Of a stretch of DNA of 64,000 nt, positions 1-64,000 are shown one piece after another. The position numbers and the translations under genes were made by a program. Positions within the stretch are counted from its first letter, which is position 1. Every line of letters begins with the position of its first letter. The notes beneath the pieces are model-generated. The model searched no databases, had not been told where the DNA came from, and saw only the letters and a list, made by a program, of their open reading frames with translations. The DNA comes from Escherichia coli (GTDB lineage Bacteria; Pseudomonadota; Gammaproteobacteria; Enterobacterales; Enterobacteriaceae). The stretch is taken from assembly GCF_024298765.1 (NCBI RefSeq), contig NZ_CP101210.1. The stretch is one strand, 5' to 3'.

Positions 1-2283
1 TTTCATGCTGTGGCGGGTTCCCTGTGCCACAATGTCAGCCCACAGGCCGGAGGACGTGTGTGTCAGATTCAGGTATCCGCCCAGGCTGCCGGCATCATCC
101 CGGACCGTGCCGGCGCGGGAACCGTCATCATCCTTAACATCAACGGAAGAATGGCCTGCGGCACCATACACCCCTGTCGTCAGAGACATACCGGCAACCT
201 CTGTTCTGAGCAGGTCACCCTCCAGACGGACGAAGCCATAGCTGCCGCTGCTTTCCGGCGTGGCTCCACGGGCAATACCGCCGTTGTTATCGTGACCGAG
301 ATGACCGCCCTGAATGCTGAGACGGACGCTGTTATTTTCACCGTTTACACCGGTCTGATGGCTGCGGGAGCCTGCCAGAATCCGGTCATAGTCCATTGCC
401 TGTGTCAACATGGAGGCATACAGGGGGACTTCAGCACGATAAGCATTTTCACTGCGCAGGTACCAGTCTTCATCGCTGTCACGGTTCAGGGTGTAGTTAA
501 AGGCGCCGGCCTGAAGCGGGCGACTCAGGGCAAACGCACCTTCTTCTGTGGTGGCACCATTCTGTGCATCCACAACCCGGATACCCTGTCCGGAGGTTGC
601 CACCCCGAGGTTACTGTTTCCGACATTTGTAAACGCAAGCCAGGTTTTGCCGGTTGCCTGACCACCATTAATCACCAGCTGGTCAGAGGCATTGCTGCCA
701 TCAAGGCGAACACGCATATTGATGGTGCCACCCTGACCGGTGAGGTTACTGGTGGTCAGTTTATGGAACGTTACCGGGGCGTCGCCTTTTGCAACAGCAC
801 GGCTCAGGACGGCATCCTGTGTCGTCTGATTATCAAAGCGAATCTCCCCTGCGTTAACAATATCGCCGGTACTGACCACATCACCATTCAGTACCATGCT
901 GGCGCCTTTACTGAGCTGTGTTCTGCCACTCAGACTTCCCCCGGCAGCCAGCGTCAGTGTTCCACGATGTCCGACAGTGGTGTTGCCAGCCTGTCCCCCG
1001 GCATTAACCGTAAAGCTGCCGCCATTTTCCAGCAGCAGGCCGCTGGCCTGACCGGATATGCCATCAATACTGAACTTACCGCTGGCATTGGTCCCCTCAA
1101 CAGTGGCACCACTGTCTGCAATCAGGGCACCACCGGATGTCATGGTGACACCTGTCGCCTTACCACCGGCAGACACTGCCAGGGTTCCGCCGTCATCCAC
1201 CCGTGTTTTCTGCGCTGAATGGCCTTCCAGTACATCCAGGCGACCGCCGGACTCCAGAACAACGCCGTCAGCCTTACCGTTTTCCACCGTGAAATTGCCC
1301 AGACGGTTGCTGCCAAGAACCGTTGCCGCAGTACTGGTGACCAGTGCTCCACCCTGTTTCAGGGTGACATTCGTGGCTGTACCACCGGCGTTCACCTGCA
1401 GTTTGCCTTTCTGGTTAACGGTGGTGAAATCCGCCAGACCACCTTCCTTGACAATCTGCCAGCCGTCACTGTTTACAACCGTGTCAGAGGCTGTGCCTCC
1501 GTTGTGCACATACTGGTAACCGCCATTCAGTGTGGTATCCAGCGCATGCCCGTGTACCGTCTGGTCGCCGCCGGCATAAACCACAGTGGTATTTGCTGTT
1601 CCTTCAATAGCCACAATCTGACGACCATTTTTATTGATGGTGGTACGTACGGCATTTCCGCGAACAAACTGCCCGGTATCACCATTTTCTGCATCCGGTC
1701 CCCCTTCCGCGCCGGTATTCACAACCGTGTCGGTTGCCACTGCGCCGGATTTGACGGCCTGCCAGCCCTTCTCATTAATGACAGTACCCGTTGCAATCCC
1801 GCCTTCATGTACCCACTGCTCACCGCCGTTCAGAGTGGTGTTCACTGCCTGCCCCTGAAGGCTCTGTCCGCCTCCGGCACTGATAACCGTGTCTGAAACG
1901 CTTCCTCCGGCATTCACTCTCTGAAGACCACCACCGGTGACAGTAGTGTTGTTGGCGGTACCGCCATTTTGTATCCATTGGCCGCCGGTATTGGCCTCGT
2001 TATCCGGCCCATACTCCAGCCCGGTACTGATGGTCATTCCGTTGGCCGTACCGAAGACAATCTGGTTGTCATGATTTGTCAGTGTTCCGTCGTTCACGGT
2101 TTCTCCCGCCTGTACAACCGTGTCAGCAGCCAGTGCCGGGACTGATGTGACAGCAGCAAGAGACAGCGCAACCGCCACACCGGCGCGTTTTCCCCGTGAG
2201 CGGGCCAGTTCGGAAGCCACCACCAGGGTGCCCGTAATGTGATTCCATACCAGCCTGTAGCTGGTGTTCAGATGTCGTTTCAT
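1..2283 (-). CDS. flu: Antigen 43 (Ag43/Flu) self-associating autotransporter adhesin; N-terminal ~760 codons, 3' end runs off the window
   Basis: Reverse translation from ATG at 2281-2283 reads MKRHLNTSYRLVWNHITGTLVVASELARSRGKRAGVAVALSLAAVTSVPALA followed by Gly/Thr/Asn-rich beta-helix passenger repeats; frame stays open to position 1. Not in the ORF track because no stop lies in the window. Confidence 0.9.
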   Translation of the reverse strand, partial: MKRHLNTSYRLVWNHITGTLVVASELARSRGKRAGVAVALSLAAVTSVPALAADTVVQAGETVNDGTLTNHDNQIVFGTANGMTISTGLEYGPDNEANTGGQWIQNGGTANNTTVTGGGLQRVNAGGSVSDTVISAGGGQSLQGQAVNTTLNGGEQWVHEGGIATGTVINEKGWQAVKSGAVATDTVVNTGAEGGPDAENGDTGQFVRGNAVRTTINKNGRQIVAIEGTANTTVVYAGGDQTVHGHALDTTLNGGYQYVHNGGTASDTVVNSDGWQIVKEGGLADFTTVNQKGKLQVNAGGTATNVTLKQGGALVTSTAATVLGSNRLGNFTVENGKADGVVLESGGRLDVLEGHSAQKTRVDDGGTLAVSAGGKATGVTMTSGGALIADSGATVEGTNASGKFSIDGISGQASGLLLENGGSFTVNAGGQAGNTTVGHRGTLTLAAGGSLSGRTQLSKGASMVLNGDVVSTGDIVNAGEIRFDNQTTQDAVLSRAVAKGDAPVTFHKLTTSNLTGQGGTINMRVRLDGSNASDQLVINGGQATGKTWLAFTNVGNSNLGVATSGQGIRVVDAQNGATTEEGAFALSRPLQAGAFNYTLNRDSDEDWYLRSENAYRAEVPLYASMLTQAMDYDRILAGSRSHQTGVNGENNSVRLSIQGGHLGHDNNGGIARGATPESSGSYGFVRLEGDLLRTEVAGMSLTTGVYGAAGHSSVDVKDDDGSRAGTVRDDAGSLGGYLNLTHTSSGLWADIVAQGTRHSMK

Positions 2284-2494
2284 CAGCTTTTCCTTACAGA
2301 GGGTGAATAAAAAAGCCGGTACCCACAAAAGTGGATACCGGCAGGTACAAAACAGCATGGTCAGATAAAGTGGTTTTTCCCGGACATAAATGTTTCCCCT
2401 CTCTCATCCGCCAGAGAAGTATCAGTCCGTTGTGTGCAATTCCGTTCTGCATGATGAAGAGATTCAGCTGCCTTTTCGCAGACCATTAACCACT

Positions 2495-2540
2495 ATAAAC
2501 GATCGATAGTAACGATCGATACCTGTTTTATCGATCGTTT
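2495..2540 (-). promoter_or_regulatory. agn43 phase-variation switch region: three closely spaced GATC (Dam) sites in the flu leader, the expected OxyR-binding region
   Basis: GATC at about 2501-2504, 2514-2517 and 2533-2536 within aaacgatcgatagtaacgatcgatacctgttttatcgatcg, roughly 220-250 bp upstream of the flu ATG; matches the known Dam/OxyR switch architecture of agn43. Confidence 0.7.
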
Positions 2541-2653
2541 TATTCTATTAACAGCAAGGCAGTCACGCAAGAGAAAGAGGTGGATATGAGGGGGGTGTAT
2601 CATGTTTTCAGTTGGTTAACGCAATGTAATCAGGCATTTCCCTGGCAGACTGT

Positions 2654-3526
2654 TCAGAAGAAAATCCAGTTCCATACAGCGCGGGCAACAGAGACCACCG
2701 AGTCACGGACGGCACGCAGAACCGTGCGTGCAACAGAGGCAATACAGACGCTCTCCGCCGTGTCAAATATCCGGTCCACCGCACCGGTAAACTGTTCACG
2801 GGCCTGAGACCGGACAGATTCCGTGCGCAGCTCGTCCTGCAGGCGGGTCATCAGGGGACTGGCGGCATGGTCGGGAAGCGCTGTCATGAGCGCACTGACC
2901 AGCGTATCCAGTTCCCAGCCGGTGCAGGCCGATACGGCCACAACCGGATGTACGGGCCGGAACAGCCGGAATACCGCATCTGTTTTCTCACGAATGTTCT
3001 GTGCCTGTGCGGGAGAAGGCTGAATACCGGCCATATCCCATTCATGGCAGGGCTCCGTTTTGTCGGCCTGCGTCACCACAAACAGCACCCGCTGATGTCC
3101 CCGGTGCAGGATGTGTCGCCAGAAATACTCATCCACAGACAGGGCGCGGTCATCGGCTTTAATCAGCCACAGCACCAGGTCCAGTTCGGGCAGAATGTCA
3201 CGGTACAGGGCTTCATACTCTGCATCCCTGTCCCGGCTCTCGCCCACCCCGGGCAGGTCAGTGATAACCATGCTGTGACCGTGGCCACTCAGACGGAAGC
3301 GCCGCACTTCCCGGGTGCCGGCGTGAACATCACTGACCGGGGTGACCTCCCCCTGAAACAGCGCATTACAGAGTGAGGATTTACCGGCCCCGCTTTTACC
3401 CATAATGCCAATCACGGGTTCGTGACTGGTGAGTTTGCGCAGATGTTCCAGGATGTGACGGGAAAGTGAGTAAGGCAGGGAAGAAAGTGGTTTTTCAATT
3501 GCCTCAATGGCATCAGACGGATTCAT
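2654..3526 (-). CDS. yeeP: YeeP/YkfA/YfjP-family GTPase (CP4-type prophage-island protein)
   Basis: ORF 2654..3565; P-loop GIMGKSGAGKSS and DLPGVGE switch motif; position immediately upstream of flu as in CP4-44. Start at the internal MNPSD Met (3526) is my preference; the ORF-track start is 3565. Confidence 0.75.
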   Translation of the reverse strand: MNPSDAIEAIEKPLSSLPYSLSRHILEHLRKLTSHEPVIGIMGKSGAGKSSLCNALFQGEVTPVSDVHAGTREVRRFRLSGHGHSMVITDLPGVGESRDRDAEYEALYRDILPELDLVLWLIKADDRALSVDEYFWRHILHRGHQRVLFVVTQADKTEPCHEWDMAGIQPSPAQAQNIREKTDAVFRLFRPVHPVVAVSACTGWELDTLVSALMTALPDHAASPLMTRLQDELRTESVRSQAREQFTGAVDRIFDTAESVCIASVARTVLRAVRDSVVSVARAVWNWIFF

Positions 3527-3789
3527 ACATGTATTCCCGGTGAAAAAAGACAAAACCCCGCGCACCGGAAAGGTGGCGGGGGATTCACGGAGATAATATC
3601 TGTCTGAAATTATTTAGAATGCACCTGGTGCACTGCAAAGGAAAGGCAATATTCCGTTCCTCCTCCTTGTCGTGAATACCCCAGGTATCTCACAATGTAC
3701 ACCGACTTACTCCGGGGCTGCCTGAACCACAAGATTGCTGTAGAATTGCCCCCAATGATTCAGGTCCAAACCAGGAAAATGGATTAAAA

Positions 3790-5346
3790 ATGACAAGTAT
3801 TCAACAACGAGCAGAACTGCACCGCCAGATATGGCAAATTGCCAATGATGTCAGAGGTTCTGTTGACGGATGGGATTTTAAGCAATACGTTCTGGGCGCG
3901 CTTTTCTACCGTTTTATCAGCGAAAATTTTTCCAGCTATATTGAAGCCGGTGATGACAGTATCTGTTATGCGAAACTGGATGACAGCGTAATTACTGATG
4001 ACATTAAAGACGATGCCATCAAAACTAAAGGCTACTTCATCTACCCCAGTCAGCTTTTCTGCAACGTAGCTGCGAAAGCAAATACCAATGACAGACTGAA
4101 TGCAGATTTAAACAGTATCTTCGTTGCTATCGAAAGTTCTGCTTACGGTTACCCTTCAGAAGCTGACATCAAAGGTTTGTTTGCTGATTTCGATACCACC
4201 AGTAACCGCCTGGGTAACACCGTTAAGGATAAAAATGCCCGCCTGGCTGCGGTTCTGAAAGGGGTTGAAGGGTTAAAACTTGGTGACTTCAACGAACATC
4301 AGATTGACCTGTTCGGCGATGCCTATGAGTTCCTGATTTCTAACTATGCGGCGAATGCTGGTAAGTCAGGCGGCGAGTTTTTTACACCGCAGCACGTCTC
4401 CAGGCTGATTGCACAACTGGCTATGCACGGGCAGACCAGCGTTAACAAAATCTACGACCCGGCAGCAGGTTCCGGTTCGCTGTTGTTGCAGGCTAAAAAA
4501 CAGTTTGATGACCATATCATCGAAGAAGGTTTTTTTGGTCAGGAAATCAACCATACGACCTATAACCTGGCGCGTATGAACATGTTTTTGCACAACATCA
4601 ACTACGACAAGTTTGATATCAAGTTGGGCAATACGCTGACTGAGCCGCACTTCAGAGATGAAAAACCGTTTGATGCCATCGTTTCTAACCCGCCGTATTC
4701 GGTGAAATGGATTGGCAGCGATGACCCGACGCTGATTAACGATGAACGTTTTGCCCCGGCTGGCGTCCTGGCCCCCAAATCCAAAGCTGACTTTGCGTTT
4801 GTACTACATGCGCTGAACTATCTTTCGGCCAAAGGTCGTGCTGCGATTGTCTGCTTCCCGGGTATTTTTTACCGTGGCGGCGCAGAGCAGAAAATCCGTC
4901 AATATCTGGTCGACAATAACTATGTCGAAACCGTGATTTCACTGGCACCGAACCTGTTCTTTGGCACCACCATTGCCGTAAACATTCTGGTGCTGTCTAA
5001 ACATAAAACGGATACCAACGTTCAGTTTATTGACGCCAGCGAACTGTTCAAAAAAGAGACTAACAACAATATCCTGACCGATGCCCATATCGAACAGATT
5101 ATGCAGGTATTTGCCAGCAAGGAAGATGTTGCTCATCTGGCAAAATCTGTCGCGTTCGAAGCCGTTGTCGCGAATGACTATAACCTGTCGGTGAGCAGCT
5201 ATGTGGAAGCGAAAGATAACCGCGAAATTATCAATATTGCTGAACTGAATGCAGAGCTGAAAACCACGGTCAGCAAAATCGACCAGTTGCGTAAAGATAT
5301 TGATGCAATTGTGGCTGAAATTGAAGGCTGCGAGGTGCAGAAATGA
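3790..5346 (+). CDS. hsdM: Type I restriction-modification N6-adenine DNA methyltransferase subunit HsdM (type IC-like)
   Basis: 518 aa; SAM-binding motif DPAAGSGS and catalytic motif SNPPYS; stop overlaps the hsdS start (ATGA). Confidence 0.9.
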
Positions 5347-6569
5347 GCGAGTTGACTTATCTGGAAAAATTGCTGGATGGGGTTAAGGTTGAGTGGCAAA
5401 CACTAGGGAAAGTGCTTAAACGAACTAAAGGCACAAAAATAACCGCTGGGCAGATGAAAGCTCTTCACAAAGATAATGCGCCGCTTAAAATTTTTGCAGG
5501 AGGGAAAACAGTAGCCTTTGTTGACTTTAAAGATATACCAGAGAAAGATATTAATAGAGAGCCATCGATTATTGTTAAATCCAGAGGTATTATCGAATTC
5601 GAGTATTACGATAAACCATTCTCTCACAAAAATGAGATGTGGTCATATCACTCAAATAATGATGCGATAAGCATAAAGTATATTTATTACTTCCTAAAAA
5701 TAAATGAAGGATATTTCCAGAAAATTGGGGGTAAAATGCAAATGCCACAAATTGCAACTCCTGATACAGATAAGTTTGAAGTTCCAATCCCCTGCCCGGA
5801 TAATCCGGAAAAATCCCTTGCCATCCAGTCTGAAATCGTTCGGATTCTGGATAAGTTTACTGCACTTACCGCTGAGCTTACCGCTGAGCTTAATATGCGT
5901 AAAAAACAATACAACTACTATCGCGACCAGTTACTGAGTTTTGAGGATGGTGAGGTTGAGTGGAAGGCGTTAGGGACTATATGCCAAATTGGCGATGGCA
6001 ATCACTCATCAAAGTATCCTAAGGCGAATGAAATGATTGAGCAGGGGATACCCTTCATTCGTGGTACCAATATGGTGAATGGTACAATATGCAATCAAGA
6101 TATGAAGTACATATCTAAAGAAAAACACAATGAACTAAAAAAGGGGCATTTAAAAGCATTTGATGTTTTGATAGCTAATAGGGGAGAGGTTGGGAAGGTA
6201 GCATATGTTCCAGAGGGATATTCTGGATCTAATTTAAACTCCCAGTTAGCATGGCTTAGAGCCAACCCGGAAATTATCATTAATAGATATTTATTTTTCA
6301 TTCTTTGCTCATCAACCATACAGAATAAACTTTCTGGTGAAGGAGGGGCATTACAACAACTTACTATCAAGAACATAAAAAACATTCAGATACCTGTTCC
6401 ATCAATAACCGTTCAGAGCAATATCGTATCTTTTTTGGACAAGTTCGACTCGTTAACCAACTCAATCAGTGAAGGCTTGCCACGTGAAATCGAGTTGCGC
6501 CAGAAACAATACGAGTACTATCGTGATTTACTGTTCAGTTTCCCAAAACCTGATACTGTCAGTAATTAA
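5343..6569 (+). CDS. hsdS: Type I restriction-modification specificity subunit HsdS, type IC family, two target-recognition domains
   Basis: 408 aa; central conserved region [27 protein letters not shown] and C-terminal repeat [15 protein letters not shown]; the TAEL tandem repeat is the type IC (EcoR124I-family) hallmark. Confidence 0.85.
5868..5891 (+). repeat. 2 x 12-bp in-frame direct repeat (accgctgagctt) encoding TAEL-TAEL in the HsdS central spacer region
   Basis: Read directly in the sequence; in type IC HsdS the TAEL copy number sets the spacer length of the recognition site (EcoR124I vs EcoR124II). Confidence 0.85.
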
Positions 6570-6690
6570 TTGACCATTGCTACCGACCGGGCCACCTTAA
6601 CACCCGGTCTGTATATAGACTATTTTTTACGCGCCGGAAGTCACTCTTAACGCCCTTCCGGCCCTTGCCAGGCGGCACAAAGGATGCGCT

Positions 6691-9600
6691 ATGACTCATC
6701 AAACACACACCATTGCTGAATCCAATAACTTTATCGTCCTTGATAAGTACATCAAAGCTGAGCAAACAGGCGACAGCTATCAGAGCGAATCGGACCTGGA
6801 ACGGGAACTGATTCAGGACCTGCGAAATCAGGGCTATGAATTTATATCCGTAAAATCTCAGTCAGCGATGCTGGCCAACGTTCGGGAACAGCTTCAGAAC
6901 CTCAATGGTGTGGTGTTTAATGACAGCGAGTGGCGGCGTTTCACGGAGCAGTTTCTGGATAATCCGAGCGATGGCATCCTGGATAAAACCCGTAAAATTC
7001 ATATCGACTACATCTGCGACTTTATTTTTGACGACGGGCGTCTTGAGAACATCTATTTGATAGATAAAAAGAATCTCATGCGCAATAAAGTGCAGATTAT
7101 CCAGCAGTTTGAACAGGCAGGCTCTCATGCTAACCGTTATGACGTCACGATCCTGGTTAATGGTTTACCGCTGGTGCAAATCGAACTAAAAAAACGCGGG
7201 GTGGCGATTCGTGAGGCTTTCAACCAGATACATCGTTACAGTAAAGAGAGTTTTAACAGCGAAAATTCCCTGTTTAAGTATCTGCAACTGTTTGTCATTT
7301 CTAACGGCACCGATACCCGTTACTTTGCCAACACCACAAAGCGCGATAAAAACAGTTTTGACTTCACCATGAACTGGGCGAAATCAGACAACACGCTGAT
7401 TAAAGACCTCAAAGACTTTACCGCTACCTTTTTCCAGAAACATACTCTGCTTAATGTTCTGGTGAACTACAGCGTTTTTGACAGCAGTCAGACGCTACTA
7501 GTGATGCGACCGTACCAGATTGCTGCCACCGAGCGCATTCTGTGGAAAATTAAGAGCTCCTTTACAGCGAAGAACTGGTCAAAACCGGAAAGCGGTGGGT
7601 ATATCTGGCACACTACCGGTTCTGGTAAAACCCTCACCAGCTTTAAAGCCGCGCGTCTGGCAACAGAGCTGGACTTTATTGATAAAGTCTTCTTCGTGGT
7701 CGACAGGAAAGACCTCGATTACCAGACCATGAAGGAATATCAGCGTTTTTCGCCAGACAGCGTCAACGGCTCGGAAAATACCGCAGGCCTTAAACGAAAT
7801 CTGGATAAGGACGATAACAAAATTATCGTCACTACTATTCAGAAACTCAATAACCTGATGAAAGCAGAAAGCGACCTGCCTGTATATAATCAGCAAGTGG
7901 TGTTTATATTTGATGAATGCCACCGCAGCCAGTTTGGAGAAGCGCAGAAAAACCTGAAGAAGAAATTCAAACGCTATTATCAGTTTGGTTTTACCGGCAC
8001 CCCTATTTTCCCGGAAAACGCCTTAGGCTCAGAAACAACCGCCAGCGTATTTGGTCGTGAATTGCATTCGTATGTAATTACCGATGCGATTCGTGACGAA
8101 AAAGTGCTCAAATTCAAGGTGGACTACAACGATGTGCGACCACAGTTTAAGTCTTTAGAGACAGAAACTGACGAGAAAAAACTAAGTGCGGCTGAAAATC
8201 AGCAGGCGTTTCTTCATCCCATGCGTATTCAGGAAATCACGCAATATATTCTGAATAATTTCCGCCAGAAAACCCACCGTACTTTCCCTGGCTCCAAAGG
8301 TTTTAATGCCATGCTGGCAGTAAGCAGCGTGGATGCCGCGAAAGCCTATTACGCGACGTTTAAACGGTTACAAGAGGAAGCCGCTAATAAATCTACTACC
8401 TGTAAACCACTGCGTGTTGCGACAATCTTCTCCTTTGCCGCTAATGAAGAACAAAATGCGATTGGTGAAATATCCGATGAAACTTTTGATACCAGCGCAA
8501 TGGACAGCAGTGCTAAAGAGTTTCTTGACGCTGCAATTCGTGAGTATAACAGCTATTTTAAAACTAACTTCAGCACCGACAGTAAGGGTTTTCAGAACTA
8601 CTATCGTGATTTAGCCCAACGGGTTAAAAATCAGGATATCGATCTGTTAATTGTCGTGGGGATGTTTTTAACCGGTTTCGATGCTCCAACATTGAACACG
8701 CTATTCGTCGATAAAAACTTGCGTTTTCACGGCCTGATGCAGGCATTTTCCCGCACCAACCGTATTTATGATGCAACTAAAACCTTCGGTAATATCGTCA
8801 CTTTCCGCGATCTGGAACGCTCAACCATCGATGCCATAACGCTGTTTGGTGACAAAAACACCAAAAATGTAGTGTTAGAAAAGAGTTATGCAGAGTATAT
8901 GGAAGGCTTTACTGATGCTGCTACTGGTGAAGCTAAGCGCGGCTTTATGGCAGTAGTTGCAGAACTGGAACAACGGTTCCCTGACCCTGCCAGTATTGAA
9001 AGTGAAAAAGAGAAGAAAGACTTCGTTAAACTGTTTGGTGAATACCTGCGTGCCGAGAACATCCTGCAAAACTATGATGAATTTGCCACGCTGAAAGCCC
9101 TGCAACAAATCGATCTTAGCGATCCTGTTGCAGTAGAAAAATTCAAAGCAGAACATTATGTGGATGATGAAAAGCTCGCTGAATTGCAAACAATTCGTCT
9201 CCCTGCTGATCGCAAGATTCAGGATTATCGTTCTGCCTATAACGATATTCGCGACTGGCAGCGCCGTGAGAAAGAAGCTGAGAAAAAAGAGAAATCAACC
9301 ACTGACTGGGATGACGTAGTTTTTGAGGTCGATTTGCTGAAATCTCAGGAAATAAACCTGGATTATATCCTTGGTCTGATTTTCGAGCACAACAGACAAA
9401 ACAAAGGTAAGAGCGAAATGATCGAAGAGGTCAAACGCTTAATTCGTTCAAGCCTGGGGAACCGTGCTAAAGAGGGCCTGGTGGTCGATTTTATTCAGCA
9501 AACGAACCTGGATGATTTACCGGACAAAGCCAGCATCATTGACGCATTCTTTACGTTTGCTCAACGCGAACAGCAACGTGAAGCAGAAGCCTTGATCAAA

Positions 9601-9807
9601 GAAGAAAATCTCAATGAAGAGGCGGCGAAACGCTATATTCGCACATCTTTAAAACGCGAATACGCCACCGAAAATGGCACGGAATTAAACGAGACACTGC
9701 CCAGACTCAGTCCTTTAAATCCGCAATATAAAACGAAAAAACAGACTGTTTTTCAAAAAATTAGCGCATTTATTGAAAAATTTAAGGGGGTGGGTGGAAA
9801 GATTTAG
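6691..9807 (+). CDS. hsdR: Type I restriction endonuclease subunit HsdR (SF2 helicase/nuclease)
   Basis: 1038 aa; helicase motifs TGSGKT and DECHRSQ; RBS aaagga before the ATG; gene order M-S-R as in type IC systems. The TAG stop sits directly against the IS5 end. Confidence 0.9.
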
Positions 9808-11003
<1,196 letters not shown>

Positions 11004-11598
11004 CAAGAGAACGCAACAGCGCACTTGCTTTGCCACAGTTGAATTTTGTGCCGTAACGATGTGCAAGCATGTAAGCATAAGGAGTCAAGGTATAGCGTGT
11101 TACTTAGTTACTCGGATTAACAATCCCAACGTACAGAGCGGCGGATTTACAGAGTCAGCGCAGTCCCTGCTCCGGCAGTCAGTGGCAGGCGGCGTACTGA
11201 AGCAAACCATTATCGATACCGGCATCGGCGATACCATCGGCATGCTGATGTCACACGGCAATATTTCTCCCTACATCATGGCGTGGTTGATAACCGTGCT
11301 GATCCGTCTGGCAACGGGTCAGGGCGTGGTCTCAGCCATGACGGCGGCGGGGATTATTAGCGCAGCAATCCTCGACCCGGCAACCGGTCAACTGGTGGGC
11401 GTCGACCCGGCGTTGCTGGTGCTGGCAACAGCGGCTGGCTCCAACACGCTGACCCATATCAACGATGCTTCGTTCTGGCTGTTCAAAGGCTACTTTGATC
11501 TGTCGGTGAAGGATACGCTGAAAACCTGGGGTCTGCTGGAGCTGGTAAACTCCGTGGTTGGCCTGATAATCGTGTTGATCATCAGCATGATTGCATAA
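11004..11598 (+). pseudogene. C-terminal fragment of a GntP-family (gluconate/H+ symporter-like) permease, 5'-truncated at the IS5 boundary
   Basis: Open frame from the IS5 end to the stop at 11598; C-terminal hydrophobic segments ([35 protein letters not shown]...[17 protein letters not shown]) typical of GntP-family transporters; no start codon or N-terminal half. Confidence 0.55.
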
Positions 11599-11605
11599 CG
11601 TTGAT

Positions 11606-11638
11606 ACCGCTCTGGCCCACAGCGCCAGAGCGGTTTTC
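11606..11638. terminator. Hairpin terminator between the convergent GntP-fragment and ykgG (stem accgctctggc / gccagagcggt, then TTTT)
   Basis: 11-bp perfect inverted repeat with a 7-nt loop followed by a T-run on the + strand, in the 49-bp gap between convergent stop codons. Confidence 0.5.
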
Positions 11639-11647
11639 CATCCTGCC

Positions 11648-12343
11648 TCAACAATCCTCAATAATCAGATATACCGCCTTCACCGGACCATGCACCCCAA
11701 CCACCTTGATAAGCTCAATATCCGCCGTCGAGCTGGGTCCACTGATGATATTAATGCACGATGGCATACGCTCACCGGCCTGTGCTTTCTGATGCAGTTT
11801 TTCTGCCAGCTGCGCCACGCGCGGCAGGATGGTGCTTTTACGCAGCACGAAAATAGAGGACTCCGGCAACAGGCTCAGGGAGCGCCCGCGCTCCGGTGCG
11901 GAAAACAGCACCACGCCGCCGGACTCGGTCAGGCCATATTCGGCATACACCACGCCGACTTTCGCCTGCTCGGCCTGGGTAATATTTTCGCTACCACGCG
12001 CCGGATCCCAGACCACGGCGTTGCATTCCTGCTGCAAGCGTTCGGTGATGCCCAGCTCCACCAGCCGGCTGTCGCCGCTCAGCACCACCGGCTGCTGACC
12101 CAATTCTTCGCACAGGCGCAGTGCCGCGTCTGCGGCCTGGTCCTCGCTGGTCAGTTCGCAGCGGGCCAGCATCACTTCGCTGGCAAACTGGATAAACGCA
12201 GAGCAGCGCTGCTCGGGGCTAAGCTCGGTCAGGCGCTCGTTGGCATAGTTGTTAACCGGTGCGGCATCCGCTTGCGGTTCGAAGCGCAGCGGGCGACCCA
12301 GCGCCTGGGCGATGGTGTTTAAAAACGCGGTACGGTTATCCAT
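11648..12343 (-). CDS. ykgG: Lactate utilisation protein C (LutC/YkgG)
   Basis: Start at the internal Met MDNRTAFLNTIAQALGRP (231 aa), overlapping the ykgF stop by 8 bp; the longer ORF-track start at 12490 is rejected. Confidence 0.8.
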   Translation of the reverse strand: MDNRTAFLNTIAQALGRPLRFEPQADAAPVNNYANERLTELSPEQRCSAFIQFASEVMLARCELTSEDQAADAALRLCEELGQQPVVLSGDSRLVELGITERLQQECNAVVWDPARGSENITQAEQAKVGVVYAEYGLTESGGVVLFSAPERGRSLSLLPESSIFVLRKSTILPRVAQLAEKLHQKAQAGERMPSCINIISGPSSTADIELIKVVGVHGPVKAVYLIIEDC

Positions 12344-13763
12344 TCTTTTTCTCCTGCGCCTGATGTTTCTTAAACCAGCTGCGGAAGCTCTCGCCGTCAG
12401 CATCAGGCAGATCGCGCGCCTCCATCCAGTCACCAATCGCGCCAACCTTGAGCGGGGTTTTGCCGCCATTGAGAAACCAGCTCGCCGCATGCGCGCCCGC
12501 CATCATCCCGACTTTCCACAGCCCCGGATGGCTATTGGCATAGGCGAACATCTTGATCGCCCGTCGCTCGGCTTTCGGCGTAATGCCCTCCTCGGCCATC
12601 ACCCGGCGATGACGCAGGATCAGTTTTGACAACGGAATACGCACCGGGCAGACGCTGTCACAAGCCGTGCACAAAGAACAGGCGTACGGCAGGTCTTTAA
12701 AATCTTTATAGCCGCCGAGCAGCGGAGAAATCACCGCGCCGATAGGGCCGGGATAGATAGAGCCATAGCCGTGCCCGCCGATGTGGCGGTACGCCGGACA
12801 GGTGTTCATACAGGCTCCGCAGCGGATGCAGCGCAGCACATCGCGAAACTCTGAGCCCAGCACCTGCGAGCGACCGTTATCGACAATCACCAGATGGAAC
12901 TCTTCCGGTCCGTCAACGTTGTCCGCCTCACGCGGGCCGGTCAGCCAGGTGTTGTAGCCCGTCAGACGTGCGCCCACGGCGCTGCGCGCCAGCATGGTAA
13001 TCAGCACATCCACCTCGGCAAAGGTCGGCGCGATACGCTCCATGCCCATCACCGCAATGTGCGTTTTCGGTAGCGTGGTGCACATGCGCGCGTTGCCTTC
13101 GTTGGTCACCAGACACACCGAGCCGGTTTCCGCCACGGCAAAGTTACAGCCAGTAATACCGATTTCGGCACTGAGGAAATCCTCGCGGATCTTCTGACGA
13201 ATGAACAAGGTCATAGCTTCCGGGGTTTCCGGGCCGTCGTACCCCAGACGTTCGTTCAGCACGCGGCGGATCTGGTAGCGATCTTTATGAATCGCCGGAA
13301 CCACGACGTGCGAAGGCGGATCCTGATCCAACTGCAGGATATATTCCCCGAGATCGGTTTCGATCACCTGGATTCCGGCATCCTGCAACACATGGTTGAC
13401 GCCGATTTCTTCGGTCACCATCGACTTGGACTTCACCACCTTCTGCGCATTTTTACTCTGCGCGACCTGCAAAATGTAGCGAGTGGCATCTTCTTTGGTT
13501 TTGGCGAAATAGACGTGTCCGCCGTTTTCCGTCACTTTCTCGGAGAGTTGGTACAGGTAAGTGTCGAGGTTGCTCAGAACGTGATCGCGGATCTGGCTGG
13601 CACGATCGCGCCATTCTTCCCAGTGGCCTAACTCATCGACCATTTTTTGCCGATTCGCGCCGATACGCTCCTGCGCATTAGCCACGGCTTTGCGCATAAT
13701 CGGATCTTCTATCTGCTGACGAATACGCAGTTTAAATTCTACATCGCTGGTTTTTATCGACAT
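12336..13763 (-). CDS. ykgF: Lactate utilisation iron-sulfur protein B (LutB/YkgF)
   Basis: 475 aa; two 4Fe-4S ferredoxin-type Cys clusters (CIRCGACMNTCP and CSLCTACDSVCP). Confidence 0.85.
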   Translation of the reverse strand: MSIKTSDVEFKLRIRQQIEDPIMRKAVANAQERIGANRQKMVDELGHWEEWRDRASQIRDHVLSNLDTYLYQLSEKVTENGGHVYFAKTKEDATRYILQVAQSKNAQKVVKSKSMVTEEIGVNHVLQDAGIQVIETDLGEYILQLDQDPPSHVVVPAIHKDRYQIRRVLNERLGYDGPETPEAMTLFIRQKIREDFLSAEIGITGCNFAVAETGSVCLVTNEGNARMCTTLPKTHIAVMGMERIAPTFAEVDVLITMLARSAVGARLTGYNTWLTGPREADNVDGPEEFHLVIVDNGRSQVLGSEFRDVLRCIRCGACMNTCPAYRHIGGHGYGSIYPGPIGAVISPLLGGYKDFKDLPYACSLCTACDSVCPVRIPLSKLILRHRRVMAEEGITPKAERRAIKMFAYANSHPGLWKVGMMAGAHAASWFLNGGKTPLKVGAIGDWMEARDLPDADGESFRSWFKKHQAQEKKNG

Positions 13764-13773
13764 CTCTTTCCCC

Positions 13774-14493
13774 TCAGCGGCTCATCAGCACTTCAGCAAT
13801 ATGCATCACTTTGACCGGCTGGCCTTCCCGTTGCAGTCGACCGCCAATGTTCAGCAGGCAGCTAACGTCTGCGCCAATCAAAAATTCCGGCTTTGCGTCC
13901 ATCAGATGTAATACTTTCTCTTTCACCATCTCACCGGATATCTCGGCCATCTTGACCGAGAACGTCCCGCCAAAGCCGCAACAGGTATCCTGATCGGCAA
14001 ACGTCAACAGCTCCAGTCCGCGCACGTTTTTCAGCAGCGTAAGCGGCTCTTCCTTCACTCCCAGTTTGCGGGTCAGGCTACAGGAAGGATGATACACAGC
14101 GCGGCCCTGCAGGCTGGCACCAACGTCCACCACACCCAGTTTGTTGACGATAAAGGAGGTGAGATCCTGCATACGCGCGGAAACTTTCTCAGCACGCAGC
14201 GCCCATTCCGGTTCATCGGCCAGATACGTCGGGTAGCTTTTAACCGCGTAGGTGCAGGAGCCCGCCGGGGAGATAATCGGATCGTCGTTGTCTTCCAGCG
14301 CGGCGATCAGGTTTTTCATCCCGGGGATCGCCTCTTTGATGTAACCGCTGTTGATGGCTGGCTGACCGCAACACCCTTGCTTCTCGGGGAAATTAACGCG
14401 ACAACCCAGTTTTTCCAGCAGCAATACGGAGTCTCGTGCCATCCGTGATTTCAGTGCGTCACCAATACAGGTGACAAAGAAATTTACATTCAC
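13774..14493 (-). CDS. ykgE: Lactate utilisation protein A (LutA/YkgE), Cys-rich CCG-domain oxidoreductase subunit
   Basis: 239 aa MNVNFFVTCIGDAL...; Cys-rich motifs (CCGQP, CCGFGG). Confidence 0.85.
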   Translation of the reverse strand: MNVNFFVTCIGDALKSRMARDSVLLLEKLGCRVNFPEKQGCCGQPAINSGYIKEAIPGMKNLIAALEDNDDPIISPAGSCTYAVKSYPTYLADEPEWALRAEKVSARMQDLTSFIVNKLGVVDVGASLQGRAVYHPSCSLTRKLGVKEEPLTLLKNVRGLELLTFADQDTCCGFGGTFSVKMAEISGEMVKEKVLHLMDAKPEFLIGADVSCLLNIGGRLQREGQPVKVMHIAEVLMSR

Positions 14494-14567
14494 AATAACT
14501 ACTCCATTGCTTCATTTCTGTTTATTGCGCTTGATATCGCGATATCAAACAAATGTTCATTCGTATT

Positions 14568-16265
14568 TCATGCCCAGTTTTTATGTTTGCTGGTTTTACC
14601 AATACCTGGATTCATAGTGTTGGTCGGATCATTTTCCTGATAAAAACGTGCCAAATTTTCCTGCGCTTTATACAGATGGCCGACATTGTGTTCCGCCGGA
14701 TATTGCGCTCCGCGTTGGCGCAGTAATTCCAGCATCTGTTCTTTTAACGCGTGGGCATCTACGCCTTTTTTAACGATATAATCCTGATGGAATACATGGC
14801 ACATAAAATGGCCGTAATAGAGTTTATGCACCAACTGACTGTCAATTTCCGCCGGTAAATGCTCATACCATTCGGTATCATTGCGGCGTAATGCAATATC
14901 CAGCGCGAGAATATCCTCAACCTCGTCAGAATGAACGGCCTGATAACGAATGGCAGCACCCGCGGCGGCAAAACGATGCAGAAACGCCTTACTGCCCTCT
15001 TCCGCGGTACAGGTAAAGAACGCGCCCTCGGCCGATTTAAAATAGTCCGTTAACCATGCCTGGGCTTCGGCCACACCCTCACCGGACATTTTCAACATCA
15101 GATGGTGTTCATAGTTATCGCGCCAGGTCTTCATCCGCGCCGGGAGATGGCTCGGGAACAGATGGCTAAAAGCCTGCATCGCGCGGTCGGTAAAGTGCGG
15201 GCGAAAGATCTTCACCTTCTCAAGTATGGCCTCGGTACGCCCCTTCAGGTTGAAGAAGAACGGCATTTTGTCCGTGCCAAGTTTGTCGATCATCAGGAAG
15301 GTATCTTTGCTGTATTTCTCTGCAATATCATAGATATCGCGGTGCATATACTCCCCAGCAACCGGCAGGTTTGTAAAATTCGCCAGGATGTGGCGGCGAA
15401 TCTCAGTCAGGACATCAGTCTGATTGGTACCGATATAAAAGACCTGCTGGTTCTTCTCGGCTTCAAAGGTATCCAGACGTACGGCAAACACCGCTAACTT
15501 GCCCGCACAGCCAGAGGATTCAAACAGGCGATCCGGGTCAGCGTTGTAACGTGCTGGCGTGTCGGCATTGATGTCCCGCACGCGGCTAACATAGTCGTGA
15601 TCGTGCGCGTGACGCCCGTCATGGTTGACGAGCACGGCTTCAATCGCATTGTTATCCAGCCGGGCAAGGATTTGCTCTGGCGTCTGACCTAGCTCAATGC
15701 CGAGGTGATTGACCAGCTGCAAGCGTCCCTGTTCATCAATACGGGCAAACAGCGACATCTCGGTATAAGCCGGGCCACGCTGGACCAGAGAACCGCCGGA
15801 GTTATTACAGATACCGCCGATAACCGACGCGCCGATGCACGAAGAGCCAATCACCGAATGCGGCTCACGGCCAAACGGCTTCAGCGCCTTTTCCAGCGAA
15901 TACAGCGTGGTGCCCGGATAAGCCAGCACCTGCTTACCCTCATCCAGCACATGCAGACTGTCCAGCCGCAGCGTGCTGATAATGACGATCTCGCGGTCGT
16001 AATCATTACCATTGGGCGTCGAACCCTCAGTCAGGCCAGTGTTCGACGCCTGCATCAGGATTATTTTATCGGCCTCAACGCAGGCGCTAAGGACTTTCCA
16101 GAGTTCAAGCAAAGAGCCGGGGATAACCACCGCCAGAGCATCACCCTGACCCGAGCGAAAACCCTTACGGTAACGCGCAGTTTTTGACGGTTCGGTGAGG
16201 ATATGAGCAGGGCCAACCAATTGGGTAAGAGTTGTCAAAAAGGTCTTATTATCAGTATGTTTCAT
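14568..16265 (-). CDS. dld: FAD-dependent, quinone-linked D-lactate dehydrogenase (Dld family)
   Basis: ORF 14568..16313; preferred start at MKHTDNKTFL (16265) with ggag about 10 nt upstream; FAD-binding signature GSSCIGASVIGGICNNSGGS; ~565 aa, full length for Dld. Confidence 0.7.
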   Translation of the reverse strand: MKHTDNKTFLTTLTQLVGPAHILTEPSKTARYRKGFRSGQGDALAVVIPGSLLELWKVLSACVEADKIILMQASNTGLTEGSTPNGNDYDREIVIISTLRLDSLHVLDEGKQVLAYPGTTLYSLEKALKPFGREPHSVIGSSCIGASVIGGICNNSGGSLVQRGPAYTEMSLFARIDEQGRLQLVNHLGIELGQTPEQILARLDNNAIEAVLVNHDGRHAHDHDYVSRVRDINADTPARYNADPDRLFESSGCAGKLAVFAVRLDTFEAEKNQQVFYIGTNQTDVLTEIRRHILANFTNLPVAGEYMHRDIYDIAEKYSKDTFLMIDKLGTDKMPFFFNLKGRTEAILEKVKIFRPHFTDRAMQAFSHLFPSHLPARMKTWRDNYEHHLMLKMSGEGVAEAQAWLTDYFKSAEGAFFTCTAEEGSKAFLHRFAAAGAAIRYQAVHSDEVEDILALDIALRRNDTEWYEHLPAEIDSQLVHKLYYGHFMCHVFHQDYIVKKGVDAHALKEQMLELLRQRGAQYPAEHNVGHLYKAQENLARFYQENDPTNTMNPGIGKTSKHKNWA

Positions 16266-16700
16266 GGAGGGCGGCTCTCCGCTCCTTATATCAGGGCCAG
16301 TGAAAATGGCCATAAGTTCATTTGTACGACAAAACAGAATATTCCCTCAATCAATATCCACATGCAATACCCCATTTTATTTCTTTCGGCACCGCTCACA
16401 TTTTTTAATGAAATTACCACTACCACATAATTCATACTCCGTTCTTTTACTGGATGCCAAAACGCTTATTTCATTTATTGCAAAGACCATTTCATACCTA
16501 TTAATGATTAACTCTAATGGGTATTATTATATTTAGTGGTTATTCATATTTAATAAAAAAATAACATTATTTATACAATTATTAACCTTTGTAACTTTAT
16601 TTCACTGAAGCGATTCAGTTTGCATTTTTTATTTTATTATTAAGGTAGCCTCCTTCCCCCTAAATATAGTTAAGTCTAAAAAAGTAAATCGGGAATTGTA

Positions 16701-18254
16701 ATGCACGAATATTTAATGTTTGCTCTGGCACTCTCTCCTTTGCTGCTGATGGTATTTTTAATACTGAAATTAAAAATGCCCATCCATTATTCCGTACTGA
16801 TCTCTTTGGTATTCACCGCTGCACTATCGGCAATATTCTGGGAAATGCCCACACAGAATCTGAAAGCCGCGATAGGCTATGGTGCACTGAAGGGACTATG
16901 GCCGATCGTAATTGTTATCCTCGGCGCTATCTTCAGTTATAACGTCATGCAGGCGACCAAAGCGCTGGATATTCTGCGCGATATTCTCGCCAGCATTAGC
17001 GAAGATAAGCGTATTCAGGTGCTGCTGATTTCATGGTGTTTTGGTGGATTTCTTGAAGCCGCTGCGGGCTATGGCACGGCGGTCGCTATTCCGATCGGTA
17101 TTCTCATTGCGCTGGGATTCAACCCGTTGAAGGCGGCGATTGCTTCCCTCGTAGCAAATACCGTTCCGACCGCATTTGGCGCGGTTGGAATCCCGGTTTC
17201 TATTCTGGCAGAGCAGGTTAATCTGCCGGTTTATACCTTAGGCGGAACCATTATTTTGCAGCTCGCGCTGTTTAATATCCTGCTGCCGTTTGTGATTGTC
17301 TGCATTATTGGCGGTGGCCTGAAAGCCATTCGCGGCGTATTTCTGATCACGTTGATTTGCGGCATTTCCACGCTGGTTCCGCAATATTTTGTCGCCATCC
17401 ATCTTGGCGCGGAATTACCCGCCTTTGCCGGTAGCCTGGTCAGCCTGTTTGCCGTGGCGATGGTCAGTCGCCTGCGCAAAGGGAAAACCGATCCCGAGTG
17501 GCGCATTGAGGTCAGCCATACCCGCGAAACCACGCCGCGCTCGGCAAAAGTGTTGTTCCGGGTTGGCTCTATTTATCTGTTTATTTTTGTGTTTATCCTG
17601 CTGTGTTCGCCGCTGTTCCCGACAATAAAAGGCGCGGCATCCCAACTGGCTTCGGTGCTGCATTTCACGTTGGCTGACGGCAAAACGATGGCGCTGAAAG
17701 TTGAATGGGCGACCACACCGGGGATGCTGATCATCTTTGCGACCATTATCGGCGGTTTTATTCAGGGAGCGTCCGCACGTGGGATGCTGGAAGTATTTAT
17801 CAAAACGATTTTCCAGCTTAAAAACTCTATCGTCGCAATTATGGCGATCGTCGCGCTGGCCACGGTGATGGATCTCAGCGGGATTATCTCCACGCTGGCC
17901 CAGTCGATTGTCGATCTGACCGGCAGCTCGTACGTCTTCCTCGCCCCGGTGATTGGCGCGCTGGGCACGTTCGTGACCGGCAGCGATACCAACTCGAACA
18001 TTCTGTTCGGCAAGCTGCAAACCATTGCCGCCAGCAAGTTACATATCGATCCTAACTGGCTGGCGGCGGCCAATACCTCTGGCGCTACGGGGGGGAAAAT
18101 GATTTCGCCGCAAAGCATCGCCATCGCAGTTTCTGCCACCAAAATGGACGGTCAGGCCAACCAGATTATGTCTGGCACCATGAAATACTGCTGCGCCTAC
18201 ATTGTGATCCTCGGCCTGAAAGTCGGTCTGTTTTATTACTGGTTTATGGCGTAA
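16701..18254 (+). CDS. Lactate permease family (LctP) transporter, a paralog distinct from LldP
   Basis: 517 aa multi-pass membrane protein with the LctP signature GSDTNSN; divergently oriented from dld across an AT-rich intergenic region. Confidence 0.8.
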   Translation: MHEYLMFALALSPLLLMVFLILKLKMPIHYSVLISLVFTAALSAIFWEMPTQNLKAAIGYGALKGLWPIVIVILGAIFSYNVMQATKALDILRDILASISEDKRIQVLLISWCFGGFLEAAAGYGTAVAIPIGILIALGFNPLKAAIASLVANTVPTAFGAVGIPVSILAEQVNLPVYTLGGTIILQLALFNILLPFVIVCIIGGGLKAIRGVFLITLICGISTLVPQYFVAIHLGAELPAFAGSLVSLFAVAMVSRLRKGKTDPEWRIEVSHTRETTPRSAKVLFRVGSIYLFIFVFILLCSPLFPTIKGAASQLASVLHFTLADGKTMALKVEWATTPGMLIIFATIIGGFIQGASARGMLEVFIKTIFQLKNSIVAIMAIVALATVMDLSGIISTLAQSIVDLTGSSYVFLAPVIGALGTFVTGSDTNSNILFGKLQTIAASKLHIDPNWLAAANTSGATGGKMISPQSIAIAVSATKMDGQANQIMSGTMKYCCAYIVILGLKVGLFYYWFMA

Positions 18255-18511
18255 ACCATTGTCAACCCCGTCAAATTCGCGGCAATCGAATTTGACGACA
18301 TAGTGACCAAAAAGGTTTACACCGCCCCGGGAACGGAACGAGGCAACAGACTTTACGATTTGTCGGCGCTGACTAAAATAGCGCCGATGTTTCAAATCGA
18401 GGATTGTTGTTATGTTGTTCTGGAAAAAGATGGTGAAGAAGTTCGACGCCTTTTCCGGTGATGCTGCCAACTTACTGATTTAGTGTATGATGGTGTTTTT
18501 GAGGTGCTCCA

Positions 18512-18787
18512 GTGGCTTCTGTTTCTATCAGCTGTCCCTCCTGTTCAGCTACTGACGGGGTGGTGCGTAACGGCAAAAGCACCGCCGGACATCAGCGCTA
18601 TCTCTGCTCTCACTGCCGTAAAACATGGCAACTGCAGTTCACTTACACCGCTTCTCAACCCGGTACGCACCAGAAAATCATTGATATGGCCATGAATGGC
18701 GTTGGATGCCGGGCAACCGCCCGCATTATGGGCGTTGGCCTCAACACGATTTTACGTCACTTAAAAAACTCAGGCCGCAGTCGGTAA
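18512..18787 (+). CDS. insA: IS1 InsA (DNA-binding protein / transposition inhibitor)
   Basis: 91 aa with zinc-finger CPSC...CSHC; classic IS1 InsA. Confidence 0.9.
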
Positions 18788-19209
18788 CCTCGCGCATACA
18801 GCCGGGCAGTGACGTCATCGTCTGCGCGGAAATGGACGAACAGTGGGGCTATGTCGGGGCTAAATCGCGCCAGCGCTGGCTGTTTTACGCGTATGACAGG
18901 CTCCGGAAGACGGTTGTTGCGCACGTATTCGGTGAACGCACTATGGCGACGCTGGGGCGTCTTATGAGCCTGCTGTCACCCTTTGACGTGGTGATATGGA
19001 TGACGGATGGCTGGCCGCTGTATGAATCCCGCCTGAAGGGAAAGCTGCACGTAATCAGCAAGCGATATACGCAGCGAATTGAGCGGCATAACCTGAATCT
19101 GAGGCAGCACCTGGCACGGCTGGGACGGAAGTCGCTGTCGTTCTCAAAATCGGTGGAGCTGCATGACAAAGTCATCGGGCATTATCTGAACATAAAACAC
19201 TATCAATAA
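18706..19209 (+). CDS. insB: IS1 InsB (transposase catalytic part, expressed as InsAB' by -1 frameshift)
   Basis: 167-aa ORF overlapping the insA 3' end in the -1 frame. Confidence 0.85.
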
Positions 19210-19688
19210 GTTGGAGTCATTACCAATGGTGGTAACCGTATAGTCCCAAATAAAGATAAAAATGCTTCATTCTTACTCACCATTCCATTTGCTAAGTCTG
19301 TTATTGATGAAATATTGAGTAAAGAAAATCTGTCATGGTGCTCGAAAAATACTTTGCCAATATTGCATGCTTTTAGTATTAGAGCTTTAACCTCCTAATT
19401 GCTGAAGTAATGATACAAGCTACAGTATTGGTGACGAATCTATAGACAAGGAGATAAAAACCAAATATCAGAATTATTTTTGATAGTGCTGGTAAAGAAG
19501 CGGTGTTTGATATCAGCATGTTTATCGGAAAAAAGCTTACCTGGAGCTTTGAAAAATTGCAAAGCAGGGCCTGACAATGAAGGCCCTAATACTGTACTGA
19601 ATGTTAACTCAGTACCAAATTACAAGGAAAAGTATTTTTTCTGGTAAGATTCTGTATACATAATAAATCACCTTATAGTTACAATAGG

Positions 19689-20170
19689 TCAAAAACCGCT
19701 GTAGCCAAAGTTACGCTGGCCTGATGCTTTAGTGTCGAGCTTCGTCAAATAATCCAGACGTACCAATAAGCGCTGGTACTGCTCTGGGAAATCAGGCTCG
19801 TTAATATCCAGGATGTAACGTCCATTAGCAGGGAAATGAACTAATCCCTGGTGATCTTCCAGTTCCAACCCTAAGGCACTGTACCAGGCTCCGGTAATTA
19901 ACCCTCTCAGTGTGTCAGAGCGCTCATAGTTTCCCAGGTGGTAATAGGCGTCTTTGTTAAAAAAAGGCAGACGTGATAATGACATTTAAAGGACTGCGTA
20001 TATTCTTTCGCCCAGATAATACAAACCGCCGTTGCGTAGGTGCGTTTGCCTTGTTGTTTTTTACTGTGTTGATCTGCATTAATTTTCGCATTCAGCGAGT
20101 TACGGAAACGAGATATCTCTCCGGGGATCAGGTTAGGGAAACAGGTAATGATATCCCCGTTGTCAATCAC
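19689..20170 (-). pseudogene. Hypothetical gene, apparently frameshifted (two overlapping minus-strand ORFs 20170->19907 and 19985->19689)
   Basis: Two same-strand ORFs overlap in different frames between IS1 copy 1 and IS2; no family recognised. Could be unrelated spurious ORFs. Confidence 0.25.
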
Positions 20171-20260
20171 AGGAGGGTAATGGAGATCCCCCCGTATTGC
20201 TGTTATTCTGGAAGTGTTTTTAATATTCGTATTGATAGTTCTCAGAGATTGGATTTGCCC

Positions 20261-21166
20261 CTATATTTCCAGACACCTGTTATCACTTAACCCATTACTG
20301 GCCCGCTGCCGTAGATATTCCCGTGGCGAGCGATAACCCAGTGCACTATGCGGGTGCCATTCGTTATAATGCTCGAACGCCTCTGCAAGGTTCTTTGCTG
20401 CCGTTAACCCGTCTGGTTTAGGCATGATACTGATGTAGTCACGCTTTATCGTTTTCACGAAGCTCTCTGCTATGCCGTTACTCTCCGGACTCTGCACCGC
20501 CGTGTTCTTCGGTTCAAGCCCTAATATCCGGGCAAACTGCCGTGTTTCATTAGCCCGGTAGCATGAACCATTATCCGTCAGCCACTCTACTGGAGACGCC
20601 GGAAGCTCGTTGCCGAAGCGGCGTTCCACCGCTCCTGGCATGACGTCCTGTACTGTTTCACTGTCGAAGCCGCCCGTAGTGACTGCCCAGTGCAGTGCCT
20701 CACGGTCACAGCAGTCCAGCGCGAACGTGACTCGCAGTTTTTCTCCGTTATCACAGCGGAACTCGAACCCGTCAGAGCACCATCGTTGATTGCTTTCTTT
20801 CACGGCCACTTTGCCAGTATGTGCCCGTTTCGATGGCGGTACAGCGGTTTTTCGCTCAAGCAACAGCGCATTCTGGCGCATGATCCGGTAAACACGTTTG
20901 GCATTGATCGCAGGCATACCATCAAGTTCGGCCTGTCTGCGAAGCAGCGCCCATACCCGACGATAACCATACGTGGGCAGCTCTCCGATAACATGGTGTA
21001 TACGGAGAAGCACATCCGTATCATCTGAGTGACGGCTGCGGCGACCATCTTTCCAGTCATCGGTTCGTCTGAGAATTACGTGCAACTGCGCACGCGACAC
21101 CCGGAGACAACGGCTGACTAAGCTTACTCCCCATCCCCGGGCAATAAGGGCGCGTGCGCTATCCAC
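20261..21166 (-). CDS. insD: IS2 transposase OrfB (InsD)
   Basis: 301 aa with DDE-transposase C-terminus ...[18 protein letters not shown]. Confidence 0.9.
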
Positions 21167-21489
21167 TTTTTTGCACGCCCGTATTCAACGGCTTCTTTAA
21201 GGAGTTCATTTTCCATCGTTTTTTTGCCGAGCAGGCGCTGGAGTTCTTTAATCTGCTTTATGGCAGCAGCAAGTTCAGAGGCAGGAACGATCTGTTCTCC
21301 TGCGGCCACAGCAGTAAGACTTCCCTCCTGGTATTGCTTGCGCCAGAGAAATAACTGGCTGGCTGCCACACCGTGTTGCCGGGCAACAAGGGAGACCGTC
21401 ATTCCCGGTTCAAAGCTCTGCTGAACAATAGCGATCTTTTCCTGTGTAGTACGCCGTCTGCGTTTCTCCGGTCCTAAGACATCAATCAT
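21124..21489 (-). CDS. insC: IS2 OrfA (InsC), HTH protein
   Basis: Start at [26 protein letters not shown] within ORF 21124..21534. Confidence 0.85.
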
Positions 21490-21533
21490 CTGCTCTCCAA
21501 TGACTAGTCTAAAAACTAGTATTAAGACTATCA

Positions 21534-23450
<1,917 letters not shown>

Positions 23451-23463
23451 TACCGCAGGAGGC

Positions 23464-24918
23464 ATGATGGAGAGCATTAATAATCAAGTGCAGTCGGTAC
23501 GCCAGTTGCTGGCCATTCCCCAACTGGCCATCCCAAGCTATCAGCGACCTTACCGCTGGGGCTCCAAGAATATCTCGGATCTCTTTACCGATTTGGCAAC
23601 CCATCAGGACAAGAGCGCCTACCGGCTGGGCTCGGTGGTGTTTCATCAGCACACCGATAGTGAGCAGGGCGAAATGCTTGATATCGTCGATGGTCAGCAA
23701 CGCACCCTGACCCTGATGTTGACCGTCAAGGCGCTGATCGAGGTGCTGGATAACGAAAATCGCAGTGGCAAAGAGAAGAGTATCCGGTTTCAACGTCAGG
23801 ATCTGCGTGAGCAATTGCAGGTCTTGCGTGGACCTATCGATGCGTTTATGCAGCGCCAGCGCTTCCCCAGCCGGGATTCGGAGTTCAACCTCAGACGTAA
23901 CTATCTGGAGTTGCGTCGGCTGGTGGCCCGCCCTGAGTTTGACGAGCAGCAAATTGACTTTCTGCTCAACCGCTGTCAGGTGGTCTGCTTTGTACTGCAG
24001 GATATCTCGGAGGCGTTCCAGTTCTTCGATTCGCAAAATGCCCGGGGGCGCGATCTGGCTCCTCACGATCTGCTCAAGGCATTTCACCTGCGCGAGTTTG
24101 CCGGTCATGAGGCCAATCTCAAGGCCGAGGCGGTCGCCCATTGGGAGCGCCTGCCAAGCGACGAGCTGGCCAATCTGTTCGCCCTCTATCTCTATCGGGT
24201 ACGCCAGTGGGCCGAGGGCAAGTCGGCCCGCTACTTTGGCAAGGGGGAGGTGGATCTCTTCAAGGGGGTCAACCTAGATCGGGTAGGGCATTATCCTTAC
24301 GTGGAGTCGCTGCGCATCGCCCACCACTTTGTCGATGAGTACAACAGCCAGTACCAGCGCAAGATTGACGGCCAGTACATGACGTTTCCCTTTCATCTCG
24401 ACCAGATGATCATCAATGGTCGGCGCTTTTTCGAGATGGCCGAGTACTACCAGACGCGGGTGGCCGCCATCGTGGCCGAGGAGTCTGATTCCGGCAAGGC
24501 GCAATCTGCCACCCTGCTCGGCGAAACGCTGACACCGATGGCCAGCAAGGTGCTATCGACCCTGGGCAGCTACGAGCGTCGCCACCGCACCGGGGATCGT
24601 TATGTGCGGGCCATGTTCGACTGCGCCCTGATCTTCTATATCGACAAGTTCGGCAGCCAAGGGCTGTCACTGGCCATCGAGAAGTGCTTTATCTGGGCCT
24701 ATCGCTGCCGCATCCGCCAGCAGGTAGTGCAGTTGGCAACCATGGATAACTATGTGCTGGAGCACAATCTGATCCGTGCCATTCGTGATGCTCGTCTGCC
24801 GGGAGATCTGCACGGCTTCCCTTTGCCTAGCATGAGCAGTCGAGAGAACAAGAACAATCGCAATGGTGCCGAAGATGAGCTGGTCGGGCTGTTTCGGGAG
24901 ATGAAATATTATGAATGA
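23464..24918 (+). CDS. DUF262 (ParB/Srx-like NTPase fold) protein; candidate defence component, GmrS-like
   Basis: 484 aa; DUF262 signature [10 protein letters not shown] ... [13 protein letters not shown] and [18 protein letters not shown]; RBS aggagg before the ATG; 3' end overlaps the next gene by 8 bp. Confidence 0.75.
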
Positions 24919-26953
24919 TGCAGGCGTTCGCCCCTTTTCCATTCGTGCACTGCTTGAAGATCGCGCCCGCTATCTGGTGCCCATGTACCAGCGCAACTAT
25001 GCCTGGGGTGAGGGAGAGATCACCCAGCTGCTGCAGGATGTGCTGGATTATCAGCAAAAATTGGTCAGTGGTAAGGGGCCGCAAACCTACTATATCGGCA
25101 CCCTGGTGGTGTTTGCCCGGGACGATGGCAGTTTCGAGGTAATCGATGGCCAGCAGCGCTTTACTACCCTCTCTCTGCTGGCCAATTGGCTCAAACATCA
25201 CGCGATAGATTCGGTGGATATGAGCTGGTATCAGACCATCAACCTCGCTTTTGAGAGTCGCCCGATATCGAGCCATACCTTCGAGCGCTTATGGCAGGGG
25301 GTTGCCCCCGACGATTTGCGGGGGAGTACCTTCAATGAAGGTTTGGTGAACGGTTTTGAGCTGATTGGCAAGGCAATGGCGGAGCTTGGTTTGGTAGGGG
25401 CTAAACTGACGGCCTTTTGCGACTACCTCTTCAAGCATGTGCAGATCTCTCGTATCGAAGTACCCAAGGATACCGATCTCAATCACTTCTTCGAGGCGAT
25501 GAACAATCGCGGCGAGCAGTTGGAAAAGCATGAAGTGATCAAGGCGCGGCTGATGGAGACGCTGAACCAGATACCCGAGGAAGAGCATCGTCGCCAAAGT
25601 ATTCATATCCTGACCCGGGTATGGGATGCCTGCGCCAATATGGAGCGCTATATCCAGTACGGCTTTACCCCGCAAGAGCGCCACCGTCTGTTTGGTGAGA
25701 GCGACTGGGGTCAGTTTGTGCCCCGTGATTTTGCCCATCTGCTTGATCTGCTAGGATCCCCAAACACGGCCGACGCTGCCGATAAAAGCCGTGCAGCTGC
25801 CGGTAGCCAAGGGCGCACCTTGTTGGCCATTTTGCAGGATGACAAGCTTGATGGTGAGCAGACGGTGGAGGAGGAGAGCGCAGGCTCCGAGCGCTTTAAC
25901 AGCGTCATCAACTTCTCCAACTTCTTGCTCCATGTGCTGCGACTCGTGAGCCGCGACCCGGGTAATACGGAGGGGGTGCCGCTTGATGATAAACAACTGG
26001 TCGATCAGTTTGAGCTGCGAGTGATAAGGCAACCGGATCCAGTAGCGGCAGTTCAGCGTTTTATCTATGGCCTGTTAAAGAGCAAGTATCTGTTTGATCA
26101 GTTCATCATCAAGCGCGAGTTTGCCGATGGCAAGGATAGTTGGAGTCTGAAGCGGCTGCACTGGTATTCGGAAAAGAGCGTCAGTTACATCAATACCTTT
26201 GACAAGGATGAAAATGAGAATGGTTTCTCTGGTGTTAACCGGCGGGTCCTGATGTTGCTGTCGGCGTTTCATGTGTCGACCCCGACCCTGGTTTACAAAC
26301 ATTGGCTGAATGGTGCACTGAGATATCTGTTCGACAATTGTCACCCTGATCAACCGGTGGATGCCGGGGCTTATCTGTCCTATCTGGAGAGTCAGGCTCG
26401 CCGCTTTGTCTTCCAGCGCTTTTTAGCGCCTGGTGAAGGGGCTTCCTATTACCAGATGCTCTACCTTGATAACGCCCTGTTGCCCGCCATCAATGTGGAT
26501 GAGAGTTGGCACAAGGTGATTACATCCAAACTTCGCTTCGGTCATATCGAGAACAACTTTGTCTTCAACTTCCTCGACTATCTGCTGTGGGTACGAGATC
26601 GGAATAGCGACAAAGTTGCTGGCTCCTTTGAGTTCACTTTCCGCAGCTCGGTGGAGCACTTCTCACCCCAGCATCCGATGGATGGCTATAAACCGGTTGA
26701 GCAGAGTGCACTCCATTCGTTTGGCAACCTTTGCCTTATCAGCCACAGCAAGAACTCGCGCTTGAGTAACTTCCAGCCGCAACAGAAGCAGGAGCACTTT
26801 GAAGCAAGCCTTGCCAATAACCAGACTGATAGTCTTAAATTGCTTGCTATGATTCGGCTGATGAAAGATAAAGGTCGTTGGCTGGAAGATGAGATAGCTG
26901 TGCATCAACAAGATATGTTGCAGGTCTTACTATCCAATCAAATTCAGCAATAA
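24911..26953 (+). CDS. DUF262-DUF1524 two-domain protein (GmrSD-like type IV restriction-enzyme architecture: N-terminal NTPase, C-terminal His-Me finger nuclease)
   Basis: 680 aa; N-terminal YQRNYAW ... [11 protein letters not shown] and [17 protein letters not shown] (DUF262); C-terminal [14 protein letters not shown] ... [17 protein letters not shown] (DUF1524-like). Confidence 0.75.
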
Positions 26954-27023
26954 CGGATTGAATCTGTTGGTGATGCTGCCAACTTACTGATTTAGTGTAT
27001 GATGGTGTTTTTGAGGTGCTCCA

Positions 27024-27299
27024 GTGGCTTCTGTTTCTATCAGCTGTCCCTCCTGTTCAGCTACTGACGGGGTGGTGCGTAACGGCAAAAGCACTGCCGG
27101 ACATCAGCGCTATCTCTGCTCTCATTGCCGTAAAACATGGCAACTACAGTTCACTTACACCGCCTCTCAGCCCGGTACGCACCAGAAAATCATTGATATG
27201 GCCATGAATGGCGTTGGATGCCGGGCAACCGCCCGCATTATGGGCGTTGGCCTCAACACGATTTTCCGCCATTTAAAAAACTCAGGCCGCAGTCGGTAA
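27024..27299 (+). CDS. insA: IS1 InsA
   Basis: 91-aa ORF, one substitution (L to F) relative to copy 1. Confidence 0.9.
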
Positions 27300-27721
27300 C
27301 CTCGCGCATACAGCCGGGCAGTGACGTCATCGTCTGCGCTGAAATGGACGAACAGTGGGGCTACGTAGGTGCTAAATCACGTCAGCGCTGGCTGTTTTAC
27401 GCGTATGACAGGATACGGAGGACGGTTGTGGCGCACGTCTTCGGTGAACGCACTCTGGCCACACTGGAGCGTCTTCTGAGCCTGCTGTCGGCCTTTGAGG
27501 TCGTGGTATGGATGACGGATGGCTGGCCGCTTTATGAATCACGCCTGAAGGGAGAACTGCACGTTATCAGCAAGCGATTTACGCAGCGCATTGAGCAGCA
27601 TAACCTGAATCTGAGGCAGCATCTGGCAAGGCTGGGCAGGAAGTCACTGTCGTTCTCAAAATCGGTGGAGCTGCATGACAAAGTCATCGGGCATTATCTG
27701 AACATAAAACACTATCAGTAA
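27218..27721 (+). CDS. insB: IS1 InsB
   Basis: 167-aa ORF overlapping insA. Confidence 0.85.
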
Positions 27722-27736
27722 GTTGGAGTCATTACC

Positions 27737-27964
27737 CAGCTCATCGCGCAGTGAGCCAAAATCCGCATCTGAAGCACGGTCAAAAAGGTAATCCAGTTTG
27801 CGATTTACGTCGCTCAGCTGGTTGGTAACTATTTTCAACCCGGACTCCAGATCACCTGGGCCAGCTTCAAGGCAGCGCCGCAGATACTCTGACCGATTAC
27901 CACCTGAAACCAGGTCTATATAGGCCAAAAGTTCATCTGATACTTTTGCGGTTATTGTTGGCAT
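27737..27964 (-). pseudogene. Ribbon-helix-helix (CopG/Arc/TrwA-like) DNA-binding protein gene, 3' end interrupted by IS1
   Basis: MPTITAKVSDELLAYIDLVSGGNRSEYLRRCLEAGPGDLESGLK...: beta-strand then two helices as in RHH proteins; after ~76 codons the frame runs into the IS1 end (ORF 27656..27964). Confidence 0.5.
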
Positions 27965-28302
27965 CCAGTCCTCACTTTGTGCATTTTTTAAACGAAAAAA
28001 GGGTGTCTAATACGGTGAAATCATAGTATTACCAAAGTAATAAATAAAAATTGTTTTAAATCAGTAGGTTAGATTAGATTTGTAATGCCTGGGTAATACC
28101 GCAGCATGGCTAAATTTGGTTTTTTTTCTTTTAAATCAGTTGGATAGCGTGATTTATCACGCTGCGTTAGGTGTATAGCAGGTTAAGGGATAAAAAATCA
28201 TCTTTTTTTGGTAGGGCGATCTCCGTAGGTTAAGGGTCATTTGGCTAAAAAGCGTCCTATTCTTTGATGGTCATGCTTGCATGACCATCTGAGCAACCAA
28301 AA

Positions 28303-28448
28303 ACTACAGATAAACTACAGATAAACTACAAAAAACGTTTTGCCTTAGTATTGGAAGACTACAAATAGACTACAATAAAACTACAAAGAAACTACAAAAA
28401 ACATGACAGACTACAAATAGACTACAAGAATACTACAGATAAACTACA
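28303..28448 (+). repeat. Iteron array: 11 copies of ACTACA(A/G) in 11-bp register, three clusters (3+4+4); candidate centromere-like or operator site
   Basis: ACTACA at ~28303, 28314, 28325, 28358, 28369, 28380, 28391, 28410, 28421, 28432, 28443; preceded by a perfect palindrome gatggtcatgcttgcatgaccatc (28266-28289); just upstream of the StbA-like gene. Confidence 0.8.
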
Positions 28449-28509
28449 AAACTCGATTGACCCCTTCTTACGAGTGTTGTAGAGTCATTTTCATACAACG
28501 GAGGGGGTT

Positions 28510-28896
28510 ATGAATAAACCAGCAGATCTGAAACCCCGCAACTTATCGGCTGCTGTCAGATTGCGCCTAAATGAAATCGAGAACTGGCTGGACAGAGGGC
28601 TAACGCGGCATGAAATTGCTGAAATCCTCGACAGCGAATACAGCTTTTCGGTAACAGCCAAAGGGCTTGAGATGGCACTGTATAGAACGCGGCAAAACCG
28701 AAAAAATGTATTGCACAATACACATGATAAGAGTAGCGCGAAGGGTGCAGCGGAAAGTGTATTGCACAATACACAACCGTCTGAGCCTGAAGCGCAGGAA
28801 AGTGAAAAAGCAGAGAGTCCCGGCATTATTGATAAAGAATTCTTCAATAAAATCGGTGAGAATTTCGACCCTAAGAAGTTCAACAAAAAATTCTGA
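28510..28896 (+). CDS. Small putative DNA-binding protein, candidate iteron-binding partition adaptor (StbA/ParR-like); function inferred from context
   Basis: 128 aa; RBS ggaggg 6 nt before the ATG; directly downstream of the iteron array and upstream of a ParA-like gene fragment. Confidence 0.4.
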   Translation: MNKPADLKPRNLSAAVRLRLNEIENWLDRGLTRHEIAEILDSEYSFSVTAKGLEMALYRTRQNRKNVLHNTHDKSSAKGAAESVLHNTQPSEPEAQESEKAESPGIIDKEFFNKIGENFDPKKFNKKF

Positions 28897-28904
28897 GGTG
28901 ATTT

Positions 28905-29091
28905 ATGAAAGTAGCGGTAATTAATTACAGTGGCAGTGTTCGTAAAACCTTAATTTCATCTTACCTGTTAGCTCCGCGCCTGACTGGTGCAAAGTTCTAT
29001 GCGGTAGAGACTATCAACCAGTCTGCTTCCGATCTGGGTATTGAAAATGTGACCAGTTTTAAAGGTGACGACTTCTCACGTTTGATTGAGG
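28905..29091 (+). pseudogene. N-terminal fragment of a ParA/StbB-like ATPase gene, truncated by a solo IS1 end
   Basis: MKVAVINYSGSVRKTLISSYLLAPRL... resembles a deviant Walker-A start; ORF ends at 29096 where the IS1 terminal sequence begins. Confidence 0.4.
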
Positions 29092-29123
29092 GGTAATGAC
29101 TCCAACTTACTGGTAGTGTTTTA
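29092..29123. mobile_element. Solo IS1 terminal-repeat remnant (~32 bp)
   Basis: ggtaatgactccaacttactggtagtgtttta matches the IS1 end (ggtaatgactccaacttattgatagtgtttta) with 2 mismatches, then diverges. Confidence 0.7.
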
Positions 29124-29173
29124 GCGAAGTTAAGTGACACAATAGTTTAATCTGGAGGAATTAATGAAGAGTT

Positions 29174-32113
29174 ATGAGTAATTTTAATTTTCTAACAGAC
29201 ATCAGCCCTGAACTCGCTCAATTTGGTAAAAGTGCCGAGCTGTATTACCATGATGATAAGCAGGTAGCACTAGTGAAACTTAGGTGTTTTACTGAAGTAG
29301 TCGTTGGGGAAATTTATTCACGTTTATCGCTAACCCCACCTGTTCGTGATGATTTATATAATCGACTGCGCAGCTACGAATTCAAGGACGTTGTCAGTGA
29401 TAAGGGAATCTGGGCCAAATTAGATGTATTGCGACATAAAGGTAACAAAGCCGCCCACTCTAGCAATGGTTCAGACGAGATTTCCCTCAATGAAACACTC
29501 TGGTTAATCAAAGAAGCTTATTTAGTCGCCCGTTGGTATGCTCAAGCTATTCTCAATAAGCCTATCACTCCGCCAGAGTTTGTTGATCCGGTAAAACCTA
29601 TCGATCATACATCTCGCTTAGAAGCAGAGTTAGAACGGCAACGTCAAGAACTCAATAAACGAGAGGCTGAATTAAAGACCCAGCTTGCTGATAATAGTGA
29701 TAAATATCAACAACAGACGAGTGAGCTAATAGCTCAACTAGACGAAAAAAACGACACACTTTCCAATGTAAAAAAAGAGCAAGCACTATTACAGATTGAA
29801 CTTGAACAAAAACAAAAAGATCTAGTCGCTTCACAACAAGCCTTCTTTGATTACAGGACGCGTGAAGAGTTTAAACAAGCTAGTATTTCATCAGCTTCAA
29901 GCTTTGATCTTGATATGGAAGTGACGCGCCGAAATATTGATATATTTGATTGCTTTGAAGGAGTAAGTTTAACTAAAGGTCAAAACCAAATAGTTAAGCA
30001 AATAAATGAGTTTCTAACCGATACCAAACAAAACGTATTTTTACTTAATGGTTATGCAGGTACAGGTAAAACATTTATAACTAAAGGAATTACTCAGTAC
30101 CTAGAAAGAATTGGTCGTGAATTCGCTATTATGGCCCCGACGGGGAAAGCCGCGAAAGTGATATCAGACAAAACAATGCAACCTGCCAGCACTATTCACC
30201 GCGTGATATACAATTACGACAACGTGAAAGAGTACAAAGTTGACGGTGTGGAAGGGTCTGAAACTTATCGTTGCTATGCTGACCTTAAAGTCAATGTAGA
30301 TACTGCCGAAGCTGTTTATATAATTGATGAAGCGTCAATGGTTTCTGACAGATATTCCGATGGTGAGTTTTTTCGTTTTGGGAGCGGATATTTATTAAAA
30401 GACTTGCTCAAGTACATAAATATTGACCACAACGATCATAATAAGAAAGTTATTTTTATTGGTGATAATGCACAGTTGCCACCTGTTGGAATGAATACGT
30501 CACCAGCGCTAGATGCCAGTTACCTTAAAGAAAATTATCAAGTCGCTGTGGCTTCAGGGCACTTGACTGAAGTTGTTCGTCAAAAAGGTGATAGTGGTGT
30601 TTTGAACAATGCTGCCATGTTGCGTGACGGTTTAGAGCAAAATCTTTTCAATAAACTGAAATTTGAAGTTAATGATCATGATGTATTTAATTTGTCCTCG
30701 GAAAATCTACTTAGCACTTATCTAGACTCATGTGATAGAAAAGTTAGCCGTACAGGAGAAAGTATTATTATTGCTTCTTCAAACCGACAAGTAGCTGAGT
30801 ATAACCGTTTGGTTAGAGAGTACTTCTTTACTGGTCAACAGCAAATGGTCGCGGGAGATAAAGTCATTTCGGTAGCAAATCACTATCGAGCAGACGCTTG
30901 TATTACCAATGGTGAATTTGGAATGATCAAGGAAGTACTATCTCCTCATTCTGAGTTGATTAGTGTTGACATTAGCGTCAAAGGTGACACTGGTGACATG
31001 GTTAAGCGAAAAGTAAATCTGAGTTTTAGGGATGTGATTCTAGGCTTTCGCAACGACTACGGTGAACCATTCTTCTTTGAAGCCAAAATTGTAGAAAACC
31101 TACTTTACAATGATCAGCCGACCTTATCGTCAGATGAGCACAAAGCACTCTATGTTCACTTTTTAAATCGACACCCAGAACTGAGACGTAAAGGTAATGA
31201 ACAAAAGCTTAGAATTGCATTATTGCAAGATCCTTATTTCAATGCTTTTAAACTTAAGTTTGGTTATTCCATTACTGGACACAAAGCACAGGGTAGCGAA
31301 TGGAAAACTGTTTTCTTACAGTGTCAAACACACCAAAAAGCCTTAACTAAAGATTACTTCCGCTGGTTATACACCGCTATAACGAGAACTTCTGGCATCC
31401 TGTATGTAATGAATCCACCTCAGTTGCGCTTAGGAGATGGAATGAAAATAGCAGGAGCGTACCAACCCAAAGCAGTAAACCTAGACAATTCTGCTCCTGA
31501 AGGCGTTGAGGTTGTGCGACCAAGTACCGAAGCAACGAACTCAGTAGCCACAGCGAAGTTTGATTTTCAGACTGACATCCCGCAACTTAAAAAGCTATAC
31601 CAACTTGTTGATGCATGTATTGAAGGTACAGGGATTACTGTAGTGGATGTCCTTCATTATAACTATCAAGATCGTTACATCTTGCAGCGCGGGAATGAGC
31701 AGGCTTCGATAAGTTTCAATTACAAGGGTAACTGGAAAGTGTCTGGCGTAAAGAGCATTACTCAAGATGGGTTCGATGTTGAACTCATGGCTTTGCTTGG
31801 TCAATTAGAAGGTACTTTGCTCGATGTACCTGAGCCTTCAAAGGATACTCAGTTCCATTTTTCAGAGCCATTCTTAGAAGAGTTTTATCTAAATGTAATG
31901 GATCAAATCAACAGTGTTGGAGCTGATATAAGCAAAATTGAATCTCGTTCATTTTGTGAAAGATATGCATTTGTTAAAGGCAATGAGTTGGCGGTAATTG
32001 AGTTTTGGTACAACAAGTCTAGCCAGTTTACTAAAGTTCAACCTATGCCTCAGCTTAGTAATTCCACAAGGCTCATTGACGAAATAATATGTCAAATAGG
32101 TGTGCTTCTATGA
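29174..32113 (+). CDS. Large SF1B (RecD/Pif1/Dda-like) helicase with an uncharacterised N-terminal helical domain and a coiled-coil linker; candidate defence effector/sensor
   Basis: 979 aa. Helicase motifs: Walker A NGYAGTGKTF, IMAPTGKAAKV, Walker B IIDEASMV, motif III VIFIGDNAQLPPV, motif V/VI SITGHKAQGSEWKTVFL. N-terminal ~130 aa contains LDVLRHKGNKAAHS (possible DUF4145/HEPN-like R-x7-H); residues ~140-230 are a heptad-rich E/Q/K/L segment. No relaxase motifs. Confidence 0.75.
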   Translation: MSNFNFLTDISPELAQFGKSAELYYHDDKQVALVKLRCFTEVVVGEIYSRLSLTPPVRDDLYNRLRSYEFKDVVSDKGIWAKLDVLRHKGNKAAHSSNGSDEISLNETLWLIKEAYLVARWYAQAILNKPITPPEFVDPVKPIDHTSRLEAELERQRQELNKREAELKTQLADNSDKYQQQTSELIAQLDEKNDTLSNVKKEQALLQIELEQKQKDLVASQQAFFDYRTREEFKQASISSASSFDLDMEVTRRNIDIFDCFEGVSLTKGQNQIVKQINEFLTDTKQNVFLLNGYAGTGKTFITKGITQYLERIGREFAIMAPTGKAAKVISDKTMQPASTIHRVIYNYDNVKEYKVDGVEGSETYRCYADLKVNVDTAEAVYIIDEASMVSDRYSDGEFFRFGSGYLLKDLLKYINIDHNDHNKKVIFIGDNAQLPPVGMNTSPALDASYLKENYQVAVASGHLTEVVRQKGDSGVLNNAAMLRDGLEQNLFNKLKFEVNDHDVFNLSSENLLSTYLDSCDRKVSRTGESIIIASSNRQVAEYNRLVREYFFTGQQQMVAGDKVISVANHYRADACITNGEFGMIKEVLSPHSELISVDISVKGDTGDMVKRKVNLSFRDVILGFRNDYGEPFFFEAKIVENLLYNDQPTLSSDEHKALYVHFLNRHPELRRKGNEQKLRIALLQDPYFNAFKLKFGYSITGHKAQGSEWKTVFLQCQTHQKALTKDYFRWLYTAITRTSGILYVMNPPQLRLGDGMKIAGAYQPKAVNLDNSAPEGVEVVRPSTEATNSVATAKFDFQTDIPQLKKLYQLVDACIEGTGITVVDVLHYNYQDRYILQRGNEQASISFNYKGNWKVSGVKSITQDGFDVELMALLGQLEGTLLDVPEPSKDTQFHFSEPFLEEFYLNVMDQINSVGADISKIESRSFCERYAFVKGNELAVIEFWYNKSSQFTKVQPMPQLSNSTRLIDEIICQIGVLL

Positions 32114-33534
32114 ATGAGCCAGCTAATCGTACAGTAAATAATTTGAGAAAGAGCGGAGACCTGCAAGGGGCTTGGGAGTTTGGTTTTCAAGCGTTGCAGG
32201 CAGCTCCCCAAGATACTTACTTGAAAGGTGCTTTATTTTGGGTGTGTTATGAGTTTCTTAAGCACCAGCTTGAAAATCTAAATAAGCGAGCGAGTTCTTC
32301 AAACAACTATCGTCCTACTGATTTTGAATTTGAGCAAATAGAGAACTTGCTGCAAACCATAGTAAATTTAGATATTGCTACTGGCGGCCTAGAGTACAAA
32401 ATGCTGCTGGTTCAGTTTAAGAAGAGTTTGGAATGGTTTCCAACCTTGATTCACCTTGTGCTTCGACATCAAACTGTACTATTTGATGATGAGGCTAAAA
32501 CACCTTTTCAAGCTGAAAAAGGTGAAGTGCCAAGTTTGATGCTCTCAACAGCACGCCAAGTGGCGAGTGCATGGCTTAGAGCACGAGAGTATTGGCATCT
32601 AGATCTTAACCAAGTGATGGCATTTATTAACCAAACACGCGAGCAAGCCTCTGACACTAAACATATGATGTGGCTTGATTACGACCAAGCGAAGTGCCTT
32701 GTTGTTGCGGGCCAATACGATCAGGCTCGCGAACTCATTCTACCCATTTTAAGAAAGAAGCAAAAAGAGTCTTGGGCTTGGGGAGCGTTGGCTGCTACTT
32801 ATTCAAAACAAGATCAGCGTTTAGCAATGAAGTTTTTTGCTAGGGGAATAGTATCCGCACATGACGTTACTTTTAGTTTACGTTTATTACAGGGAATTAT
32901 TCCTTTATTACTTGCAAATCAACAGCAAGCTGAAGCCTCAATGTGCCTAAAAACGGCTATTGCGGCTTATCAAGCCCATGGGTGGAAGCTAAAGCAAGAG
33001 CTAGAACAGCTATCTATGCAGGCTTGGTATGATTCTGGTGTCGATGAGAAGCAACTGAGTCCTTTTTTAAACTCTATTTCTCACGACGCTTTAAATTACT
33101 TGCATGGGCCGATGGAGAAGGTTGTTGCTATCGTAGAGAATATCCATAAATCCGGTAAAGGCTTTCAAGTATTCGTAAATAAGTCGACATCACTATCAGT
33201 TCGCATGGGGGTTCATAAAGGTAAGCAGAAACCTCAGGCTGGTGACTATGTCGAGCTATCCGTAGCGAGTGTTGATGGAAACAAAGAAGTAGTAGCTTCC
33301 TCATCGTCCAAGCAAGTAGATATGGCTGATGTTTCGTATGTAGAGGGTACGCTTCGAATAGCACCCAAAGGCTTCGGATTTGTCGAGGATACTTTTGTTC
33401 CTCCCTTTGTTATAGGTAATTTAAAAAATGAAACAAAAGTCAGAGCACTCCGTATCATGAGTTGGGACAAATCTAAAGCTCGCCACAACTGGAAAGCGAT
33501 TAAGTTAACGGAACTAAATTTTAATGAAGACTAA
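32110..33534 (+). CDS. Uncharacterised protein with N-terminal TPR-like helical repeats and C-terminal cold-shock/OB-fold-like region, translationally coupled to the helicase
   Basis: Start at MNEPANRT (ATG 32110, overlapping the helicase stop; ORF-track start 32089 rejected); C-terminal ...GTLRIAPKGFGFVEDTFVPPFVI resembles the GFGF cold-shock/S1 motif. Confidence 0.65.
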   Translation: MNEPANRTVNNLRKSGDLQGAWEFGFQALQAAPQDTYLKGALFWVCYEFLKHQLENLNKRASSSNNYRPTDFEFEQIENLLQTIVNLDIATGGLEYKMLLVQFKKSLEWFPTLIHLVLRHQTVLFDDEAKTPFQAEKGEVPSLMLSTARQVASAWLRAREYWHLDLNQVMAFINQTREQASDTKHMMWLDYDQAKCLVVAGQYDQARELILPILRKKQKESWAWGALAATYSKQDQRLAMKFFARGIVSAHDVTFSLRLLQGIIPLLLANQQQAEASMCLKTAIAAYQAHGWKLKQELEQLSMQAWYDSGVDEKQLSPFLNSISHDALNYLHGPMEKVVAIVENIHKSGKGFQVFVNKSTSLSVRMGVHKGKQKPQAGDYVELSVASVDGNKEVVASSSSKQVDMADVSYVEGTLRIAPKGFGFVEDTFVPPFVIGNLKNETKVRALRIMSWDKSKARHNWKAIKLTELNFNED

Positions 33535-33591
33535 GTCACTTTCCGGCGAAATCGAGTTAGGACAGGCTCAAGAATTAGCCGAGGTCGAATA

Positions 33592-33688
33592 ATGGCAACC
33601 CGAGTAGAAATGATTATCGAAACGCTCAAGGCGAACCCCGACAAGAAGTTTACTGCTCGGGACTTAGCCAAAGAATTTGTGCTTCGAT
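33592..33688 (+). pseudogene. First 32 codons of a third gene (winged-helix / HARE-HTH or Mrr-N-like N-terminus), truncated by the IS903-like element
   Basis: RBS gagg 7 nt before ATG 33592; MATRVEMIIETLKANPDKKFTARDLAKEFVLR then the frame enters the IS terminal repeat at 33689. Confidence 0.45.
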
Positions 33689-34745
33689 GGCTTTGTTGAA
33701 TAAATCGAACTTTTGCTGAGTTGAAGGATCAGATCACGCATCTTCCCGACAACGCAGACCGTTCCGTGGCAAAGCAAAAGTTCAAAATCACCAACTGGCC
33801 CACCTACAATAAAGCCCTCATCAACCGTGGCTCCATAACTTTCTGGCTGGATGATGAAGCTATTCAGGCCTGGTATGAGTCAGCAACACCTTCTTCACGA
33901 GGCAGACCTCAGCGCTATTCTGACCTTGCCATCACGACTGTGCTGGTCATTAAACGCGTATTCAGGCTGACCCTGCGCGCTGCGCAGGGCTTTATTGATT
34001 CCATTTTTTCTCTGATGAACGTTCCGCTACGCTGCCCGGATTACAGCTGTGTCAGCAGGCGGGCAAAGTCGGTTAATGTCAGTTTCAAAACGCCCACCCG
34101 GGGTGAAATCGCACATCTGGTGATTGATTCCACCGGGCTGAAGGTCTTCGGTGAAGGCGAGTGGAAAGTCAAAAAGCATGGCCAGGAACGCCGCCGTATC
34201 TGGCGTAAGCTGCATCTCGCCGTTGACAGTAAAACACATGAAATCATCTGTGCAGACCTGTCGCTGAACAACGTTACGGACTCAGAGGCCTTCCCCGGGT
34301 TAATCCGGCAAACCCACCGGAAAATCAGGTCAGCCGCCGCCGATGGCGCTTACGATACCCGGCTATGTCACGATGAACTGCGGCGTAAGAAAATCAGCGC
34401 GCTTATCCCTCCCCGAAAAGGTGCGGGTTACTGGCCCGGTGAATATGCAGACCGTAACCGTGCAGTGGCTAATCAGCGAATGACCGGGAGTAATGCGCGG
34501 TGGAAATGGACAACAGATTACAACCGTCGCTCGATAGCGGAAACGGCGATGTACCGGGTAAAACAGCTGTTCGGGGGGGCACTGACGCTGCGTGACTACG
34601 ATGGTCAGGTTGCGGAGGCTATGGCCCTGGTACGAGCGCTGAACAAAATGACGAAAGCAGGTATACCTGAAAGCGTGCGTATTGCCTGAAAACACAACCC
34701 GCTACGGGGGAGACTTACCCGAAATCTGATTTATTCAACAAAGCC
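33689..34745 (+). mobile_element. IS903/IS102-like element (IS5 family), ~1057 bp
   Basis: Inverted ends ggctttgttgaataaatcg (33689-) and the reverse complement ...gatttattcaacaaagcc (-34745); single transposase ORF; flanking 9-mers tgcttcgat / gttgccaaa do not match. Confidence 0.85.
33766..34689 (+). CDS. IS903-family transposase
   Basis: ORF 33721..34689 (322 aa from the track start); 307 aa if started at GTG 33766, the size I recall for IS903 transposase. Confidence 0.8.
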   Translation: MAKQKFKITNWPTYNKALINRGSITFWLDDEAIQAWYESATPSSRGRPQRYSDLAITTVLVIKRVFRLTLRAAQGFIDSIFSLMNVPLRCPDYSCVSRRAKSVNVSFKTPTRGEIAHLVIDSTGLKVFGEGEWKVKKHGQERRRIWRKLHLAVDSKTHEIICADLSLNNVTDSEAFPGLIRQTHRKIRSAAADGAYDTRLCHDELRRKKISALIPPRKGAGYWPGEYADRNRAVANQRMTGSNARWKWTTDYNRRSIAETAMYRVKQLFGGALTLRDYDGQVAEAMALVRALNKMTKAGIPESVRIA

Positions 34746-35282
34746 GTTGCCAAACCTGAAATAACACTTAGCTGTGATGATTCGCTATTACCTACCGATG
34801 GCTTCGGAAAACATAAATTAAAAATGCCCAGAGGAGTACTATTATCGTTAGCATTACCCGAACGCCGTATTAACGGTTATTTATTGGTAAGAGCTACGTT
34901 CCATGGCAAGAGTTCATCAACAGGTTGGAAGGCCATTCCGGCAAAACTCTCAGTATATGGCGCAGATACCATTCAGACAGCAGGTCCCGCTCAGCCCGTA
35001 CAGTAGAGCGCCGTTCACTACCGTAATCGCTACCGAAGAACACATTGATTGCCCCTCAATAATCCTGCTGTTAACATCAAAATTGTTGGTCGGGCTCGAT
35101 TTATTTAATTGTGTAAACAGGGTCTCTCAGAGAAAGGCCCTTATGCATCACCTGACGTTAAAAGTCACTACACCCAAGATGACGTTCAAAGTGTCATAGT
35201 CCCCTGCGCTGAGGACAAAGCCACACGTTAACGACAAATCCACGCGATAACTTACGATAGTTCGGACATAAGCCCCCATAAT

Positions 35283-35846
35283 TCAGTTATGTCGTGGTCG
35301 GCCGCGGTTACTTTTTTCGGGAAGCCTGCTACGGCCCAGAATAATACCGTGTTCTTTCTGATCTTGTTTAGCCAGATAGCTAAGGGCGTAACGTAAGTCG
35401 TCTACCGCAGACTTATCACTATAGTGAATCACGTGATCGATACGCACCGGGTATTTATCTTTAGCCCGGCACAGGTGAAAATAACCCTCCCCTTCCGTGA
35501 TCCGCCTCCAGATATCCCCCAGTTGCCTGGATATCTGATAAGAGTTCTTGTGACGTTGCCCATCCAGATAGCCGATAAAATGAATATGAAGCCCTTTGTC
35601 TGGTGTATATTCCATAACCCAGTAATATCCTGCCAACATCGTCTGGGTTTCGCTAAGTAAACGGTATATTTCCATACACATACTGTGCTTACAGGAATGC
35701 CCGAAACTGGGCGTGTCTTTCCTGTAGGCAAAATCAATTCTGAAAGGTAACAGTTTAGAAAAACGTTGAAACAATCCCTCCATGTGTTCATTCACATCTT
35801 TCAGAATCGCGAAATTCATTTCGTAATTGGGATTGGCATTATACAT
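35283..35846 (-). CDS. YagK/YfjJ-family protein (CP4-type island conserved gene)
   Basis: 187-aa ORF; family assignment from memory of CP4-57/CP4-6 gene content and its position next to the yfjI-like and alpA-like genes. Confidence 0.45.
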   Translation of the reverse strand: MYNANPNYEMNFAILKDVNEHMEGLFQRFSKLLPFRIDFAYRKDTPSFGHSCKHSMCMEIYRLLSETQTMLAGYYWVMEYTPDKGLHIHFIGYLDGQRHKNSYQISRQLGDIWRRITEGEGYFHLCRAKDKYPVRIDHVIHYSDKSAVDDLRYALSYLAKQDQKEHGIILGRSRLPEKSNRGRPRHN

Positions 35847-36735
35847 TTTATAGTCCTTACTTTATAAAATTCACAGGAAGAGGGAATTACGTAAATACTG
35901 AGAGTACATAAACGCCGTACCACGGCATTAATAAACGAGGTAACCAGCAGTACAGACAACCTGATAAAACTGTTTTGTATTACCGCATCGCTGTAACAAG
36001 GTAATACTTCAGAATTCAGTGAGGCTCTCTTAAACAGAGGACCAGTAATAATTACAATGGCAAAAACACACCTCAATATAATTGAATTTAAGAAAGCACC
36101 ATTCAATCACTTACAGGAAGTAATCTGATCTTCACAAAAGTCAGCTATCGAATAGCCACAGGCAACACCGCTATTGATACCCCACACACCATAAGAAGAT
36201 TATTCCATACAGAAAAAATTATATTTACCCATACTTATAAACTGTAACGGAGCTATGACGTACGAACTAAAGACACTACACTCTAATAGAGTTCTGGTAC
36301 CTAACCAGTGTTAAATACGAACCAGACATACATTCTATGGATTAATTTTCTCAATATTACGCTATGAGTGTAGTAACATAATTTACACCACATACACCAC
36401 CACACTGTAGTTAGTATATGGGGAGACATTACGATAAAAAGAGATAAGTTATACCACAGATACCACCACACAATACCATAACTCCCATTAATAATACTAA
36501 TTAACCTAAATTATTTATTGAATACGAAAACAATGAAGGTCCCACCTCACCTCAGACTAAAGCCGACAATATCCTGAGCAACACTCTATCCAATAGTAAA
36601 TAGTGGTTACACCAGTTATATTTACTGACTGACCTGTACCAGAGTTTTCTAATACAACAACGCTGACATGGTAAAGGCATTAGTCTCCTCCGCAAGTAGC
36701 AGAGGAGACTATATGTTACTCAACGATTAAGTCGT

Positions 36736-38187
36736 TCAGAGGTCAAAGTTAGGTGCGACACACAACGTTTTTCCCTCAATAACCGGTACAACTCTGTTTT
36801 GTTCATACAGTAAATCCAGTAACCAGTTGATTTTATCCTTTTTCCGGAAACGGTTCGGACCACGCTGTAAAATATCATTTTTTTTCATACAGGGGATCCC
36901 CTTCTCAATGCAATAGCTTTTTATCCAGTTGAAAAGTTCAAGCTCCTCTGGAATGAGTCGCACAGGTACGGTCAGGGCAGGGTTGTCAAAAGTTAACGGA
37001 TTAGACAACCGCACATACTCATTACCGTACCATATTGCTAATTCTCTCGCCATTTCTGCAGTGTAAGGGGAAATGTCCCCCTCTTCACCGCTCGAATGGT
37101 GAATAAGTCCTGCCAGTCTTGCCATATACTCTGCATTTTTAGCAGCATATTCCCGGCAATGTCTTAAAGGCCCCAATCCCCCCAGCTTCGATTCCACATC
37201 GTTGTAATAATCCGTCCAGATTCTGGCAGCCTGAGGAGAAAAGTGAAGGCAACGTCGTTCACCACTCATCGCCAGATTTTCATCAATAAGCTCATTGATC
37301 CTCTGTTCAAACAAATCCTGATACTGTGATGAATAATTATCTCCGGTTATTATCCTTGTCCCCTGCGTTGATGTTGGTTGACACATCAAAAACCTTGCAT
37401 GATGTCCTGACGTTTTCACAAGTTCTTTTTTTCGCGTACAAAAACCTTTCTGGTAAACATCAGGCTGAATCATCACCGATACCGTCAGTCTTGGATCCTT
37501 CAAAATAATTCCGGGAGATGATTTCCTGTCGATGAAAAGAGAACCACCATCCCACAAAGAGTTAAGTATTCCAAGTTTACTCATTGCCCGGCCATCAAAA
37601 ATTATTCCTCCTTCACTGGATACAAGAGCAAAAGAGCGATTGCTGTCGGAATAATATTTTAACATTCCCTCTATCGTTGTCTCATTGAAAATTGTCCGGC
37701 GTATCTGCGGCGGAACAGGACATTTATTCAGATGTCTTTTAAGCTCTGACTCTGTTGCCTTACAATCTTTACCGGCGCGAATTTCTTTATGCAATTTTGA
37801 CTCCAGTGCTTTTTGCTTTTGCTCCCATATTTCCTTTTCTGTACTGTAATTCTCAACCAGTTTCGCGTATTCTTCCGCCAGGGCTTCATCCCTGAGATAA
37901 AATGCTTTCATAAACACTTTATCCACGGTCGTTTTCCTTTCACCGGAATCAGCCAGAATCAGAGAGTAAAGATTAACAGGCCCACGTAAATTTCCAGGTC
38001 TGCACACGTCAATCTGATTCTGACAGGCACTTGAGAACGCTGTTAATGCGGATGTCGCCACCATAGCCAAAGGTGCCTGTGTATTTTTTTGAGTTTCAAT
38101 TATTGCATTTCTCACCAGCGGTGGTAGTGCATATACCGGATAAGGATTTTCTGGTGCAAGTAAGCACATAAAAGCCTCTCTTTTCAT
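36736..38187 (-). CDS. YfjI-like protein (DUF3987 family), CP4/P4-type island conserved gene
   Basis: 483-aa ORF (alternative start at MCLLAPENPYP, 38169); synteny alpA-yfjI-yfjJ on the same strand as the tRNA, as in CP4-57. Confidence 0.5.
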   Translation of the reverse strand: MKREAFMCLLAPENPYPVYALPPLVRNAIIETQKNTQAPLAMVATSALTAFSSACQNQIDVCRPGNLRGPVNLYSLILADSGERKTTVDKVFMKAFYLRDEALAEEYAKLVENYSTEKEIWEQKQKALESKLHKEIRAGKDCKATESELKRHLNKCPVPPQIRRTIFNETTIEGMLKYYSDSNRSFALVSSEGGIIFDGRAMSKLGILNSLWDGGSLFIDRKSSPGIILKDPRLTVSVMIQPDVYQKGFCTRKKELVKTSGHHARFLMCQPTSTQGTRIITGDNYSSQYQDLFEQRINELIDENLAMSGERRCLHFSPQAARIWTDYYNDVESKLGGLGPLRHCREYAAKNAEYMARLAGLIHHSSGEEGDISPYTAEMARELAIWYGNEYVRLSNPLTFDNPALTVPVRLIPEELELFNWIKSYCIEKGIPCMKKNDILQRGPNRFRKKDKINWLLDLLYEQNRVVPVIEGKTLCVAPNFDL

Positions 38188-38399
38188 TAATGGGTTAGTA
38201 AAGCAGCAGCAACTCCCGCTATAATAGCGAAATAGCTGCTGTTCAGACCTAATGTTCTGAGAAATACAGAATATCTGTAGATCTGATGTTTAATAAACCG
38301 ATAAGGTTAATTCAGTTCATACTGTGTTATTTACCACGAAATATCATTCATGTTTCTCATTCTTAACACCTCCTAAAATTATTTCACTAACACCTTCCC

Positions 38400-38645
38400 C
38401 CCGGTCTTTTTCCTTTCTCAGGAATCAGCCAGAACCATAGTGTAAATATTAACAGGCCCACGTAAATTTCCAGGTCTGCACACGTCAATCTGATTCTGAC
38501 AGGCAATTGACATCGCTGTTAATAATGATGTGGTAGTCATAGCCAGAGATGCTTTTTCATTGTGTTGAGTTTCAATTATTGCATTTCCAGTCATTGATGG
38601 TTGCGCATATACTGGATACGGAGTATCCGGTTTGATGTAAGACAT
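38400..38645 (-). pseudogene. Diverged partial duplicate of the 5' end of the yfjI-like gene
   Basis: 38400-38645 is ~85-90% identical to 37935-38187, including a 57-bp identical core; 75-aa ORF MSYIKPDTPYPVYAQPSMTGNAIIETQ... parallels the yfjI-like N-terminus then diverges. Confidence 0.6.
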
Positions 38646-38750
38646 AAATATTTCCTTTTTTCGTAATAACTTTCGGTTATAGCAGCTATTTCCGCTACAA
38701 TAGCAACAATAGCTGCTATACAGACTGGATATACTGAAAATACAGACAGT

Positions 38751-38999
38751 TCATCTGGTCTGTATCCAGCAAAGAAGGTCACTTAACAACCATCCGCAAG
38801 ATTTCTTTCCGATAGACTTACGTGGTGGAAATTTTCCCTCCCGTTCAAGTTTCCACGCTTGTGTACGAGAAATTGACGTGATCTCATATCGTTCCTTTTC
38901 ACGTACCAGTCTGTCGCATTCAATCCCATAAGCTTTCAAAATGACCAGACGCTGTTCATCTGTTAATGGAAGCCACATACTACCCTCCTGATATATCAA
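38751..38999 (-). CDS. alpA: AlpA-family phage/island transcriptional regulator (MerR-like HTH)
   Basis: 82-aa ORF; C-terminal ...ITSISRTQAWKLEREGKFPPRKSIGKKSCGWLLSDLLCWI matches the AlpA pattern. Confidence 0.6.
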   Translation of the reverse strand: MIYQEGSMWLPLTDEQRLVILKAYGIECDRLVREKERYEITSISRTQAWKLEREGKFPPRKSIGKKSCGWLLSDLLCWIQTR

Positions 39000-39669
39000 T
39001 ACTTTTTATTTCCGGCATGAGCATGAAATGACTAAGTTTCCCGGATAAACAATGAGTGAAAGTCACTATCATTCATCCAGTCAACGCCTTGCAAATAAAA
39101 TGTAATACTATGATTTTTATAGGTCAAAATACTAAATTACAATGTTAAAATGGCTTTTAACAGAAAAAATAAAGACATATGGAACCAAATAAAAACAAGC
39201 CACGACCAATAAAAACAAAAGATTAATATTAAAAATCCATTATGACGATTTTTGTTGACTAAAATTAGGTTGGGATATATAAATAAATCCATGTAAAATT
39301 CAAACAAGGCATAGAGGAGCCGCAGGAAGGTGAAATATTTCCATCTAATTTGTGATAATCATCACAAAAATAAGCTACAACAAGCGGAGGAAAAGACAAT
39401 CTGTTGCTGAACAGACAGAAGCAGGCTACGAATGATCGGAAAATGAAGCAAATACGCTTATACAGAAGACGCAGAGGTAACTGACGGAGACAATCACAAT
39501 CAGGAGAAAATTATCGTAAATAATGTATAAAATCTCAGGATATAAACAAATGTACACAAGCTATCCACGTAATCAGCGGCTGGCTCAGGATTGACGTTTC
39601 ATTTCAGTGGACAACATCGATTCTGTCTGACAGCGGACCAATATGTAGCAAGCAGAAACTTCTGACATC

Positions 39670-41307
39670 ATGGTAACTCGGACAATGCAACAAAAGTATC
39701 AGTATGATCGTGTTTTATCCGGCGAACTCCACCCATTCCCTGGCATATACGAGGCGGTTTCCGAACAAATCCTTTTGCTCATTTTTAAAGCACGTCAACT
39801 ATATCAGGATCCAGAATATCGCCCCTGGTTTGAAGAACAGCACAGAGTACTCTCTGCATTACGTGCCAATACAGAGCTCCTGAGAATCTTTAGAGAACAA
39901 AGAAGCGCTGAAGAACCAAAGCTTACTATTGAAGAGTCTACCTCCCCCCAACCCACTCCTTCTGCTCTTACAGATGCGCTTAATGTGATGTGCCATTTAT
40001 ACAATGGTTTTGATGAAGGAAATATCAGTCTGAAAACCTGGGGGGCGATGCAAGAGGTACAGACAACATCAACCTTTATCAGCCCAGGACCGAGAACCTG
40101 GAAAACACCTGAACTGGCAAAGTTTGTAGGAGATGATTTATTTAATATTCTGACTGAATGTAAGGCCTGGAGTTCACCAATTCCAGCAGAAACCCGACAG
40201 GGGTATTGCCATCAGGATCTGTCTGTTGCACACTCCTGCACCTCAGAGTTACTGGCACACCTGAATCAATATCATGAAATTGATGAATCAGCAATACTTG
40301 CCAGAGTTATTGGTATAACAGTTAACGGATTCTACAAGAAAAATAATACAGACCTTCCAGAATGGCTATCCCCCTTTAAAGAGGAACATAAAATATTCAA
40401 AGATTGTCCGGAGCAAAATACCGGGGATGTAATCAGACGGAAAGAACAACTGTTGAAAACAGGACGTACAGAATTCGTGAATAATTTGTGTCGGGTCGCC
40501 AACTGGTATGAAATTGAGTCAATATACGATGAATACGTCCGTCTTTATGCCAATGAAATCATTGACTGGTTCAACAAAACCATGAAGTATTTTAAACCAA
40601 CAGATTTTATCCGATATACATGGAAATTCGCAACAGTTACTCCGGATAAAGATACAGAAACCGGGCATACAACTGCATGGGAAAAGGATTATTGCCAGAT
40701 AACCATACAACGTGATGAACTTCTGAGGTTGATTCACACTAATACCCTTCAGGATGCTGTAATTTATCTTTGTCATTGTCTGCAGGAGAAATACAAGAAA
40801 TCATCCCAGAATGAGACAGAGTTTCCAGGAATAAAACCTCCGGCATCAGAGAGTGAAATTAATATAACAGATAATTTTGAATTTCATTCTCTTCTGGAGC
40901 TAAGTAAAGATAATGAGAAGCGGCTGGAAACATTTCAAAAATGGTATGAAAAAAATAAAGTTTTGTTAGAAAGTCATAAACAAAAACGAACAGAGAAGAT
41001 TGACGTTGCCGTACGACTTGTAGGGCTGAAAGCCTATGATCTGCATGAAGGGATTCCGGATAGTCCAAAACGAAAAGTTAAAGATGGCATAAATGAAGAC
41101 ATCAAAGCCGATACCAGTTTACGCCTGTCAAAGACAAATATAAGTGATACGTCGCTAAACCGTTATCGCCGCACTGTTAAGGAGATTATCAATAACGAAA
41201 TCGACGCATTCCTGTTGGAACAGAAGAAAAAAAATAAAAGATTTCCCTACAGTGAAGATAGAGATGTGATTCGCCCTTTATGGGGAAAATGCCTGACCGG
41301 GCAGTAG
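39670..41307 (+). CDS. Hypothetical protein, 545 aa, no recognisable domain; AT-rich island cargo
   Basis: Long ORF after a ~670-bp AT-rich, purine-skewed upstream region; no motifs recognised. Confidence 0.5.
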   Translation: MVTRTMQQKYQYDRVLSGELHPFPGIYEAVSEQILLLIFKARQLYQDPEYRPWFEEQHRVLSALRANTELLRIFREQRSAEEPKLTIEESTSPQPTPSALTDALNVMCHLYNGFDEGNISLKTWGAMQEVQTTSTFISPGPRTWKTPELAKFVGDDLFNILTECKAWSSPIPAETRQGYCHQDLSVAHSCTSELLAHLNQYHEIDESAILARVIGITVNGFYKKNNTDLPEWLSPFKEEHKIFKDCPEQNTGDVIRRKEQLLKTGRTEFVNNLCRVANWYEIESIYDEYVRLYANEIIDWFNKTMKYFKPTDFIRYTWKFATVTPDKDTETGHTTAWEKDYCQITIQRDELLRLIHTNTLQDAVIYLCHCLQEKYKKSSQNETEFPGIKPPASESEINITDNFEFHSLLELSKDNEKRLETFQKWYEKNKVLLESHKQKRTEKIDVAVRLVGLKAYDLHEGIPDSPKRKVKDGINEDIKADTSLRLSKTNISDTSLNRYRRTVKEIINNEIDAFLLEQKKKNKRFPYSEDRDVIRPLWGKCLTGQ

Positions 41308-41393
41308 ATCACAGATGGGATAACATCCCGGTTATCCCCTGTTTGTTCTGCTTCAGGTTGCCGGAGCTCCAGGAACACGAGGCAATCGGCAAA

Positions 41394-41990
41394 TTATGCG
41401 GCTTTTCCATTAACAGATTCGGCCACAAGAACAACACCGTGTTTGTTTCGATCAGGATGTTCACTCCAGATTTCTGATTCAGGAATACTTTCCCCATCAT
41501 AGCAGATCCGATCACCATCAAACGAATAATACCGTGCGGAATCTGTATCTAAGATAAACACCTTAAAATTCGTTGAACGACGCGCTATATGCTGCCAGAG
41601 GGCTTTACCTCCTTCATATTGCTCGTTATCACTTAATAGTATAACGCCTGCTTTTGTGGCTATTGTTTCATAAACAAACGTAGCAAGGCTAACATCACGT
41701 ACAGCGCCATCGACAACAATCCCTTCAATCTGAGCAACGTCCTGTTCTTCCCAGAATTTCCGGACAAACACCCCTTCAAGCTGTGAACGACGCTGAAGCT
41801 CCAGAGTGGCAACAACCTTATGGCGAATATCACCATCAATAACAGAAGGTGCAGCTTCGATTACCGCAGCGAACGGAGTCTTTGGATCCCAGATGATCTG
41901 GTAAAGCACACCCTGAATAGTTACTCCATCCAGTATCGAAAAACGACGAGCTACAGTAGCAGGGGAGTAAGACATTGGAATGACAGCCAT
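41394..41990 (-). CDS. Hypothetical protein, 198 aa, no recognisable domain; occupies the tRNA-proximal slot where an integrase is expected
   Basis: ORF ~310 bp from the thrW 3' end; no tyrosine-recombinase motifs. Confidence 0.45.
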   Translation of the reverse strand: MAVIPMSYSPATVARRFSILDGVTIQGVLYQIIWDPKTPFAAVIEAAPSVIDGDIRHKVVATLELQRRSQLEGVFVRKFWEEQDVAQIEGIVVDGAVRDVSLATFVYETIATKAGVILLSDNEQYEGGKALWQHIARRSTNFKVFILDTDSARYYSFDGDRICYDGESIPESEIWSEHPDRNKHGVVLVAESVNGKAA

Positions 41991-42300
41991 TTTATGGCCT
42001 AAAATTTGAAAACATCAGTATCAATACTGACCTCATCAGTCTGAGCATATATTGATAAAGTTTTTATGTTTACACTCAATAAATACCTTGCCAAACAACT
42101 AATAGCGATGTCTACATTGCCATTCGACATGCTTACAATTTTTGTCAACAAGAAAGTGAATTTATATCAACGGTAAGAAGTAAACACGAGGACACCAAAA
42201 CCAAATGTACACACTTTTGTGCTTTGTGTCCCCTGTGTGTACCCAAATGACAAACTGCAAGAAAATCTAGGCACACACTTATCTAACTTATTGATTTAAA

Positions 42301-42376
42301 TGGTGCCGATAATAGGAGTCGAACCTACGACCTTCGCATTACGAATGCGCTGCTCTACCAACTGAGCTATATCGGC
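42301..42376 (-). tRNA. thrW: tRNA-Thr (anticodon CGU)
   Basis: Reverse complement gccgatatagctcagttggtagagcagcgcattcgtaatgcgaaggtcgtaggttcgactcctattatcggcacca: cloverleaf with anticodon loop attCGTaat, T-loop ggttcgactcc, encoded CCA. Confidence 0.95.
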
Positions 42377-42490
42377 CCTGAAAGGACATGTTCACGAACG
42401 TGAATCACGGTGGACAAGGTTAAAACTAACCGGGCGATGCGTCAATGGCCTTGTGAATCAAATGGCTACTTTTGCATCACCCGGTTTTAT

Positions 42491-43744
42491 TTACGCACGA
42501 ATGGTGTAATCACCAATGCCGATCCACTTATAAGTGGTCAGTGCTTCCAGCCCCATTGGGCCGCGCGCGTGGAGTTTTTGTGTGCTTACCGCAACTTCCG
42601 CCCCCAGTCCAAACTGGCCGCCGTCGGTAAAACGCGTAGAGGCGTTAACGTAAACAGCGGAGGAATCCACTTCGTTAACAAAACGCTGGGCGTTGCGCAT
42701 ATCGCGGGTCAGGATCGCATCGGAGTGTTGCGTGCCGTGTTCACGAATATGGGCGATGGCATCGTCAAGATCGCTAACGATTTTGACGTTCAAATCTAAT
42801 GACAGAAACTCATCGTCATACTCTTCGGCTTTAACCGCCACCACCTTCGCGGGGCCTGTCTGCAACTGCGCCAGTGCACCTGCATCAGCGTGTAACGTCA
42901 CGCCACTTTCCGCCATTTGTTTGCTTAATGCGGGCAGGAAACTATCGGCGATGTTTTTATTCACCAGCAACGTTTCAACCGTATTACATGTGCTCGGTCG
43001 CTGAGTTTTCGCGTTGACGATCACTTTCAGGGCTTCAGCGATCTCTGCACTTTCATCAACGTAAATATGGCATACGCCTATACCACCTGTGATCACCGGG
43101 ATCGTCGACTGTTCGCGGCACAGTTTATGCAGGCCAGCGCCACCGCGCGGGATCAGCATGTCGATGTATTTATCCATACGCAGCATTTCACTGACCAGCG
43201 CGCGGTCAGGATTATCAATCGCCTGCACGGCACCCGCCGGTAAGCTGCAGGATTTCAGGGCGTCCTGAATCACCGCTACCGTTGCAGCGTTAGTGCGACA
43301 GGTTTCTTTGCCGCCGCGCAGGATCACCGCGTTACCGGTTTTCAGGCACAGGGAAGCAACATCAACCGTCACGTTCGGGCGCGCTTCATAAATCACGCCA
43401 ATCACCCCCAGCGGCACGCGACGGCGCTCCAGACGCAGGCCGCTGTCCAGTACGCCGCCATCGATTACCTGCCCCACCGGATCGGCGAGATTGCACACCT
43501 GGCGCACATCGTCGGCAATGCCTTTCAGCCGTGCGGGCGTCAGTGCCAGACGGTCAAGCATCGCTTCGCTAAGGCCATTGGCACGCGCGTCTGCAACATC
43601 CTGCGCGTTAGCGTTGAGGATACTTTCGCTTTGTGCTTCCAGTTCATCGGCGATTTTTTCCAGCACACGATTTTTTTCGCGGCTGGAGAGTTGCGCTAAT
43701 TTATACGAGGCTTGCTTCGCGGCAATGCCCATTTGTTCCAGCAT
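42491..43744 (-). CDS. proA: Gamma-glutamyl phosphate reductase
   Basis: 417-aa ORF, aldehyde-dehydrogenase-fold protein downstream of proB. Confidence 0.95.
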
Positions 43745-43755
43745 CGGCCAGCTCC

Positions 43756-44859
43756 TTAACGGGTAATCATGTCATCACGGTGAACGGCAACCGGGCCGTA
43801 TTCATATCCCAGTATTGCATCAATTTCTTGCGAGTGGTGTCCGGCAATACGGCGTAATGCATCGCTGTTGTAACGACTGACGCCGTGGGCGATATCGCGA
43901 CCTTCGAGGTTGCAAATACGGATGACTTCACCACGCGAGAAATTGCCAGTCACGCTTTTAATGCCTTTCGGCAACAGGGAGCTGCCGCGTTCCAGAATGG
44001 CGGCAGTTGCCCCTTCATCTACCGTGATTTCACCCGCAGGCGGCGCACCGAAAATCCAGCGTTTACGGTTTTCAAGCGGAGTCGCCTGGGCATGGAACAG
44101 CGTACCGACGGAAATGCCTTCCATCACATCACCAATAACGCCCGGCTTGCTGCCCGCGGCAATAATGGTGTCGATACCCGCACGGCAAGCCACGTCAGCG
44201 GCCTGCAATTTGGTGCTCATACCGCCAGTTCCGAGGCCTGAAACGCTATCACCGGCAATCGCGCGCAGTGCGTCATCAATGCCGTACACATCTTTAATCA
44301 GTTCTGCCTGCGGATTGCTGCGCGGGTCAGCGGTATACAAACCTTTTTGATCGGTCAGCAGCAACAGTTTATCGGCACCCGCCAGAATCGCCGCCAGCGC
44401 AGAAAGGTTATCGTTATCACCGACCTTAATCTCTGCAGTAGCGACAGCATCGTTCTCATTAATTACCGGAACGATATTGTTATCGAGCAACGCACGCAGG
44501 GTATCGCGGGCGTTCAGGAAGCGTTCACGATCTTCCATATCAGCACGGGTCAGCAACATCTGCCCGACATGAATGCCGTAAATTGAAAACAGCTGTTCCC
44601 ACAGTTGAATCAGTCGACTCTGCCCTACCGCCGCCAGCAGCTGTTTTGAAGCGATAGTCGCCGGCAATTCCGGGTACCCCAGGTGCTCACGTCCGGCGGC
44701 AATCGCACCCGACGTCACAATAACAATCCGATGCCCGGCGGCATGTAACTGCGCGCACTGGCGAACAAGTTCAACGATATGGGCACGGTTCAGGCGGCGC
44801 GATCCGCCTGTTAGCACACTGGTGCCGAGTTTTACCACCAGCGTCTGGCTGTCACTCAT
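43756..44859 (-). CDS. proB: Glutamate 5-kinase
   Basis: Start at [19 protein letters not shown] within ORF 43756..44898; amino-acid kinase domain plus C-terminal PUA. Confidence 0.95.
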
Positions 44860-45147
44860 GATTCTCTGCCATTCAATTTTAGGAAAAAATGATATCAAAC
44901 GAACGTTTTAGCAGGACTGTCGTCGGTTGCCAACCATCTGCGAGCAAAGCATGGCGTTTTGTTGCGCGGGATCAGCAAGCGTAGCGGCAGTTGTTTACGC
45001 TTTTATTACAGATTTAATAAATTACCACATTTTAAGAATATTATTAATCTGTAATATATCTTTAACAATCTCAGGTTAAAAACTTTCCTGTTTTCAACGG
45101 GACTCTCCCGCTGAATATTCGCGCGTTAATTAAAATCAGGAATGAAA

Positions 45148-46203
45148 ATGAAAAAGAGCACTCTGGCATTAGTGGTGATGGGCATTGTGGCATCTGTATC
45201 CGTACAGGCCGCAGAAATATATAACAAAGACGGTAATAAACTGGATGTCTATGGCAAAGTTAAAGCCATGCATTATATGAGTGATAATGACAGTAAAGAT
45301 GGCGACCAGAGTTATATCCGTTTTGGTTTTAAAGGCGAAACACAAATTAACGATCAACTGACTGGTTATGGTCGTTGGGAAGCTGAGTTTGCCGGTAATA
45401 AAGCGGAGAGTGATACTGCACAGCAAAAAACGCGTCTCGCTTTTGCCGGGTTGAAATATAAAGATTTGGGTTCTTTCGATTATGGTCGTAACCTGGGCGC
45501 GTTGTATGACGTGGAAGCCTGGACCGATATGTTCCCGGAATTTGGTGGCGACTCCTCGGCGCAGACCGACAACTTTATGACCAAACGCGCCAGCGGTCTG
45601 GCGACGTATCGGAACACCGACTTCTTCGGCGTTATCGATGGCCTGAACTTAACCCTGCAATATCAAGGGAAAAACGAAAACCGCGACGTTAAAAAGCAAA
45701 ACGGCGATGGCTTCGGCACGTCATTGACATATGACTTTGGTGGCAGCGATTTCGCCATCAGTGGAGCCTATACCAACTCTGATCGTACCAACGAGCAGAA
45801 CCTGCAAAGCCGTGGCACAGGCAAGCGTGCAGAAGCATGGGCAACAGGTCTGAAATACGATGCCAATAATATTTATCTGGCAACTTTCTATTCTGAAACA
45901 CGTAAAATGACGCCAATCTCTGGCGGCTTTGCCAATAAGACGCAGAACTTTGAAGCGGTCGCTCAATACCAGTTTGACTTTGGTCTGCGTCCATCGCTGG
46001 GTTATGTCTTATCGAAAGGGAAAGATATTGAGGGCATCGGTGATGAAGATCTGGTCAATTATGTCGATGTTGGTGCTACGTATTATTTCAACAAAAATAT
46101 GTCAGCGTTTGTTGATTATAAAATCAACCAACTGGATAGCGATAACAAATTGAATATTAATAATGATGATATTGTCGCGGTTGGCATGACCTATCAGTTT
46201 TAA
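45148..46203 (+). CDS. phoE: Outer membrane phosphoporin PhoE
   Basis: Signal peptide [21 protein letters not shown], 16-strand porin pattern ending VGMTYQF; second in-frame ATG chosen. Confidence 0.95.
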
Positions 46204-46211
46204 TGGATATT

Positions 46212-46232
46212 GCCGGATGTGATGCATCCGGC
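46212..46232. terminator. Hairpin (gccggatg / catccggc) between convergent phoE and crl
   Basis: 8-bp perfect stem with 5-nt loop in the 38-bp gap between the two stop codons. Confidence 0.4.
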
Positions 46233-46241
46233 ACATTTCAT

Positions 46242-46700
<459 letters not shown>

Positions 46701-47945
46701 TTAACACAACCGTTTTTCGATCCAGTCTGTGATTTCCTGAAGGCCTTTGTCAAAATTCCGATACACCGGGTTAAATGGGATCTCTAATAATTTACCGTCA
46801 GCAGATGACGACGTGATTAAGCGTGAGTCCTCTTCCGGGCTGAACGGATCGTTCTTCCAGTAGCCTGATAACATTGGCGTTGGGCAGCGACGTCCCAGCA
46901 ATCCTTGCACTTTTAATGAATAGCGATTCAACTCCACTCGCAACGCTTCATCGGAAGCATCATGCATCCCTAAACGACTGGCCAGAACGTCAAGATACAT
47001 TTCCGGCACCTGTTGCTGGCACTTAAAATCACTCAACAGGGTATGAACTACCGGACCAAGACAGGCAACCACTTTCAGACGCGGCGATTCAAGGTATGCC
47101 AGACGCACGGCAACGTTAGCGCCGAAACGGAAACCAAAGGCCGCGACGCGAGTGTGATCCACCCACGGTACGTTAGGCAGCGCCTTTAAAACGTGCTGAT
47201 GCAACAGGCTGGAGTCCTGGGTGAGCTTCCATTTTGAAGAAAAGCCCACCGACGGCATATCAATAGTCAGCATAGCAATGCCGCGCGGCGCAAAATAACG
47301 TTCATACAGGCTGTAATAGTCCGTCTGCATCGCATCCAGACCACCACACATTAATACTGTCGGGAACGGGCCATCGCCTTTCGGCATATGCAAAAAGCCG
47401 GTGATGGGCGCACCGCCGGGTACGGTAAACTCCATCTGCCGCATCGTGCCCGGCAGACGCTGAGCGGCCTCTTCATAGGCGCGGTTTGACAAAGCCTGCG
47501 CTTGCTCGGCCAGGTCATCTCCTTTCAGATGAGGATAGGCAGCAATGTTGTACAACGTAGCCGCATGCAGCCAGTGTCGACCGCTGAGTTGCGGATCTTC
47601 TTCCGCACAGGCTTTTTGTTGCCACACCATCGCCTGGGTAGCCCACTCATAAATCCAGTTGCCGCCGCGGTAGCCAATCACCGTATCGTATAAATCATCG
47701 TCGGTACGTTCGGCATCGCTCATCACAATACGCGCCTGGACGTCGAGGATTTCACGGGGGTCAATGCCGCGCCAGATCCACATCAGACGGTTAATCATGC
47801 GATACCAGTGAGGGATGGTTTTACCATCAAGGGCCGACTGCACAGGCGGTTGTGCGCCGTGACTAAAGCGGCGGACTAGCGTCGAGGTTTCAGGATGTTT
47901 AAAGCGGGGTTTGAACAGGGTTTCGCTCAGGTTTGCCTGTGTCAT
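46701..47945 (-). CDS. frsA: Esterase FrsA (alpha/beta hydrolase)
   Basis: 414 aa with alpha/beta-hydrolase core. Confidence 0.95.
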
Positions 47946-48036
47946 GGATGCAGCCTCCAGAATACTTACTGGAAACTATTGTAACCCGCCTGAAGTTAAA
48001 AAGAACAACGCCCGGCAGTGCCAGGCGTTGAAAAGA

Positions 48037-48495
48037 TTAGCGACCGGAGATTGGCGGGACGAATACGACGCCCATATCCCACGGCTGTTCGATCCAGGTA
48101 TTTTGCGGGATATCAACAACATAATCATCAACCAGCGGACGACCAGCCGGTTTTGCGAAGATGGTGACAAAGTGCGCTTTTGGATACATTTCACGAATCG
48201 CAACCGCAGTACCACCGGTATCTACCAGGTCATCAATAACGATGAAGCCTTCGCCATCGCCTTCTGCGCGTTTCAGCACTTTAAGCTCGCGCTGGTTGTC
48301 GTGATCGTAGCTGGAAATACAAACGGTATCGACATGACGAATACCCAGTTCACGCGCCAGTAACGCACCCGGTACCAGACCGCCACGGCTTACGGCAATA
48401 ATGCCTTTCCATTGTTCAGAAGGCATCAGTCGGCTTGCGAGTTTACGTGCATGGATCTGCAACATGTCCCAGGTGACGATGTATTTTTCGCTCAT
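48037..48495 (-). CDS. gpt: Xanthine-guanine phosphoribosyltransferase
   Basis: 152 aa; PRPP-binding motif [11 protein letters not shown]. Confidence 0.95.
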
Positions 48496-48755
48496 GTGAA
48501 GTGTCCCAGCCTGTTTATCTACGGCTTAAAAAGTGTTCGAGGGGAAAATAGGTTGCGCGAGATTATAGAGATCTGGCGCACTAAAAACCAGTATTTCACA
48601 TGAGTCCGCGTCTTTTTACGCACTGCCTCTCCCTGACGCGGGATAAAGTGGTATTCTCAAACATATCTCGCAAGCCTGTCTTGTGTTGACAACATTTTCT
48701 GCTAACCCTGTGACCTGCAATACTGTTTTGCGGGTGATCGACAAGGAGACTTAAC

Positions 48756-50213
48756 GTGTCTGAACTGTCTCAATTATCTCCACAGCCGCTGTGGGATATT
48801 TTTGCCAAAATCTGTTCTATTCCTCACCCGTCCTATCATGAAGAGCAACTCGCTGAATACATTGTTGGTTGGGCAAAAGAGAAAGGTTTCCATGTCGAAC
48901 GCGATCAGGTAGGTAATATCCTGATTCGTAAACCTGCTACCGCAGGTATGGAAAATCGTAAACCGGTCGTCTTGCAGGCCCACCTCGATATGGTGCCGCA
49001 AAAAAACAACGACACCGTGCATGACTTCACTAAAGATCCTATCCAGCCTTATATTGATGGCGAATGGGTTAAAGCACGCGGCACCACGCTGGGTGCGGAT
49101 AACGGCATTGGTATGGCCTCTGCACTGGCGGTTCTGGCTGACGAAAACGTGGTTCACGGCCCGCTGGAAGTGCTGCTGACCATGACCGAAGAAGCCGGTA
49201 TGGACGGTGCTTTTGGCTTACAGAGCAACTGGTTGCAGGCTGATATTCTGATTAACACCGACTCCGAAGAAGAAGGTGAAATCTACATGGGTTGTGCGGG
49301 AGGTATCGACTTCACCTCCAACCTGCATTTAGATCGTGAAGCGGTTCCAGCTGGTTTTGAAACCTTCAAGTTAACCTTAAAAGGTCTGAAAGGCGGTCAC
49401 TCCGGCGGTGAAATCCACGTTGGCCTGGGTAATGCCAACAAACTGCTGGTGCGCTTCCTGGCGGGTCATGCAGAAGAACTGGACCTGCGCCTTATTGATT
49501 TCAACGGCGGCACACTGCGTAACGCCATCCCGCGTGAAGCCTTTGCGACCATTGCTGTCGCAGCTGATAAAGTCGACGCCCTGAAATCTCTGGTGGATAC
49601 CTATCAGGAGATCCTGAAAAACGAACTGGCAGAAAAAGAGAAGAATCTGGCATTGCTGCTGGACTCCGTAGCGAACGACAAAGCTGCATTAACGGCGACA
49701 TCTCGCGATACCTTTATTCGTCTGCTGAACGCAACCCCGAACGGTGTGATCCGCAACTCCGACGTGGCAAAAGGTGTGGTCGAAACCTCCCTGAACGTCG
49801 GTGTGGTGACCATGACCGACAATAACGTAGAAATTCACTGCCTGATCCGTTCTCTGATCGACAGCGGTAAAGACTACGTAGTGAGCATGCTGGATTCACT
49901 GGGTAAACTGGCAGGTGCGAAAACAGAAGCAAAAGGCGCATATCCTGGCTGGCAGCCGGACGCTAACTCTCCGGTAATGCATCTGGTACGTGAAACCTAT
50001 CAGCGTCTGTTCAACAAGACGCCGAACATCCAGATTATCCACGCGGGCCTGGAATGTGGTCTGTTCAAAAAACCGTATCCGGAAATGGACATGGTGTCTA
50101 TCGGGCCAACCATCACCGGTCCACACTCTCCGGATGAGCAAGTTCATATCGAAAGCGTTGGCCATTACTGGACACTGCTGACTGAACTGCTGAAAGAAAT
50201 TCCGGCGAAGTAA
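48756..50213 (+). CDS. pepD: Cytosol non-specific dipeptidase (aminoacyl-histidine dipeptidase) PepD
   Basis: 485 aa M20-family metallopeptidase; GTG start preceded by aggag. Confidence 0.95.
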   Translation: MSELSQLSPQPLWDIFAKICSIPHPSYHEEQLAEYIVGWAKEKGFHVERDQVGNILIRKPATAGMENRKPVVLQAHLDMVPQKNNDTVHDFTKDPIQPYIDGEWVKARGTTLGADNGIGMASALAVLADENVVHGPLEVLLTMTEEAGMDGAFGLQSNWLQADILINTDSEEEGEIYMGCAGGIDFTSNLHLDREAVPAGFETFKLTLKGLKGGHSGGEIHVGLGNANKLLVRFLAGHAEELDLRLIDFNGGTLRNAIPREAFATIAVAADKVDALKSLVDTYQEILKNELAEKEKNLALLLDSVANDKAALTATSRDTFIRLLNATPNGVIRNSDVAKGVVETSLNVGVVTMTDNNVEIHCLIRSLIDSGKDYVVSMLDSLGKLAGAKTEAKGAYPGWQPDANSPVMHLVRETYQRLFNKTPNIQIIHAGLECGLFKKPYPEMDMVSIGPTITGPHSPDEQVHIESVGHYWTLLTELLKEIPAK

Positions 50214-50269
50214 TTATTTGATTTGCTGCCGGATGGCGTTTAATCGCCTTCCGGCAGTTTCATCCTTCA

Positions 50270-50884
50270 TTACCCTTCGATAAAGGCCATCCCTGTAAAC
50301 GTTCGTCGCGGGTTGCCACGTTCAATCTGGTGATGGAACATTCGCCGCTGCGATTTCAGCGCCGCGCTATTTTCCTGTTGCTGTTGTTCCAGCTTCCAGG
50401 CAATCAGTAATCGCGCCAGCCGTTTGTTAGCATGCTGACTGCGCTCTGACTGAACCTTCACGCTAATACCGGATGCCAGATGCGTGGCGCGTACCGCCGA
50501 GTCGGTTTTATTGACATGTTGACCGCCCGGCCCCGACGAACGCAGCGTCTCATAACGGATTGCATCCGATTGTTCCTGCTCATCAGCGGTAAAACGCCCA
50601 ATGCCCAGAAACCAGTTTTTGCGCCCATGATGAGGCCGATACGGACTCGGACAAATCCACTGAATAGTGCCGCACCAGCTTTCGCTTAGAGCCCATGCGT
50701 TATCGCCATCCAGAGAAATCAGCGCCGAACGCAGTGTGTCAGAGTAGCGACCCGTTTCTGTTTCCAGCACCGTTACCGCGACGTCCTGTCGGGTAGCTTC
50801 TTTAATCAGCCTGTCCAGTGCTTTTCTCACTGCGAGACAACATTCTTCCGGCCCCTGAGCAGAGGAGAGTTGTAGCAAGATCAT
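50270..50884 (-). CDS. prfH: Peptide chain release factor homolog PrfH (GGQ motif present), apparently full length
   Basis: Start at [14 protein letters not shown] overlapping the upstream rtcB-like stop (ATGA); contains [15 protein letters not shown]. Confidence 0.85.
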
Positions 50885-52020
50885 CCTTTTTTCCCTCCAC
50901 TGTTTTTGAGCGTCAGCACCGGGCGCAGTCGCGCGACAGGAATAATTAACCCAGCCAGCACCAGACATTGCACCACGCTTTCAGCCGATTTATAGGCTTG
51001 TGGCGCTTCTTCAAAGATGAGTTGTTTATCGCGACAAATTACCCGACTGCCAAGTTCAGTCCGCGAGAGTTGCGTCGCCGTGTATTTCGCTGCCAGACGC
51101 CCTTTACACTCGGTGCGCCCCCATTTACGCCCCGCCCCATGCGCCAGCGAGTGGAGCGTTTTTTCGTTCGCAACAGGTTTAACCAGCCAGGAGTAATCGC
51201 CGCGTGAACCGGGAATAATCACCAGACCGTTGTCATCCGGCGTGGCGCCTTTACGATGCAACCAGCCCTGTTGATCGCCGATTTGGCACGCGCTAACAAA
51301 GTTATGCGCCACATCCAGAACCGGACTTCCGGTGGCCTTAACTTGTTGCATTATGCGCAAAGCGATCAGCTGGCGATTAATACGCGCAAACGCCAGCGCA
51401 TCGTCATGTTCCGCAATATACCGTAGCGCGTCGTCACTGCCTTCAGGCAAACCATGATGCGAAAACGAGGCAATATGCCGCTGTAAAATAGACTGCCCCA
51501 ATCCCCTCGAGCCGCTATGAACCAGCAGTTGCAGATGCTGCGCATCCAGACCAGCCAGTGCAAACAGTTCCGCGTCGATAATTTGATCAATCTGTTGCAG
51601 TTCTACGAAGTGGTTACCGCCACCGATGGAGCCAAGCGAGTTGCGCCACGGATGCTGTGCAAATGCTGACGGCAGGTTTTCCTCCAGCCAGCTTTCTTCA
51701 GCAACGTCATCCAGATCTGATAATCGCTTTTCAAACTTATCGGCGTTGTATTTGCGAGCGAGAATATCTGTTTGCCATAGCGCCATGCCGCAGCCGATAT
51801 CATTGCCGACCAGTGCCGGGTAAAAACGACCAACAGAGAAGAACGCTGCGCCAATCGGGTAGCCGCGTCCGGGATGTAAATCTGGCATCCCCACAACGCG
51901 CTGCATGTTGGGTAAATTTGCCGTGGTGTGTAATTGTTGGATCGCTAAACTCTCGATCCACAGGTCATCAGATGCGATGGTAAATACCGCATCGGATAAG
52001 GGACGAATATATTTGCCCAT
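50881..52020 (-). CDS. rtcB: RtcB-family RNA ligase paralog coupled to prfH
   Basis: Start at [13 protein letters not shown] within ORF 50881..52032; RtcB-like His/Cys-rich motifs ([17 protein letters not shown]). Confidence 0.8.
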
Positions 52021-52209
52021 GTACCATTCCATTTATGAATAAAAATCAGGAAATGGCAGACGAATCCAGGGCAAGAAAAAAGAATTAATCCTGGAAAGGT
52101 CTGCAAAGAGTCATTGATAAAGGATTTGTCATGATTTACCTCCTTGCAGTTTGTGGAATAAGAAAACGCGCACATACTAGACGGGCGTTATTTTCATTGC
52201 AAGCTGGAT

Positions 52210-52662
52210 TTAATGTTGCGGTTTATATCGCATATAAAAATTAGTAAACCACGTTCCCCGGCATTCAACGCGCTGCTGCTTAACTGTCTGAAAACCATAA
52301 CGTTCAAAAAAGGGTTTTGCGGTTATGCTGGCGTCCACCGTAAGTTCGGATTCAGACTTAATCAATGGTTTTAACAAAGCGCTGGCAACTCCGCGTCGGG
52401 TGTATTCCGGTTCAACAAATAACATATCGATATAATGTCCAATGCGGGTAATAAAACCAACCGGTTGTGCATTAATAACTGCAACCCGCACTTGTGATTT
52501 CGCGAGTTTCTCCTTCCAGCGAGATTCGTCAATCTGCGCCCAGGCGGCAATTTGCTGTGGAGAATAGTGCTGACTCGCCGTCATCGTAACAGCTCGAAGG
52601 AAAATAGCGCATAGTTGCTGAAAATCACCAGGCTGATAGTTTCTTATTTGTATGTTATTCAT
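52210..52662 (-). CDS. yafP: GNAT-family N-acetyltransferase YafP
   Basis: 150-aa ORF; start overlaps the dinB stop. Confidence 0.9.
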
Positions 52663-53714
52663 AATCCCAGCACCAGTTGTCTTTCCATTTGAGGGTCAAG
52701 CAACGTCACATGCAGCCCCACCAGTCGCACACCGCGCCCGCCGCGACGTTCATCCCAGGTTTTACGCGCGGTGGCGATTAGATCAGCTTTATTCAGCCGC
52801 GGCCAGACGTGCTCCTGAGTAGTTTGCTGAAAATCGTCGAACTTTAATTTCACCCCCTGGCGAGCAATCAGTAAATCAGGTTTTACCTTTGCCAGACGGC
52901 GTTCAAGTTCAGGATACAGCCGCTCAATAATCGCTTCACATTCAGACCAGTGATGAATATCTTCCGCCATCGTGCGTTCCACGCCGACGGATTTTCGCAA
53001 CCGTTCACTGTTAACGTCGCGCTCGTCAATCCCCTGACTACGCTCCCACAAAATGCGGCCAAATTTGCCAAAGCGTTTAAGCAGAATCACCAGATCACAC
53101 TTTTGCACATCACCGCAGGTCCGCAGCCCCATCGCTTCCAGTTTTGCCGCCGAGACTTTGCCGACGCCGGGAATTTTTGCCAGCGGTAAGGTTTGCAGAA
53201 ATGCCGGAACTTCTGCCGGCGTAATCACAAACTGACCGTTGGGTTTATTCATGTCGGAAGCAATTTTGGCGAGAAACTTGACCGGCGCAACGCCCGCAGA
53301 CGCCGTCAGTTGCAGCTCGTTGAAGATCGTCTGGCGGATTTCCTGGGCGATGAGGGTCGCAGAACCGTGGCAATGGACGCTATCGGTGACATCGAGATAG
53401 GCTTCATCCAGTGATAACGGTTCAATGCGCGAGGTATAGCGCGAGAAAATTTCGCGGATATGATTTGAGGCTTCTTTGTAGGCGTCAAAGCGCCCTGGAA
53501 GCAAGGTGAGATGCGGGCATAATTTGAGCGCCATCCCTGTCGGCATAGCGCTACGTACGCCAAATTTACGCGCGGGATAATTGGCGGTGCTGATCACCCC
53601 CCGTCGTTCGCGGCTGCCGCCAATAGCAATAGGGATATCGCGCAGGGCGGGATTATCGCGCATCTCCACCGCTGCGAAAAAGCAGTCCATATCCACATGA
53701 ATGATTTTACGCAT
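52659..53714 (-). CDS. dinB: DNA polymerase IV (Y-family translesion polymerase)
   Basis: 351 aa [33 protein letters not shown]...; UmuC-type catalytic motifs. Confidence 0.95.
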
Positions 53715-53784
53715 TGCTCACCTCTCAACACTGGTAAAGTATACAGTAATTTCAGGGGTTGAGAAATGCGTAAAGATTCAGCAT

Positions 53785-54500
53785 TTAACGCGCTCGCTGC
53801 GAAAGCACCTGCTGCTTATCCAGCTTTTGCACCAGCGGCTGCACCACTTTATCCCCATGCTGACCAAAGTATTGATACAGCGTATCGGACGCACTTTTGG
53901 TCAGCACCATAATCTCAATGCGCCGGTTGCCCGCGCTTTGCGGATTTTTGGCATCCAGCAACATCTGGTCCGCCATTGCGCTTACCTGCATCACTTTATC
54001 TTCCGGCATTCCGGCCTCTTCCAGCACCCGACGAGCCGAAAGCGCGCGATCGCCCGAAAGGTTCCAGTTGTTGTAGATATTGTTTTTGTAGGCCATCGCA
54101 TCGGTATGCCCGGTAATAATAATTTTGTTATCGAGAGAGTCGAACACCGGCGCAAGCTCCACCAGCAGCGTTTTAAAGAACGGCATAATCTTCGCGCTGC
54201 CGCGTTCAAACATATTGCGGTTCTGGTCGTCTTTAATCAGCACGCGTAATCCCTGGGGAACAATCTCCATCTCCAGATTCGCTTCCATATGCGCATCACG
54301 GGCGATGGTATTGATACTGGTTGCCAGCTCGCCAAGCTCGGTGGCGGATTTCTTCTTCAGCAGCGCCGTTTTCTCGTTGACGTCGCGCGCTTTTTTCTCC
54401 GTCTCTTCCGGCACCGCCACGGTGGCAGGTTTTGGCGGATGAGACGGGCTGATTTTATTTAACGGCGACAGCCCGCCACCATTGAAAATCGACTGCCCGT
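53785..54500 (-). pseudogene. lafU: Remnant of lateral-flagellar (Flag-2) motor protein gene lafU (MotB-like C-terminal OmpA domain)
   Basis: C-terminal OmpA/MotB-like region (...IIITGHTDAMAYKNNIYNNWNLSGDRALSARRVLEEAGMPED...); N-terminal part of ORF 53785..54675 is antisense to the lfhA fragment and not MotB-like. Confidence 0.7.
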
Positions 54501-54544
54501 GCAGCGCGGCGATAATGCTTTCACGCTCGGATTTACTGACGCTG

Positions 54545-56254
54545 TTGACAATCAACTTTATCGTCGTCACCAAGGGGGCCGAGCGTATTTCCGAGGTTTC
54601 TGCCCGCTTTACCCTGGACGCGATGCCCGGCAAACAGATGGCGATTGACGCCGATCTTAACGCCGGGTTGATCAACCAGACGCAGGCGCAAACCCGGCGT
54701 AAAGATGTCGCCAGCGAGGCCGATTTCTACGGCGCAATGGACGGGGCATCAAAATTTGTGCGCGGGGACGCCATCGCCGGGATGATGATTCTGGCAATCA
54801 ACCTGATCGGCGGCGTCTGTATCGGCATCTTCAAATACAACCTGAGCGCCGACGCCGCCTTCCAGCAATATGTGCTGATGACTATCGGCGATGGGCTGGT
54901 GGCGCAAATCCCTTCCCTGCTGCTCTCCACCGCGGCGGCGATTATCGTCACCCGCGTCAGCGATAACGGTGATATCGCCCATGACGTGCGTAATCAGTTG
55001 CTGGCAAGCCCGTCGGTTCTCTACACCGCCACTGGAATTATGTTCGTGCTGGCGGTGGTGCCGGGAATGCCGCATTTCCCGTTCCTGATGTTCAGCGCCC
55101 TGCTTGGTTTTACCGGCTGGCGGATGAGCAAGCGCCCGCAAGCGGCGGAGGCGGAAGAGAAAAGCCTCGAAACGCTAACCCGTACGATGACAGAAACCAG
55201 CGAGCAACAGGTCAGTTGGGAAACTATTCCGCTGATCGAACCTATCAGTTTAAGCCTCGGCTACAAACTGGTGGCGCTGGTGGATAAAGCGCAGGGCAAC
55301 CCGCTCACCCAGCGTATTCGCGGCGTACGTCAGGTGATTTCCGACGGCAACGGCGTGCTGCTGCCGGAGATCCGTATTCGGGAAAACTTCCGCCTCAAGC
55401 CCAGCCAGTACGCCATTTTCATCAACGGCATTAAGGCTGATGAAGCGGATATTCCGGCAGATAAACTGATGGCCCTGCCCTCCAGCGAAACCTACGGCGA
55501 GATAGACGGCGTGCTGGGGAACGACCCGGCGTACGGGATGCCGGTCACCTGGATTCAGCCCGCGCAGAAAGCGAAGGCGCTGAATATGGGGTATCAGGTG
55601 ATCGACAGCGCCAGCGTAATTGCCACCCATGTGAATAAGATTGTGCGCAGCTATATTCCTGATTTGTTTAACTATGACGATATTACTCAGCTGCATAACC
55701 GTTTGTCGTCGATGGCACCGCGACTGGCGGAAGATTTGAGCGCGGCGCTCAATTACAGCCAGTTGCTGAAAGTGTACCGGGCGCTACTGACTGAAGGCGT
55801 TTCCCTGCGCGATATCGTCACCATCGCCACCGTGTTGGTCGCCAGTAGTGCGGTGACTAAAGATCATATTCTGCTGGCGGCCGATGTGCGCCTGGCGCTG
55901 CGGCGCAGCATTACCCATCCGTTCGTTCGCAAGCAGGAGCTGACGGTGTATACGCTGAATAATGAGCTGGAAAATCTGCTGACCAACGTGGTGAATCAGG
56001 CGCAACAGGCCGGCAAAGTGATGCTTGATAGCGTGCCAGTGGATCCGAATATGCTCAACCAGTTCCAGAGCACGATGCCTCAGGTGAAGGAGCAGATGAA
56101 AGCGGCGGGGAAAGATCCGGTGCTGCTGGTGCCGCCGCAGCTGCGCCCCTTGCTGGCGCGCTACGCAAGGTTGTTTGCGCCGGGGCTGCATGTGCTGTCG
56201 TATAACGAAGTGCCGGATGAGCTGGAGTTGAAGATAATGGGGGCGCTGATATAG
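54545..56254 (+). pseudogene. lfhA: 5'-truncated lateral-flagellar FlhA homolog (lfhA), remnant of the Flag-2 cluster
   Basis: FlhA-like from ...INFIVVTKGAERISEVSARFTLDAMPGKQMAIDADLNAG (about FlhA residue 140) to the C-terminus; the first ~20 codons of ORF 54482..56254 are not FlhA-like. Confidence 0.75.
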
Positions 56255-56257
56255 GCA

Positions 56258-56535
56258 TGATAAGACGCGTCTGCGTCGCATCTGGCACCGGTACACAACC
56301 GCCGGATGCGGCGTGAACGCCTTATCCGGCCTACGGGTGAGCACGGTTTTGTCGGCATGATAAGACGCGTGGCGTCGCATCTGGCATCGGCGCACAACCG
56401 CCGGATGCGGCGTGAACGCCTTATCCGGCCTACTGGTGAGTGCGGTTTTGTCGGCATGATAAGACGCGTAGTGTCGCATCAGACACCGGCGCACAACCGC
56501 CAGATGCGGCGTGAACGCCTTATCCGGCCTACAAA
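56258..56535. repeat. REP/BIME cluster: three tandem ~98-bp units of repetitive extragenic palindromes
   Basis: Repeated gcatgataagacgcg...gtcgcatc...gccggatgcggcgtgaacgccttatccggcctac units at ~56258, 56356, 56454. Confidence 0.85.
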
Positions 56536-57287
56536 ATCGTCTCTTCCGTCAAAATCCGTCGCGCGCCTAAAAAATGGTCCTGCCAGAAAGGTTCGGCTAA
56601 CCGACTTACCCGAATGGTTTCCCCGGTGCGCGGTGACTCGATAAACTGACCGTCTCCAAGATATACGCCCATATGGTCGGCTATCTCACGACTGTGGATA
56701 TGGAAAAACAGCAAATCTCCCCGGCGCAGGTCGTTATTCGCCACAATCGTTGCCCGACGGTAGTGGTACATCTCATTGGCCGTGCGCGGGAGCTTAGCCT
56801 CAAGGATCTTGTTGTAGGCATAAAAAACCAACCCGCTACAGTCGAAGCCTTTATCAGGCCGCGTGCCCCCCCAGATATAAGGCTTACCTAGCTGCTGCTC
56901 CAGGCGGTGAATCGCCACTTCGGTGATGTTATGTAGATGGTCGCTGCTTAAGAAATGATTATTCTCCACCAACGCCTGCCAGCGTCTGTCACTCGCCTTG
57001 AGCGGCGCAGGAAACCATTCTGGATGCTGTTTTATCTGCTCCCGATTATGCTGGCGCAGCGCCCTTCTGCTTTTGGCATTGCCTTCCACAATATAGCTGG
57101 CCTGCTTTTTCAGATGGGTTTGGTACTGTTTTAATAAACGCGCACGGTTTTGCATCCGCTGGCGGGCGGCGTAGCTAAAAGAGATATGTGATGTGGTGGC
57201 GCTGGCGAGTAAAGGGAGCAAAACGCATAACGAAAACACGCCTGGATGCAGAAATCTGCCGTGCAAGAACGAAGACATGAAGGACAT
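56529..57287 (-). CDS. yafL: NlpC/P60-family peptidoglycan endopeptidase lipoprotein YafL
   Basis: 252-aa ORF with signal/lipobox-like N-terminus and NlpC/P60 catalytic region (...FDCSGLVFYAY...HMGVYLGDGQFIESP). Confidence 0.85.
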   Translation of the reverse strand: MSFMSSFLHGRFLHPGVFSLCVLLPLLASATTSHISFSYAARQRMQNRARLLKQYQTHLKKQASYIVEGNAKSRRALRQHNREQIKQHPEWFPAPLKASDRRWQALVENNHFLSSDHLHNITEVAIHRLEQQLGKPYIWGGTRPDKGFDCSGLVFYAYNKILEAKLPRTANEMYHYRRATIVANNDLRRGDLLFFHIHSREIADHMGVYLGDGQFIESPRTGETIRVSRLAEPFWQDHFLGARRILTEETIL

Positions 57288-57589
57288 AAACCAGCTGAAT
57301 GAAGGTGAGAATTTTAAAAGACCGGAGGAGTAAACGGGATTATTAATTGCTTATTTGCATATTACTATTGCGGTTTCATAATCTTAGGAAATAAGAAATA
57401 AATCTACAATCCATGCGCTTTTCGGACTCTTGAAAACTGCCCCTGTGCTAAATTTGTAAACCCTGCGCCGACAGGCTTGCGTAAAACTCTTTTGGTGATA
57501 ATGTGAGCCTTCCAAATCCAGACTATTCCGATTTGGGATTCATTTTGCCGTCCTGGCGTGTGTAACCGTTTTATCAAGGAATAAGCAGT

Positions 57590-58330
57590 ATGCGTAAAAT
57601 CGCATTAATTCTTGCGATGTTGTTGATCCCGTGCGTTTCGTTTGCCGGTTTGCTGGGCAGCAGTAGCTCGACCACGCCAGTGAGCAAAGAGTATAAGCAG
57701 CAGTTGATGGGATCCCCTGTCTACATCCAGATCTTCAAGGAAGAACGTACGCTCGATCTCTACGTCAAAATGGGCGAGCAATATCAACTGCTCGACAGCT
57801 ATAAAATCTGTAAATATTCCGGCGGATTAGGGCCAAAACAGCGTCAGGGCGATTTCAAAAGCCCGGAAGGGTTTTATAGCGTCCAGCGTAATCAGTTAAA
57901 ACCAGACAGCCGTTACTACAAAGCGATTAATATTGGATTCCCAAACGCCTATGACCGTGCGCATGGTTATGAAGGGAAATACCTGATGATTCACGGCGAT
58001 TGTGTTTCCATCGGCTGCTACGCGATGACCAATCAGGGTATTGATGAGATCTTCCAGTTCGTTACTGGTGCGCTGGTGTTTGGTCAGCCGAGCGTGCAAG
58101 TGAGTATTTACCCGTTCCGTATGACCGACGCCAATATGAAGCGCCATAAATATTCCAACTTTAAGGACTTCTGGGAGCAACTGAAGCCGGGCTACGACTA
58201 CTTTGAGCAAACCCGTAAGCCACCGACCGTTTCTGTGGTCAATGGCCGTTACGTGGTCAGCAAGCCGTTAAGCCACGAAGTTGTGCAGCCACAACTGGCA
58301 TCAAACTACACGCTCCCCGAGGAAAAATAA
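57590..58330 (+). CDS. yafK: YafK (DpaA), L,D-transpeptidase-fold periplasmic protein
   Basis: 246 aa with signal peptide [19 protein letters not shown] and YkuD-type motif [12 protein letters not shown]. Confidence 0.9.
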
Positions 58331-59068
58331 GCGCCATTCACCTGGCATAATCTTTTGCCAGGTTTCATTGCCCGTCAGCGGCTGTGTCGCAATCACCGTG
58401 ACCACATCATTCGGTGTGGTCTGCGAGCTGAAGTCGATTTCCACATCCTGATCCAGCAACGTTGCCACGCCAAACGGCGCGCGGCGGGTGATCCAGTGTA
58501 AATTAGTCGAGCAATACGCCATTACATAGCGCCCGTCAGAAAGCAGCATGTTGAAAACGCCCTTCTGCCGCAGTTCATCCGCCAGTGAGGCGATATATTT
58601 AAACACTGCCGCCATGTTGCCCGGTGTGCGCGGGTAACGCTGCGTTAATTTATGCAGGAGCCAGCAAAAGGCTTTTTCGCTATCGGTTTCACCGACCGGG
58701 CGGAAGTTGCCGGTTTCCAGTGATTTGTAGCCCGTCAGTTGTCCATTATGGGCATAAGTCCAGTTACGCCCCCATAACTCGCGGGTAAACGGGTGAGTAT
58801 TTTCCAGCGCCACCTCGCCCCGATTAGCCTGGCGAATATGAGCCACCACCGAACAGGATTTTATCGGGTAGTCCTGGACAAGTTTGGCGATGGGGGAATT
58901 AAAGCTGGGTTGCGGATCTTTAAATGTGCGACAGCCTTTACCTTCGTAAAAGGTAATGCCCCAGCCATCTTTATGTGGCCCGGTTCCACCACCACGCTGT
59001 ACAAGTCCGGTGAAACTAAAGCAGATATCGGTAGGGACGTTGGCGCTCATCCCGAGCAATTCGCACAT
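58301..59068 (-). CDS. yafJ: Class II glutamine amidotransferase-like protein YafJ
   Basis: Start at [11 protein letters not shown] (N-terminal nucleophile Cys at position 2) within ORF 58301..59083. Confidence 0.9.
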
Positions 59069-59134
59069 GGGTAACCTCCACAACAGCGGGAGCGCATGGC
59101 CCCCGGCGAAGATTGATTTAAGAATTTTCAGGTC

Positions 59135-59265
59135 GGATGTGGCGTGAACGCATTATTCGGCCTACGGTTCGGGTGCAGATTGTAGGCATGATAAGACGCG
59201 TCAGCGTCGCATCAGGCATCAGAGCACAAATGCCGGATGCGGCGTAAACGCCTTATCTGGCCTAC
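59135..59265. repeat. REP elements between yafJ and gmhA
   Basis: ggcatgataagacgcgtcagcgtcgcatcaggc...gccggatgcggcgtaaacgccttatctggcctac. Confidence 0.8.
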
Positions 59266-59272
59266 GCCAGAC

Positions 59273-59851
59273 TTACTTAACCATCTCTTTTTCAATTAAC
59301 TGGATCAGGATATGGATCACTTTAATGTGGATCTCCTGAATGCGGTCGGCATAACCAAAGTGCGGAACGCGAATTTCAATATCCGCCGTGCCAGCCATTT
59401 TGCCGCCGTCTTTACCCGTCAGGGTGATCACTTTCATCCCCTTCTCACGCGCCGCTGCGATCGCTTTGATCACGTTTGCAGAGTTACCGGAGGTGGAGAT
59501 CCCCAGCAGTACATCGCCTTCGCGACCTACCGCTTCAACGTAACGCGAGAAAATATCATTGAAACCAAAATCGTTACCGACGCAGGAAATATGACTAACG
59601 TCAGAAATGGCAATCGCCGGGTAGCCCGGACGGTTTTCACGGTAGCGACCGGTCAACTCTTCGGCAAAGTGCATGGCGTCGCAATGGGAGCCGCCGTTGC
59701 CACAGGAAAGCACTTTACCACCGGCTTTAAAGCTGTCTGCTAACAGGACCGCCGCGCGCTGAATGGCGTGAATATTGGCGTCATCTTTTAAAAAGTTAGC
59801 CAGCGTTTCCGCCGCTTCGTTCAGTTCATTACGAATAAGATCCTGGTACAT
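59273..59851 (-). CDS. gmhA: Phosphoheptose isomerase GmhA (LpcA)
   Basis: Start at [20 protein letters not shown] within ORF 59273..60013; SIS domain ([10 protein letters not shown]). Confidence 0.95.
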
Positions 59852-60090
59852 GAGGATATCCTTCAGCATAAATGTAATAGACAAAATGCAGTGTACCGGA
59901 TACCGCCAAAAGCGAGAAGTACGGGCAGGTGCTATGACCAGGACTTTTTGACCTGAAGTGCGGATAAAAACAGCAACAATGTGAGCTTTGTTGTAATTAT
60001 ATTGTAAACACATTGCTAAATGTTTTTACATCCACTACAACCATATCATCACAAGTGGTCAGACCTCCTACAAGTAAGGGGCTTTTCGTT

Positions 60091-62535
60091 ATGATGATTT
60101 TGAGTATTCTCGCTACGGTTGTCCTGCTCGGCGCATTGTTCTATCACCGCGTGAGCTTATTTATCAGCAGTCTGATTTTGCTCGCCTGGACAGCCGTCCT
60201 CGGCGTTGCTGGTCTGTGGTCGGCGTGGGTACTAGTGCCTCTGGCCATTATCCTCATACCGTTTAACTTTGCCCCTATGCGTAAATCGATGATTTCTGCG
60301 CCAGTGTTTCGTGGATTCCGCAAAGTGATGCCGCCGATGTCGCGCACCGAGAAAGAAGCGATCGACGCGGGCACCACCTGGTGGGAGGGCGACTTGTTCC
60401 AGGGCAAGCCGGACTGGAAAAAGCTGCATAACTATCCGCAGCCGCGCCTGACCACTGAAGAGCAAGCGTTTCTCGACGGTCCGGTAGAAGAAGCCTGCCG
60501 GATGGCGAATGATTTCCAGATTACTCATGAGCTGGCGGACCTGCCGCCGGAGTTGTGGGCGTACCTTAAAGAGCATAGTTTCTTCGCGATGATCATCAAA
60601 AAAGAGTACGGCGGGCTGGAGTTCTCGGCTTATGCCCAGTCTCGCGTGCTGCAAAAACTCTCCGGCGTGAGCGGGATCCTGGCGATTACCGTCGGCGTGC
60701 CGAACTCATTAGGCCCGGGCGAGCTGCTGCAACATTACGGCACTGACGAGCAGAAAAATCACTATCTGCCGCGTCTGGCGCGTGGTCAGGAGATCCCTTG
60801 CTTTGCACTGACCAGCCCCGAAGCGGGTTCCGATGCGGGCGCGATTCCGGATACCGGGATTGTCTGCATGGGCGAATGGCAGGGCCAGCAGGTGCTGGGG
60901 ATGCGTCTGACCTGGAACAAACGCTACATTACGCTGGCACCGATTGCGACCGTGCTTGGTCTGGCGTTTAAACTCTCCGACCCGGAGAAATTACTCGGTG
61001 GTGCAGAAGATTTAGGTATTACCTGTGCGCTGATCCCGACCACCACGCCGGGTGTGGAAATTGGTCGTCGCCACTTCCCGCTGAACGTACCGTTCCAGAA
61101 CGGACCGACGCGCGGTAAAGATGTGTTCGTGCCGATCGATTACATCATCGGCGGGCCGAAAATGGCCGGGCAAGGCTGGCGGATGCTGGTGGAGTGCCTC
61201 TCGGTAGGCCGCGGCATCACCCTGCCTTCCAACTCAACCGGCGGCGTGAAATCGGTAGCGCTGGCAACGGGCGCGTATGCGCACATTCGTCGGCAGTTCA
61301 AAATCTCTATCGGTAAGATGGAAGGGATTGAAGAGCCGCTGGCGCGTATTGCCGGAAACGCTTATGTAATGGATGCTGCGGCATCGCTGATTACCTACGG
61401 CATTATGCTCGGTGAAAAACCTGCCGTGCTGTCGGCTATCGTTAAGTATCACTGTACCCACCGCGGGCAGCAGTCGATTATTGATGCGATGGATATCACT
61501 GGTGGTAAAGGCATTATGCTCGGGCAAAGCAACTTCCTGGCCCGTGCTTACCAGGGCGCACCGATTGCCATCACCGTTGAAGGGGCCAACATTCTGACCC
61601 GCAGCATGATGATCTTCGGACAAGGAGCGATTCGTTGCCATCCGTACGTGCTGGAAGAGATGGAAGCGGCGAAGAACAATGACGTTAACGCGTTCGATCA
61701 ACTCCTGTTTAAACATATCGGTCACGTCGGTAGCAACAAAGTTCGCAGCTTCTGGCTGGGCCTGACGCGCGGTTTAACCAGCAGCACACCAACCGGCGAT
61801 GCCACTAAACGCTACTATCAGCACCTGAACCGCCTGAGCGCCAACCTCGCCCTGCTTTCTGATGTCTCGATGGTGGTGCTGGGCGGCAGCCTGAAACGTC
61901 GTGAGCGTATCTCGGCACGTCTGGGGGATATTTTAAGTCAGCTTTACCTCGCCTCTGCCGTTCTGAAGCGTTATGACGACGAAGGCCGTAATGAAGCCGA
62001 CCTGCCGCTGGTGCACTGGGGTGTACAGGATGCGCTGTATCAGGCAGAACAGGCGATGGACGATTTACTGCAAAACTTCCCGAACCGCGTGGTTGCCGGG
62101 CTGCTGAATGTGGTGATCTTCCCGACCGGACGTCATTACCTGGCACCGTCTGACAAGCTGGATCATAAAGTGGCGAAGATTTTACAAGTGCCGAATGCCA
62201 CCCGTTCACGTATTGGTCGCGGTCAGTACCTGACACTGAGCAAGCATAACCCGGTTGGTTTACTGGAAGAGGCGCTGGTGGATGTGATTGCCGCCGACCC
62301 GATTCATCAGCGGATCTGTAAAGAGTTGGGTAAAAACCTGCCGTTTACCCGTCTGGATGAACTGGCGCACAACGCACTGGCGAAGGGGCTGATTGATAAA
62401 GATGAAGCCGCTATTCTGGTGAAAGCTGAAGAAAGCCGTCTGCGTAGTATTAACGTTGATGACTTTGATCCAGAAGAGCTGGCGACGAAGCCGGTAAAGC
62501 TGCCGGAGAAAGTGCGGAAAGTTGAAGCCGCGTAA
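60091..62535 (+). CDS. fadE: Acyl-CoA dehydrogenase FadE
   Basis: Start at [20 protein letters not shown] within ORF 60013..62535 (814 aa); membrane-anchored acyl-CoA dehydrogenase. Confidence 0.95.
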
Positions 62536-62577
62536 TTGAATAACGGAGCCGAAAGGCTCCGTTTCTTTATCCGCTAA

Positions 62578-63051
62578 TTATTTAAAATTAAAGCCATCCG
62601 GATGGTTTTCCAGGCTGCCGGTCAACGCCGCGAACAGCACCGTTTTACCATCAATAGAAAGCGCATCGTTCACATTCAACCAGGTGAGTTTCTCTTGCGA
62701 CGTTTTCTCATCAATGGTCGAGAACAGCCCCGTCATCTGATTAGATTTCTCGGACCACATCACAGCGATACGTTGCGAGCCACAGTCATGCGGTTTGCAC
62801 GCGCTCATCACCTGATACGTCTCATCTCCCAACGTTACGGTTTGTGCGGGAGTATACGTACCGCCTTTCATCACCCAGGCAGGCAGCTTATGCCCTTGCA
62901 CCATCTGATTAAAAGCAGCTTTGGTGGTTTCGCCCTTTGCAAGGCTGCTAATGGTTAAATCATCCTGCGCCATTGCACTGGTGGCGATGACCAGAGCGGC
63001 GACTGTCGTTATTGCCTTAAACATCATTCCTCCCGGGCTTATCCTGCCCAT
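62578..63051 (-). CDS. ivy: Inhibitor of vertebrate (C-type) lysozyme Ivy
   Basis: 157 aa with signal peptide and the Ivy loop CKPHDCG. Confidence 0.9.
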   Translation of the reverse strand: MGRISPGGMMFKAITTVAALVIATSAMAQDDLTISSLAKGETTKAAFNQMVQGHKLPAWVMKGGTYTPAQTVTLGDETYQVMSACKPHDCGSQRIAVMWSEKSNQMTGLFSTIDEKTSQEKLTWLNVNDALSIDGKTVLFAALTGSLENHPDGFNFK

Positions 63052-63204
63052 GTTATTAACCTCCTAAAGCTTGGCGATAACACGATAATTTGCAAATCAG
63101 ATATTTCCAATATCAGAATTTGTTATCAATTTATTCTGCGCTAAGGCAACTGCCTGATAAGGTGTTAAAGTTATAAAACCCTTCGCATAAAGGAGTTGTA
63201 CACC

Positions 63205-63975
63205 GTGCCTGGTTTGAAGATTACGCTTTTGCAGCAACCACTGGTGTGGATGGATGGCCCTGCCAATCTGCGCCATTTTGATCGTCAACTGGAAGGTATT
63301 ACCGGGCGCGATGTGATCGTTCTACCGGAAATGTTTACCAGCGGCTTTGCCATGGAAGCGGCAGCTTCGTCGCTAGCACAAGATGACGTAGTGAACTGGA
63401 TGACAGCCAAAGCGCAGCAGTACAATGCGCTGATTGCAGGCAGTGTTGCATTACAAACGGAGTCTGGTTCGGTTAACCGCTTTTTGCTGGTTGAGCCGGG
63501 CGGCACGGTACATTTTTATGATAAGCGTCATCTGTTCCGCATGGCAGATGAGCATCTACATTATAAAGCGGGCAATGCGCGAGTGATTGTGGAATGGCGC
63601 GGCTGGCGTATTTTGCCGCTGGTGTGCTACGACTTACGTTTTCCAGTGTGGTCGCGCAATCTCAACGATTATGACCTCGCCCTGTACGTCGCCAACTGGC
63701 CTGCTCCGCGCTCTCTGCACTGGCAGGCATTGCTGACGGCCCGCGCGATTGAGAATCAGACGTATGTAGCGGGATGCAATCGCGTCGGCAGCGATGGCAA
63801 CGGCTGCCATTATCGCGGTGACAGCCGGGTGATTAATCCACAGGGCGAGATTATCGCTACTGCCGACGCGCATCAGGCAACGCGCATTGATGCGGAGTTG
63901 TCGATGGCTGTATTAAGGGAATATAGAGAAAAGTTTCCGGCATGGCGGGATGCGGATGAGTTTAGGTTGCTGTGA
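63205..63975 (+). CDS. yafV: Omega-amidase YafV (nitrilase-superfamily CN hydrolase)
   Basis: GTG start at 63205 with aaggag 9 nt upstream (ORF-track TTG start 63196 less likely); nitrilase-fold motifs incl. catalytic Cys in LPLVCYDLRFP. Confidence 0.9.
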   Translation: MPGLKITLLQQPLVWMDGPANLRHFDRQLEGITGRDVIVLPEMFTSGFAMEAAASSLAQDDVVNWMTAKAQQYNALIAGSVALQTESGSVNRFLLVEPGGTVHFYDKRHLFRMADEHLHYKAGNARVIVEWRGWRILPLVCYDLRFPVWSRNLNDYDLALYVANWPAPRSLHWQALLTARAIENQTYVAGCNRVGSDGNGCHYRGDSRVINPQGEIIATADAHQATRIDAELSMAVLREYREKFPAWRDADEFRLL

Positions 63976-64000
63976 GTGGGTGTTGCGTTTAGGGCCGGGG

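Follow-up and report, generated by a model that had tools for sequence, protein, structure and literature searches.

The closest described systems are two-protein restriction enzymes that have been treated in two separate literatures, as TgvAB in Vibrio cholerae and as GmrSD_ECOR17 in Escherichia coli, and that appear to make up one family. TgvAB of V. cholerae VPI-2 (VC1767/VC1766; Vizzarro et al. 2024, PMC11411939; Gomez & Waters 2024, 10.1101/2024.04.05.588314) consists of a DUF262-only protein, TgvA, and a DUF262-DUF1524 protein, TgvB, whose genes overlap by 8 bp. Function depends on both proteins, on the DGQQR motif in each of them and on the H...N pair of the TgvB nuclease, H571 and N602 (PMC11411939). 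GmrSD_ECOR17, made up of GmrS1 and GmrSD2 (clusters CLS_003 and CLS_004), was described by Silas et al. 2025 (Nat Commun 16:7828, PMC12373910), who do not mention TgvAB. At leaky expression it restricts T2, T6 and T4 lacking ip2/ip3, and T4 with glucosyl-hmC is restricted whereas T4 with hmC or unmodified C is not (PMC12373910). Both genes are needed, as GmrS1 or GmrSD2 alone gives no protection; truncations of GmrS1 abolish defence and the E582A/H583A nuclease mutant of GmrSD2 is dead (PMC12373910). The injected T4 protein Ip3 is a specific inhibitor, and induction of both genes is toxic (PMC12373910). Wild ECOR17 became sensitised when transposons inserted into GmrSD2 (PMC12373910), and the system must therefore be natively expressed in that strain.

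A further two-protein GmrSD-like system, GrwAB, is found in WASA-lineage V. cholerae (PMC12137116). As far as it is summarised in PMC12409362, both proteins contain DUF262 and one contains DUF1524, the nuclease domain is carried by GrwA, the C-terminus of GrwB is long and multi-domain and is said to differ from that of TgvA, and phages with 7-deazaguanine modifications are also targeted. The other relatives, namely single-chain GmrSD (Eco94GmrSD, GmrSD_CT596), BrxU, SspE and DndI, act as single proteins (homodimers) with the arrangement DUF262, linker and DUF1524, including the DGQQR and His-Me motifs. Modified DNA is the target of GmrSD proper; SspE and DndI sense phosphorothioate, and BrxU can also cleave T4 DNA that is hypomodified. 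Different T4 proteins serve as inhibitors, Ip1 for GmrSD_CT596, Ip2 for BrxU and Ip3 for GmrSD_ECOR17.

The window analysed here, 64 000 nucleotides of an E. coli chromosome (RefSeq contig NZ_CP101210.1), contains a pair of adjacent, co-oriented genes in which a DUF262-only gene comes first and a DUF262-DUF1524 gene second (Table 1). Both ORFs are uninterrupted, together spanning 3.5 kb, and their lengths and domain E-values are far beyond chance. In RefSeq and in the ECOR17 annotation the first gene starts one codon further downstream, at 23467, giving a protein of 483 aa. The geometry of the 8 bp overlap is that of predicted translational coupling.

Table 1. Features of the gene pair and its surroundings (positions in the 64 000-nucleotide window)
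Feature	Position	Strand	Remarks
Left IS1	18457-19224	+	Brackets the segment; direct orientation with right copy
Type I R-M remnant	21790-22917	+	Frameshifted C-terminal part of hsdM and first ~290 nt of hsdS; annotated as pseudogene/fragment
IS3-family 3' end fragment	22918-23450	+	Abuts ORF1
Shine-Dalgarno-like AGGAGG 5' of ORF1	23457-23462	+	1 nt from ATG at 23464, 4 nt from ATG at 23467
ORF1, gmrS1/tgvA-like gene	23464..24918	+	484 aa; DUF262 (ParB-like NTPase) and DUF7834, no nuclease domain
ORF1/ORF2 overlap, ATGAATGA	24911-24918	+	8 bp; ORF2 ATG at 24911, ORF1 TGA at 24916-24918
ORF2, gmrSD2/tgvB-like gene	24911..26953	+	680 aa; DUF262 NTPase, long linker, DUF1524 His-Me finger nuclease
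Right IS1	26969-27736	+	Left inverted repeat 16 nt past ORF2 stop

Comparison with the ECOR17 system, using the sequences in Supplementary Data 5 of Silas et al. and covering both proteins and the gene order, revealed near identity. Residues 2-484 of ORF1 were identical to GmrS1 (APT18_07330) at all 483 positions (100%), and ORF2 matched GmrSD2 (APT18_07335) at 676 of 680 (99.4%). The four substitutions, D134Y, E158D, R348C and N352D (window residue, position, ECOR17 residue), lie outside the catalytic motifs, both pairs share one gene order, and E582 and H583, the residues mutated by Silas et al., are present in ORF2. The match is at the level of the allele, and nothing found here contradicts the assignment. 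The pair very probably encodes GmrSD_ECOR17, a modification-dependent (type IV) restriction enzyme of two proteins that belongs to the TgvAB family. A GmrSD-like type IV restriction system with an extra DUF262 partner, as the preliminary description had proposed, is what the near-identical pair tested in ECOR17 represents. The literature already covers the system, the phages that it targets and the inhibitor that phage T4 encodes, and the experiments suggested at that stage, challenge with T4 carrying glucosyl-hmC, hmC or unmodified C and removal of the first gene, have been reported for the ECOR17 pair (PMC12373910).

The relationship to the V. cholerae prototype is more distant. ORF1 shared 25% identity with TgvA over residues 21-420 (E 1e-21) and ORF2 shared 23% identity with TgvB over about 400 aa (E 2e-21), in both cases against the first 399 aa of the Vibrio protein. 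At 23-25% identity, membership of the TgvAB family is a statement at the level of a distant family only. The architecture agrees throughout, with a DUF262 and DUF7834 protein followed, across an 8 bp overlap, by a DUF262-linker-DUF1524 protein, both of them required. The targets, T-even phages with glucosylated hmC, and an association with type I R-M are also shared, and the hits to the TgvAB model in Table S5 of PMC11411939 include near-identical proteins from E. coli, Klebsiella and Enterobacter. Sensitivity to Ip3, in contrast, has been demonstrated for the E. coli system only. The pair in the window is not embedded between hsdS and hsdR of an intact operon, but has hsdM/hsdS remnants upstream and IS1 downstream, and the pair in a Klebsiella plasmid likewise lies after hsdR-sprT rather than between hsdS and hsdR. 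The V. parahaemolyticus homologue is embedded in a type I R-M operon. However, 1,341 tgvAB loci have been reported against 79 five-gene clusters (PMC11411939), indicating that embedding is not a requirement for the family.

Standard annotation leaves this system unnamed, although about 5% of complete E. coli genomes and hundreds of Klebsiella plasmids carry it. RefSeq calls both proteins 'DUF262 domain-containing protein', a search of NCBIfam found no family for either ORF, and the 2023 PADLOC models gave only partial matches to the N-terminal parts (HEC-06, Orf5 and SspE, about 100 of roughly 560-770 model positions) and no full-length named match. HEC-06, a single GmrSD-like protein of about 560 aa, was rejected because the best stretches cover approximately residues 1-110 of either ORF. 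Taken alone, the generic labels and missing matches would suit a new two-gene defence system, a fused GmrSD with an additional NTPase partner and no counterpart in the literature, and the preliminary description had concluded that the pair fitted no system it could name, unless it proved to be a two-gene system named previously. It has been named twice, the allele as GmrS1/GmrSD2 and the architecture as TgvAB, and with the allele itself characterised and near-identical proteins among the published TgvAB hits there is next to no likelihood that the system is new.

The domain content was examined using Pfam. ORF1 contains GmrSD_N/DUF262 (residues 21-208, 4e-28) and DUF7834 (residues 220-465, 1.4e-76), and ORF2 contains GmrSD_N (residues 12-215, 4.6e-29) and GmrSD_C/DUF1524 (residues 555-671, 4.4e-11). 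Motifs of the QR, DGQQR and FxxxN types were found in both, as YQR26, DGQQR76 and FFDSQN188 in ORF1 and YQR26, DGQQR79 and FFEAMN194 in ORF2, which also has E582-H583 (EHFSP) and N615/N620, with H583 and N615 forming the His-Me H...N motif. The profiles and motifs agree with the preliminary description of the 680-aa protein as a DUF262 protein with DGQQR and a DUF1524 His-Me nuclease, and its 8 bp overlap with the gene for a 484-aa DUF262 protein was also correct. The latter had been described as DUF262-only with a C-terminus that could not be assigned; it does contain DUF262 and no nuclease, but its C-terminus is DUF7834. TgvA of V. cholerae likewise scores for GmrSD_N and DUF7834. We found no paper in a literature search for 'DUF7834', and the Pfam entry can be read as the C-terminal domain of TgvA and GmrS1.

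By hhalign, the DUF262 domains of ORF1 and ORF2 are paralogues (probability 99.5%, E 1e-22). As the ORFs overlap and each begins with a DUF262 domain, a frameshift might be supposed to have divided a single ancestral GmrSD gene into the two. Each ORF, however, has a complete DUF262 domain with all three motifs, where a single GmrSD has one, and DUF7834 did not resemble the linker of ORF2 in a profile comparison (hhalign probability 0.1%, from shallow alignments that leave room for remote kinship). The same two-gene arrangement with an 8 bp overlap recurs in Vibrio, Cupriavidus and Gluconobacter, and published loci that show it number more than 1,300; the pairing and the ATGNNTGA overlap are kept in the homologues from V. 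parahaemolyticus, Cupriavidus and Gluconobacter, one of them in the order hsdM-hsdS-A-B-hsdR. A split gene, which the preliminary description had named as a possible refutation, is therefore a most improbable origin. The conservation of the two-gene arrangement, together with the published lack of protection by GmrSD2 alone, also led us to reject a classical single-chain GmrSD or BrxU. GrwAB was rejected because the leading gene of the present pair is the DUF262-only one and its product ends in a single DUF7834 shared with TgvA, as judged against what PMC12409362 reports of GrwB.

Among solved structures, SspE and DndI come closest both in sequence and in fold, and the SspE models of PADLOC match the N-terminal part of the proteins, which could point to a phosphorothioate-sensing enzyme of the SspE/DndI type or a BREX-associated one of the BrxU type rather than one specific for sugar-modified hmC. 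The sequence likeness of the pair to GmrSD, BrxU, SspE and DndI is nonetheless confined to DUF262, and for GmrSD_CT596 and BrxU it is limited to the DGQQR region. A sequence search of the PDB returned no match for ORF1 and only DUF262-level matches for ORF2, to an unnamed 818-aa DUF262 protein, DndI (9jfl) and SspE. An AlphaFold2 model of ORF1 built on a 24-sequence alignment was weak (mean pLDDT 64.8, residues 182-326 below 50), and Foldseek with this model retrieved SspE and DndI at a TM of ~0.3 and no informative match for the C-terminal domain. No ssp, dnd or BREX genes were found among the annotated features of the island, and membership of the SspE/DndI group was rejected on the N-terminal-only matches and the absence of ssp and dnd genes from those features. 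Only glucosyl-hmC T4 was restricted in the published substrate test, unlike the situation for BrxU, and in contrast to all of these single proteins the second DUF262 protein is obligatory here. We regard a specificity of the SspE, DndI or BrxU kind as extremely unlikely.

For the enzyme of the GmrSD_ECOR17 type, the 8 bp overlap would couple translation and keep GmrS1 and GmrSD2 in balance. BrxU and SspE are homodimers regulated by nucleotides, and by analogy the paralogous DUF262 NTPase domains of the two proteins may act as a sensor and switch in hetero-oligomeric form; a physical complex of GmrS1 and GmrSD2 is proposed. The switch would license the DUF1524 nuclease of GmrSD2, such that DNA with sugar-modified hmC may be cut soon after injection. 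DUF7834 shows no detectable likeness to the GmrSD2 linker and is poorly modelled by AlphaFold, and we tentatively suggest, as a rather speculative role, that it could be the reader of sugar-modified hmC or the receiver of Ip3. If so, sensor and nuclease would be split between two proteins in this family, which would then not be a regulated copy of a single-chain GmrSD. It is less of a possibility that sensitivity to Ip3 is altered by the four ORF2 substitutions.

A stretch of ~3.7 kb that is nearly identical in sequence occurs in 253 of the 5,426 complete E. coli genomes and on at least 370 plasmids. The island adjoins tRNA-Thr/proA in the E. coli chromosome, and the surroundings noted in the preliminary description, degraded hsdM and hsdS, an IS3-family end and two bracketing IS1 copies, were all found. 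The R-M remnant is 97.6% identical to the type I R-M system of a Klebsiella plasmid (positions 3084-4216 of the plasmid record), and it and the gene pair belong to the same Klebsiella-plasmid island. Upstream of the pair in the plasmid lie hsdR-sprT and IS debris, and the left inverted repeat of the right IS1 sits where the plasmid continues to the hhe gene. The pair is cargo of a decayed defence island of the Klebsiella-plasmid type, from which most of hsdS together with yecA, hsdR and sprT appear to have been deleted and in which IS1 appears to have replaced hhe.

In such an IS-riddled island the genes may be intact but silent, passenger debris severed from the promoter that served the type I R-M operon behind which they formerly lay. 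Only truncated copies of hsdM and hsdS lie upstream, the IS3 end directly precedes ORF1, and no convincing sigma-70 promoter was found upstream, the sole match being a -35 TTGACC at 23439 whose -10 overlaps the start codon; toxicity on induction would also favour low or no expression. Against this, both ORFs have remained uninterrupted and ORF1 is identical to a functional allele that is natively expressed in ECOR17 itself and for which leaky expression sufficed for defence. Most of the E. coli hits have part of an IS3-family transposase annotated within the matching region, and the same IS3 end lies directly 5' of the pair in Klebsiella plasmids. Silence of the genes is on balance unlikely, though less so than the other alternatives to a functional enzyme of the GmrSD_ECOR17 type. 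The last ~102 bp of the IS3 end is duplicated; Tandem Repeats Finder did not detect this 102 bp duplication, and a repeat search placed the two copies at 23246-23349 and 23348-23450, the copy nearest ORF1 being the one that is also present directly 5' of the pair in the Klebsiella plasmid.

ORF1 and ORF2, the gmrS1/tgvA-like and gmrSD2/tgvB-like genes of the pair, form a system that is already known and has been characterised by experiment. Silas et al. 2025 described a 'distinct Type IV RE' in E. coli ECOR17 for which two GmrS-like genes are needed (PMC12373910). When GmrS1 and GmrSD2 were rebuilt from the Supplementary Data 5 alignments of that study, GmrS1 was identical to residues 2-484 of ORF1 (483/483) and GmrSD2 matched ORF2 at 676 of 680 positions, with differences at positions 134, 158, 348 and 352. 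Judged by sequence, this match is conclusive as to the identity of the pair. The pair also resembles TgvAB from VPI-2 of V. cholerae, in which TgvA (VC1767) carries DUF262 only, TgvB (VC1766) carries DUF262 and DUF1524, and the genes overlap by 8 bp. Both are required for activity against T2, T4 and T6, which is directed at glucosylated hmC (PMC11411939). In alignments with the N-terminal 399 aa of VC1767 and of VC1766, ORF1 residues 21-420 were 25% identical to VC1767 (E 1e-21), and ORF2 was 23% identical to VC1766 across approximately 400 residues (E 2e-21). Near-identical proteins from E. coli, Klebsiella pneumoniae plasmids and Enterobacter kobei are present in Table S5 of Vizzarro et al., which holds MacSyFinder matches to the TgvAB model (PMC11411939). 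The preliminary description was right in its functional intuition, given the ECOR17 match and the TgvAB architecture; its claim that the pair fits no nameable system is refuted on its own terms, by a previously named two-gene system.

TgvAB and the ECOR17 system are one family under two names in two literatures, and the name TgvAB does not occur in the text of Silas et al. 2025 (PMC12373910). No system name for the pair was obtained from full-length PADLOC matches, NCBIfam or RefSeq annotation. What remains of value is bookkeeping, namely uniting the two literatures where current annotation resources leave the system unnamed.

The ORFs, their overlap and their DUF262 and DUF1524 domains were as first described, and that account of the pair was accurate. 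Within the 8-bp overlap, ATGAATGA, ORF2 starts with the ATG at 24911 and ORF1 stops with the TGA at 24916-24918. A second ATG in ORF1, at 23467, is the start used in the RefSeq and ECOR17 annotations, giving 483 aa. The only promoter-like match before ORF1 overlaps its start codon.

Features of the gene pair and its surroundings in the window
Feature	Position	Strand or orientation	Remark
ORF1	23464..24918	+	484 aa
ORF2	24911..26953	+	680 aa
AGGAGG	23457-23462		1 nt before first ORF1 ATG, 4 nt before second ATG
hsdM C-terminal part and hsdS start	21790-22917		97.6% identical to PittNDM01 plasmid p2
Bracketing IS1 copies	18457-19224, 26969-27736	direct	94.4% identical, 43 mismatches
IS3-family end, tandem copies	23246-23349, 23348-23450		last ~102 bp; few mismatches
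AAA/RecD-like ATPase and TPR protein genes	29174-33531	+	979 aa and 474 aa, overlapping
Second hsdM-hsdS-hsdR operon	~3790-9807	-	mapped from NZ_ABACVG020000001.1 3619165-3625182
tRNA-Thr	~42301-42376		beside proA

In Pfam, ORF1 contains GmrSD_N/DUF262 (residues 21-208, 4e-28) and DUF7834 (residues 220-465, 1.4e-76), and ORF2 contains GmrSD_N (residues 12-215) and GmrSD_C/DUF1524 (residues 555-671). ORF1 had been described as DUF262-only with an unassignable C-terminal region; it is otherwise DUF262-only, but this region is now DUF7834. As VC1767 itself scores for DUF7834 (7e-38) as well as GmrSD_N, DUF7834 is the TgvA-type C-terminal domain. YQR, DGQQR and FxxxN motifs were found in both ORFs, and the His-Me region of ORF2 includes E582-H583 (EHFSP) and N615/N620. 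The DUF262 domains of ORF1 and ORF2 are clearly paralogous (hhalign probability 99.5%, E 1e-22). Profile-profile comparison detected no similarity between DUF7834, which is poorly modelled by AlphaFold, and the ORF2 linker, and GmrS1 is thus more than a nuclease-less copy of GmrSD2. The possibility that ORF1 is a fragment of an ancestral single gene, raised in the preliminary description, was examined, and a frameshift split is excluded because neither ORF lacks any part of the DUF262 domain and because several phyla share the two-gene form.

Other assignments were also rejected. The best PADLOC names (HEC-06, Orf5 and SspE) reflected matches confined to the N-terminal ~100 residues, and HEC-06 is a single-protein system, unlike the pair. 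GrwAB differs in its partner protein and in having the nuclease domain on GrwA (PMC12409362). SspE and DndI are phosphorothioate sensors, and the features annotated in the island include no ssp or dnd genes.

Of the ECOR17 pair, neither GmrS1 nor GmrSD2 protects singly, even when overexpressed. Leaky expression of both restricts T2, T6 and T4 lacking ip2/ip3, and they are toxic when both are induced (PMC12373910). Defence is lost on truncation of GmrS1 or in an E582A/H583A double mutant; T4 is restricted only when it carries glucosyl-hmC, hmC or unmodified-C T4 being spared, and restriction is relieved by T4 Ip3, not by Ip1 or Ip2 (PMC12373910). In V. cholerae, TgvA needs its DGQQR motif, and TgvB needs DGQQR as well as H571 and N602 (PMC11411939). 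By analogy with the nucleotide-regulated homodimers of BrxU and SspE, the two proteins probably form a GmrS1-GmrSD2 hetero-oligomer that detects modified DNA and releases the DUF1524 nuclease. The 8-bp ATGNNTGA overlap, also present in V. parahaemolyticus, Cupriavidus and Gluconobacter homologues, probably couples translation of the two genes and balances their products.

Of 5,426 complete E. coli genomes, 253 carry a near-identical copy of the 3.7-kb segment, which also occurs on at least 370 plasmids, for the most part IncFIB/FII plasmids of K. pneumoniae. The clusters of the two proteins, CLS_003 and CLS_004, are within the twenty commonest DUF262 clusters of Enterobacteria (PMC12373910). 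The order in K. pneumoniae PittNDM01 plasmid p2 is hsdM-hsdS-yecA-hsdR-sprT, an IS1 fragment, the IS3 end, the gene pair and hhe. On Klebsiella plasmids, the hsdM-hsdS-yecA-hsdR-sprT cluster before the pair is intact, and the pair is followed by hhe, a 1,911-aa DUF4011 anti-phage gene (14506-20241 in the p2 locus); neither survives in the chromosomal copy of E. coli. In V. parahaemolyticus (3342-15225 in locus L005), the arrangement is hsdM-hsdS-A-B-hsdR-sprT-like, with a type IV enzyme of the Mrr family ahead of it, and the A protein is 64% identical to ORF1, indicating that the ORF1 lineage is also truly embedded in type I R-M. The TgvB-like gene of Cupriavidus basilensis (9424-11474 in locus L006) was called as two ORFs of 518 aa (DUF262) and 165 aa (DUF1524) overlapping by 4 bp (ATGA). 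The split, which recurs in an independent Logan assembly (L007), reflects either a frameshift or a variant that naturally has three genes.

The window is E. coli chromosome, positions 1-39000 being ~99.97% identical to strain 2020CK-00188, and the pair lies in an IS-rich island adjoining tRNA-Thr and proA; this tRNA probably marks the island boundary. The degraded hsdM/hsdS and IS3 end before the pair and the IS1 on either side were all confirmed. The interval matching 4217-10499 of the p2 locus is missing, the IS3 end, also found before the pair in Klebsiella plasmids, is kept with an extra 102-bp duplication, and IS1 begins 16 nt past the ORF2 stop codon, at the expected position of hhe. Where the two IS3-end copies differ, the one beside ORF1 agrees with the Klebsiella plasmid, unlike the other; this duplication (23246-23450) was missed by Tandem Repeats Finder. 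No target-site duplication flanks the IS1 pair or either single copy. As the direct copies also differ by 43 mismatches, the bracket looks, from its sequence, like a product of recombination and of IS-mediated rearrangement or deletion, rather than a recent composite-transposon insertion.

Immediately past the right IS1 and stbA, the ATPase and TPR proteins are full-length matches to the PADLOC candidate defence system PDC-M16 (PDC-M16A, E=0; PDC-M16B, 1.7e-251), and their RefSeq labels go no further than 'AAA family ATPase' and 'tetratricopeptide repeat protein'. The second type I R-M operon, apparently intact, lies in the same island ~14 kb upstream and is separate from the degraded hsdM/hsdS beside the pair. 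Beyond dinB (52039-64000), identity to the reference strain drops from ~98% to ~93%, and in the matching region that strain carries a lateral-flagella cluster (Flag-2: lafA, lafU, motA).

Follow-up and report, generated by a model that had tools for sequence, protein, structure and literature searches.

One of the closest known relatives of the locus analysed here is the stability module of the IncW plasmid R388. There, StbA binds direct repeats termed stbDRs (9 bp plus a 2-bp spacer, in two sets of five) and represses its own promoter, and plasmid stability requires StbA in trans and the repeats in cis (PMC3098194; bioRxiv 10.1101/2022.04.29.490116). StbA suffices for stability without StbB, and in the absence of StbB its binding in cis blocks transfer (PMC3098194). 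All functional evidence for StbA systems comes from R388 and none from IncN plasmids, so that any mechanism proposed for the present locus is a transfer from R388. The IncN plasmids R46, pKM101, pCU1 and the KPC plasmid 9 share the order and orientation traK ← oriT → stbA stbB, and the oriT of pCU1 has been described in terms of hairpin, TAG, pentanucleotide and post-nic sub-regions. Plasmid 9, typed as conjugative, MOBF and MPF_T, carries this region intact as traI-traJ-traK ← oriT → stbABC with ACTACA iterons.

Positions 27737–29123 of the window (the whole 64,000-nt stretch of Escherichia coli DNA that was analysed) very probably derive from the oriT and stbA region of an IncN1-type conjugative plasmid with a MOBF relaxase and an MPF_T transfer system. 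The fragment is 1.36 kb long, reads traK′ ← oriT → iterons, stbA promoter, stbA, stbB′, and is flanked by a full IS1 to the left and by 32 nt of an IS1 end to the right. Gene order and orientation are those of the IncN plasmids, and plasmid 9 additionally shares the ACTACA iterons and an StbA that is nearly identical; its intact traK ← oriT → stbABC region is 93% identical to the segment. The IncN plasmids carry these genes intact, whereas this chromosomal fragment has traK cut at codon 76 and stbB at codon 62. Plasmid records matching the segment number 1884, with coverage of at least 80% in 602; identity to hundreds of plasmids is 98–99%, and there is 100% identity to E. coli 2020CK-00188, whose chromosome carries the gene under the annotation stbA. 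The plasmid module concerned is well studied and already annotated in databases. Its presence flags the surrounding chromosomal DNA as plasmid-derived, brought in from plasmids of the Klebsiella/Enterobacter type along with a candidate defence system. A preliminary description had proposed an oriT-proximal stb module remnant of a conjugative plasmid, which agrees with the matches to the NCBI StbA and StbB models and with plasmid 9. It had also likened the layout to that of R388; the segment is indeed collinear with both R388 and R46, but the module is of the IncN and not the IncW type.

Both outer genes are remnants. On the left, traK′ (minus strand, 27737–27964) retains codons 1–76 of the 138 in traK, the gene for the relaxosome accessory protein of IncN plasmids, and shares 91% amino acid identity with residues 1–76 of R46 TraK. 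The ribbon-helix-helix-like N-terminal part is kept, and the C-terminal part, which in TraK resembles the C-terminus of R388 TrwA and is homologous to it, is lost. Domain models gave just a weak MazE-like match at the N-terminus, Pfam holds no family for full-length TraK, and dN of traK′ is at least as high as dS. The gene is cut by a complete IS1 of 768 bp (plus strand, 26969–27736; boundaries from blastn and the terminal repeats), which contains the insA and insB ORFs, is annotated as an IS1 transposase with programmed frameshift, and adjoins the plasmid fragment with its right-hand terminal repeat. The ribbon-helix-helix gene cut by IS1 of the preliminary description is therefore traK. On the right, stbB′ (plus strand, 28905–29091) retains the first 62 of the 238 codons of the ParA-like ATPase gene, is 95% identical to R46 StbB residues 1–62 and aligns to positions 1–61 of the 233 of NF041292. 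It has lost the glycine of the Walker A motif by mutation (GSVGKT to GSVRKT; G13R by comparison with plasmid 9), and its frame crosses into the IS1 end, with a stop at 29096, in keeping with the truncated ParA-like gene first described downstream of a 128-aa gene. Because stbB is reduced to these 62 codons with a mutated Walker A motif, and stbC is missing, the locus is a fragment of an stbABC operon and not a complete system; stbA is followed by neither an intact stbB nor stbC. No further IncN gene was found in the 64-kb window, stbC, traJ, traI, T4SS genes and the replicon all being absent.

The 32 nt at 29092–29123 (plus strand) are a terminal-repeat remnant inverted relative to the left IS1, with which they form inverted-repeat arms of 33 nt that are 97% complementary, and they are the mark of an old IS1 insertion that truncated stbB; the preliminary description had offered no reading of them. 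The IS1 at this right junction is longer in plasmids with the same flanking sequence, two of which have longer inverted IS1 remnants there, and has been reduced to 32 nt here. Since the same stbB′ junction, with longer IS1 remnants, occurs on plasmids in which traK is intact or cut at other points, it looks older than the IS1 in traK; a second IS1 later cut traK in a sublineage. The identical truncated unit is present on Klebsiella and E. coli plasmids typed as IncFIA, some of them also IncFIB, and window positions 26969–33947 are 98.7% identical to Klebsiella IncFIA plasmids over 7.0 kb, with both junctions spanned. This points to decay on plasmids first and chromosomal capture afterwards, the reverse of the order initially proposed, as both truncations were already on plasmids with identical junctions. 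The unit sits in a 7-kb stretch that extends from the IS1 to just before IS903B and includes the candidate defence pair PDC-M16. The trimmed unit, joined to the PDC-M16 genes, circulates on Klebsiella IncFIA plasmids and has been captured in E. coli chromosomal islands.

Eleven ACTACA(A/G) iterons occupy 28303–28449 on the plus strand, in clusters of 3 + 4 + 4 that start at 28303, 28314 and 28325; at 28358, 28369, 28380 and 28391; and at 28410, 28421, 28432 and 28443. Spacing inside the clusters is 11 bp (TRF likewise gives a period of 11), and from cluster to cluster the first step, of 33 bp, keeps the phase while the second, of 19 bp, breaks it. The motif occurs 18 times on both strands of the 64-kb window against about 9 expected; eleven copies within 147 bp on one strand exclude chance. 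The array is single in the window and on each plasmid examined, including plasmid 9, and relatives have 10–12 copies that differ by whole 11-bp units. The preliminary description had placed eleven 11-bp-phased repeats in three clusters upstream of the 128-aa gene, and the exact copies could all be located. These 11-bp direct repeats, arranged in sets immediately upstream of stbA, correspond to the arrays of the StbA family, and we infer that they form the StbA binding array, which would serve both as a centromere-like stbS site and as the operator of the stbA promoter. A putative promoter (TTGACC, 17-bp spacer, TAGAGT; plus strand, 28457–28485) begins 8 nt downstream of the final iteron. It was recognised by its fit to the consensus and is invariant in relatives, and the region contains no more such matches than chance would give. 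A ribosome-binding site, GGAGGGGG (28500–28507, plus strand), precedes the gene.

The intact stbA (plus strand, 28510–28896; WP_001039463.1) encodes 128 aa that begin with a helix-turn-helix domain, continue through a disordered linker containing two VLHNT repeats, and end in a short C-terminal region that is conserved. Homology searches of this protein and of the ribbon-helix-helix protein had been suggested at the outset as a check, and they recovered the NCBI StbA model for the former (NF041290, 205.7 bits against a cut-off of 100) and R46 TraK for the latter. The N-terminal ~70 residues match the tri-helical helix-turn-helix of the solved R388 StbA DNA-binding domain (PDB 7pc1), which was the best match, at E 5.6e-6, of a profile built without R388; the alignment used for structure prediction included the R388 sequence. 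A PDB search with the single StbA sequence did not retrieve R388 StbA, Pfam returned no StbA family and just Clr5 at E 0.045, and PHROGs and PADLOC had no match.

What ties the protein to the repeats is a comparison of eight StbA genes from six sequence lineages with four iteron types. In three of them an N-terminal domain like that of the window StbA is paired with ACTAC(A/T) iterons, even though pKP037-3 and pRHB42-C16_3 have a different C-terminal half. pC686_4 has the C-terminal half of these two plasmids, but a different N-terminal domain and RGACA iterons, and p1116-1 has the N-terminal type and iterons of pC686_4. A third N-terminal domain occurs with TACA(T/C)CA iterons in R46, RCS25_p and pKOR-b08d, and the iteron type of R388 is TTGCATCAT. 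Because a change of N-terminal domain is accompanied by a change of iteron sequence, and a change of C-terminal half is not, the series supports the view that StbA binds the ACTACA repeats. If confirmed, such a natural domain-swap series linking the StbA N-terminal domain to iteron specificity would interest plasmid biologists.

The comparison also defines how far the known systems resemble the locus. R46 has 13 copies of a TACA(T/A)CA iteron, which we take to be direct repeats of 11 bp, together with another specificity type of iterons and N-terminal domain, and its StbA is 51% identical overall. R388 likewise has a small StbA with a homologous N-terminal helix-turn-helix domain (24–29% identity over that domain), a divergent relaxosome accessory gene, a ParA-like stbB downstream, and about ten direct repeats with 11-bp periodicity, in sets directly upstream of stbA and adjoining oriT (PMC3098194). 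It differs in the repeat sequence and in having two sets of five instead of 3 + 4 + 4 with the third cluster out of phase, and its StbA, with a protein identity of only about 24%, has neither the VLHNT repeats nor their palindromes. R388 also has extra stbDR pairs at other promoters, whereas an exact iteron motif search of IncN plasmids found no such extra pairs, so the regulatory reach may differ from that of R388.

Tandem short direct repeats in AT-rich DNA near plasmid genes also resemble iteron-type replication origins, and the array could in principle belong to a plasmid replicon remnant whose repeats are bound by a Rep initiator. We consider this very improbable: the period is 11 bp and not ~22 bp, no rep gene adjoins the array in the window, where a tblastn search with R46 RepA found no match, and in R46 and plasmid 9 the homologous array is flanked by oriT and stbA and is ~11 kb away from the gene for the replication initiator. 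The correspondence between iteron sequence and StbA N-terminal domain argues against it as well. Still more remote is a phage operator or immunity region, in favour of which one can say no more than that such regions, too, combine repeats and palindromes ahead of a gene for a small DNA-binding protein. Even a sensitive blastn search of 50,697 phage records gave 0 matches, StbA has no counterpart among the PHROG families, and the close relatives are all plasmids or plasmid-derived islands. Both readings, which the preliminary description had named as capable of overturning it, are already contradicted.

The traK–stbA intergenic region is wholly retained and contains the elements expected of an IncN (MOBF11) oriT, namely an inverted repeat and a nic core lying between the accessory gene and the leading region. 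Its AT-rich traK-proximal part (28026–28099) carries GTATTAC/GTAATAC inverted repeats which, by analogy with TrwA, probably comprise TraK binding sites and the traK promoter region; the IncN-type oriTs that were compared have GTAATAC motifs at the corresponding position, in two cases degenerate. An 18-bp inverted repeat, AGCGTGAT-TT-ATCACGCT (28146–28163, plus strand), would form a hairpin directly 5′ of the predicted nic (single-stranded fold −7 kcal/mol, z −2.9). All features of the preliminary description are present and this one alone was misplaced, lying 5 nt to the right of the approximate 28141–28158 first given. Other IncN lineages have compensated versions and R388 has GCGCACCGAAAGGTGCGT at the equivalent position, which suggests a relaxase recognition element, not a separate operator. 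The predicted nic region GGTGT|ATAGC (28170–28179, plus strand) would place the nick between 28174 and 28175, and the nic core and its 3′ flank are identical to those of R46. The arrangement AGCGTGATTTATCACGCT followed by GCGTTAGGTGT|ATAGC parallels GCGCACCGAAAGGTGCGT-ATTGTCT|ATAGC in R388 (TTGTCT|ATAGCC), and the transferred strand would be the plus strand, leaving towards stbA. Two AGGTTAAGGG direct repeats 47 bp apart (28180–28236, plus strand) lie 3′ of nic, and R46, IncN2-type plasmids and R388 have TTAAGG(G/A) pairs in the corresponding position.

Between nic and the iterons lies a perfect 24-bp palindrome, GATGGTCATGCTTGCATGACCATC (28266–28289, exactly where first reported), able to form a hairpin or cruciform. 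Its single-stranded fold reaches −9.6 kcal/mol (z −4.8), a value attained by 0 of 200 shuffles. No change is seen in the inner stem, TCATG/CATGA, and the arms of the outer stem covary: five of the ten pairs are changed on both sides, 94% of alignment cells are paired, and the covariation score was reached by 0 of 500 shuffles. It is a conserved hairpin, apparently selected for its structure, on the leading side of nic. Rfam gave matches at chance level only, and a scan of a genome collection for the hairpin with its upstream motif returned three loci, one of them a chance match. A covarying hairpin beside nic would interest plasmid biologists if confirmed.

Transferred from R388, the proposed mechanism would run as follows. 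The StbA helix-turn-helix would bind each 11-bp unit, placing successive monomers on one face of the helix, and the complex would repress the adjoining stbA promoter. On plasmids, it may act as an NTPase-independent, centromere-like site that spreads plasmid copies over the nucleoid, and, unless opposed by StbB, it may keep the adjoining oriT out of reach of the conjugation machinery. TraI, aided by TraK, would nick nic, and the stb side would enter the recipient first. The chromosomal module would have no partition job, so that an autoregulated stbA and an orphan oriT are what presumably remains. No relaxase, coupling protein or T4SS gene was found in the 64-kb window; the oriT is structurally complete but would be usable just with TraI, TraJ, TraK and StbB supplied in trans by an IncN1 plasmid. 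It thus resembles orphan oriT elements that are mobilised in trans, such as small mobilisable plasmids lacking a relaxase and chromosomal copies of oriT, in which the cis-acting oriT is likewise complete while its relaxase and T4SS are missing; unlike integrative mobilisable elements built around oriT, this copy came as cargo of IS-bounded DNA. Should the strain gain an IncN1 plasmid, the orphan oriT could in principle seed transfer of adjacent chromosomal DNA.

Alternatively, the trimmed unit of oriT, iterons and stbA might be no dead remnant but a selected minimal cassette, which would give non-IncN plasmids StbA-dependent stabilisation and mobilisation by IncN helpers and, on the chromosome, would let IncN1 plasmids mobilise the island or the chromosome, with stbA and the PDC-M16 genes entering first. 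Several points favour this reading: about 1200 plasmids carry the ACTACA array with the first part of stbA, 803 being typed as 'mobilizable' by MOB-suite, at least 80% of StbA is covered in 1875 of 2009 protein-search records, and the IS1 cuts on both sides spare stbA and the traK–stbA intergenic region, including a nic core that is the same as in R46. Furthermore, p1116-1, a 4.2-kb ColE1-type plasmid without a relaxase, has only an IncN-like oriT and an stbA-like gene with its own RGACA iterons and is an independent example of the oriT and stbA minimal pair; that R388 StbA alone is enough for stability fits as well (PMC3098194). On the other hand, dN ≥ dS in traK′ and the Walker A mutation in stbB′ are as expected for decay, a chromosome has no need of a partition site, and persistence could equally reflect hitch-hiking with the IS elements and the PDC-M16 genes. 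As cis-bound R388 StbA blocks transfer without StbB, the oriT here would moreover depend on StbB in trans. The stbA gene itself, with just three differences from plasmid 9, is too close to it for a dN/dS test of purifying selection, and a literature search found no mobilisation experiment. Taken together, we regard selection as a cassette as possible but rather doubtful, and a decayed plasmid fragment carried along by IS-bounded DNA remains our reading of the unit.

Finally, two palindromes lie inside stbA, TGTATTG-CA-CAATACA (28707–28722) and GTGTATTG-CA-CAATACAC (28757–28774), and both encode the VLHNT repeats of StbA. The same 15 nt are kept in seven of seven palindrome copies from three lineages, despite heavy synonymous divergence elsewhere in stbA. 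IncN2-type plasmids have the compensated variant TGGATTG-CA-CAATCCA, with VLHNT changed to GLHNP, and the same lineage-specific variant occurs in non-coding DNA directly upstream of an SprT-like leading-region gene. Several candidate binders were not supported: IncN1 and IncN2 have the same presumed GTAATAC sites for TraK but different palindromes; pKP037-3 has the N-terminal domain of the window StbA without its palindrome variant; ArdK has no palindrome copies near ardK or near the repeated leading-region promoters; and LexA would require a different spacing. A literature search on the intragenic palindrome gave nothing relevant. We tentatively propose, with confidence a little short of even, that the palindromes may be operators for a plasmid-encoded dimeric regulator and dictate the VLHNT peptide repeats. 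If so, expression of the stb operon and of a leading-region gene would be linked in IncN plasmids through a hidden regulator, and operator-like palindromes written into the stbA reading frame would, if confirmed, be of interest to plasmid biologists.

The fragment at 27737-29091, in the order traK′ ← oriT → iterons → stbA → stbB′, is a truncated form of a module that is already known and annotated in databases. The preliminary description, made from the sequence alone, had proposed an oriT-proximal stb module of a conjugative plasmid; the finding is real and was correctly interpreted, as shown by collinearity with R46, matches to StbA and StbB models and the layout of plasmid 9. By megablast, the 1356-bp segment matched 1884 plasmid records, chiefly from Klebsiella, Escherichia and Enterobacter, in which the 128-aa gene is annotated as “plasmid stabilization protein StbA” and the gene upstream as “traK”. 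Complete E. coli genomes held 475 matching plasmid places and 39 chromosomal ones, and one chromosome, that of 2020CK-00188, is 100% identical. The classical IncN plasmid R46 carries traI-traJ-traK on one strand and stbA-stbB-stbC on the other, separated by a 512-bp intergenic oriT region, a gene order collinear with the fragment. A chimeric-query search returned 99 plasmids combining ACTACA iterons with full-length stbB and stbC; among them is the KPC plasmid 9 (NC_011383; typed as conjugative, IncN, MOBF, MPF_T), to which the fragment is 93% identical overall and 99.2% in stbA. The window holds no further IncN gene (relaxase, coupling protein, StbC, replication initiator and VirB4 were all not found), and searches with the segment gave no phage match and no meaningful Rfam match.

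The gene identities suggested earlier were supported by NCBI models: the 128-aa protein passes the curated StbA model NF041290 (205.7 bits, cut-off 100), and the stbB′ product aligns with StbB model positions 1-61. Pairwise identity to StbA of the IncW plasmid R388 is 24–29%, with a collinear alignment of the N-terminal domain. When a profile of five IncN-type StbAs, leaving out R388, was searched against the PDB, the top match was the crystal structure of the R388 StbA DNA-binding domain (7pc1, E 5.6e-6); a Foldseek comparison of StbA was not significant. R46 StbA is 51% identical to that of the window, with a conserved C-terminus but a strongly diverged N-terminal domain, whereas identity to R46 reaches 91% for TraK′ (76 remaining codons) and 95% for StbB′ (62 of 238 codons). 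TraK belongs to no Pfam family; its N-terminus resembles a ribbon-helix-helix strand-helix, with a weak MazE-type match, and its C-terminus, homologous to that of R388 TrwA, is missing from traK′. Codon 13 of stbB′ (28941-28943) turns the Walker A motif into GSVRKT, against GSVGKT in intact IncN StbB (G13R), and traK′ has dN ≥ dS, both as expected of dead gene ends; the Walker A change is consistent with decay after truncation.

The eleven ACTACA(A/G) repeats reported earlier, in three clusters with 11-bp spacing, were recovered as exact units starting at 28303/28314/28325, 28358/28369/28380/28391 and 28410/28421/28432/28443, and Tandem Repeats Finder also returned a period of 11. The period is exactly 11 bp inside each cluster; clusters 1 and 2 are 33 bp apart and in phase, and clusters 2 and 3 are 19 bp apart and out of phase. 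The array is far above chance expectation; both strands of the whole 64-kb window together have only 18 matches, against about nine expected. Each plasmid examined has one such array, and close relatives carry 10, 11 or 12 copies, differing by whole 11-bp units. A promoter-like element, TTGACC-17-TAGAGT, identified by consensus match only, begins 8 nt past the last iteron.

Comparison of eight fetched StbA genes (six lineages by sequence, with four types of iteron) suggests to which part of the protein the iterons belong. The window and plasmid 9 share the N-terminal domain MNKPADLKPRNLSAAVR... and ACTACA iterons. In pKP037-3 and pRHB42-C16_3, a clearly related N-terminal domain is joined to a wholly different C-terminal half, and the iterons are ACTAC(A/T); pC686_4 has that same C-terminal half with another N-terminal domain and RGACA iterons. 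The 4.2-kb plasmid p1116-1 has the N-terminal type of pC686_4 and, like it, RGACA iterons. A third N-terminal type (R46, RCS25_p and pKOR-b08d) goes with TACA(T/C)CA iterons; the R46 array, 13 copies of TACA(T/A)CA at 11 bp, is unlike that of the window, and the R388 iteron is TTGCATCAT. In this natural domain swap, the iteron sequence thus goes with the N-terminal HTH domain, whatever the remainder of StbA.

In R388, StbA sites are 9-bp repeats with 2-bp spacers, in two sets of five 5′ of stbA; stable inheritance needs the repeats in cis and StbA in trans, without a plasmid NTPase, and the stbA promoter is repressed about 50-fold by its own product. Repeat-bound StbA blocks conjugation unless StbB is there, and plasmids lacking StbA gather at the poles and show increased transfer (PMC3098194; bioRxiv 10.1101/2022.04.29.490116; PMC3937220). 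By analogy, StbA monomers of the IncN module would bind along the 11-bp array on one face and repress stbA, and the StbA-iteron complex may position the plasmid on the nucleoid and control access to the adjacent oriT.

The oriT itself could be read in some detail. The 18-bp palindrome AGCGTGATTTATCACGCT noted earlier is present; it occupies 28146-28163, so that its approximate placement was 5 nt too far left. An inverted repeat just 5′ of nic occupies the same place in R388, and other IncN lineages retain the hairpin through compensated changes. It is followed by GCGTTAGGTGT|ATAGC in the window and by GCGTATTGTCT|ATAGC in R388. The hairpin, TAG, pentanucleotide and post-nic parts described for the IncN oriT in the pCU1 relaxase paper are all readable here. 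The nick is predicted between 28174 and 28175, and the + strand would be the transferred strand, with stbA leading. An IncN-like oriT (GTAATAC repeats, hairpin, GGTGTAT core and conserved hairpin) is also found with RGACA iterons and a stbA-like gene at 1100-1862 of the ColE1-type p1116-1 (Salmonella, NZ_CP091635.1), a natural minimal oriT + stbA hitch-hiker.

The small added value of this analysis lies in side observations, among them a hairpin beside the iterons and, inside stbA, a set of palindromes. Between nic and the iterons, the perfect 24-bp palindrome of the preliminary description lies exactly at 28266-28289. Seven lineages share the inner stem TCATG/CATGA without any change, and their outer stem varies yet remains complementary; the loop changes from CTTG to GCTA in one lineage. 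Both sides changed in 5 of 10 pairs, 94% of cells pair (30–41% in slid registers), and none of 500 shuffles reached the covariation score. The single-stranded fold of the palindrome comes to -9.6 kcal/mol (z -4.8). It is a conserved, structure-selected hairpin; R388 has a different, unrelated palindrome at this position.

Within stbA, VLHNT peptide repeats are encoded by TGTATTG-CA-CAATACA palindromes (28707-28722 and 28757-28774), which look like an operator for a putative dimeric regulator. An identical 15 nt occurs in 7 of 7 copies from three lineages (window, R46 and RCS25_p), and 18 of 49 conserved N-terminal codons differ synonymously between R46 and RCS25_p stbA. IncN2-type plasmids have TGGATTG-CA-CAATCCA, a single compensated base-pair change that turns V-L-H-N-T into G-L-H-N-P. 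The variant proper to each lineage also occurs in non-coding DNA directly 5′ of a SprT-like gene and, in IncN1 plasmids, at one further intergenic site; palindromes of this kind lie at 30005-30018 and 22548-22561 in one comparison sequence (L004) and at 8034, 8067, 8115, 9510 and 9538 in another (L023). The IncN plasmids examined showed no other occurrences, and a literature search found no paper containing the motif.

Inverted IS1 ends flank the segment, a point previously left uninterpreted: to its left lies a complete IS1 (26969-27736), and to its right a 32-nt IS1 terminal repeat (29092-29123). The region 26969-33947, comprising IS1, fragment, IS1 remnant and a RecD2-like helicase and TPR gene pair, matches Klebsiella plasmids typed IncFIA, such as pKSB2_6C_2, as a single stretch with 98.7% identity, and one database protein stands for the 63-aa StbB′ product of many plasmids. 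The stbB′ junction is shared by two plasmids in which traK is intact or cut elsewhere, and the inverted IS1 remnants at their junctions are longer; it therefore seems that the right-hand junction was in place before IS1 entered traK. Both truncations thus arose on plasmids before chromosomal capture, and the earlier proposal of capture followed by decay in the chromosome was not sustained, since the junctions already exist on plasmids. A second E. coli chromosome has the trimmed unit in a different left-hand context.

It is possible, and we put it forward tentatively, that oriT, iterons and stbA form a stabilisation/mobilisation cassette selected on plasmids, either as a rival to or an extension of the reading as a truncated module. 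This is plausible on plasmids because about 1200 of them, mostly non-IncN, have the array and the first part of stbA, 80% or more of the protein is covered by 1875 of 2009 records in a StbA search, neither IS1 cut reaches into the intergenic region or stbA, and p1116-1 has the same minimal oriT + stbA pair on 4.2 kb without a relaxase. A role in partition would be meaningless in a chromosome, where the truncated module would come down to stbA under its own control and a latent oriT.

PADLOC matched the two genes on the right-hand side of the fragment (29174-33534) to its candidate defence system PDC-M16. The first encodes a 979-aa RecD2-like helicase whose N-terminus is type-I-restriction-like (PDC-M16A, 1348 bits), the second a 481-aa TPR protein whose C-terminus is GFGFV cold-shock/S1-like (PDC-M16B, 833 bits). 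On IncFIA plasmids of Klebsiella the pair is carried along with the oriT-stbA fragment. Directly left of IS1, at 23464-26953, lie two neighbouring DUF262-type genes of 484 and 680 aa; the HEC-06, Orf5 and SspE defence models match them only weakly, and only at the N-terminus. Type I restriction-modification-like genes at 3802-9803 share 75–81% identity with their counterparts on these Klebsiella plasmids, and a second complete IS1 lies at 18457-19224. Taken more widely, the window looks like a defence island of mosaic make-up, rich in IS elements, close to dld and the L-lactate permease gene.

Follow-up and report, generated by a model that had tools for sequence, protein, structure and literature searches.

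A predicted two-gene TOTE-class module, a candidate for anti-phage defence, in an IS-bounded plasmid-derived segment of an Escherichia coli chromosome

The window (the whole 64-kb stretch of Escherichia coli DNA that was analysed) contains a pair of long open-reading frames encoding proteins of 979 and 474 amino acids (hereafter A and B), both intact in this copy and enclosed by insertion sequences and by remnants of plasmid and restriction-modification (R-M) genes. The features of the locus, in window coordinates, are:

26969–27739, + strand: IS1 copy, left end of a 7.8-kb module (an identical genome has it annotated as a transposase of the IS1 family)
28510–29096, + strand: plasmid genes stbA (28510–28896; StbA, WP_001039463.1) and a 63-aa ORF (28905–29096; hypothetical protein, WP_000861580.1)
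29091–29123, + strand: remnant of a lone IS1 terminal inverted repeat, where the captured fragment has its left edge; it terminates the 63-aa ORF
29126–29173, + strand: 48-bp leader with GGAGGA (29154–29159) and the start of a mini-ORF inside it
29174–32113, + strand: TOTE-A (PDC-M16A), 979 aa, with a HEPN domain, then a coiled-coil-like linker, an SF1B helicase and a pair of TBP-like domains
29174–29563, + strand: HEPN (DUF4145) domain of A, residues 1–130
29609–29848, + strand: coiled-coil-like linker of A, residues 146–225, variable in length among homologues
29969–31408, + strand: SF1B (RecD/Pif1/Dda-like) helicase core of A, residues 266–745 (AAA_30, E 1.9e-24; AAA_19; PIF1; UvrD_C_2)
31580–32089, + strand: two TBP-like domains of A (TBP-TOTE, PF22721), residues 803–877 and 898–972 (E 2.6e-19 and 2.8e-19)
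32110–33534, + strand: TOTE-B (PDC-M16B), 474 aa counted from its ATG (32110), with a TPR-like solenoid and two beta-barrels
33531–33592, + strand: 3' end of hsdS from a type I R-M system, encoding ...SLSGEIELGQAQELAEVE and a stop
33592–33688, + strand: first 32 codons of hrgA (COG2958/DUF511), a relic and not a TOTE component
33689–34745, + strand: IS903B, right end of the module, which truncates hrgA (inverted repeats at 33689 and 34728–34745; annotated IS903B transposase)

Both long open-reading frames were found where the sequence-only reading had placed them, and as their homologues are conserved at 41% to 99% identity they are not products of chance. The junction between the genes is ctATGA, so the stop of A overlaps the start of B, in line with the translational coupling proposed at 32110, and in 17 of 17 homologous loci the two genes overlap or lie ≤16 nt apart. 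Protein A matches PDC-M16A in PADLOC (model PDLC04472, E = 0, 1348 bits, residues 2–975) and protein B matches PDC-M16B end to end (model PDLC04480, E 1.7e-251), whilst the TOTE-defining Pfam domains are found in the pair (TBP-TOTE twice, S1CSD-TOTE-2, DUF7017, DUF4145 and SF1B helicase domains). On these matches the pair is almost certainly a member of TOTE, the PADLOC candidate PDC-M16. The architecture had earlier been taken as unrecognised and unnamed; the Pfam and PADLOC searches assign both proteins to a family which is already catalogued. The view of a helicase-centred candidate defence module that is not Gabija, Hachiman, Nhi or a relaxase-helicase was upheld, the assignment being PDC-M16/TOTE instead.

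TOTE stands for TPR, OB, TBP and Effector, components which are listed in PMC12458937, citing Aravind et al. 2022. TOTE systems (Aravind, Iyer and Burroughs 2022) resemble the present locus in their TPR and S1/CSD OB protein, their TBP-like domains, the joining of an effector to the TBP protein and the arrangement of the genes in an operon; structurally there is no difference, and the pair is a typical member of a family that is itself a computational prediction. According to PMC12458937, TOTE often occurs with RNase H effectors, whereas the present subfamily carries HEPN and an SF1B helicase. A search of the PDB found no solved structure of any TOTE protein.

Pfam recovered DUF4145 at the N-terminus of A, which had been suggested as a possible DUF4145/HEPN domain. 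The HEPN motif reads R87-x2-G90-N91-x-A93-x-H95, all five named residues being invariant among 13 homologues, but its R-x7-H spacing departs from the canonical R-x4-6-H and RNase activity is therefore not assured. Residues 1–256 share homology with the N-terminal part of HsdR of the EcoKI type (NF008521, E 2.4e-28; PADLOC REase_I, 9.2e-11). For the linker, described earlier as a heptad-rich coiled coil, the composition holds good (55% E/K/Q/L across residues 146–225), whereas the coiled coil itself is a prediction from that composition. The SF1B helicase core is complete, as had been read: alongside its Pfam domains, Walker A (GTGKT, residues 296–300), Walker B (DEAS, 385–388), GDNAQ (430), HKAQG (703) and TAITR (734) are all intact. 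These core motifs are shared with RecD2, Dda and Pif1, with PDB matches to 3e1s (RecD2, E 4.9e-13) and 3upu (Dda, E 5.4e-8), yet A falls below the family cut-offs (the RecD2 NCBIfam model gives E 6.1e-43 and 147 bits, where its cut-off is 500 bits) and is not part of RecBCD; it is set apart further by its HEPN domain, linker, TBP-like extensions and obligate TPR-OB partner. Protein B agrees with its earlier description as a TPR protein with an OB/cold-shock end, combining a TPR-like alpha-solenoid (residues 1–332; DUF7017 at 188–327, Pfam 6.4e-40) with beta-barrels at residues 335–399 and 408–468, the second matching S1CSD-TOTE-2 (Pfam 8.8e-18). The GFGFVED motif falls within this S1/CSD OB domain, and the predicted structure (AF2, pLDDT 92.3) gives Foldseek matches to TPR proteins.

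Several characterised systems resemble the pair in part. RnlA and LsoA (RNase LS), E. coli toxins of abortive infection, are like TOTE-A in fold, with no sequence similarity beyond; RnlA has the order TBP1-TBP2-HEPN, the reverse of that in TOTE-A, where in addition an SF1B helicase of ~480 aa and the linker are inserted. The partner of these toxins is a small antitoxin (RnlB or Dmd), that of TOTE-A a TPR-OB protein. We count RnlA as a functional analogy for the pair. The PrrC/RloC anticodon nucleases also fuse an NTPase to a HEPN nuclease and often lie inside type I R-M operons (PMC3710099), but PrrC is a single gene with an ABC-type ATPase and a C-terminal HEPN domain, whereas in TOTE-A the NTPase is an SF1B helicase, the HEPN domain is N-terminal, and there are TBP-like domains and the TPR-OB partner besides. 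TgvAB from VPI-2 of Vibrio cholerae is likewise a two-gene module embedded in a type I R-M operon, although its GmrSD-like type IV restriction proteins are unrelated to the pair in sequence and domains; this validated system of a marine gammaproteobacterium, in which both genes are required for protection, is a precedent for R-M-embedded defence. TALON, as described in PMC12458937, has TPR-CSD and TBP genes in common with TOTE, but with a YprA (SF2) helicase and a NERD nuclease, mostly in Chloroflexota, in contrast to the SF1B helicase here.

The 4.5-kb fragment between the IS1-end remnant and IS903B has 40% GC, against 49% for the window. The remnant, GGTAATGACTCCAACTTACTGGTAGTGTTTTAG, is matched by the IS1 copy at its end (27700–27739) and by the IS1 ends in loci L005 and L006, and the third open-reading frame breaks off at 33688/33689, cut there by the inverted repeat of IS903B, GGCTTTGTTGAATAAATC. 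Among chromosomal relatives the closest is that of Shewanella chilikensis (L020, 97.2% nucleotide identity), in which the pair has as neighbours the tail of hsdS, a complete hrgA and the first part of hsdR; this Shewanella-like fragment now lies between the IS1-end remnant and IS903B, and the module has landed in the thrW island. The whole 7.8 kb (26969–34745) aligns as a single piece with an IncR plasmid locus (L003), plasmids of Klebsiella, E. coli and Enterobacter carry the IS1-stbA-TOTE-IS903B module, and the stbA-TOTE arrangement is found on plasmids of several replicon types, which are unrelated (IncR, IncFIA, IncY, IncHI2 and a repA/parAB plasmid with a baseplate gene). stbA and the 63-aa ORF are plasmid-derived neighbours outside the TOTE system. 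Of 5426 complete E. coli genomes, 42 carry the module, and its copies are >99.8% identical, implying recent spread with little time for selection; the breadth of this distribution could reflect hitch-hiking and not necessarily selection for defence. In a Salmonella plasmid copy the loss of 1 bp close to the start of A shifts the reading frame, which shows that the module is able to decay. The pair had been read as cargo of the thrW island; the setting is indeed annotated so (a tRNA-Thr beside proA, a pair of DUF262 genes and an N6-methylase gene that is broken, annotations taken from the 100%-identical E. coli 2020CK-00188 chromosome), but the pair arrived in the plasmid-derived segment from IS1 to IS903B.

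Upstream of A, homology with L006 begins at 29126 and with the Shewanella locus at 29150. The 5-codon mini-ORF MKSYE (29164–29181), which overlaps the ATG of A at 29174 and had been proposed with its GGAGGA as a leader, is present but unconserved: its ATG is absent from the Shewanella locus, where GGAGGA forms the coding end (S-G-G-I-N stop) of an upstream 260-aa ORF. A 5-codon ORF is by itself unremarkable. No promoter-like site was found between 28896 and 29174, and no strong terminator-like site between stbA and A; with 48 bp of native upstream DNA, expression of A would consequently depend on read-through from stbA.

The sequence-only reading had added a third gene, starting 57 bp beyond B behind a spacer with an RBS and cut after 32 codons, and it is conceivable that a three-gene operon lost its HTH effector or regulator to IS903 and is incomplete here. 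The stub is indeed present on the same strand, its intact form is predicted to combine a wHTH with PD-(D/E)xK (PMC3045609), and the order A-B-hrgA recurs in the Shewanella locus and on plasmid L005. However, 33531–33688 is 95.6% identical to positions 9940–10097 of L007, the hsdS end and hrgA start of an intact hsdM-hsdS-hrgA-hsdR operon without TOTE genes, and full-length homologues of the stub (309–314 aa, up to 98% identity) sit in operons of this same order. Homology to other TOTE loci stops at about 33506–33515, the DNA 3' of B is unrelated in two loci of 90% identity (L018 and L019), and hrgA follows B in L005 and L020 only, among more than 20 loci. No third gene recurs across 17 homologous loci, all of which conserve the two genes only, and in Aeromonas veronii an insert between fdh genes, which are housekeeping genes, consists of the pair and nothing else. 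PADLOC defines PDC-M16 by A and B alone, and none of its models matched the protein of gene 3. The spacer is the tail of hsdS and the third gene is hrgA, hence both were left behind by a type I R-M operon and do not belong to TOTE; the stub stands as a feature but not as an operon member, and the three-gene explanation, already contradicted, retains next to no probability. Scarcely more credible is the idea that A is a housekeeping helicase of the plasmid, serving its conjugation, replication or stability, and that B is an accessory which binds DNA. Whilst the pair lies directly 3' of stbA on many plasmids and A has RecD/TraA-type similarity (TIGR02768 TraA_Ti, E 1.1e-8), the adjacency to stbA is the product of IS1 insertion, as the remnant at 29091–29123 attests, the carrier replicons are unrelated, A has no relaxase domain, HEPN or NERD effectors are ill-suited to housekeeping, and the natural homologues are chromosomal and in defence islands.

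Indeed, far from lying consistently outside defence islands, homologues of the pair are located in them, often embedded in type I R-M operons (within or beside these in L005, L020, L023, L024, L026 and L034, with hsdM-like sequence upstream in L025); other neighbours include PDC-M72, DRT reverse transcriptases, DruH, Cas1/Cas2 and DUF262 proteins. This repeated position next to hsdM, hsdS or hsdR could point to a PrrC-like guard or accessory of type I R-M, kept latent by the R-M complex or cooperating with it, that fires when a phage disables the complex, in which case the copy here, cut off from its partner, would be inert or deregulated. The HsdR-like N-terminus of A, the same N-terminus type in the HsdR neighbouring the pair in L025, and the HEPN domain common to A and PrrC (PMC3710099) agree with such a role, but we consider it unlikely, as stand-alone pairs with no R-M nearby exist in Aeromonas, Psychromonas, Endozoicomonas and on enterobacterial plasmids, the adjoining R-M operons come from different type I families, and validated embedded systems, e.g. 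TgvAB, act independently of the surrounding R-M. Similarly improbable is that the pair is a silent passenger here, intact but unexpressed and carried by IS1/IS903B traffic: the short native leader without a promoter-like site, the frameshifted Salmonella copy and the near-identity of the copies speak for it, yet A and B are intact in the inspected copies from several genera, and read-through is plausible from the stbA promoter region (28403–28485), with no strong terminator-like site before A.

The best explanation of the whole is, with good probability, a self-contained two-gene TOTE-class module, a candidate anti-phage or anti-MGE system, brought in by an IS-bounded plasmid fragment. The searchable literature yielded no report in which TOTE or PDC-M16 had been put to an experimental test, and for this reason the defence role is graded as likely and the mechanism inferred. 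That mechanism is put forward tentatively and may well be wrong in its specifics. The pair would act against phages or MGEs, with B sensing an invader protein or single-stranded nucleic acid through its TPR surface and OB folds. Anchoring of A on RNA or an RNA-DNA hybrid would fall to its TBP-like domains, as it does in RNase HIII and RnlA. Driven by ATP, the helicase would load and then translocate, and the linker would pair two A subunits such that two HEPN domains meet and form an active RNase, which would cut RNA and stop the infection, probably at the cell's expense. Among the homologous loci, the N-terminus of A is a HEPN domain in 13, a NERD domain in Vibrio hibernica (Pfam 1.4e-7) and is missing in three, so that HEPN is dispensable for the core machine. 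Exchange of effector domains is a common trait of immune systems, and we count the variable N-terminus of A as favouring an immune role for this family.

The two long open-reading frames that the sequence-only reading had placed at the core of a candidate anti-phage operon, their overlap and a cut third frame are all present in the window, whose sequence agrees at 100% identity with the E. coli 2020CK-00188 chromosome; in that genome the region sits in an island beside tRNA-Thr and proA, and its neighbours include two DUF262 genes and a broken N6-methylase gene.

Features of the operon region
29154-29159, GGAGGA at the start of the helicase gene
29164-29181, 5-codon mini-ORF (MKSYE), overlapping the helicase start
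29174-32113, + strand, 979-aa helicase (protein A)
32110-33534, + strand, 474-aa partner (protein B), counted from the ATG at 32110, ctATGA stop/start overlap with A
33592-33688, third frame, start at 33592, 32 codons, cut by IS903B, whose inverted repeat GGCTTTGTTGAATAAATC starts at 33689

The architecture had been described as unrecognised, but A and B are already catalogued, as PDC-M16 in PADLOC and through the TOTE domains in Pfam. TOTE systems (TPR, OB, TBP, Effector) are predicted conflict systems, credited in a passage of PMC12458937 to Aravind, Iyer and Burroughs 2022, and the pair has each of their parts: a TPR+OB protein, TBP domains, an effector domain linked to TBP, and operonic linkage. 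Adjacent genes matching the A and B HMMs, by which PADLOC defines PDC-M16, are likewise present. The pair is a member of a known family, and a standard PADLOC or Pfam scan suffices to spot the module. What survives of the sequence-only reading is the candidate defence system and its HEPN-like N-terminus, while its novelty, its third gene and its leader peptide do not.

Protein A matches the PDC-M16A model PDLC04472 end to end (E = 0, 1348 bits; residues 2-975 against 4-924 of 930). Pfam places DUF4145 at aa 20-113, as had been guessed for the N-terminus, followed by SF1B helicase domains (AAA_30, AAA_19, PIF1 and UvrD_C_2, aa 266-745) with intact helicase motifs and two copies of TBP-TOTE (PF22721) at aa 803-877 (E 2.6e-19) and aa 898-972 (E 2.8e-19). 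The N-terminus has the four-helix fold of the HEPN superfamily (DUF4145 family), and R87-x2-G90-N91-x-A93-x-H95 is invariant across 13 homologues in a region whose identity falls to about 33%. The spacing from R to H is seven residues (R-x7-H) versus the R-x4-6-H of the HEPN motif, which is "mostly conserved (80%)" within DUF4145 (PMC3710099). Joined to an SF1B helicase on one polypeptide, this N-terminus is a candidate effector linked to the TBP component. A word-indexed homology search with aa 1-261 was uninformative, recovering two near-identical fragments only.

Other helicase families match parts of A. Residues 1-256 match the N-terminus of EcoKI-type HsdR (NF008521, E 2.4e-28) at 98.7 bits versus a 729-bit cut-off, and we rejected a type I R-M HsdR, as the remainder of the protein is an SF1B helicase, not an SF2 motor with a PD-(D/E)xK nuclease. 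The RecD2 equivalog TIGR01448 scored 147 bits, below its 500-bit cut-off, and A is a related helicase core and no RecD2 orthologue; the solved structures recovered by a PDB sequence search were the SF1B cores RecD2 and Dda only. PADLOC gave local matches of 50-165 residues at the level of the P-loop to Nhi (5.3e-5), AbiO (3.7e-5) and MkoA (5e-4) and none to Gabija or Hachiman, so that A does not match the signature proteins of any of these named systems (Gabija, Hachiman, Nhi, AbiO, Mokosh). A conjugative relaxase-helicase (TraA/TraI) was also rejected, TIGR02768 reaching 33.9 bits of 590 in the helicase region only, and Pfam found no relaxase domain in A. The PADLOC, NCBIfam and Pfam scans thus bear out the earlier exclusion of Gabija, Hachiman, Nhi and relaxase-helicases.

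Protein B likewise matches its model, PDC-M16B (PDLC04480), over its whole length (E 1.7e-251; residues 1-469 against 1-469 of 472) and carries DUF7017 (aa 188-327, 6.4e-40) and S1CSD-TOTE-2 (aa 411-466, 8.8e-18). Its AF2 model is an alpha-solenoid with two beta-barrels (pLDDT 92.3), for which Foldseek returned generic TPR proteins only, and a sequence search of the PDB gave no significant match. B therefore has the TPR repeats fused to S1/cold-shock-type OB folds that characterise TOTE, in a family of 871 clusters at 50% identity (E up to 1e-10).

The conserved unit consists of these two genes. In all 17 loci A and B either share 1, 4 or 8 nt or are separated by at most 16 nt, and in Aeromonas veronii the pair stands alone between formate dehydrogenase genes and fdhD. 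When the neighbourhoods of homologues were searched for an intact third gene, only A and B were kept and no third gene recurred. At its N-terminus A is variable: 13 loci have HEPN, in Vibrio hibernica (L023, 7249-9990) a NERD nuclease domain replaces HEPN (Pfam 1.4e-7), in locus L028 (4698-7619) a domain similar to this NERD type stands in its place, and three loci (L017, L033, L034) have A without any N-terminal effector domain.

The third frame, previously taken as an operon member, is a stub of hrgA. A longer copy on an E. marmotae IncY plasmid (L005) allowed us to rebuild a 311-aa protein of the HrgA/COG2958 family (3064 matches, E up to 0.001; listed matches 278-320 aa long), whose intact relatives are 309-314 aa and up to 98% identical. 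The family is predicted to combine a winged helix with a PD-(D/E)xK nuclease (PMC3045609); the full-length protein had no Pfam or PADLOC match, and its identity rests on the homology search and that paper. In the window 32 codons are left versus about 310 aa at full length. Its nearest intact counterparts are found in hsdM-hsdS-hrgA-hsdR operons that have no TOTE genes in their vicinity. Across 33531-33688 the window shares 95.6% identity with the hsdS 3' end and hrgA 5' end of such an operon, and homology with other TOTE loci ends at about 33506-33515, so that the 57-bp "spacer with RBS" of the sequence-only reading encodes an hsdS tail, ending in SLSGEIELGQAQELAEVE at 33531-33592 with a TAATG stop/start overlap into hrgA. 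In two TOTE loci that are 90% identical to this one (L018, L019), the DNA downstream of B is unrelated. As a gene of hsdM-hsdS-hrgA-hsdR operons that is unconserved in TOTE loci, hrgA was rejected as a TOTE effector. In the E. marmotae plasmid (8483-9986) it is full length with an in-frame TGA at 8852-8854, followed by the first ~180 hsdR codons cut by IS30; the captured fragment seems to be preserved there at an earlier stage, with less erosion.

Window 29150-33688 shares 97.2% nucleotide identity with Shewanella chilikensis JC5 (L020, 7041-11579), where A, B, the hsdS tail and hrgA follow in the same order and hrgA is intact. Together with the GC content of the fragment (40% versus 49% for the window), this makes a Shewanella-like chromosome the probable source of the enterobacterial plasmid cassette. 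At its left edge the fragment abuts a solo IS1 terminal repeat (29091-29123) that ends a 63-aa plasmid ORF downstream of stbA; an IS1 once stood here and was later deleted, and since it made the junction, a functional linkage with stbA was rejected. At the right edge hrgA is cut by IS903B. The whole segment from IS1 to IS903B (26969-34745) is colinear with an IncR plasmid. The same module recurs on plasmids of the IncFIA and IncY types and on one with repA/parAB and a baseplate gene; on an IncHI2 plasmid the pair is set in other surroundings. Of 5426 complete E. coli genomes, 42 contain the pair.

Several further features were observed in and around these copies. The IncHI2 plasmid of Salmonella Senftenberg (pATCC43845, L006) has a 1-bp deletion in the early A codons (~4065-4095, AATTTTC to AATTTC), so that the annotated ORF starts later, and this system is probably inactivated. 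Left of IS1 in the window, two adjacent DUF262 (GmrSD-like) genes (23467-26953) lie beside N6-methylase fragments and transposase genes; they are part of the thrW island and lie outside the plasmid-derived module. On the other side, between IS903B and tRNA-Thr (42301-42376), positions 35283-38978 hold inovirus Gp2-type, YfjI, DUF3987 fragment and HTH regulator genes, a set which looks like the backbone of a satellite or integrative element; a second, frameshifted inovirus Gp2-family gene lies in the far-left island (19689-20254).

The surroundings of the homologues bear out the defence setting that had been proposed: TOTE pairs lie in defence islands, often within type I R-M operons, and their neighbours include R-M, DRT, DruH, Cas1/2 and PDC-M72 genes.

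Gene order around TOTE pairs in homologous loci
Vibrio hibernica (L023): hsdM-hsdS-A-B-hsdR
V. jasicida (L024): hsdR-hsdM-hsdS-A-B, then a PD-T4-1-like protein and DruH
Shewanella sp. 1CM18E (L026): PDC-M72A/B-A-B-hsdR, PDC-M72A/B at 5325-7105
Shewanella sp. Isolate11 (L021): A-B-PDC-M72A/B-RT_UG34, PDC-M72A/B at 11473-13274
Cedecea colo (L034): hsdR, two DUF262 proteins, then A-B
V. breoganii (L014): DUF4011 helicase and reverse transcriptase nearby
Endozoicomonas (L017): Cas1 and Cas2 nearby

There is precedent in TgvAB, a two-gene system of Vibrio that has been validated and lies inside a type I R-M operon. PDC-M72A/B is a further candidate pair in PADLOC; that it directly precedes TOTE in one Shewanella genome and directly follows it in another fits modular cassettes in one hotspot. 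Inside or beside type I R-M operons, the TOTE pair and other embedded genes are bordered by copies of the conserved hsdS 3' tail (...LLSGEIEL...), a motif with 10 matches in 382 kb versus 0 in the shuffle.

Copies of the hsdS tail
Window: 33531-33592
L020: 6250-6273, 7003-7023, 11430-11450
L021: 7012-7035, 11430-11450
L023: 7028-7051, 11409-11432

This layout suggests that cassettes may be exchanged by recombination at the hsdS tail with stop/start coupling kept. Just upstream of A in the S. chilikensis locus, a 260-aa ORF (6277-7059) has an end resembling the hsdS tail and may be another embedded cassette. Our joint reading, offered tentatively, is that the hsdS-adjacent site in type I R-M operons of Vibrio, Shewanella and relatives could be a cassette-exchange hotspot of tail-bearing modules, with the TOTE pair an autonomous HEPN-helicase immune system. 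Each inserted module would bring its own hsdS 3' tail, which would keep the coupling and supply homology for swapping between operons; the modules so far would be TOTE, PDC-M72, hrgA and the unnamed 260-aa ORF, and the E. coli fragment would be one such cassette caught by insertion sequences. The pair itself would read RNA or RNA-DNA hybrid substrates via its TBP-like and OB domains.

That the pair recurs inside R-M operons and that A begins like HsdR would also suit a PrrC-like guard of type I R-M, but the stand-alone pairs speak against strict R-M dependence and we consider a guard doubtful. We consider a plasmid housekeeping helicase unlikely, given that IS1 created the stbA junction and that natural homologues are chromosomal. 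The pair might also be a silent passenger in this E. coli genome, to which we give a similarly small chance. The fragment keeps only 48 bp of native upstream DNA; promoter-like sites are found upstream of stbA (28403-28485) and none between 28896 and 29174. The mini-ORF, which starts within the 48 bp, had been read as a coupling leader peptide. We rejected it as a conserved leader peptide: its TAA stop follows from the conserved Met-Ser-Asn codons ATGAGTAAT of A, and in the closest relative, S. chilikensis, its ATG is missing and GGAGGA codes the last residues (S-G-G-I-N stop) of the upstream 260-aa ORF. The arrangement is absent from L019, L013, L014 and L015 too. Given the Shine-Dalgarno sequence 14 nt from the ATG of A, the mini-ORF may help translation in the enterobacterial copy.

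For an autonomous immune system, a mechanism modelled on RnlA can be outlined in which the TBP-like domains would hold A on its substrate, RNA or an RNA-DNA hybrid. RNase HIII likewise uses a TBP-like domain to position RNA-DNA hybrids. RnlA has the order TBP1-TBP2-HEPN; it needs TBP1 to bind its substrate, and its HEPN domain has to form a canonical dimer to be active (PMC8266594). The OB folds and TPR surface of B would sense single-stranded nucleic acid or a phage protein, the SF1B motor of A would load and translocate, and the linker would pair two A subunits, assembling the HEPN active site so that RNA is cut and infection arrested. We infer all of these steps, and the R-x7-H spacing and the HEPN-less homologues counsel caution.

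TOTE/PDC-M16 is a predicted immune system, and literature searches found no experimental study of a TOTE, PDC-M16 or DUF4145-helicase anti-phage system, neither a functional test nor a solved structure. The copy described here is intact, 4.4 kb long and native to E. coli and Klebsiella, which would make it well suited to a first test in a model host, and its hsdS-tail-flanked layout hints at how defence cassettes shuffle inside type I R-M operons. It is carried by clinically common plasmids with several types of replicon (IncR, IncFIA, IncY, IncHI2) and, if functional, could influence the phage susceptibility of such clinical strains, which would be relevant to phage therapy.

Follow-up and report, generated by a model that had tools for sequence, protein, structure and literature searches.

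As the proteins diverge, the nick sites of HUH endonucleases stay conserved much further than promoters do, and in many Rep/origin pairs the promoter overlaps the origin. The Rep proteins of circoviruses, nanoviruses and geminiviruses nick the motif NANTATTAC, which is placed in the loop of a hairpin with iterons adjacent to it, and the target of the rudivirus Rep begins AATTTAGG. A pair of the ICEBs1 NicK/oriT type can, after excision, serve both transfer and autonomous replication.

In Pseudomonas, a Gp2-like protein, IntY and AlpA are listed among the likely core genes of tmRNA-integrated islands that are transduced by a jumbo phage; the Gp2-like protein is given no function in that report (preprint, 10.1101/2024.08.29.610337). 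The locus described below is an Escherichia coli island in which a gene annotated as Gp2-like follows a long stretch of non-coding DNA. Within this stretch, a short element was identified that accompanies the gene across bacterial classes and is tentatively read as a nick site.

The locus and the anatomy of the gap

The window, that is, the whole 64-kb stretch of DNA analysed here, matches the chromosome of E. coli 13P460A at 100%. It contains an island of the type in which alpA, a gene for a yfjI-like helicase and a YagK/YfjJ-like gene are followed by defence cargo such as TOTE or Zorya (Table 1). The island is located beside tRNA-Thr and proA and is degraded, with IS903B and IS1 coming after the YagK/YfjJ-like gene and no integrase in the window's island next to tRNA-Thr. 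Because the integrase is absent and IS elements break the island, the element present in this copy may be a relic.

Between the yfjI-like and the yfjJ-like gene lies the gap that is the subject of this analysis. The first-pass annotation had singled it out as poor in open reading frames, which was confirmed: only three mechanical ORFs (47–96 aa) are found, and the RefSeq annotation of E. coli 13P460A is blank under the gap. A homologous stretch is present in 1,586 of 5,426 complete E. coli genomes (~29%; 1,570 by megablast), with no annotated gene under it in ~1,590 E. coli records. A search of phage DNA with the gap region gave no match, and the matches in plasmid DNA are all E. coli records, several of which are chromosome-sized "plasmids". 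A contig scan with YfjI peptides yielded no confirmed relative. In O157, a second copy of the gap is located at ~1.10 Mb, close to a Zorya system.

The anatomy of the gap was read directly from 32 unique full-length variants of 785–1012 nt, which were drawn from RefSeq genomes and from 57 metagenome contigs found by a 20-mer. Nucleotide diversity amounts to 0.01–0.05 in the first ~280 nt, 0.09–0.15 in the middle and 0.05–0.12 in the last ~340 nt, and the middle is rich in indels, with up to 40–80% gap columns. For the block adjoining yfjI, this corresponds to a diversity of 0.01–0.05 versus 0.07–0.15 further on. In two E. coli variants (L074 and L075), an unrelated gene of ~610 aa takes the place of yfjI, and homology to the window starts only at gap position ~195–203; from ~200 onward, the gap still precedes the Gp2-like gene. 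Since this part is kept where yfjI has been replaced, the first ~220 nt go with yfjI and everything after them with the downstream gene. The gap is composite, consisting of a block that goes with the yfjI module, a 22-nt element and a lineage-specific spacer, and the element marks the start of the module that holds the adjacent HUH gene.

Table 1. Positions of the genes of the island and of features within the gap, in window coordinates.
Feature	Position	Strand	Details
tRNA-Thr	42301-42376		Beside the island
alpA	38751-38999	minus	First listed in the island gene order
DUF3987 fragment, 75 aa	38418-38645	minus	After alpA
YfjI-family DUF3987 gene, 483 aa	36736-38187	minus	Helicase-like; upstream neighbour of the gap; Pfam DUF3987, E 1.5e-85; PHROG 2373 "DNA helicase", E 1.7e-63; RefSeq "YfjI family protein"
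Gap	35847-36735		889 bp; yfjI stop codon to ATG of the YagK/YfjJ-like gene
yfjI-linked 3' block, ~223 nt	36513-36735	minus	Conserved among yfjI-type islands; unrelated sequence where yfjI is replaced
yfjI-proximal hairpin	36681-36711 (arms 36681-36693 and 36699-36711)	minus	13-nt arms, 5-nt loop; from inverted-repeat search
42-codon ORF (MPLPCQRC...)	36552-36680	minus	After GGAGG; in 30/32 variants; probably not coding
22-nt element	36491-36512	minus	AATTTAGGTTAATTAGTATTAT; proposed site (origin) that the HUH enzyme recognises or nicks; the promoter of the HUH gene may overlap it
Imperfect 28-nt direct repeat, two copies	36378-36405 and 36444-36471	minus	The ccaccaca/acaccaca repeats; not conserved
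Inverted repeat TATTACC..GGTAATA	35978-36006	minus	In the spacer; window copy has a mismatch; other variants have up to 12 bp; L053 shows one double change, T-A to G-C
Spacer from element to HUH gene, ~640 nt	35847-36490	minus	T/G-rich, indel-rich, lineage-specific; no conserved ORF, no supported RNA structure
YagK/YfjJ-like HUH endonuclease gene, 187 aa	35283-35846	minus	Downstream neighbour of the gap; RefSeq "inovirus-type Gp2 protein"

The 22-nt element and the adjoining HUH nuclease gene

The protein encoded downstream of the gap displays the motifs FRIDFAY, GLHIHFI and LSYLAKQ (HUH and YxxK), and the residues H86, H88, Y156 and K159 hardly vary among 29 homologues. AlphaFold predicts its structure with confidence (pLDDT 90), and the best structural matches of the model include HUH nuclease domains. 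By these motifs and the predicted fold, the downstream neighbour is an HUH nuclease. At the level of sequence profiles, the protein produces only sub-threshold matches to Pfam Rep_ORF2-G2P and YagK_YfjJ_C, and NCBIfam and PDB sequence searches returned nothing informative.

Homologues of the protein are present on many plasmids typed "mobilizable". On the 4.76-kb Acinetobacter plasmid pALWEK1.14, a Rep_3 initiator is encoded beside a long Gp2-like gene, and the element is missing. Since this plasmid has a Rep_3 of its own, the Gp2-like family need not be a vegetative Rep, and it may act in mobilisation or recombination rather than in vegetative replication.

Homologues at 34–70% protein identity were compared from Erwinia, C. 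freundii, Yersinia, C. braakii, Limnobaculum and metagenome contigs, all of which have at least 430 nt of ORF-free DNA upstream of the gene. These upstream regions have a common stretch of ~22 nt, (g)AAT-TAAGGTTAATTA[AG]TATTAT, and share nothing else with the window; the copy in C. braakii is diverged. The consensus of the element, AATT(A/T)AGGTTAATTA(G/A)TATTAT, is AT-rich, and the element occurs as a single copy in the 64-kb window, with 0 expected by chance.

One genome per species was then scanned, for ~100,000 species, with the exact pattern TWAGGTTAATTARTATTAT. At 13 of the 42 loci recovered, a homologue of the HUH gene is found downstream on the same strand, at a distance of 103–992 nt, and a fourteenth locus is cut by a contig end; the others are mostly from AT-rich unrelated taxa and lack an HUH gene. 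The loci with a homologue include E. albertii, two Citrobacter, Buttiauxella, Edaphovirga, three Gilliamella, two Dechloromonas and one mis-binned contig, and identity to the E. coli protein falls to ~36% in Gilliamella and ~30% in Dechloromonas. Only exact matches were admitted, which inflates the apparent invariance of the element. Taken together, these observations show conservation of the element across orders and classes of Proteobacteria (Beta- and Gammaproteobacteria) and its strict linkage to the HUH gene.

The manner of this linkage is specific. The element is positioned upstream of the gene and co-oriented with it in every relative with enough upstream sequence, the exceptions being K-12 YfjJ and the Acinetobacter plasmid homologue, where no recognisable copy was detected. 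The distance to the gene ranges from 103 to 1132 nt across taxa, and the element is therefore not tied to the start codon. In-register alignment shows sharp edges to the element, with no relation between the flanking sequences on either side, even among taxa that are moderately close. The element is also kept with the HUH gene where yfjI has been swapped for another gene. Comparison with other CP4-type islands had been proposed in the first-pass annotation; the yfjI–yfjJ gap of K-12 CP4-57 is only 152 bp long and lacks the element. A full-text literature search, of incomplete coverage and therefore compatible with an earlier description, returned no description of the element, and a full-text search for the family names returned annotation mentions only.

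Contiguous conservation over ~22 nt, sharp edges, fixed orientation, free spacing and persistence past the divergence of the protein are best accommodated by a cis site of a DNA-processing enzyme. An HUH nuclease adjoins the element and is the obvious candidate for that enzyme, and the element is therefore read as the site at which it nicks the DNA, or as its origin, in rolling-circle replication or transfer. This reading is the favoured one, held tentatively and somewhat short of being called probable. A simple model would suggest that the single-tyrosine HUH endonuclease recognises and nicks the element, and that the nicked element would be the origin from which the excised island replicates by the rolling-circle mode or is transferred as a single strand. 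YfjI would be a candidate helicase partner, and the promoter of the HUH gene may overlap the element.

Several features count against a nick site. A conserved stem-loop around the element is lacking (local folds differ among 20 taxa, with z-scores of ~0), a test for repeats (iterons) beside it is significant in only 3 of the 20 taxa, and there is no step in skew. By eye, 12-nt tandem repeats (GTTATGTTRTCT, two copies) can be discerned in most E. coli variants. The absence of the element at the K-12 YfjJ and Acinetobacter homologues and the Rep_3 gene of pALWEK1.14 also weigh on this side.

In the main rival explanation, the element is a promoter or operator under regulation, for example by AlpA or by the HUH protein itself. 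TATTAT would act as its -10, and the HUH operon would begin with a long 5' leader made up of the rest of the gap, in which the paucity of C might allow escape from Rho termination. The element is placed as a promoter should be, upstream of the HUH gene and in the same orientation; in its compact versions, 103–145 nt from the ATG, the leader would be of normal length, and alpA is nearly always adjacent. The conserved TATTAT agrees with TATAAT at 5/6 positions, which would put a weakly conserved GRAGT at about the distance of a start site. However, no conserved -35 is discernible across taxa, and a sigma-70 scan of the coding strand is blank at the element in the window, Erwinia and C. gillenii; in Gilliamella, one sigma-70-like match uses TAATAT of the element, with its -35 in the non-conserved flank. 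Conservation moreover forms one block of ~22 nt instead of two separate hexamers, the gene can lie as far as 1.1 kb away, and the element persists at 30% protein identity across classes when all else is randomised, which is unusual for promoters and operators. On balance, a promoter or operator, which would be activator-dependent, is considered rather unlikely.

Spacer, composition and RNA structure of the remaining gap

Comparison of the variants suggests that the E. coli spacer is untranslated, largely dispensable, rapidly evolving and lineage-specific. In 23 variants from E. coli and E. albertii, it measures 565–795 nt and is T/G-rich, whereas compact relatives have an A/C-rich stretch of only 103–145 nt between the element and the ATG, and Limnobaculum and two metagenome lineages a spacer of ~940–1130 nt with little skew.

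The whole gap might be a decayed gene or neutral debris, conserved through recent common ancestry only. Identity is 87–93% in the indel-filled gap versus 93–99% in the flanking genes, diversity on either side follows that of the adjoining gene, and most of the spacer can be dispensed with, as illustrated by deletions of 100–250 nt in the O157, M11 and L013 variants. Such an origin cannot explain the occurrence of the 22-nt element in both Beta- and Gammaproteobacteria, beside a protein of 30% identity and between unrelated flanks, and it appears improbable for the gap as a whole. A decayed gene had been among the options of the first-pass annotation; no remnant or conserved long ORF and no annotated homologue came to light in the ~1,590 records, and indel lengths within the gap are not preferentially multiples of three.

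A protein-coding gene was likewise rejected. Among the three mechanical ORFs, only that of 47 aa recurs in other variants, and the 96-aa ORF that overlaps the start of the HUH gene was rejected as a gene since it is not conserved across variants. The 42-codon ORF following GGAGG was considered as a small protein. Its changes are mostly nonsynonymous, and divergent variants have a stop at codon 3 (L005 and L010) or have lost the start by a change of ATG to ATA (L039), on which grounds this reading was discarded; the ORF is probably not coding.

The first-pass annotation had also raised the possibility of a structured non-coding RNA. Developed as a rival, this RNA would be long, G/U-rich on the coding strand and active in island regulation or defence. 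RNA of the coding strand folds better than shuffled sequence (z-score -4.3), the skew is conserved among E. coli variants, substitutions in the hairpin next to yfjI are compatible with G.U pairing on the coding strand, and the region is found in a sizeable share of E. coli genomes. Both fold scores are moderate and come from 20 shuffles each, and the opposite strand also reaches -3.0. The Rfam covariance-model scan that the first-pass annotation had suggested, carried out over 7 kb, gave no match within the gap, its sole match being a spurious miRNA model outside it (E 0.44). RNAalifold on 23 variants returned a covariation term of -2.0 kcal/mol with 2/94 pairs compensatory, at a low divergence that limits its power. 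In addition, the middle of the gap combines large indels with 7–15% diversity, the spacer of distant relatives is 103–134 nt long and of opposite composition, and a scan for terminators on both strands within the gap found none. With this evidence, a long non-coding RNA is very unlikely. The sRNA Esr41/EcOnc was discarded as a specific candidate for the gap, since Esr41 is described between z1181 and z1182 in OI-43, near ter, and the window lacks a matching terminator.

Two smaller structures were encountered in the spacer, the inverted repeat listed in Table 1 and a small hairpin, GCCGT-GGT-ACGGC, which is hit only by pair-breaking single changes. The hairpin downstream of yfjI, which had been described as a 9-bp stem with an 11-nt loop, is real and larger than that (Table 1). 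It begins 24 nt past the yfjI stop, and its one mismatch is a G.T wobble on the coding strand. Four haplotypes of it occur among the 32 variants, three of them fully paired on the coding strand via G.T(U) wobbles, which weakly favours a role in the yfjI transcript. No T-run follows the hairpin and the terminator scan does not report it; because the T-run is absent, it is not a canonical intrinsic terminator. Its probable role would be to form the 3' end of the yfjI transcript or to stabilise it.

The strand skew reported in the first-pass annotation was borne out. On the plus strand, (A+C-G-T)/N of the gap is 0.190, compared to a window-wide mean of 0.015 (sd 0.048); this value is reached in only 4 of 2,525 sliding windows across the 64 kb and represents the strongest skew observed, and the twelve most extreme sliding windows listed all overlap or adjoin the gap. 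On the coding (minus) strand, the composition is 38% T, 26% A, 22% G and 15% C, and it is similar in five other variants. It was considered whether the skew is the footprint of strand displacement from the element. This was rejected: no abrupt change was found at the element, distant relatives show the opposite composition, and G already exceeds C at the four-fold sites of both flanking genes, yfjI and the HUH gene (+0.28 to +0.44). Distant relatives have opposite or little skew, and since the skew is confined to the present lineage, it is not a property of the system.

The ccaccaca/acaccaca motifs noted at the outset exist, CCACCACA occurring twice and ACACCACA once, and they are part of the imperfect 28-nt direct repeat, located in the most variable, indel-rich part of the gap. 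Its second copy is restricted to window-like variants and its first copy is deleted in the O157 and M11 variants; a tandem-repeat array was not found in the gap. A recombination site had been the third option put forward for the region. A conserved DNA site does exist, in the form of the 22-nt element, but the repeats and the hairpin are not that site. The original observation is hence confirmed and its interpretation partly supported; skew, repeats and hairpin as first described are of modest interest, and the greater part of the 889 bp looks like spacer that can be dispensed with.

A theta origin of the PICI/SaPI type, situated 3' of a helicase/primase gene, bound by YfjI and composed of iterons flanking an AT-rich region, would suit the gap's AT-richness (36% GC), its short repeats and its position directly after the DUF3987 helicase-like gene of an AlpA-type island, but it is hardly credible given that no iteron array or tandem repeats are present, that the sole repeat family is two-copy and not conserved, that the conserved part follows the HUH gene and not yfjI when the two are separated, and that yfjI of K-12 has no such gap.

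Implications and likeness to known systems

If the element is the nick site of the adjoining nuclease, a broader proposal can be formulated. The HUH protein and the element would constitute a previously unrecognised nickase/origin pair by which AlpA-type islands and satellites that carry defence genes replicate as rolling circles, or are transferred as single strands, across Proteobacteria, including relatives of the jumbo-phage-transduced Pseudomonas islands. The expanded T/G-rich spacer of the E. coli lineage would be no mere filler but a functional single-strand region, either a lagging-strand origin or a recombination-prone strand. This proposal is regarded as doubtful. More generally, a candidate cis site beside an HUH nuclease gene offers a direct handle on how such islands replicate or move after excision, and the element can be used as a compact sequence marker to find these modules in genomes. 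About 29% of the complete E. coli genomes carry an island of this type.

Among described systems, the AlpA- or Q-type antitermination promoters with long, terminator-containing leaders resemble the locus in having alpA adjacent and, past a conserved promoter-proximal element, an extended untranslated region that contains hairpins. They differ in that the present locus has neither a conserved -35 nor a terminator, and conservation across classes is far above what is expected of an operator. The origins of SaPIs and PICIs 3' of pri-rep occupy the same kind of place as the gap, directly behind the gene for a helicase/primase-like protein in an island controlled by AlpA; in contrast to those origins, there is no iteron array here, and it is the HUH gene, not the helicase gene, with which the conserved site segregates.

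Closer likeness is found among origins nicked by HUH proteins. The Reps of circoviruses, nanoviruses and geminiviruses are single-tyrosine HUH proteins with YxxK, and the core of the element, TA(G/A)TATTAT, matches their consensus NANTATTAC at 8/9 positions, which is a resemblance only and not a test. The conserved part of the element extends a further 13 nt 5' of this core (AATTAAGGTTAAT), and no SF3 helicase is fused to the protein. Because a conserved stem-loop is absent and iterons are not statistically supported, the element is not classified as a CRESS-type origin. Pairs of the ICEBs1 NicK/oriT type belong to another protein family, and the island has no conjugation genes and encodes a protein that MOB typing does not call a relaxase. 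Nevertheless, they provide the example of a chromosomal island with an HUH-type nickase and a nearby cis site, which parallels the arrangement seen here and the presence of homologues on plasmids typed "mobilizable".

A further comparison is with the double-strand origins of rolling-circle replication and their HUH Reps, such as the phiX174 gpA origin, the dso of pMV158 RepB and the gpII/intergenic region of filamentous phages. In contrast to these, the element resides in a chromosomal AlpA-type island rather than a plasmid or phage and can be as far as 1.1 kb from its gene, and the protein is related to Rep_ORF2-G2P and YagK_YfjJ_C only below threshold. What is held in common is the overall layout: an HUH/YxxK protein gene adjoins a non-coding region, which contains a short, AT-rich, conserved sequence that is co-oriented with the gene and embedded in variable surroundings, and a separate helicase gene is located nearby.

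Variants of the yfjI–HUH module

The arrangement in two E. coli strains (loci L074 and L075), in which yfjI is replaced by an unrelated gene accompanied by a divergent helix-turn-helix (HTH) regulator, and 450–530 nt of different non-coding DNA lead from that gene to the same 22-nt element, suggests a module exchange with its junction approximately 20–30 nt upstream of the element. In O157:H7, a second whole yfjI–gap–HUH module, approximately 79% identical, lies at about 1.10 Mb (L068, strain FRIK804, record 1,102,422-1,103,376), with a type I Zorya system after it; the first copy, near 3.4 Mb, precedes a TOTE primase gene. In strains other than that of the window (L002 from O157, and L071), a TOTE primase gene lies directly 3' of the HUH gene. 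In the window, two genes with TOTE conflict-system domains point towards the HUH gene and are flanked by IS1 and IS903B. One product is a PIF1/RecD-like helicase of 872 aa that carries a TBP-TOTE domain; the other, of 474 aa, contains DUF7017 and S1CSD-TOTE-2.

The repeats adjoining the 22-nt element look like iterons. In most E. coli variants, a tandem repeat immediately follows the element; in the window variant it is replaced by GTGGTAT-type repeats, and C. freundii carries three AGTRGAAGWATC-like copies. The iteron-like repeats beside the element in the E. coli variants and C. freundii are without statistical support.

Features of the module, the surrounding island and homologous loci (A2, alignment of E. 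coli and E. albertii spacer variants)
Feature	Position	Strand	Remark
Two genes with TOTE conflict-system domains	window 29495-33534	+	domain content
Tandem 12-nt repeat GTTATGTTATCT/GTTATGTTGTCT	A2 columns 33-57; corresponding to window about 36455-36480	-	most E. coli variants
75-aa ORF, partial DUF3987	window 38418-38645	-	matches DUF3987 positions 1-45 only
Near-perfect inverted repeat, ~19 bp, AUAGCAGCUAUUGUUGCUA...UAGCGGAAAUAGCUGCUAU	window 38679-38719	-	between alpA and DUF3987 fragment
Hypothetical protein, 545 aa	window 39670-41307	+	between alpA and tRNA-Thr
Hypothetical protein, 198 aa	window 41394-41990	-	between alpA and tRNA-Thr
Unrelated "hypothetical" gene, ~610 aa, in place of yfjI	L074 168-2003; L075 252-2075		two E. 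coli strains
Long Gp2-like HUH protein, 347 aa, HYH and Y..K motifs	L129 3387-4430		Acinetobacter lwoffii pALWEK1.14

The island upstream of yfjI

The partial DUF3987 ORF, which adjoins the full yfjI gene on its upstream side and is annotated in several strains (L002, L004, L007) either as a small, intact CDS or as a pseudogene, looks like an N-terminal duplicate or fragment. The neighboring inverted repeat could be a terminator or operator; Rfam returned only a spurious miRNA match for it (E = 0.44). Neither hypothetical protein encoded between alpA and tRNA-Thr has a Pfam match. Because the window lacks an integrase at the position occupied by one in O157 (L002), its island looks immobile.

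Homologues on plasmids and other contigs

A contig labelled as a Collinsella metagenome-assembled genome (MAG; L113, JAIJJM010000108.1) contains both the 22-nt element and an HUH gene, residues 1–79 of which are 92% identical to P0025, itself homologous to the E. coli protein; its presence in an actinobacterial MAG probably reflects binning contamination. Homologues also occur in 103 plasmid records, 80 of them from Acinetobacter and 78 typed as "mobilizable". On the 4.76-kb plasmid pALWEK1.14, a Rep_3 initiator and a recombinase lie beside the Gp2-like HUH gene.

Follow-up and report, generated by a model that had tools for sequence, protein, structure and literature searches.

The window, the whole 64,000-nucleotide stretch of Escherichia coli DNA that was analyzed (contig NZ_CP101210.1), contains an island at the tRNA-Thr gene thrW (42301-42376). 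In this island, an alpA-family regulator, an intact yfjI-like gene, and a yfjJ-like gene form an alpA-yfjI-yfjJ module, and a truncated copy of the yfjI-like 5' end (the stub) lies between alpA and the intact gene (Table 1). The window is 100% identical to NZ_CP019271.1, in which PGAP places a "YfjI family protein" CDS at the matching coordinates. The intact protein matches Pfam PF13148 (DUF3987) over the full length of the profile (positions 1-363 of 364, 288 bits, E = 1.5e-85), and the yfjJ-like gene has weak Pfam matches to YagK_YfjJ_C and REP_ORF2-G2P, under the curated cut-offs. The island carries AlpA (PF05930) and DUF3987, but no integrase lies beside the tRNA; one is located ~41 kb away (49-1368), on the strand opposite to the tRNA-Thr gene. 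The backbones of these islands are strongly mosaic, with alternating patches of 85-100% identity.

Table 1. Features of the alpA-yfjI-yfjJ region, in window coordinates.
Feature	Coordinates	Strand	Basis and remarks
yfjJ-like gene (inovirus Gp2-type), downstream of yfjI	35283-35846	minus	PGAP; completes the alpA-yfjI-yfjJ module
Intact yfjI-like gene (copy A), 477 aa, DUF3987	36736-38169	minus	ORF; PGAP "YfjI family protein"; Pfam
Repeat unit A	37898-38270	minus	5' leader and start of the intact gene, to about codon 91; repeat finding, alignment, self-BLAST
Palindrome/hairpin, leader A	38204-38241	minus	Same element as in leader B, duplicated with the unit; fold -30.8 kcal/mol, z = -2.8
Spacer between stub and leader A, 103 nt	38271-38373	minus	Unrelated to either unit
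Conserved 47-nt element within the spacer	38327-38373	minus	GGAGG Shine-Dalgarno and 9-codon ORF MRNMNDISW* (38331-38360)
Repeat unit B (stub)	38374-38746	minus	Diverged leader and ~91 codons; repeat finding, alignment, self-BLAST
Stub ORF, 75 codons (pseudogene)	38418-38645	minus	ORF; PGAP; Pfam
Identical core, 58 nt	38448-38505	minus	Equals 37972-38029 in the intact gene; longest identical run
Palindrome/hairpin, leader B	38679-38719	minus	Inverted repeat; fold -29.6 kcal/mol, z = -3.75
alpA-family regulator, directly upstream of the stub	38751-38978	minus	Pfam PF05930, E = 1.3e-13; PGAP CDS

The yfjI-like 5' end is directly repeated

The two units form a direct repeat, both reading on the minus strand and starting 476 nt apart, and align with 77.9% identity over 380 columns (self-BLAST, E = 1e-61). 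Each unit of ~373 nt comprises ~100 nt of 5' leader followed by coding sequence to about codon 91, beyond the stub stop codon, and the 75-codon ORF of copy B aligns start-to-start with the PGAP yfjI start at 38169. Homology in unit B starts right behind the alpA stop codon (TCTGTATTT, 38738-38746), and its last matching stretch is GTGAAATAATTTT (38375-38387). A direct repeat upstream of the yfjI-like gene had been described in a first-pass annotation and is present where it was placed, but its dimensions required revision: the repeat is longer than the ~250 bp given, identity across the first 75 codons is 80.0%, and the best 250-nt window reaches 82%, short of the 85-90% stated, and the identical core, a run length reached by 0 of 5000 permutations, is 58 nt and not 57 bp.

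Both leaders contain the palindrome CGCTATTATAGCG, whose core, CGCTATT(A/G)TAGCG, also occurs upstream of yfjI in a single-copy relative of the island, in K-12 CP4-57, and in Yersinia and Citrobacter homologues. The stub-specific leader with the first 60 nt of the ORF reads ATAACCGAAAGTTATTACGAAAAAAGGAAATATTTATGTCTTACATCAAACCGGATAC. An Rfam scan of the region returned no credible family; the sole match, an miRNA family on the hairpin, was dismissed as chance. Scans for sigma-70 promoters and intrinsic terminators gave counts equal to the shuffled expectation.

The stub is a decaying pseudogene

The stub stop codon falls at the position of the Gly in ADSGERKTT of the intact gene, and the stub aligns only to profile positions 2-45 of 364 in PF13148 (35 bits), so judged by its sequence it is a fragment of the DUF3987 family and not a functional member. 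In orthologous stubs the disabling changes differ by lineage and comprise other stop codons, deletions of 10 nt and 12 nt, and a 1-nt insertion; their ORF is disrupted at codon 15 or through frameshifts. Divergence is 13-19% among stubs and 3-10% among their linked genes, with dN/dS of 0.9-1.5 in stub-vs-stub comparisons and 0.5-0.65 between genes. Truncation, lineage-specific disabling mutations, and lost purifying selection identify the stub as a pseudogene in neutral decay, in agreement with the description of the upstream copy as a decaying relic in the first-pass annotation. RefSeq already flags it in this way: the PGAP entry BWI88_RS03920 in NZ_CP019271.1, one of the partial DUF3987 pseudogenes annotated between alpA and yfjI, is the identical feature and is labeled [quoted passage not shown]. 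The stub is an ordinary recombination scar and not a new system. The RefSeq/PGAP annotation is silent on its origin, spread, common junction, and exchange with the intact gene.

A spacer found only at the stub-gene junction

Local alignments with shuffled controls revealed nothing significant between the spacer and alpA (three types), yfjI from codon 93 onward, or the rest of yfjI; nor did a 22-of-33-nt match anchored on the alpA 3' end reach significance. In blastn searches of E. coli genomes, the spacer was found only at the stub-gene junction (1337 genomes, median one place each), and plasmid records contained it only in the same stub-spacer-gene context. The gene-proximal part of the spacer is more conserved than the stub. 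The 47-nt element there has only three variable sites across three deep lineages, while its flanks vary at ~25-30% of columns, and all three variants (AAC/AAT, TAA/TGA, and one site between the Shine-Dalgarno sequence and the ATG) keep the predicted ORF.

The junction is widespread and shared

A query spanning the junction (38262-38385) was searched against 5426 complete E. coli genomes. The stub-spacer-gene junction was found in 1337 of them, about a quarter, at a median of one place each and in at least three deep lineages, and the truncated units all share one breakpoint. The recombination proposed in the first-pass annotation is therefore not an event of this genome.

A one-unit form, near-identical at the site, occurs in 64 genomes. 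This single-copy variant of STEC (e.g., NZ_CP074942.1 and O121/O145/O103/O111 genomes) shares with the window the backbone of int, two hypothetical genes, alpA, yfjI, and Gp2, with 95% identity between its yfjI and copy A. Unlike in the window, alpA is followed by a 95-nt leader and then yfjI, with no stub and no spacer, and the integrase is in place. About 10 nt present in both leaders A and B are missing from the single-copy relative, which is why a simple stub-gene recombinant was rejected as an account of this form; it may either never have carried the duplication or have arisen by contraction of the array. When the window was compared with the single-copy island, the yfjI/Gp2 side was 92-95% identical and the stub/alpA side 81-88%. 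This step at the joint appeared clean at first but was dropped as a decisive argument after sliding-window analysis, because the whole backbone is mosaic (identity elsewhere ranges from 58% to 99%) and the step is not unique.

Exchange between the repeat units

Four stubs (P0002, P0004, P0013, and P0015) are hybrids, gene-type at the 5' end and stub-type at the 3' end. The number of units across genomes is 1, 2, or 3, with a three-unit array in L021, and identical inter-unit runs of 102 and 108 nt occur in L019 and L021, lengths reached by 0 of 5000 permutations. Mosaic patches are seen in both directions and are few in number. The closest relative of the window's stub, in L013 (97.8% identical), differs from it at six sites, four of them inside the 58-nt core, and at two to three of these four the window's stub has the copy-A state. 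From these site patterns, the core is a conserved motif region (CQNQIDVCRPGNLRGPVN) overlaid by a probable short and recent A-to-B conversion patch, and it is no evidence of origin. The stub of L019 and the second unit of L021 are gene-like at the 5' end, which could be taken to show how a local duplicate first looked.

Uneven divergence between stub and gene

Identity between the stub and gene consensus sequences is 55% in the 3' part of the leader, 63% in codons 1-20, 79% in codons 21-46, 97% in the core, and 81% in codons 67-92. This stub-vs-gene divergence is heterogeneous (chi2 = 33.6, p = 2.9e-6), whereas stub-vs-stub divergence is homogeneous (p = 0.34). The edges of homology are also unequal, with stub-gene divergence of 37-45% at the 5' edge and 19% at the 3' edge (p = 0.006), and divergence peaks where the CP4-57 allele departs most from copy A, namely in the 3' part of the leader and the first 20 codons. 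Gene conversion alone can produce heterogeneous divergence, which counts against reading the stub as a diverged allele.

A simple tandem duplication predicts head-to-tail homologous filler and even divergence. The 103-nt spacer does not significantly resemble either flank of the unit, and the divergence is uneven between stub and gene but even among stubs; the view in the first-pass annotation that no recent tandem duplication occurred is thus upheld. With the core included, amino acid differences in the stub fall preferentially outside the residues that copy A and K-12 have conserved (p = 0.02); the tendency is not significant when the core is left out (p = 0.16). Stub-vs-gene dN/dS is intermediate (0.55-0.77), and the codon-position spectrum of stub-gene differences has no significant skew in any class; neither measure discriminates between the models, given that constraint on the N-terminus is weak in intact genes as well.

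Searches for a donor allele

No full-length stub-type gene was found in the 5426 complete E. coli genomes (blastn), on plasmids (tblastn), in 5.8 billion proteins (word-indexed search, which returned only fragments of 45-111 aa), in 1.84 billion representatives (HMMER, with best full-length matches 42-50% identical), or among GTDB species representatives, where two homologues of 36% identity, in Yersinia and Citrobacter, were the only ones; these searches were bounded by the word index, the 50% identity clustering, and the use of one genome per species. As no such gene was found in the collections searched, the second lineage of the stub cannot be named and its donor is hypothetical. The nearest full-length relative of the stub is the adjacent gene type (77.9-79.4% identity).

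The first-pass annotation had suggested recombination between two CP4-type elements, to be checked by aligning both copies to yfjI homologues from CP4-57/CP4-6-type islands. That alignment gave 33 of 75 and 39 of 75 residues identical between K-12 CP4-57 yfjI and the two copies, with dS saturated. Because the copies are about equidistant from CP4-57 and the closest full-length relative of the stub is the adjacent gene type, the locus is not a CP4-57 x CP4-6 hybrid. As a guide to lineage, the alignment is confounded, because conversion and unequal crossover give segments different histories.

Discussion

With moderate confidence, we regard the stub as a non-functional 5' remnant of a diverged yfjI allele, left at an old illegitimate recombination joint. 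An inter-allelic origin from two islands is most likely, as are the following direction and mechanism of the founding event. An island with a diverged yfjI allele, bearing its own leader and an MSYIKPD... N-terminus, would have been joined to a second, related island at the leader and gene of the latter, for example through a deletion spanning two tandemly integrated elements. The regulator upstream, alpA, would have survived the fusion, with 103 nt of filler DNA left at the joint. It would have been a single and ancient event, after which the array, by inheritance and spread, reached about a quarter of E. coli genomes. The stub has subsequently drifted neutrally while the two direct repeats recombined with each other, short gene-conversion patches passing in both directions between stub and gene, and unequal crossovers have generated hybrid units and shifted the unit number among 1, 2, and 3. 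The first-pass annotation had likewise proposed a relic of a second, related island gene joined by recombination; the spacer and the heterogeneous divergence lean toward this, and no full-length donor was found in the collections searched.

A local duplication within one island is a possible but clearly less probable origin. The leader and ~91 codons would have been copied beside the gene with capture of filler, followed by decay, conversion, and inter-island recombination. This scenario is consistent with the two copies being mutually closest among full-length-comparable relatives, with the lack of a donor allele in the databases searched, and with the similar distance of both copies from CP4-57 yfjI; the array also expands and contracts by unequal crossover, stubs with a gene-type leader and 5' end exist (89.7% identical to its gene in L019, 87.7% for unit 2 of L021), and the ~10 nt common to leaders A and B are missing from the single-copy relative. 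It sits poorly with a spacer that lacks the homology to the unit flanks which tandem duplication predicts, and with strongly unequal divergence at the two edges despite even decay among stubs. The very different leader and N-terminus common to all three deep stub lineages, and a conserved PYPVYA motif that differs from the gene at synonymous sites only, also argue against it.

Functional readings are much less credible than either origin. It is very unlikely that the 5' units are a copy-number-variable silent-cassette array feeding the DUF3987 N-terminal region by conversion, with the Shine-Dalgarno sequence and 9-codon ORF of the spacer recruited as a yfjI translational leader. A shade less probable still is a maintained stub, acting either as a 75-residue peptide that modulates YfjI/AlpA or as a silent donor cassette that diversifies the YfjI N-terminal part by gene conversion. 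In the window the ORF remains open over 75 codons, the array is kept in 1337 genomes, and the gene-proximal spacer is more conserved than the stub; moreover, stub-like patches occur within intact genes (AATATTTAC / CTATGATT in copy A of L013 and L019, and CCCGTTAATATT in the single-copy gene) and alter residues, e.g., L66I. Against a maintained function, the ORF is disrupted in other lineages, stub-vs-stub dN/dS is ~1, the single-copy form has an intact gene without any stub, linkage alone accounts for retention, and the conversion patches are few and run both ways. A silent-cassette system of the pilS/pilE kind would entail recurrent transfer, predominantly one-way, from silent copies to the expressed gene, with selection on the variants produced; the only patches seen are mosaic and bidirectional. 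Chance similarity or an assembly artefact can be discarded, because a self-BLAST E value of 1e-61 over 380 columns places the repeat far beyond chance and the arrangement recurs identically in complete genomes that many laboratories have produced on many platforms.

The cryptic prophage CP4-57 of K-12 resembles the window's island in its alpA-yfjI-yfjJ order, AlpA-family regulator, DUF3987 protein, and palindrome upstream of yfjI. It differs in being located at ssrA rather than thrW and in having a single yfjI 129 nt past alpA with no stub; its yfjI, with ~73% DNA identity over 132 nt, is remote from both copies in the window. Fragments beside an intact gene are also known from rhs/cdi orphans, which result from recombination with a related allele and are still homologous enough to recombine. 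The rhs/cdi orphans comprise 3' toxin/immunity modules capable of reactivation, whereas the window has a 5' stub without sign of reuse as a functional module. The core gene set of the island is common to int-alpA-primase (DUF3987) phage satellites such as PICMI (PMC10803314). Satellite loci with two or three alpA copies have been ascribed to multiple integration, gene loss, and inter-satellite recombination (PMC10803314), and by analogy the history of the window would be of this kind. The window's island differs in that it duplicates a gene stub and not alpA and has no integrase beside its tRNA.

Several records call ORFs of 49-87 residues at this site as proteins, and annotators should avoid such calls. 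Sequence exchange continues between a short direct repeat and the functional island gene beside it, and the repeat varies from one to three units; lineage-assignment phylogenies based on such segments are unreliable as a result. As a scar of island mosaicism, the stub is of small overall significance; it marks one old joint that about a quarter of complete E. coli genomes have in common and is therefore usable as a lineage marker for this island family.

Setting and Extent of the Repeat

The genomic island extends from thrW toward lower coordinates (table), and positions 36700-39100 are 100% identical in NZ_CP019271.1 (strain 13P460A). Its further content comprises IS elements and cargo including helicase and TPR genes, lactate-utilisation genes, type I R-M, Ag43, CbtA/YeeU, and others. 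The ATP-dependent DNA helicase and TPR protein genes are flanked by IS1 and IS903 copies directly downstream of the yfjJ-like gene; in related islands this position is occupied by a group II intron or by the primase-domain gene of a "TOTE conflict system", and it resembles a variable slot for cargo or defence genes. No integrase gene was found beside thrW in this island, where the 198-aa gene and the tRNA are separated by 310 nt (41991-42300), whereas the single-copy relative (an island variant with one yfjI unit, e.g., NZ_CP074942.1) carries one there. At the opposite end of the island region is a tyrosine recombinase gene.

The first-pass annotation described a diverged duplicate of the yfjI 5′ end (~250 bp, ~85-90% identity). 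The duplicate is real: self-BLAST of the alpA-yfjI interval gave a single off-diagonal match (380 columns, 77.9% identity, E = 1e-61), and a repeat search paired 37898-38191 with 38374-38667 at 476 nt spacing, with a second colinear block farther upstream. The unit starts directly 3′ of the alpA stop codon with TCTGTATTT (38738-38746, and again at 38262-38270), holds a leader of ~100 nt with a long palindrome, and continues for ~91 codons to GTGAAATAATTTT in the upstream copy (the stub) and ATGAAAGCATTTT in the intact gene (copy A). The first 75 codons of stub and gene are 80.0% identical, the best 250-nt window reaches 82%, and the longest stretch without a mismatch spans 58 nt (37972-38029 = 38448-38505). 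The length had therefore been underestimated and the identity overestimated.

Coordinates of the island features and of comparison loci (L handles) from other genomes
Feature	Position	Strand	Remark
tRNA-Thr (thrW)	42301-42376		adjoins proA
198-aa hypothetical gene	41394-41990	-
545-aa hypothetical gene	39670-41307	+
alpA	38751-38978	-	Pfam Phage_AlpA
Stub	38418-38645	-
Palindrome, leader B (stub)	38679-38719	-
Palindrome, leader A (yfjI)	38204-38241	-
Spacer	38271-38373		103 nt
Conserved spacer element	38327-38373	-	first 47 nt of spacer; strong GGAGG Shine-Dalgarno
9-codon ORF	38331-38360	-	MRNMNDISW*; in spacer's first 47 nt
yfjI	36736-38169	-	DUF3987
Gp2/YfjJ-like gene	35283-35846	-
Helicase and TPR genes	28796-35043
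Tyrosine recombinase gene	49-1368	+
Palindrome, other loci	L002 3915-3934; L010 and L011 2933-2952
Stub called as protein	L003 3005-3154; L004 3012-3209; L005 3491-3688; L018 1026-1142
98-aa HTH/AlpA-family gene	L004 3436-3732		O157-type
L019 array	2177-4408		GCA_002229815.1
L021 array	1350-4151		GCA_005393225.1, BGCD01000093.1
Unit-number variation, further locus	L007 3740-3960

The Stub as a Shared Remnant

The stub is already annotated in RefSeq, where PGAP labels it [quoted passage not shown]. Copy A covers positions 1-363 of the 364 in the Pfam DUF3987 profile; the stub covers positions 2-45 only, stopping at the glycine codon of ADSGERKTT. The joint is not peculiar to this genome but ancient and shared: a 124-nt junction probe (stub end, spacer, leader A start) matched 1337 of 5426 complete E. 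coli genomes, at a median of one place each, and the 2.4-kb alpA-stub-spacer-yfjI interval was covered to at least 80% in 1290. Three deep lineages were sampled (window/L013; L003/L012/L015/L016; and O157-type L004/L005/L014/L017/L018). All of them share one breakpoint and one spacer, and sequences group by type, at 81-87% identity among stubs and 87-97% among genes. The defects differ by stub lineage (a stop at codon 15, TAA or TGA; a single-nucleotide insertion; deletions of 10 and 12 nt), and over the same 75 codons dN/dS is 0.9-1.5 between stubs and 0.5-0.65 between genes. Collectively, the common breakpoint and spacer, the lineage-specific defects, and the dN/dS values indicate an old remnant of single origin that is decaying neutrally, in keeping with the relic status first proposed. 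Unlike these loci, CP4-57 of K-12 lacks the stub and has an alpA-yfjI gap of 129 nt.

The stub most likely has no role as a gene: it can yield no DUF3987 protein, and its ORF lacks conservation across lineages. Promoter and terminator scans gave counts at shuffle level, and an Rfam search found nothing. The demonstrated effect of the stub is to offer yfjI, a gene whose function is still listed as unknown (PMC6174562), a homologous partner for conversion and unequal crossover; it would also add 476 nt to the alpA-yfjI interval and duplicate the conserved leader palindrome. Annotation of the stub varies between genomes: instead of a pseudogene, many public records, database proteins P0001-P0031 among them, give the broken stub as a genuine protein (39-111 residues), named either "DUF3987 domain-containing protein" or "hypothetical protein".

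In the O157-type loci, the stub is preceded not by the 75-aa AlpA but by another HTH/AlpA-family gene (98 aa) and an IS1 remnant. Similarity to the window stops 34 nt short of the alpA stop codon in the window, and the alpA-leader boundary is therefore a recurrent recombination point.

Leader Palindrome and Spacer ORF

The palindrome lies ~45-85 nt upstream of every yfjI start and was duplicated together with the stub. Its core is CGCTATT(A/G)TAGCG in the window, TTCCGCCATTAATAGCGGAA in K-12 CP4-57, and TTCCACTATTAATAGCGGAA in Yersinia rohdei and a Citrobacter, whose YfjI N-termini are 36% identical to the stub. The RNA fold is stable (z = -2.8 to -3.75), with no match among Rfam families. Within the alpA-yfjI module the palindrome probably serves as a cis element such as an operator. 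The conserved spacer element has 3 variable sites over the three deep lineages, and its flanks vary at ~25-30% of columns. All 3 (AAC/AAT, TAA/TGA, and one between Shine-Dalgarno and ATG) keep the 9-codon ORF, and in L021 the spacer copy near the gene is conserved and the distal copy decayed. This putative ORF may be a leader ORF or a chance occurrence.

Exchange between Repeats and Copy Number

Strains carry one (64 complete genomes), two (1337 genomes), or three (L021) yfjI 5′ units. Unequal crossover between stub and gene predicts hybrids whose 5′ end is of gene type and whose 3′ end is of stub type, with a spacer behind them, and the hybrid units fit. Public proteins P0004, P0009, P0013, and P0015 switch from gene type at the start to stub type at the end; P0002 has a gene-type middle between stub-type ends. 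The L019 stub has a leader of single-copy type and a gene-type 5′ half (89.7% identity to its own gene, with a 102-nt identical run). In L021 a stub-type unit and its spacer, both decayed, precede a hybrid unit with a standard spacer and then the gene, with a 108-nt identical run between units 2 and 3. Stub-like patches also occur within intact genes (copy A of L013 and L019; the single-copy gene), and island backbones are mosaic between lineages, 85% blocks alternating with 99-100% blocks.

Such exchange accounts for the identical core. Four of the six sites at which the window stub differs from its closest relative, the L013 stub (97.8% identical), fall in the core, and at two to three of these the window stub has the copy-A state; the 58-nt core thus combines a conserved motif region (CQNQIDVCRPGNLRGPVN, which K-12 also retains in part) with a probable short conversion patch in the A-to-B direction.

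The single-copy form is essentially identical at the site in its 64 genomes, mostly STEC, with the backbone int, hyp, hyp, alpA, yfjI, Gp2 and a yfjI 95% identical to copy A. Its leader is contiguous with alpA at the 5′ end, copy-A-like at the 3′ end, and without ~10 nt common to leaders A and B. This form may descend from ancestors that always lacked the stub, or may be the product of a recent array contraction.

Origin of the Stub

The first-pass annotation viewed the stub as a relic at a recombination joint of two islands, and on balance we favor an inter-allelic joint, although the donor lineage was not found in the collections searched. Identity between stub and gene consensus sequences was compared by segment and is heterogeneous (chi2 = 33.6, p = 2.9e-6): 88% in the palindrome, 55% in the rest of the leader, and 63%, 79%, 97%, and 81% in codons 1-20, 21-46, 47-66 (the core), and 67-92. 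Identities between stubs, in contrast, are even (78-90%, p = 0.34). The homology is also unequal between its 5′ and 3′ edges (p = 0.006), which are the parts least open to conversion, and divergence peaks in the leader and N-terminus, where the CP4-57 allele is also most unlike copy A. Fixed stub/gene differences in the conserved PYPVYA motif are all synonymous, and amino-acid changes in the stub tend to spare residues common to copy A and K-12, with p = 0.02 when the core is included and p = 0.16 when it is left out. This pattern looks like that of two once-functional alleles, not even decay of one copy.

Local duplication with filler DNA is a possible but doubtful origin, to which the uneven divergence is also opposed. 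After head-to-tail duplication the spacer should resemble a flank of the unit, yet its local alignments to three types of alpA and to yfjI (codons 93-140 and, separately, the remainder) were no better than shuffles, and it was not found outside this junction in E. coli genomes or plasmid records. In favor of duplication, no full-length gene combining the leader and N-terminus of the stub turned up in complete E. coli genomes, two protein collections, GTDB species representatives, or plasmids, the closest full-length relative of the stub is the adjacent gene type (78-79% identity), and both copies are about equally distant from CP4-57 yfjI. Stub-gene dN/dS (0.55-0.77) and codon-position spectra do not discriminate between the origins. 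On these distances, the joint is not a CP4-57 x CP4-6 hybrid. The check first proposed, alignment of both copies to homologues, cannot work cleanly because the repeats exchange sequence.

The observation is therefore confirmed with corrected numbers and its original interpretation supported in part, with low interest overall. In int-alpA-DUF3987 satellites, loci with duplicated alpA have been ascribed to multiple integration, loss, and recombination (PMC10803314). The history of the stub, which comprises one old joint, its spread, sequence exchange with yfjI, and variation in copy number, is routine island mosaicism.
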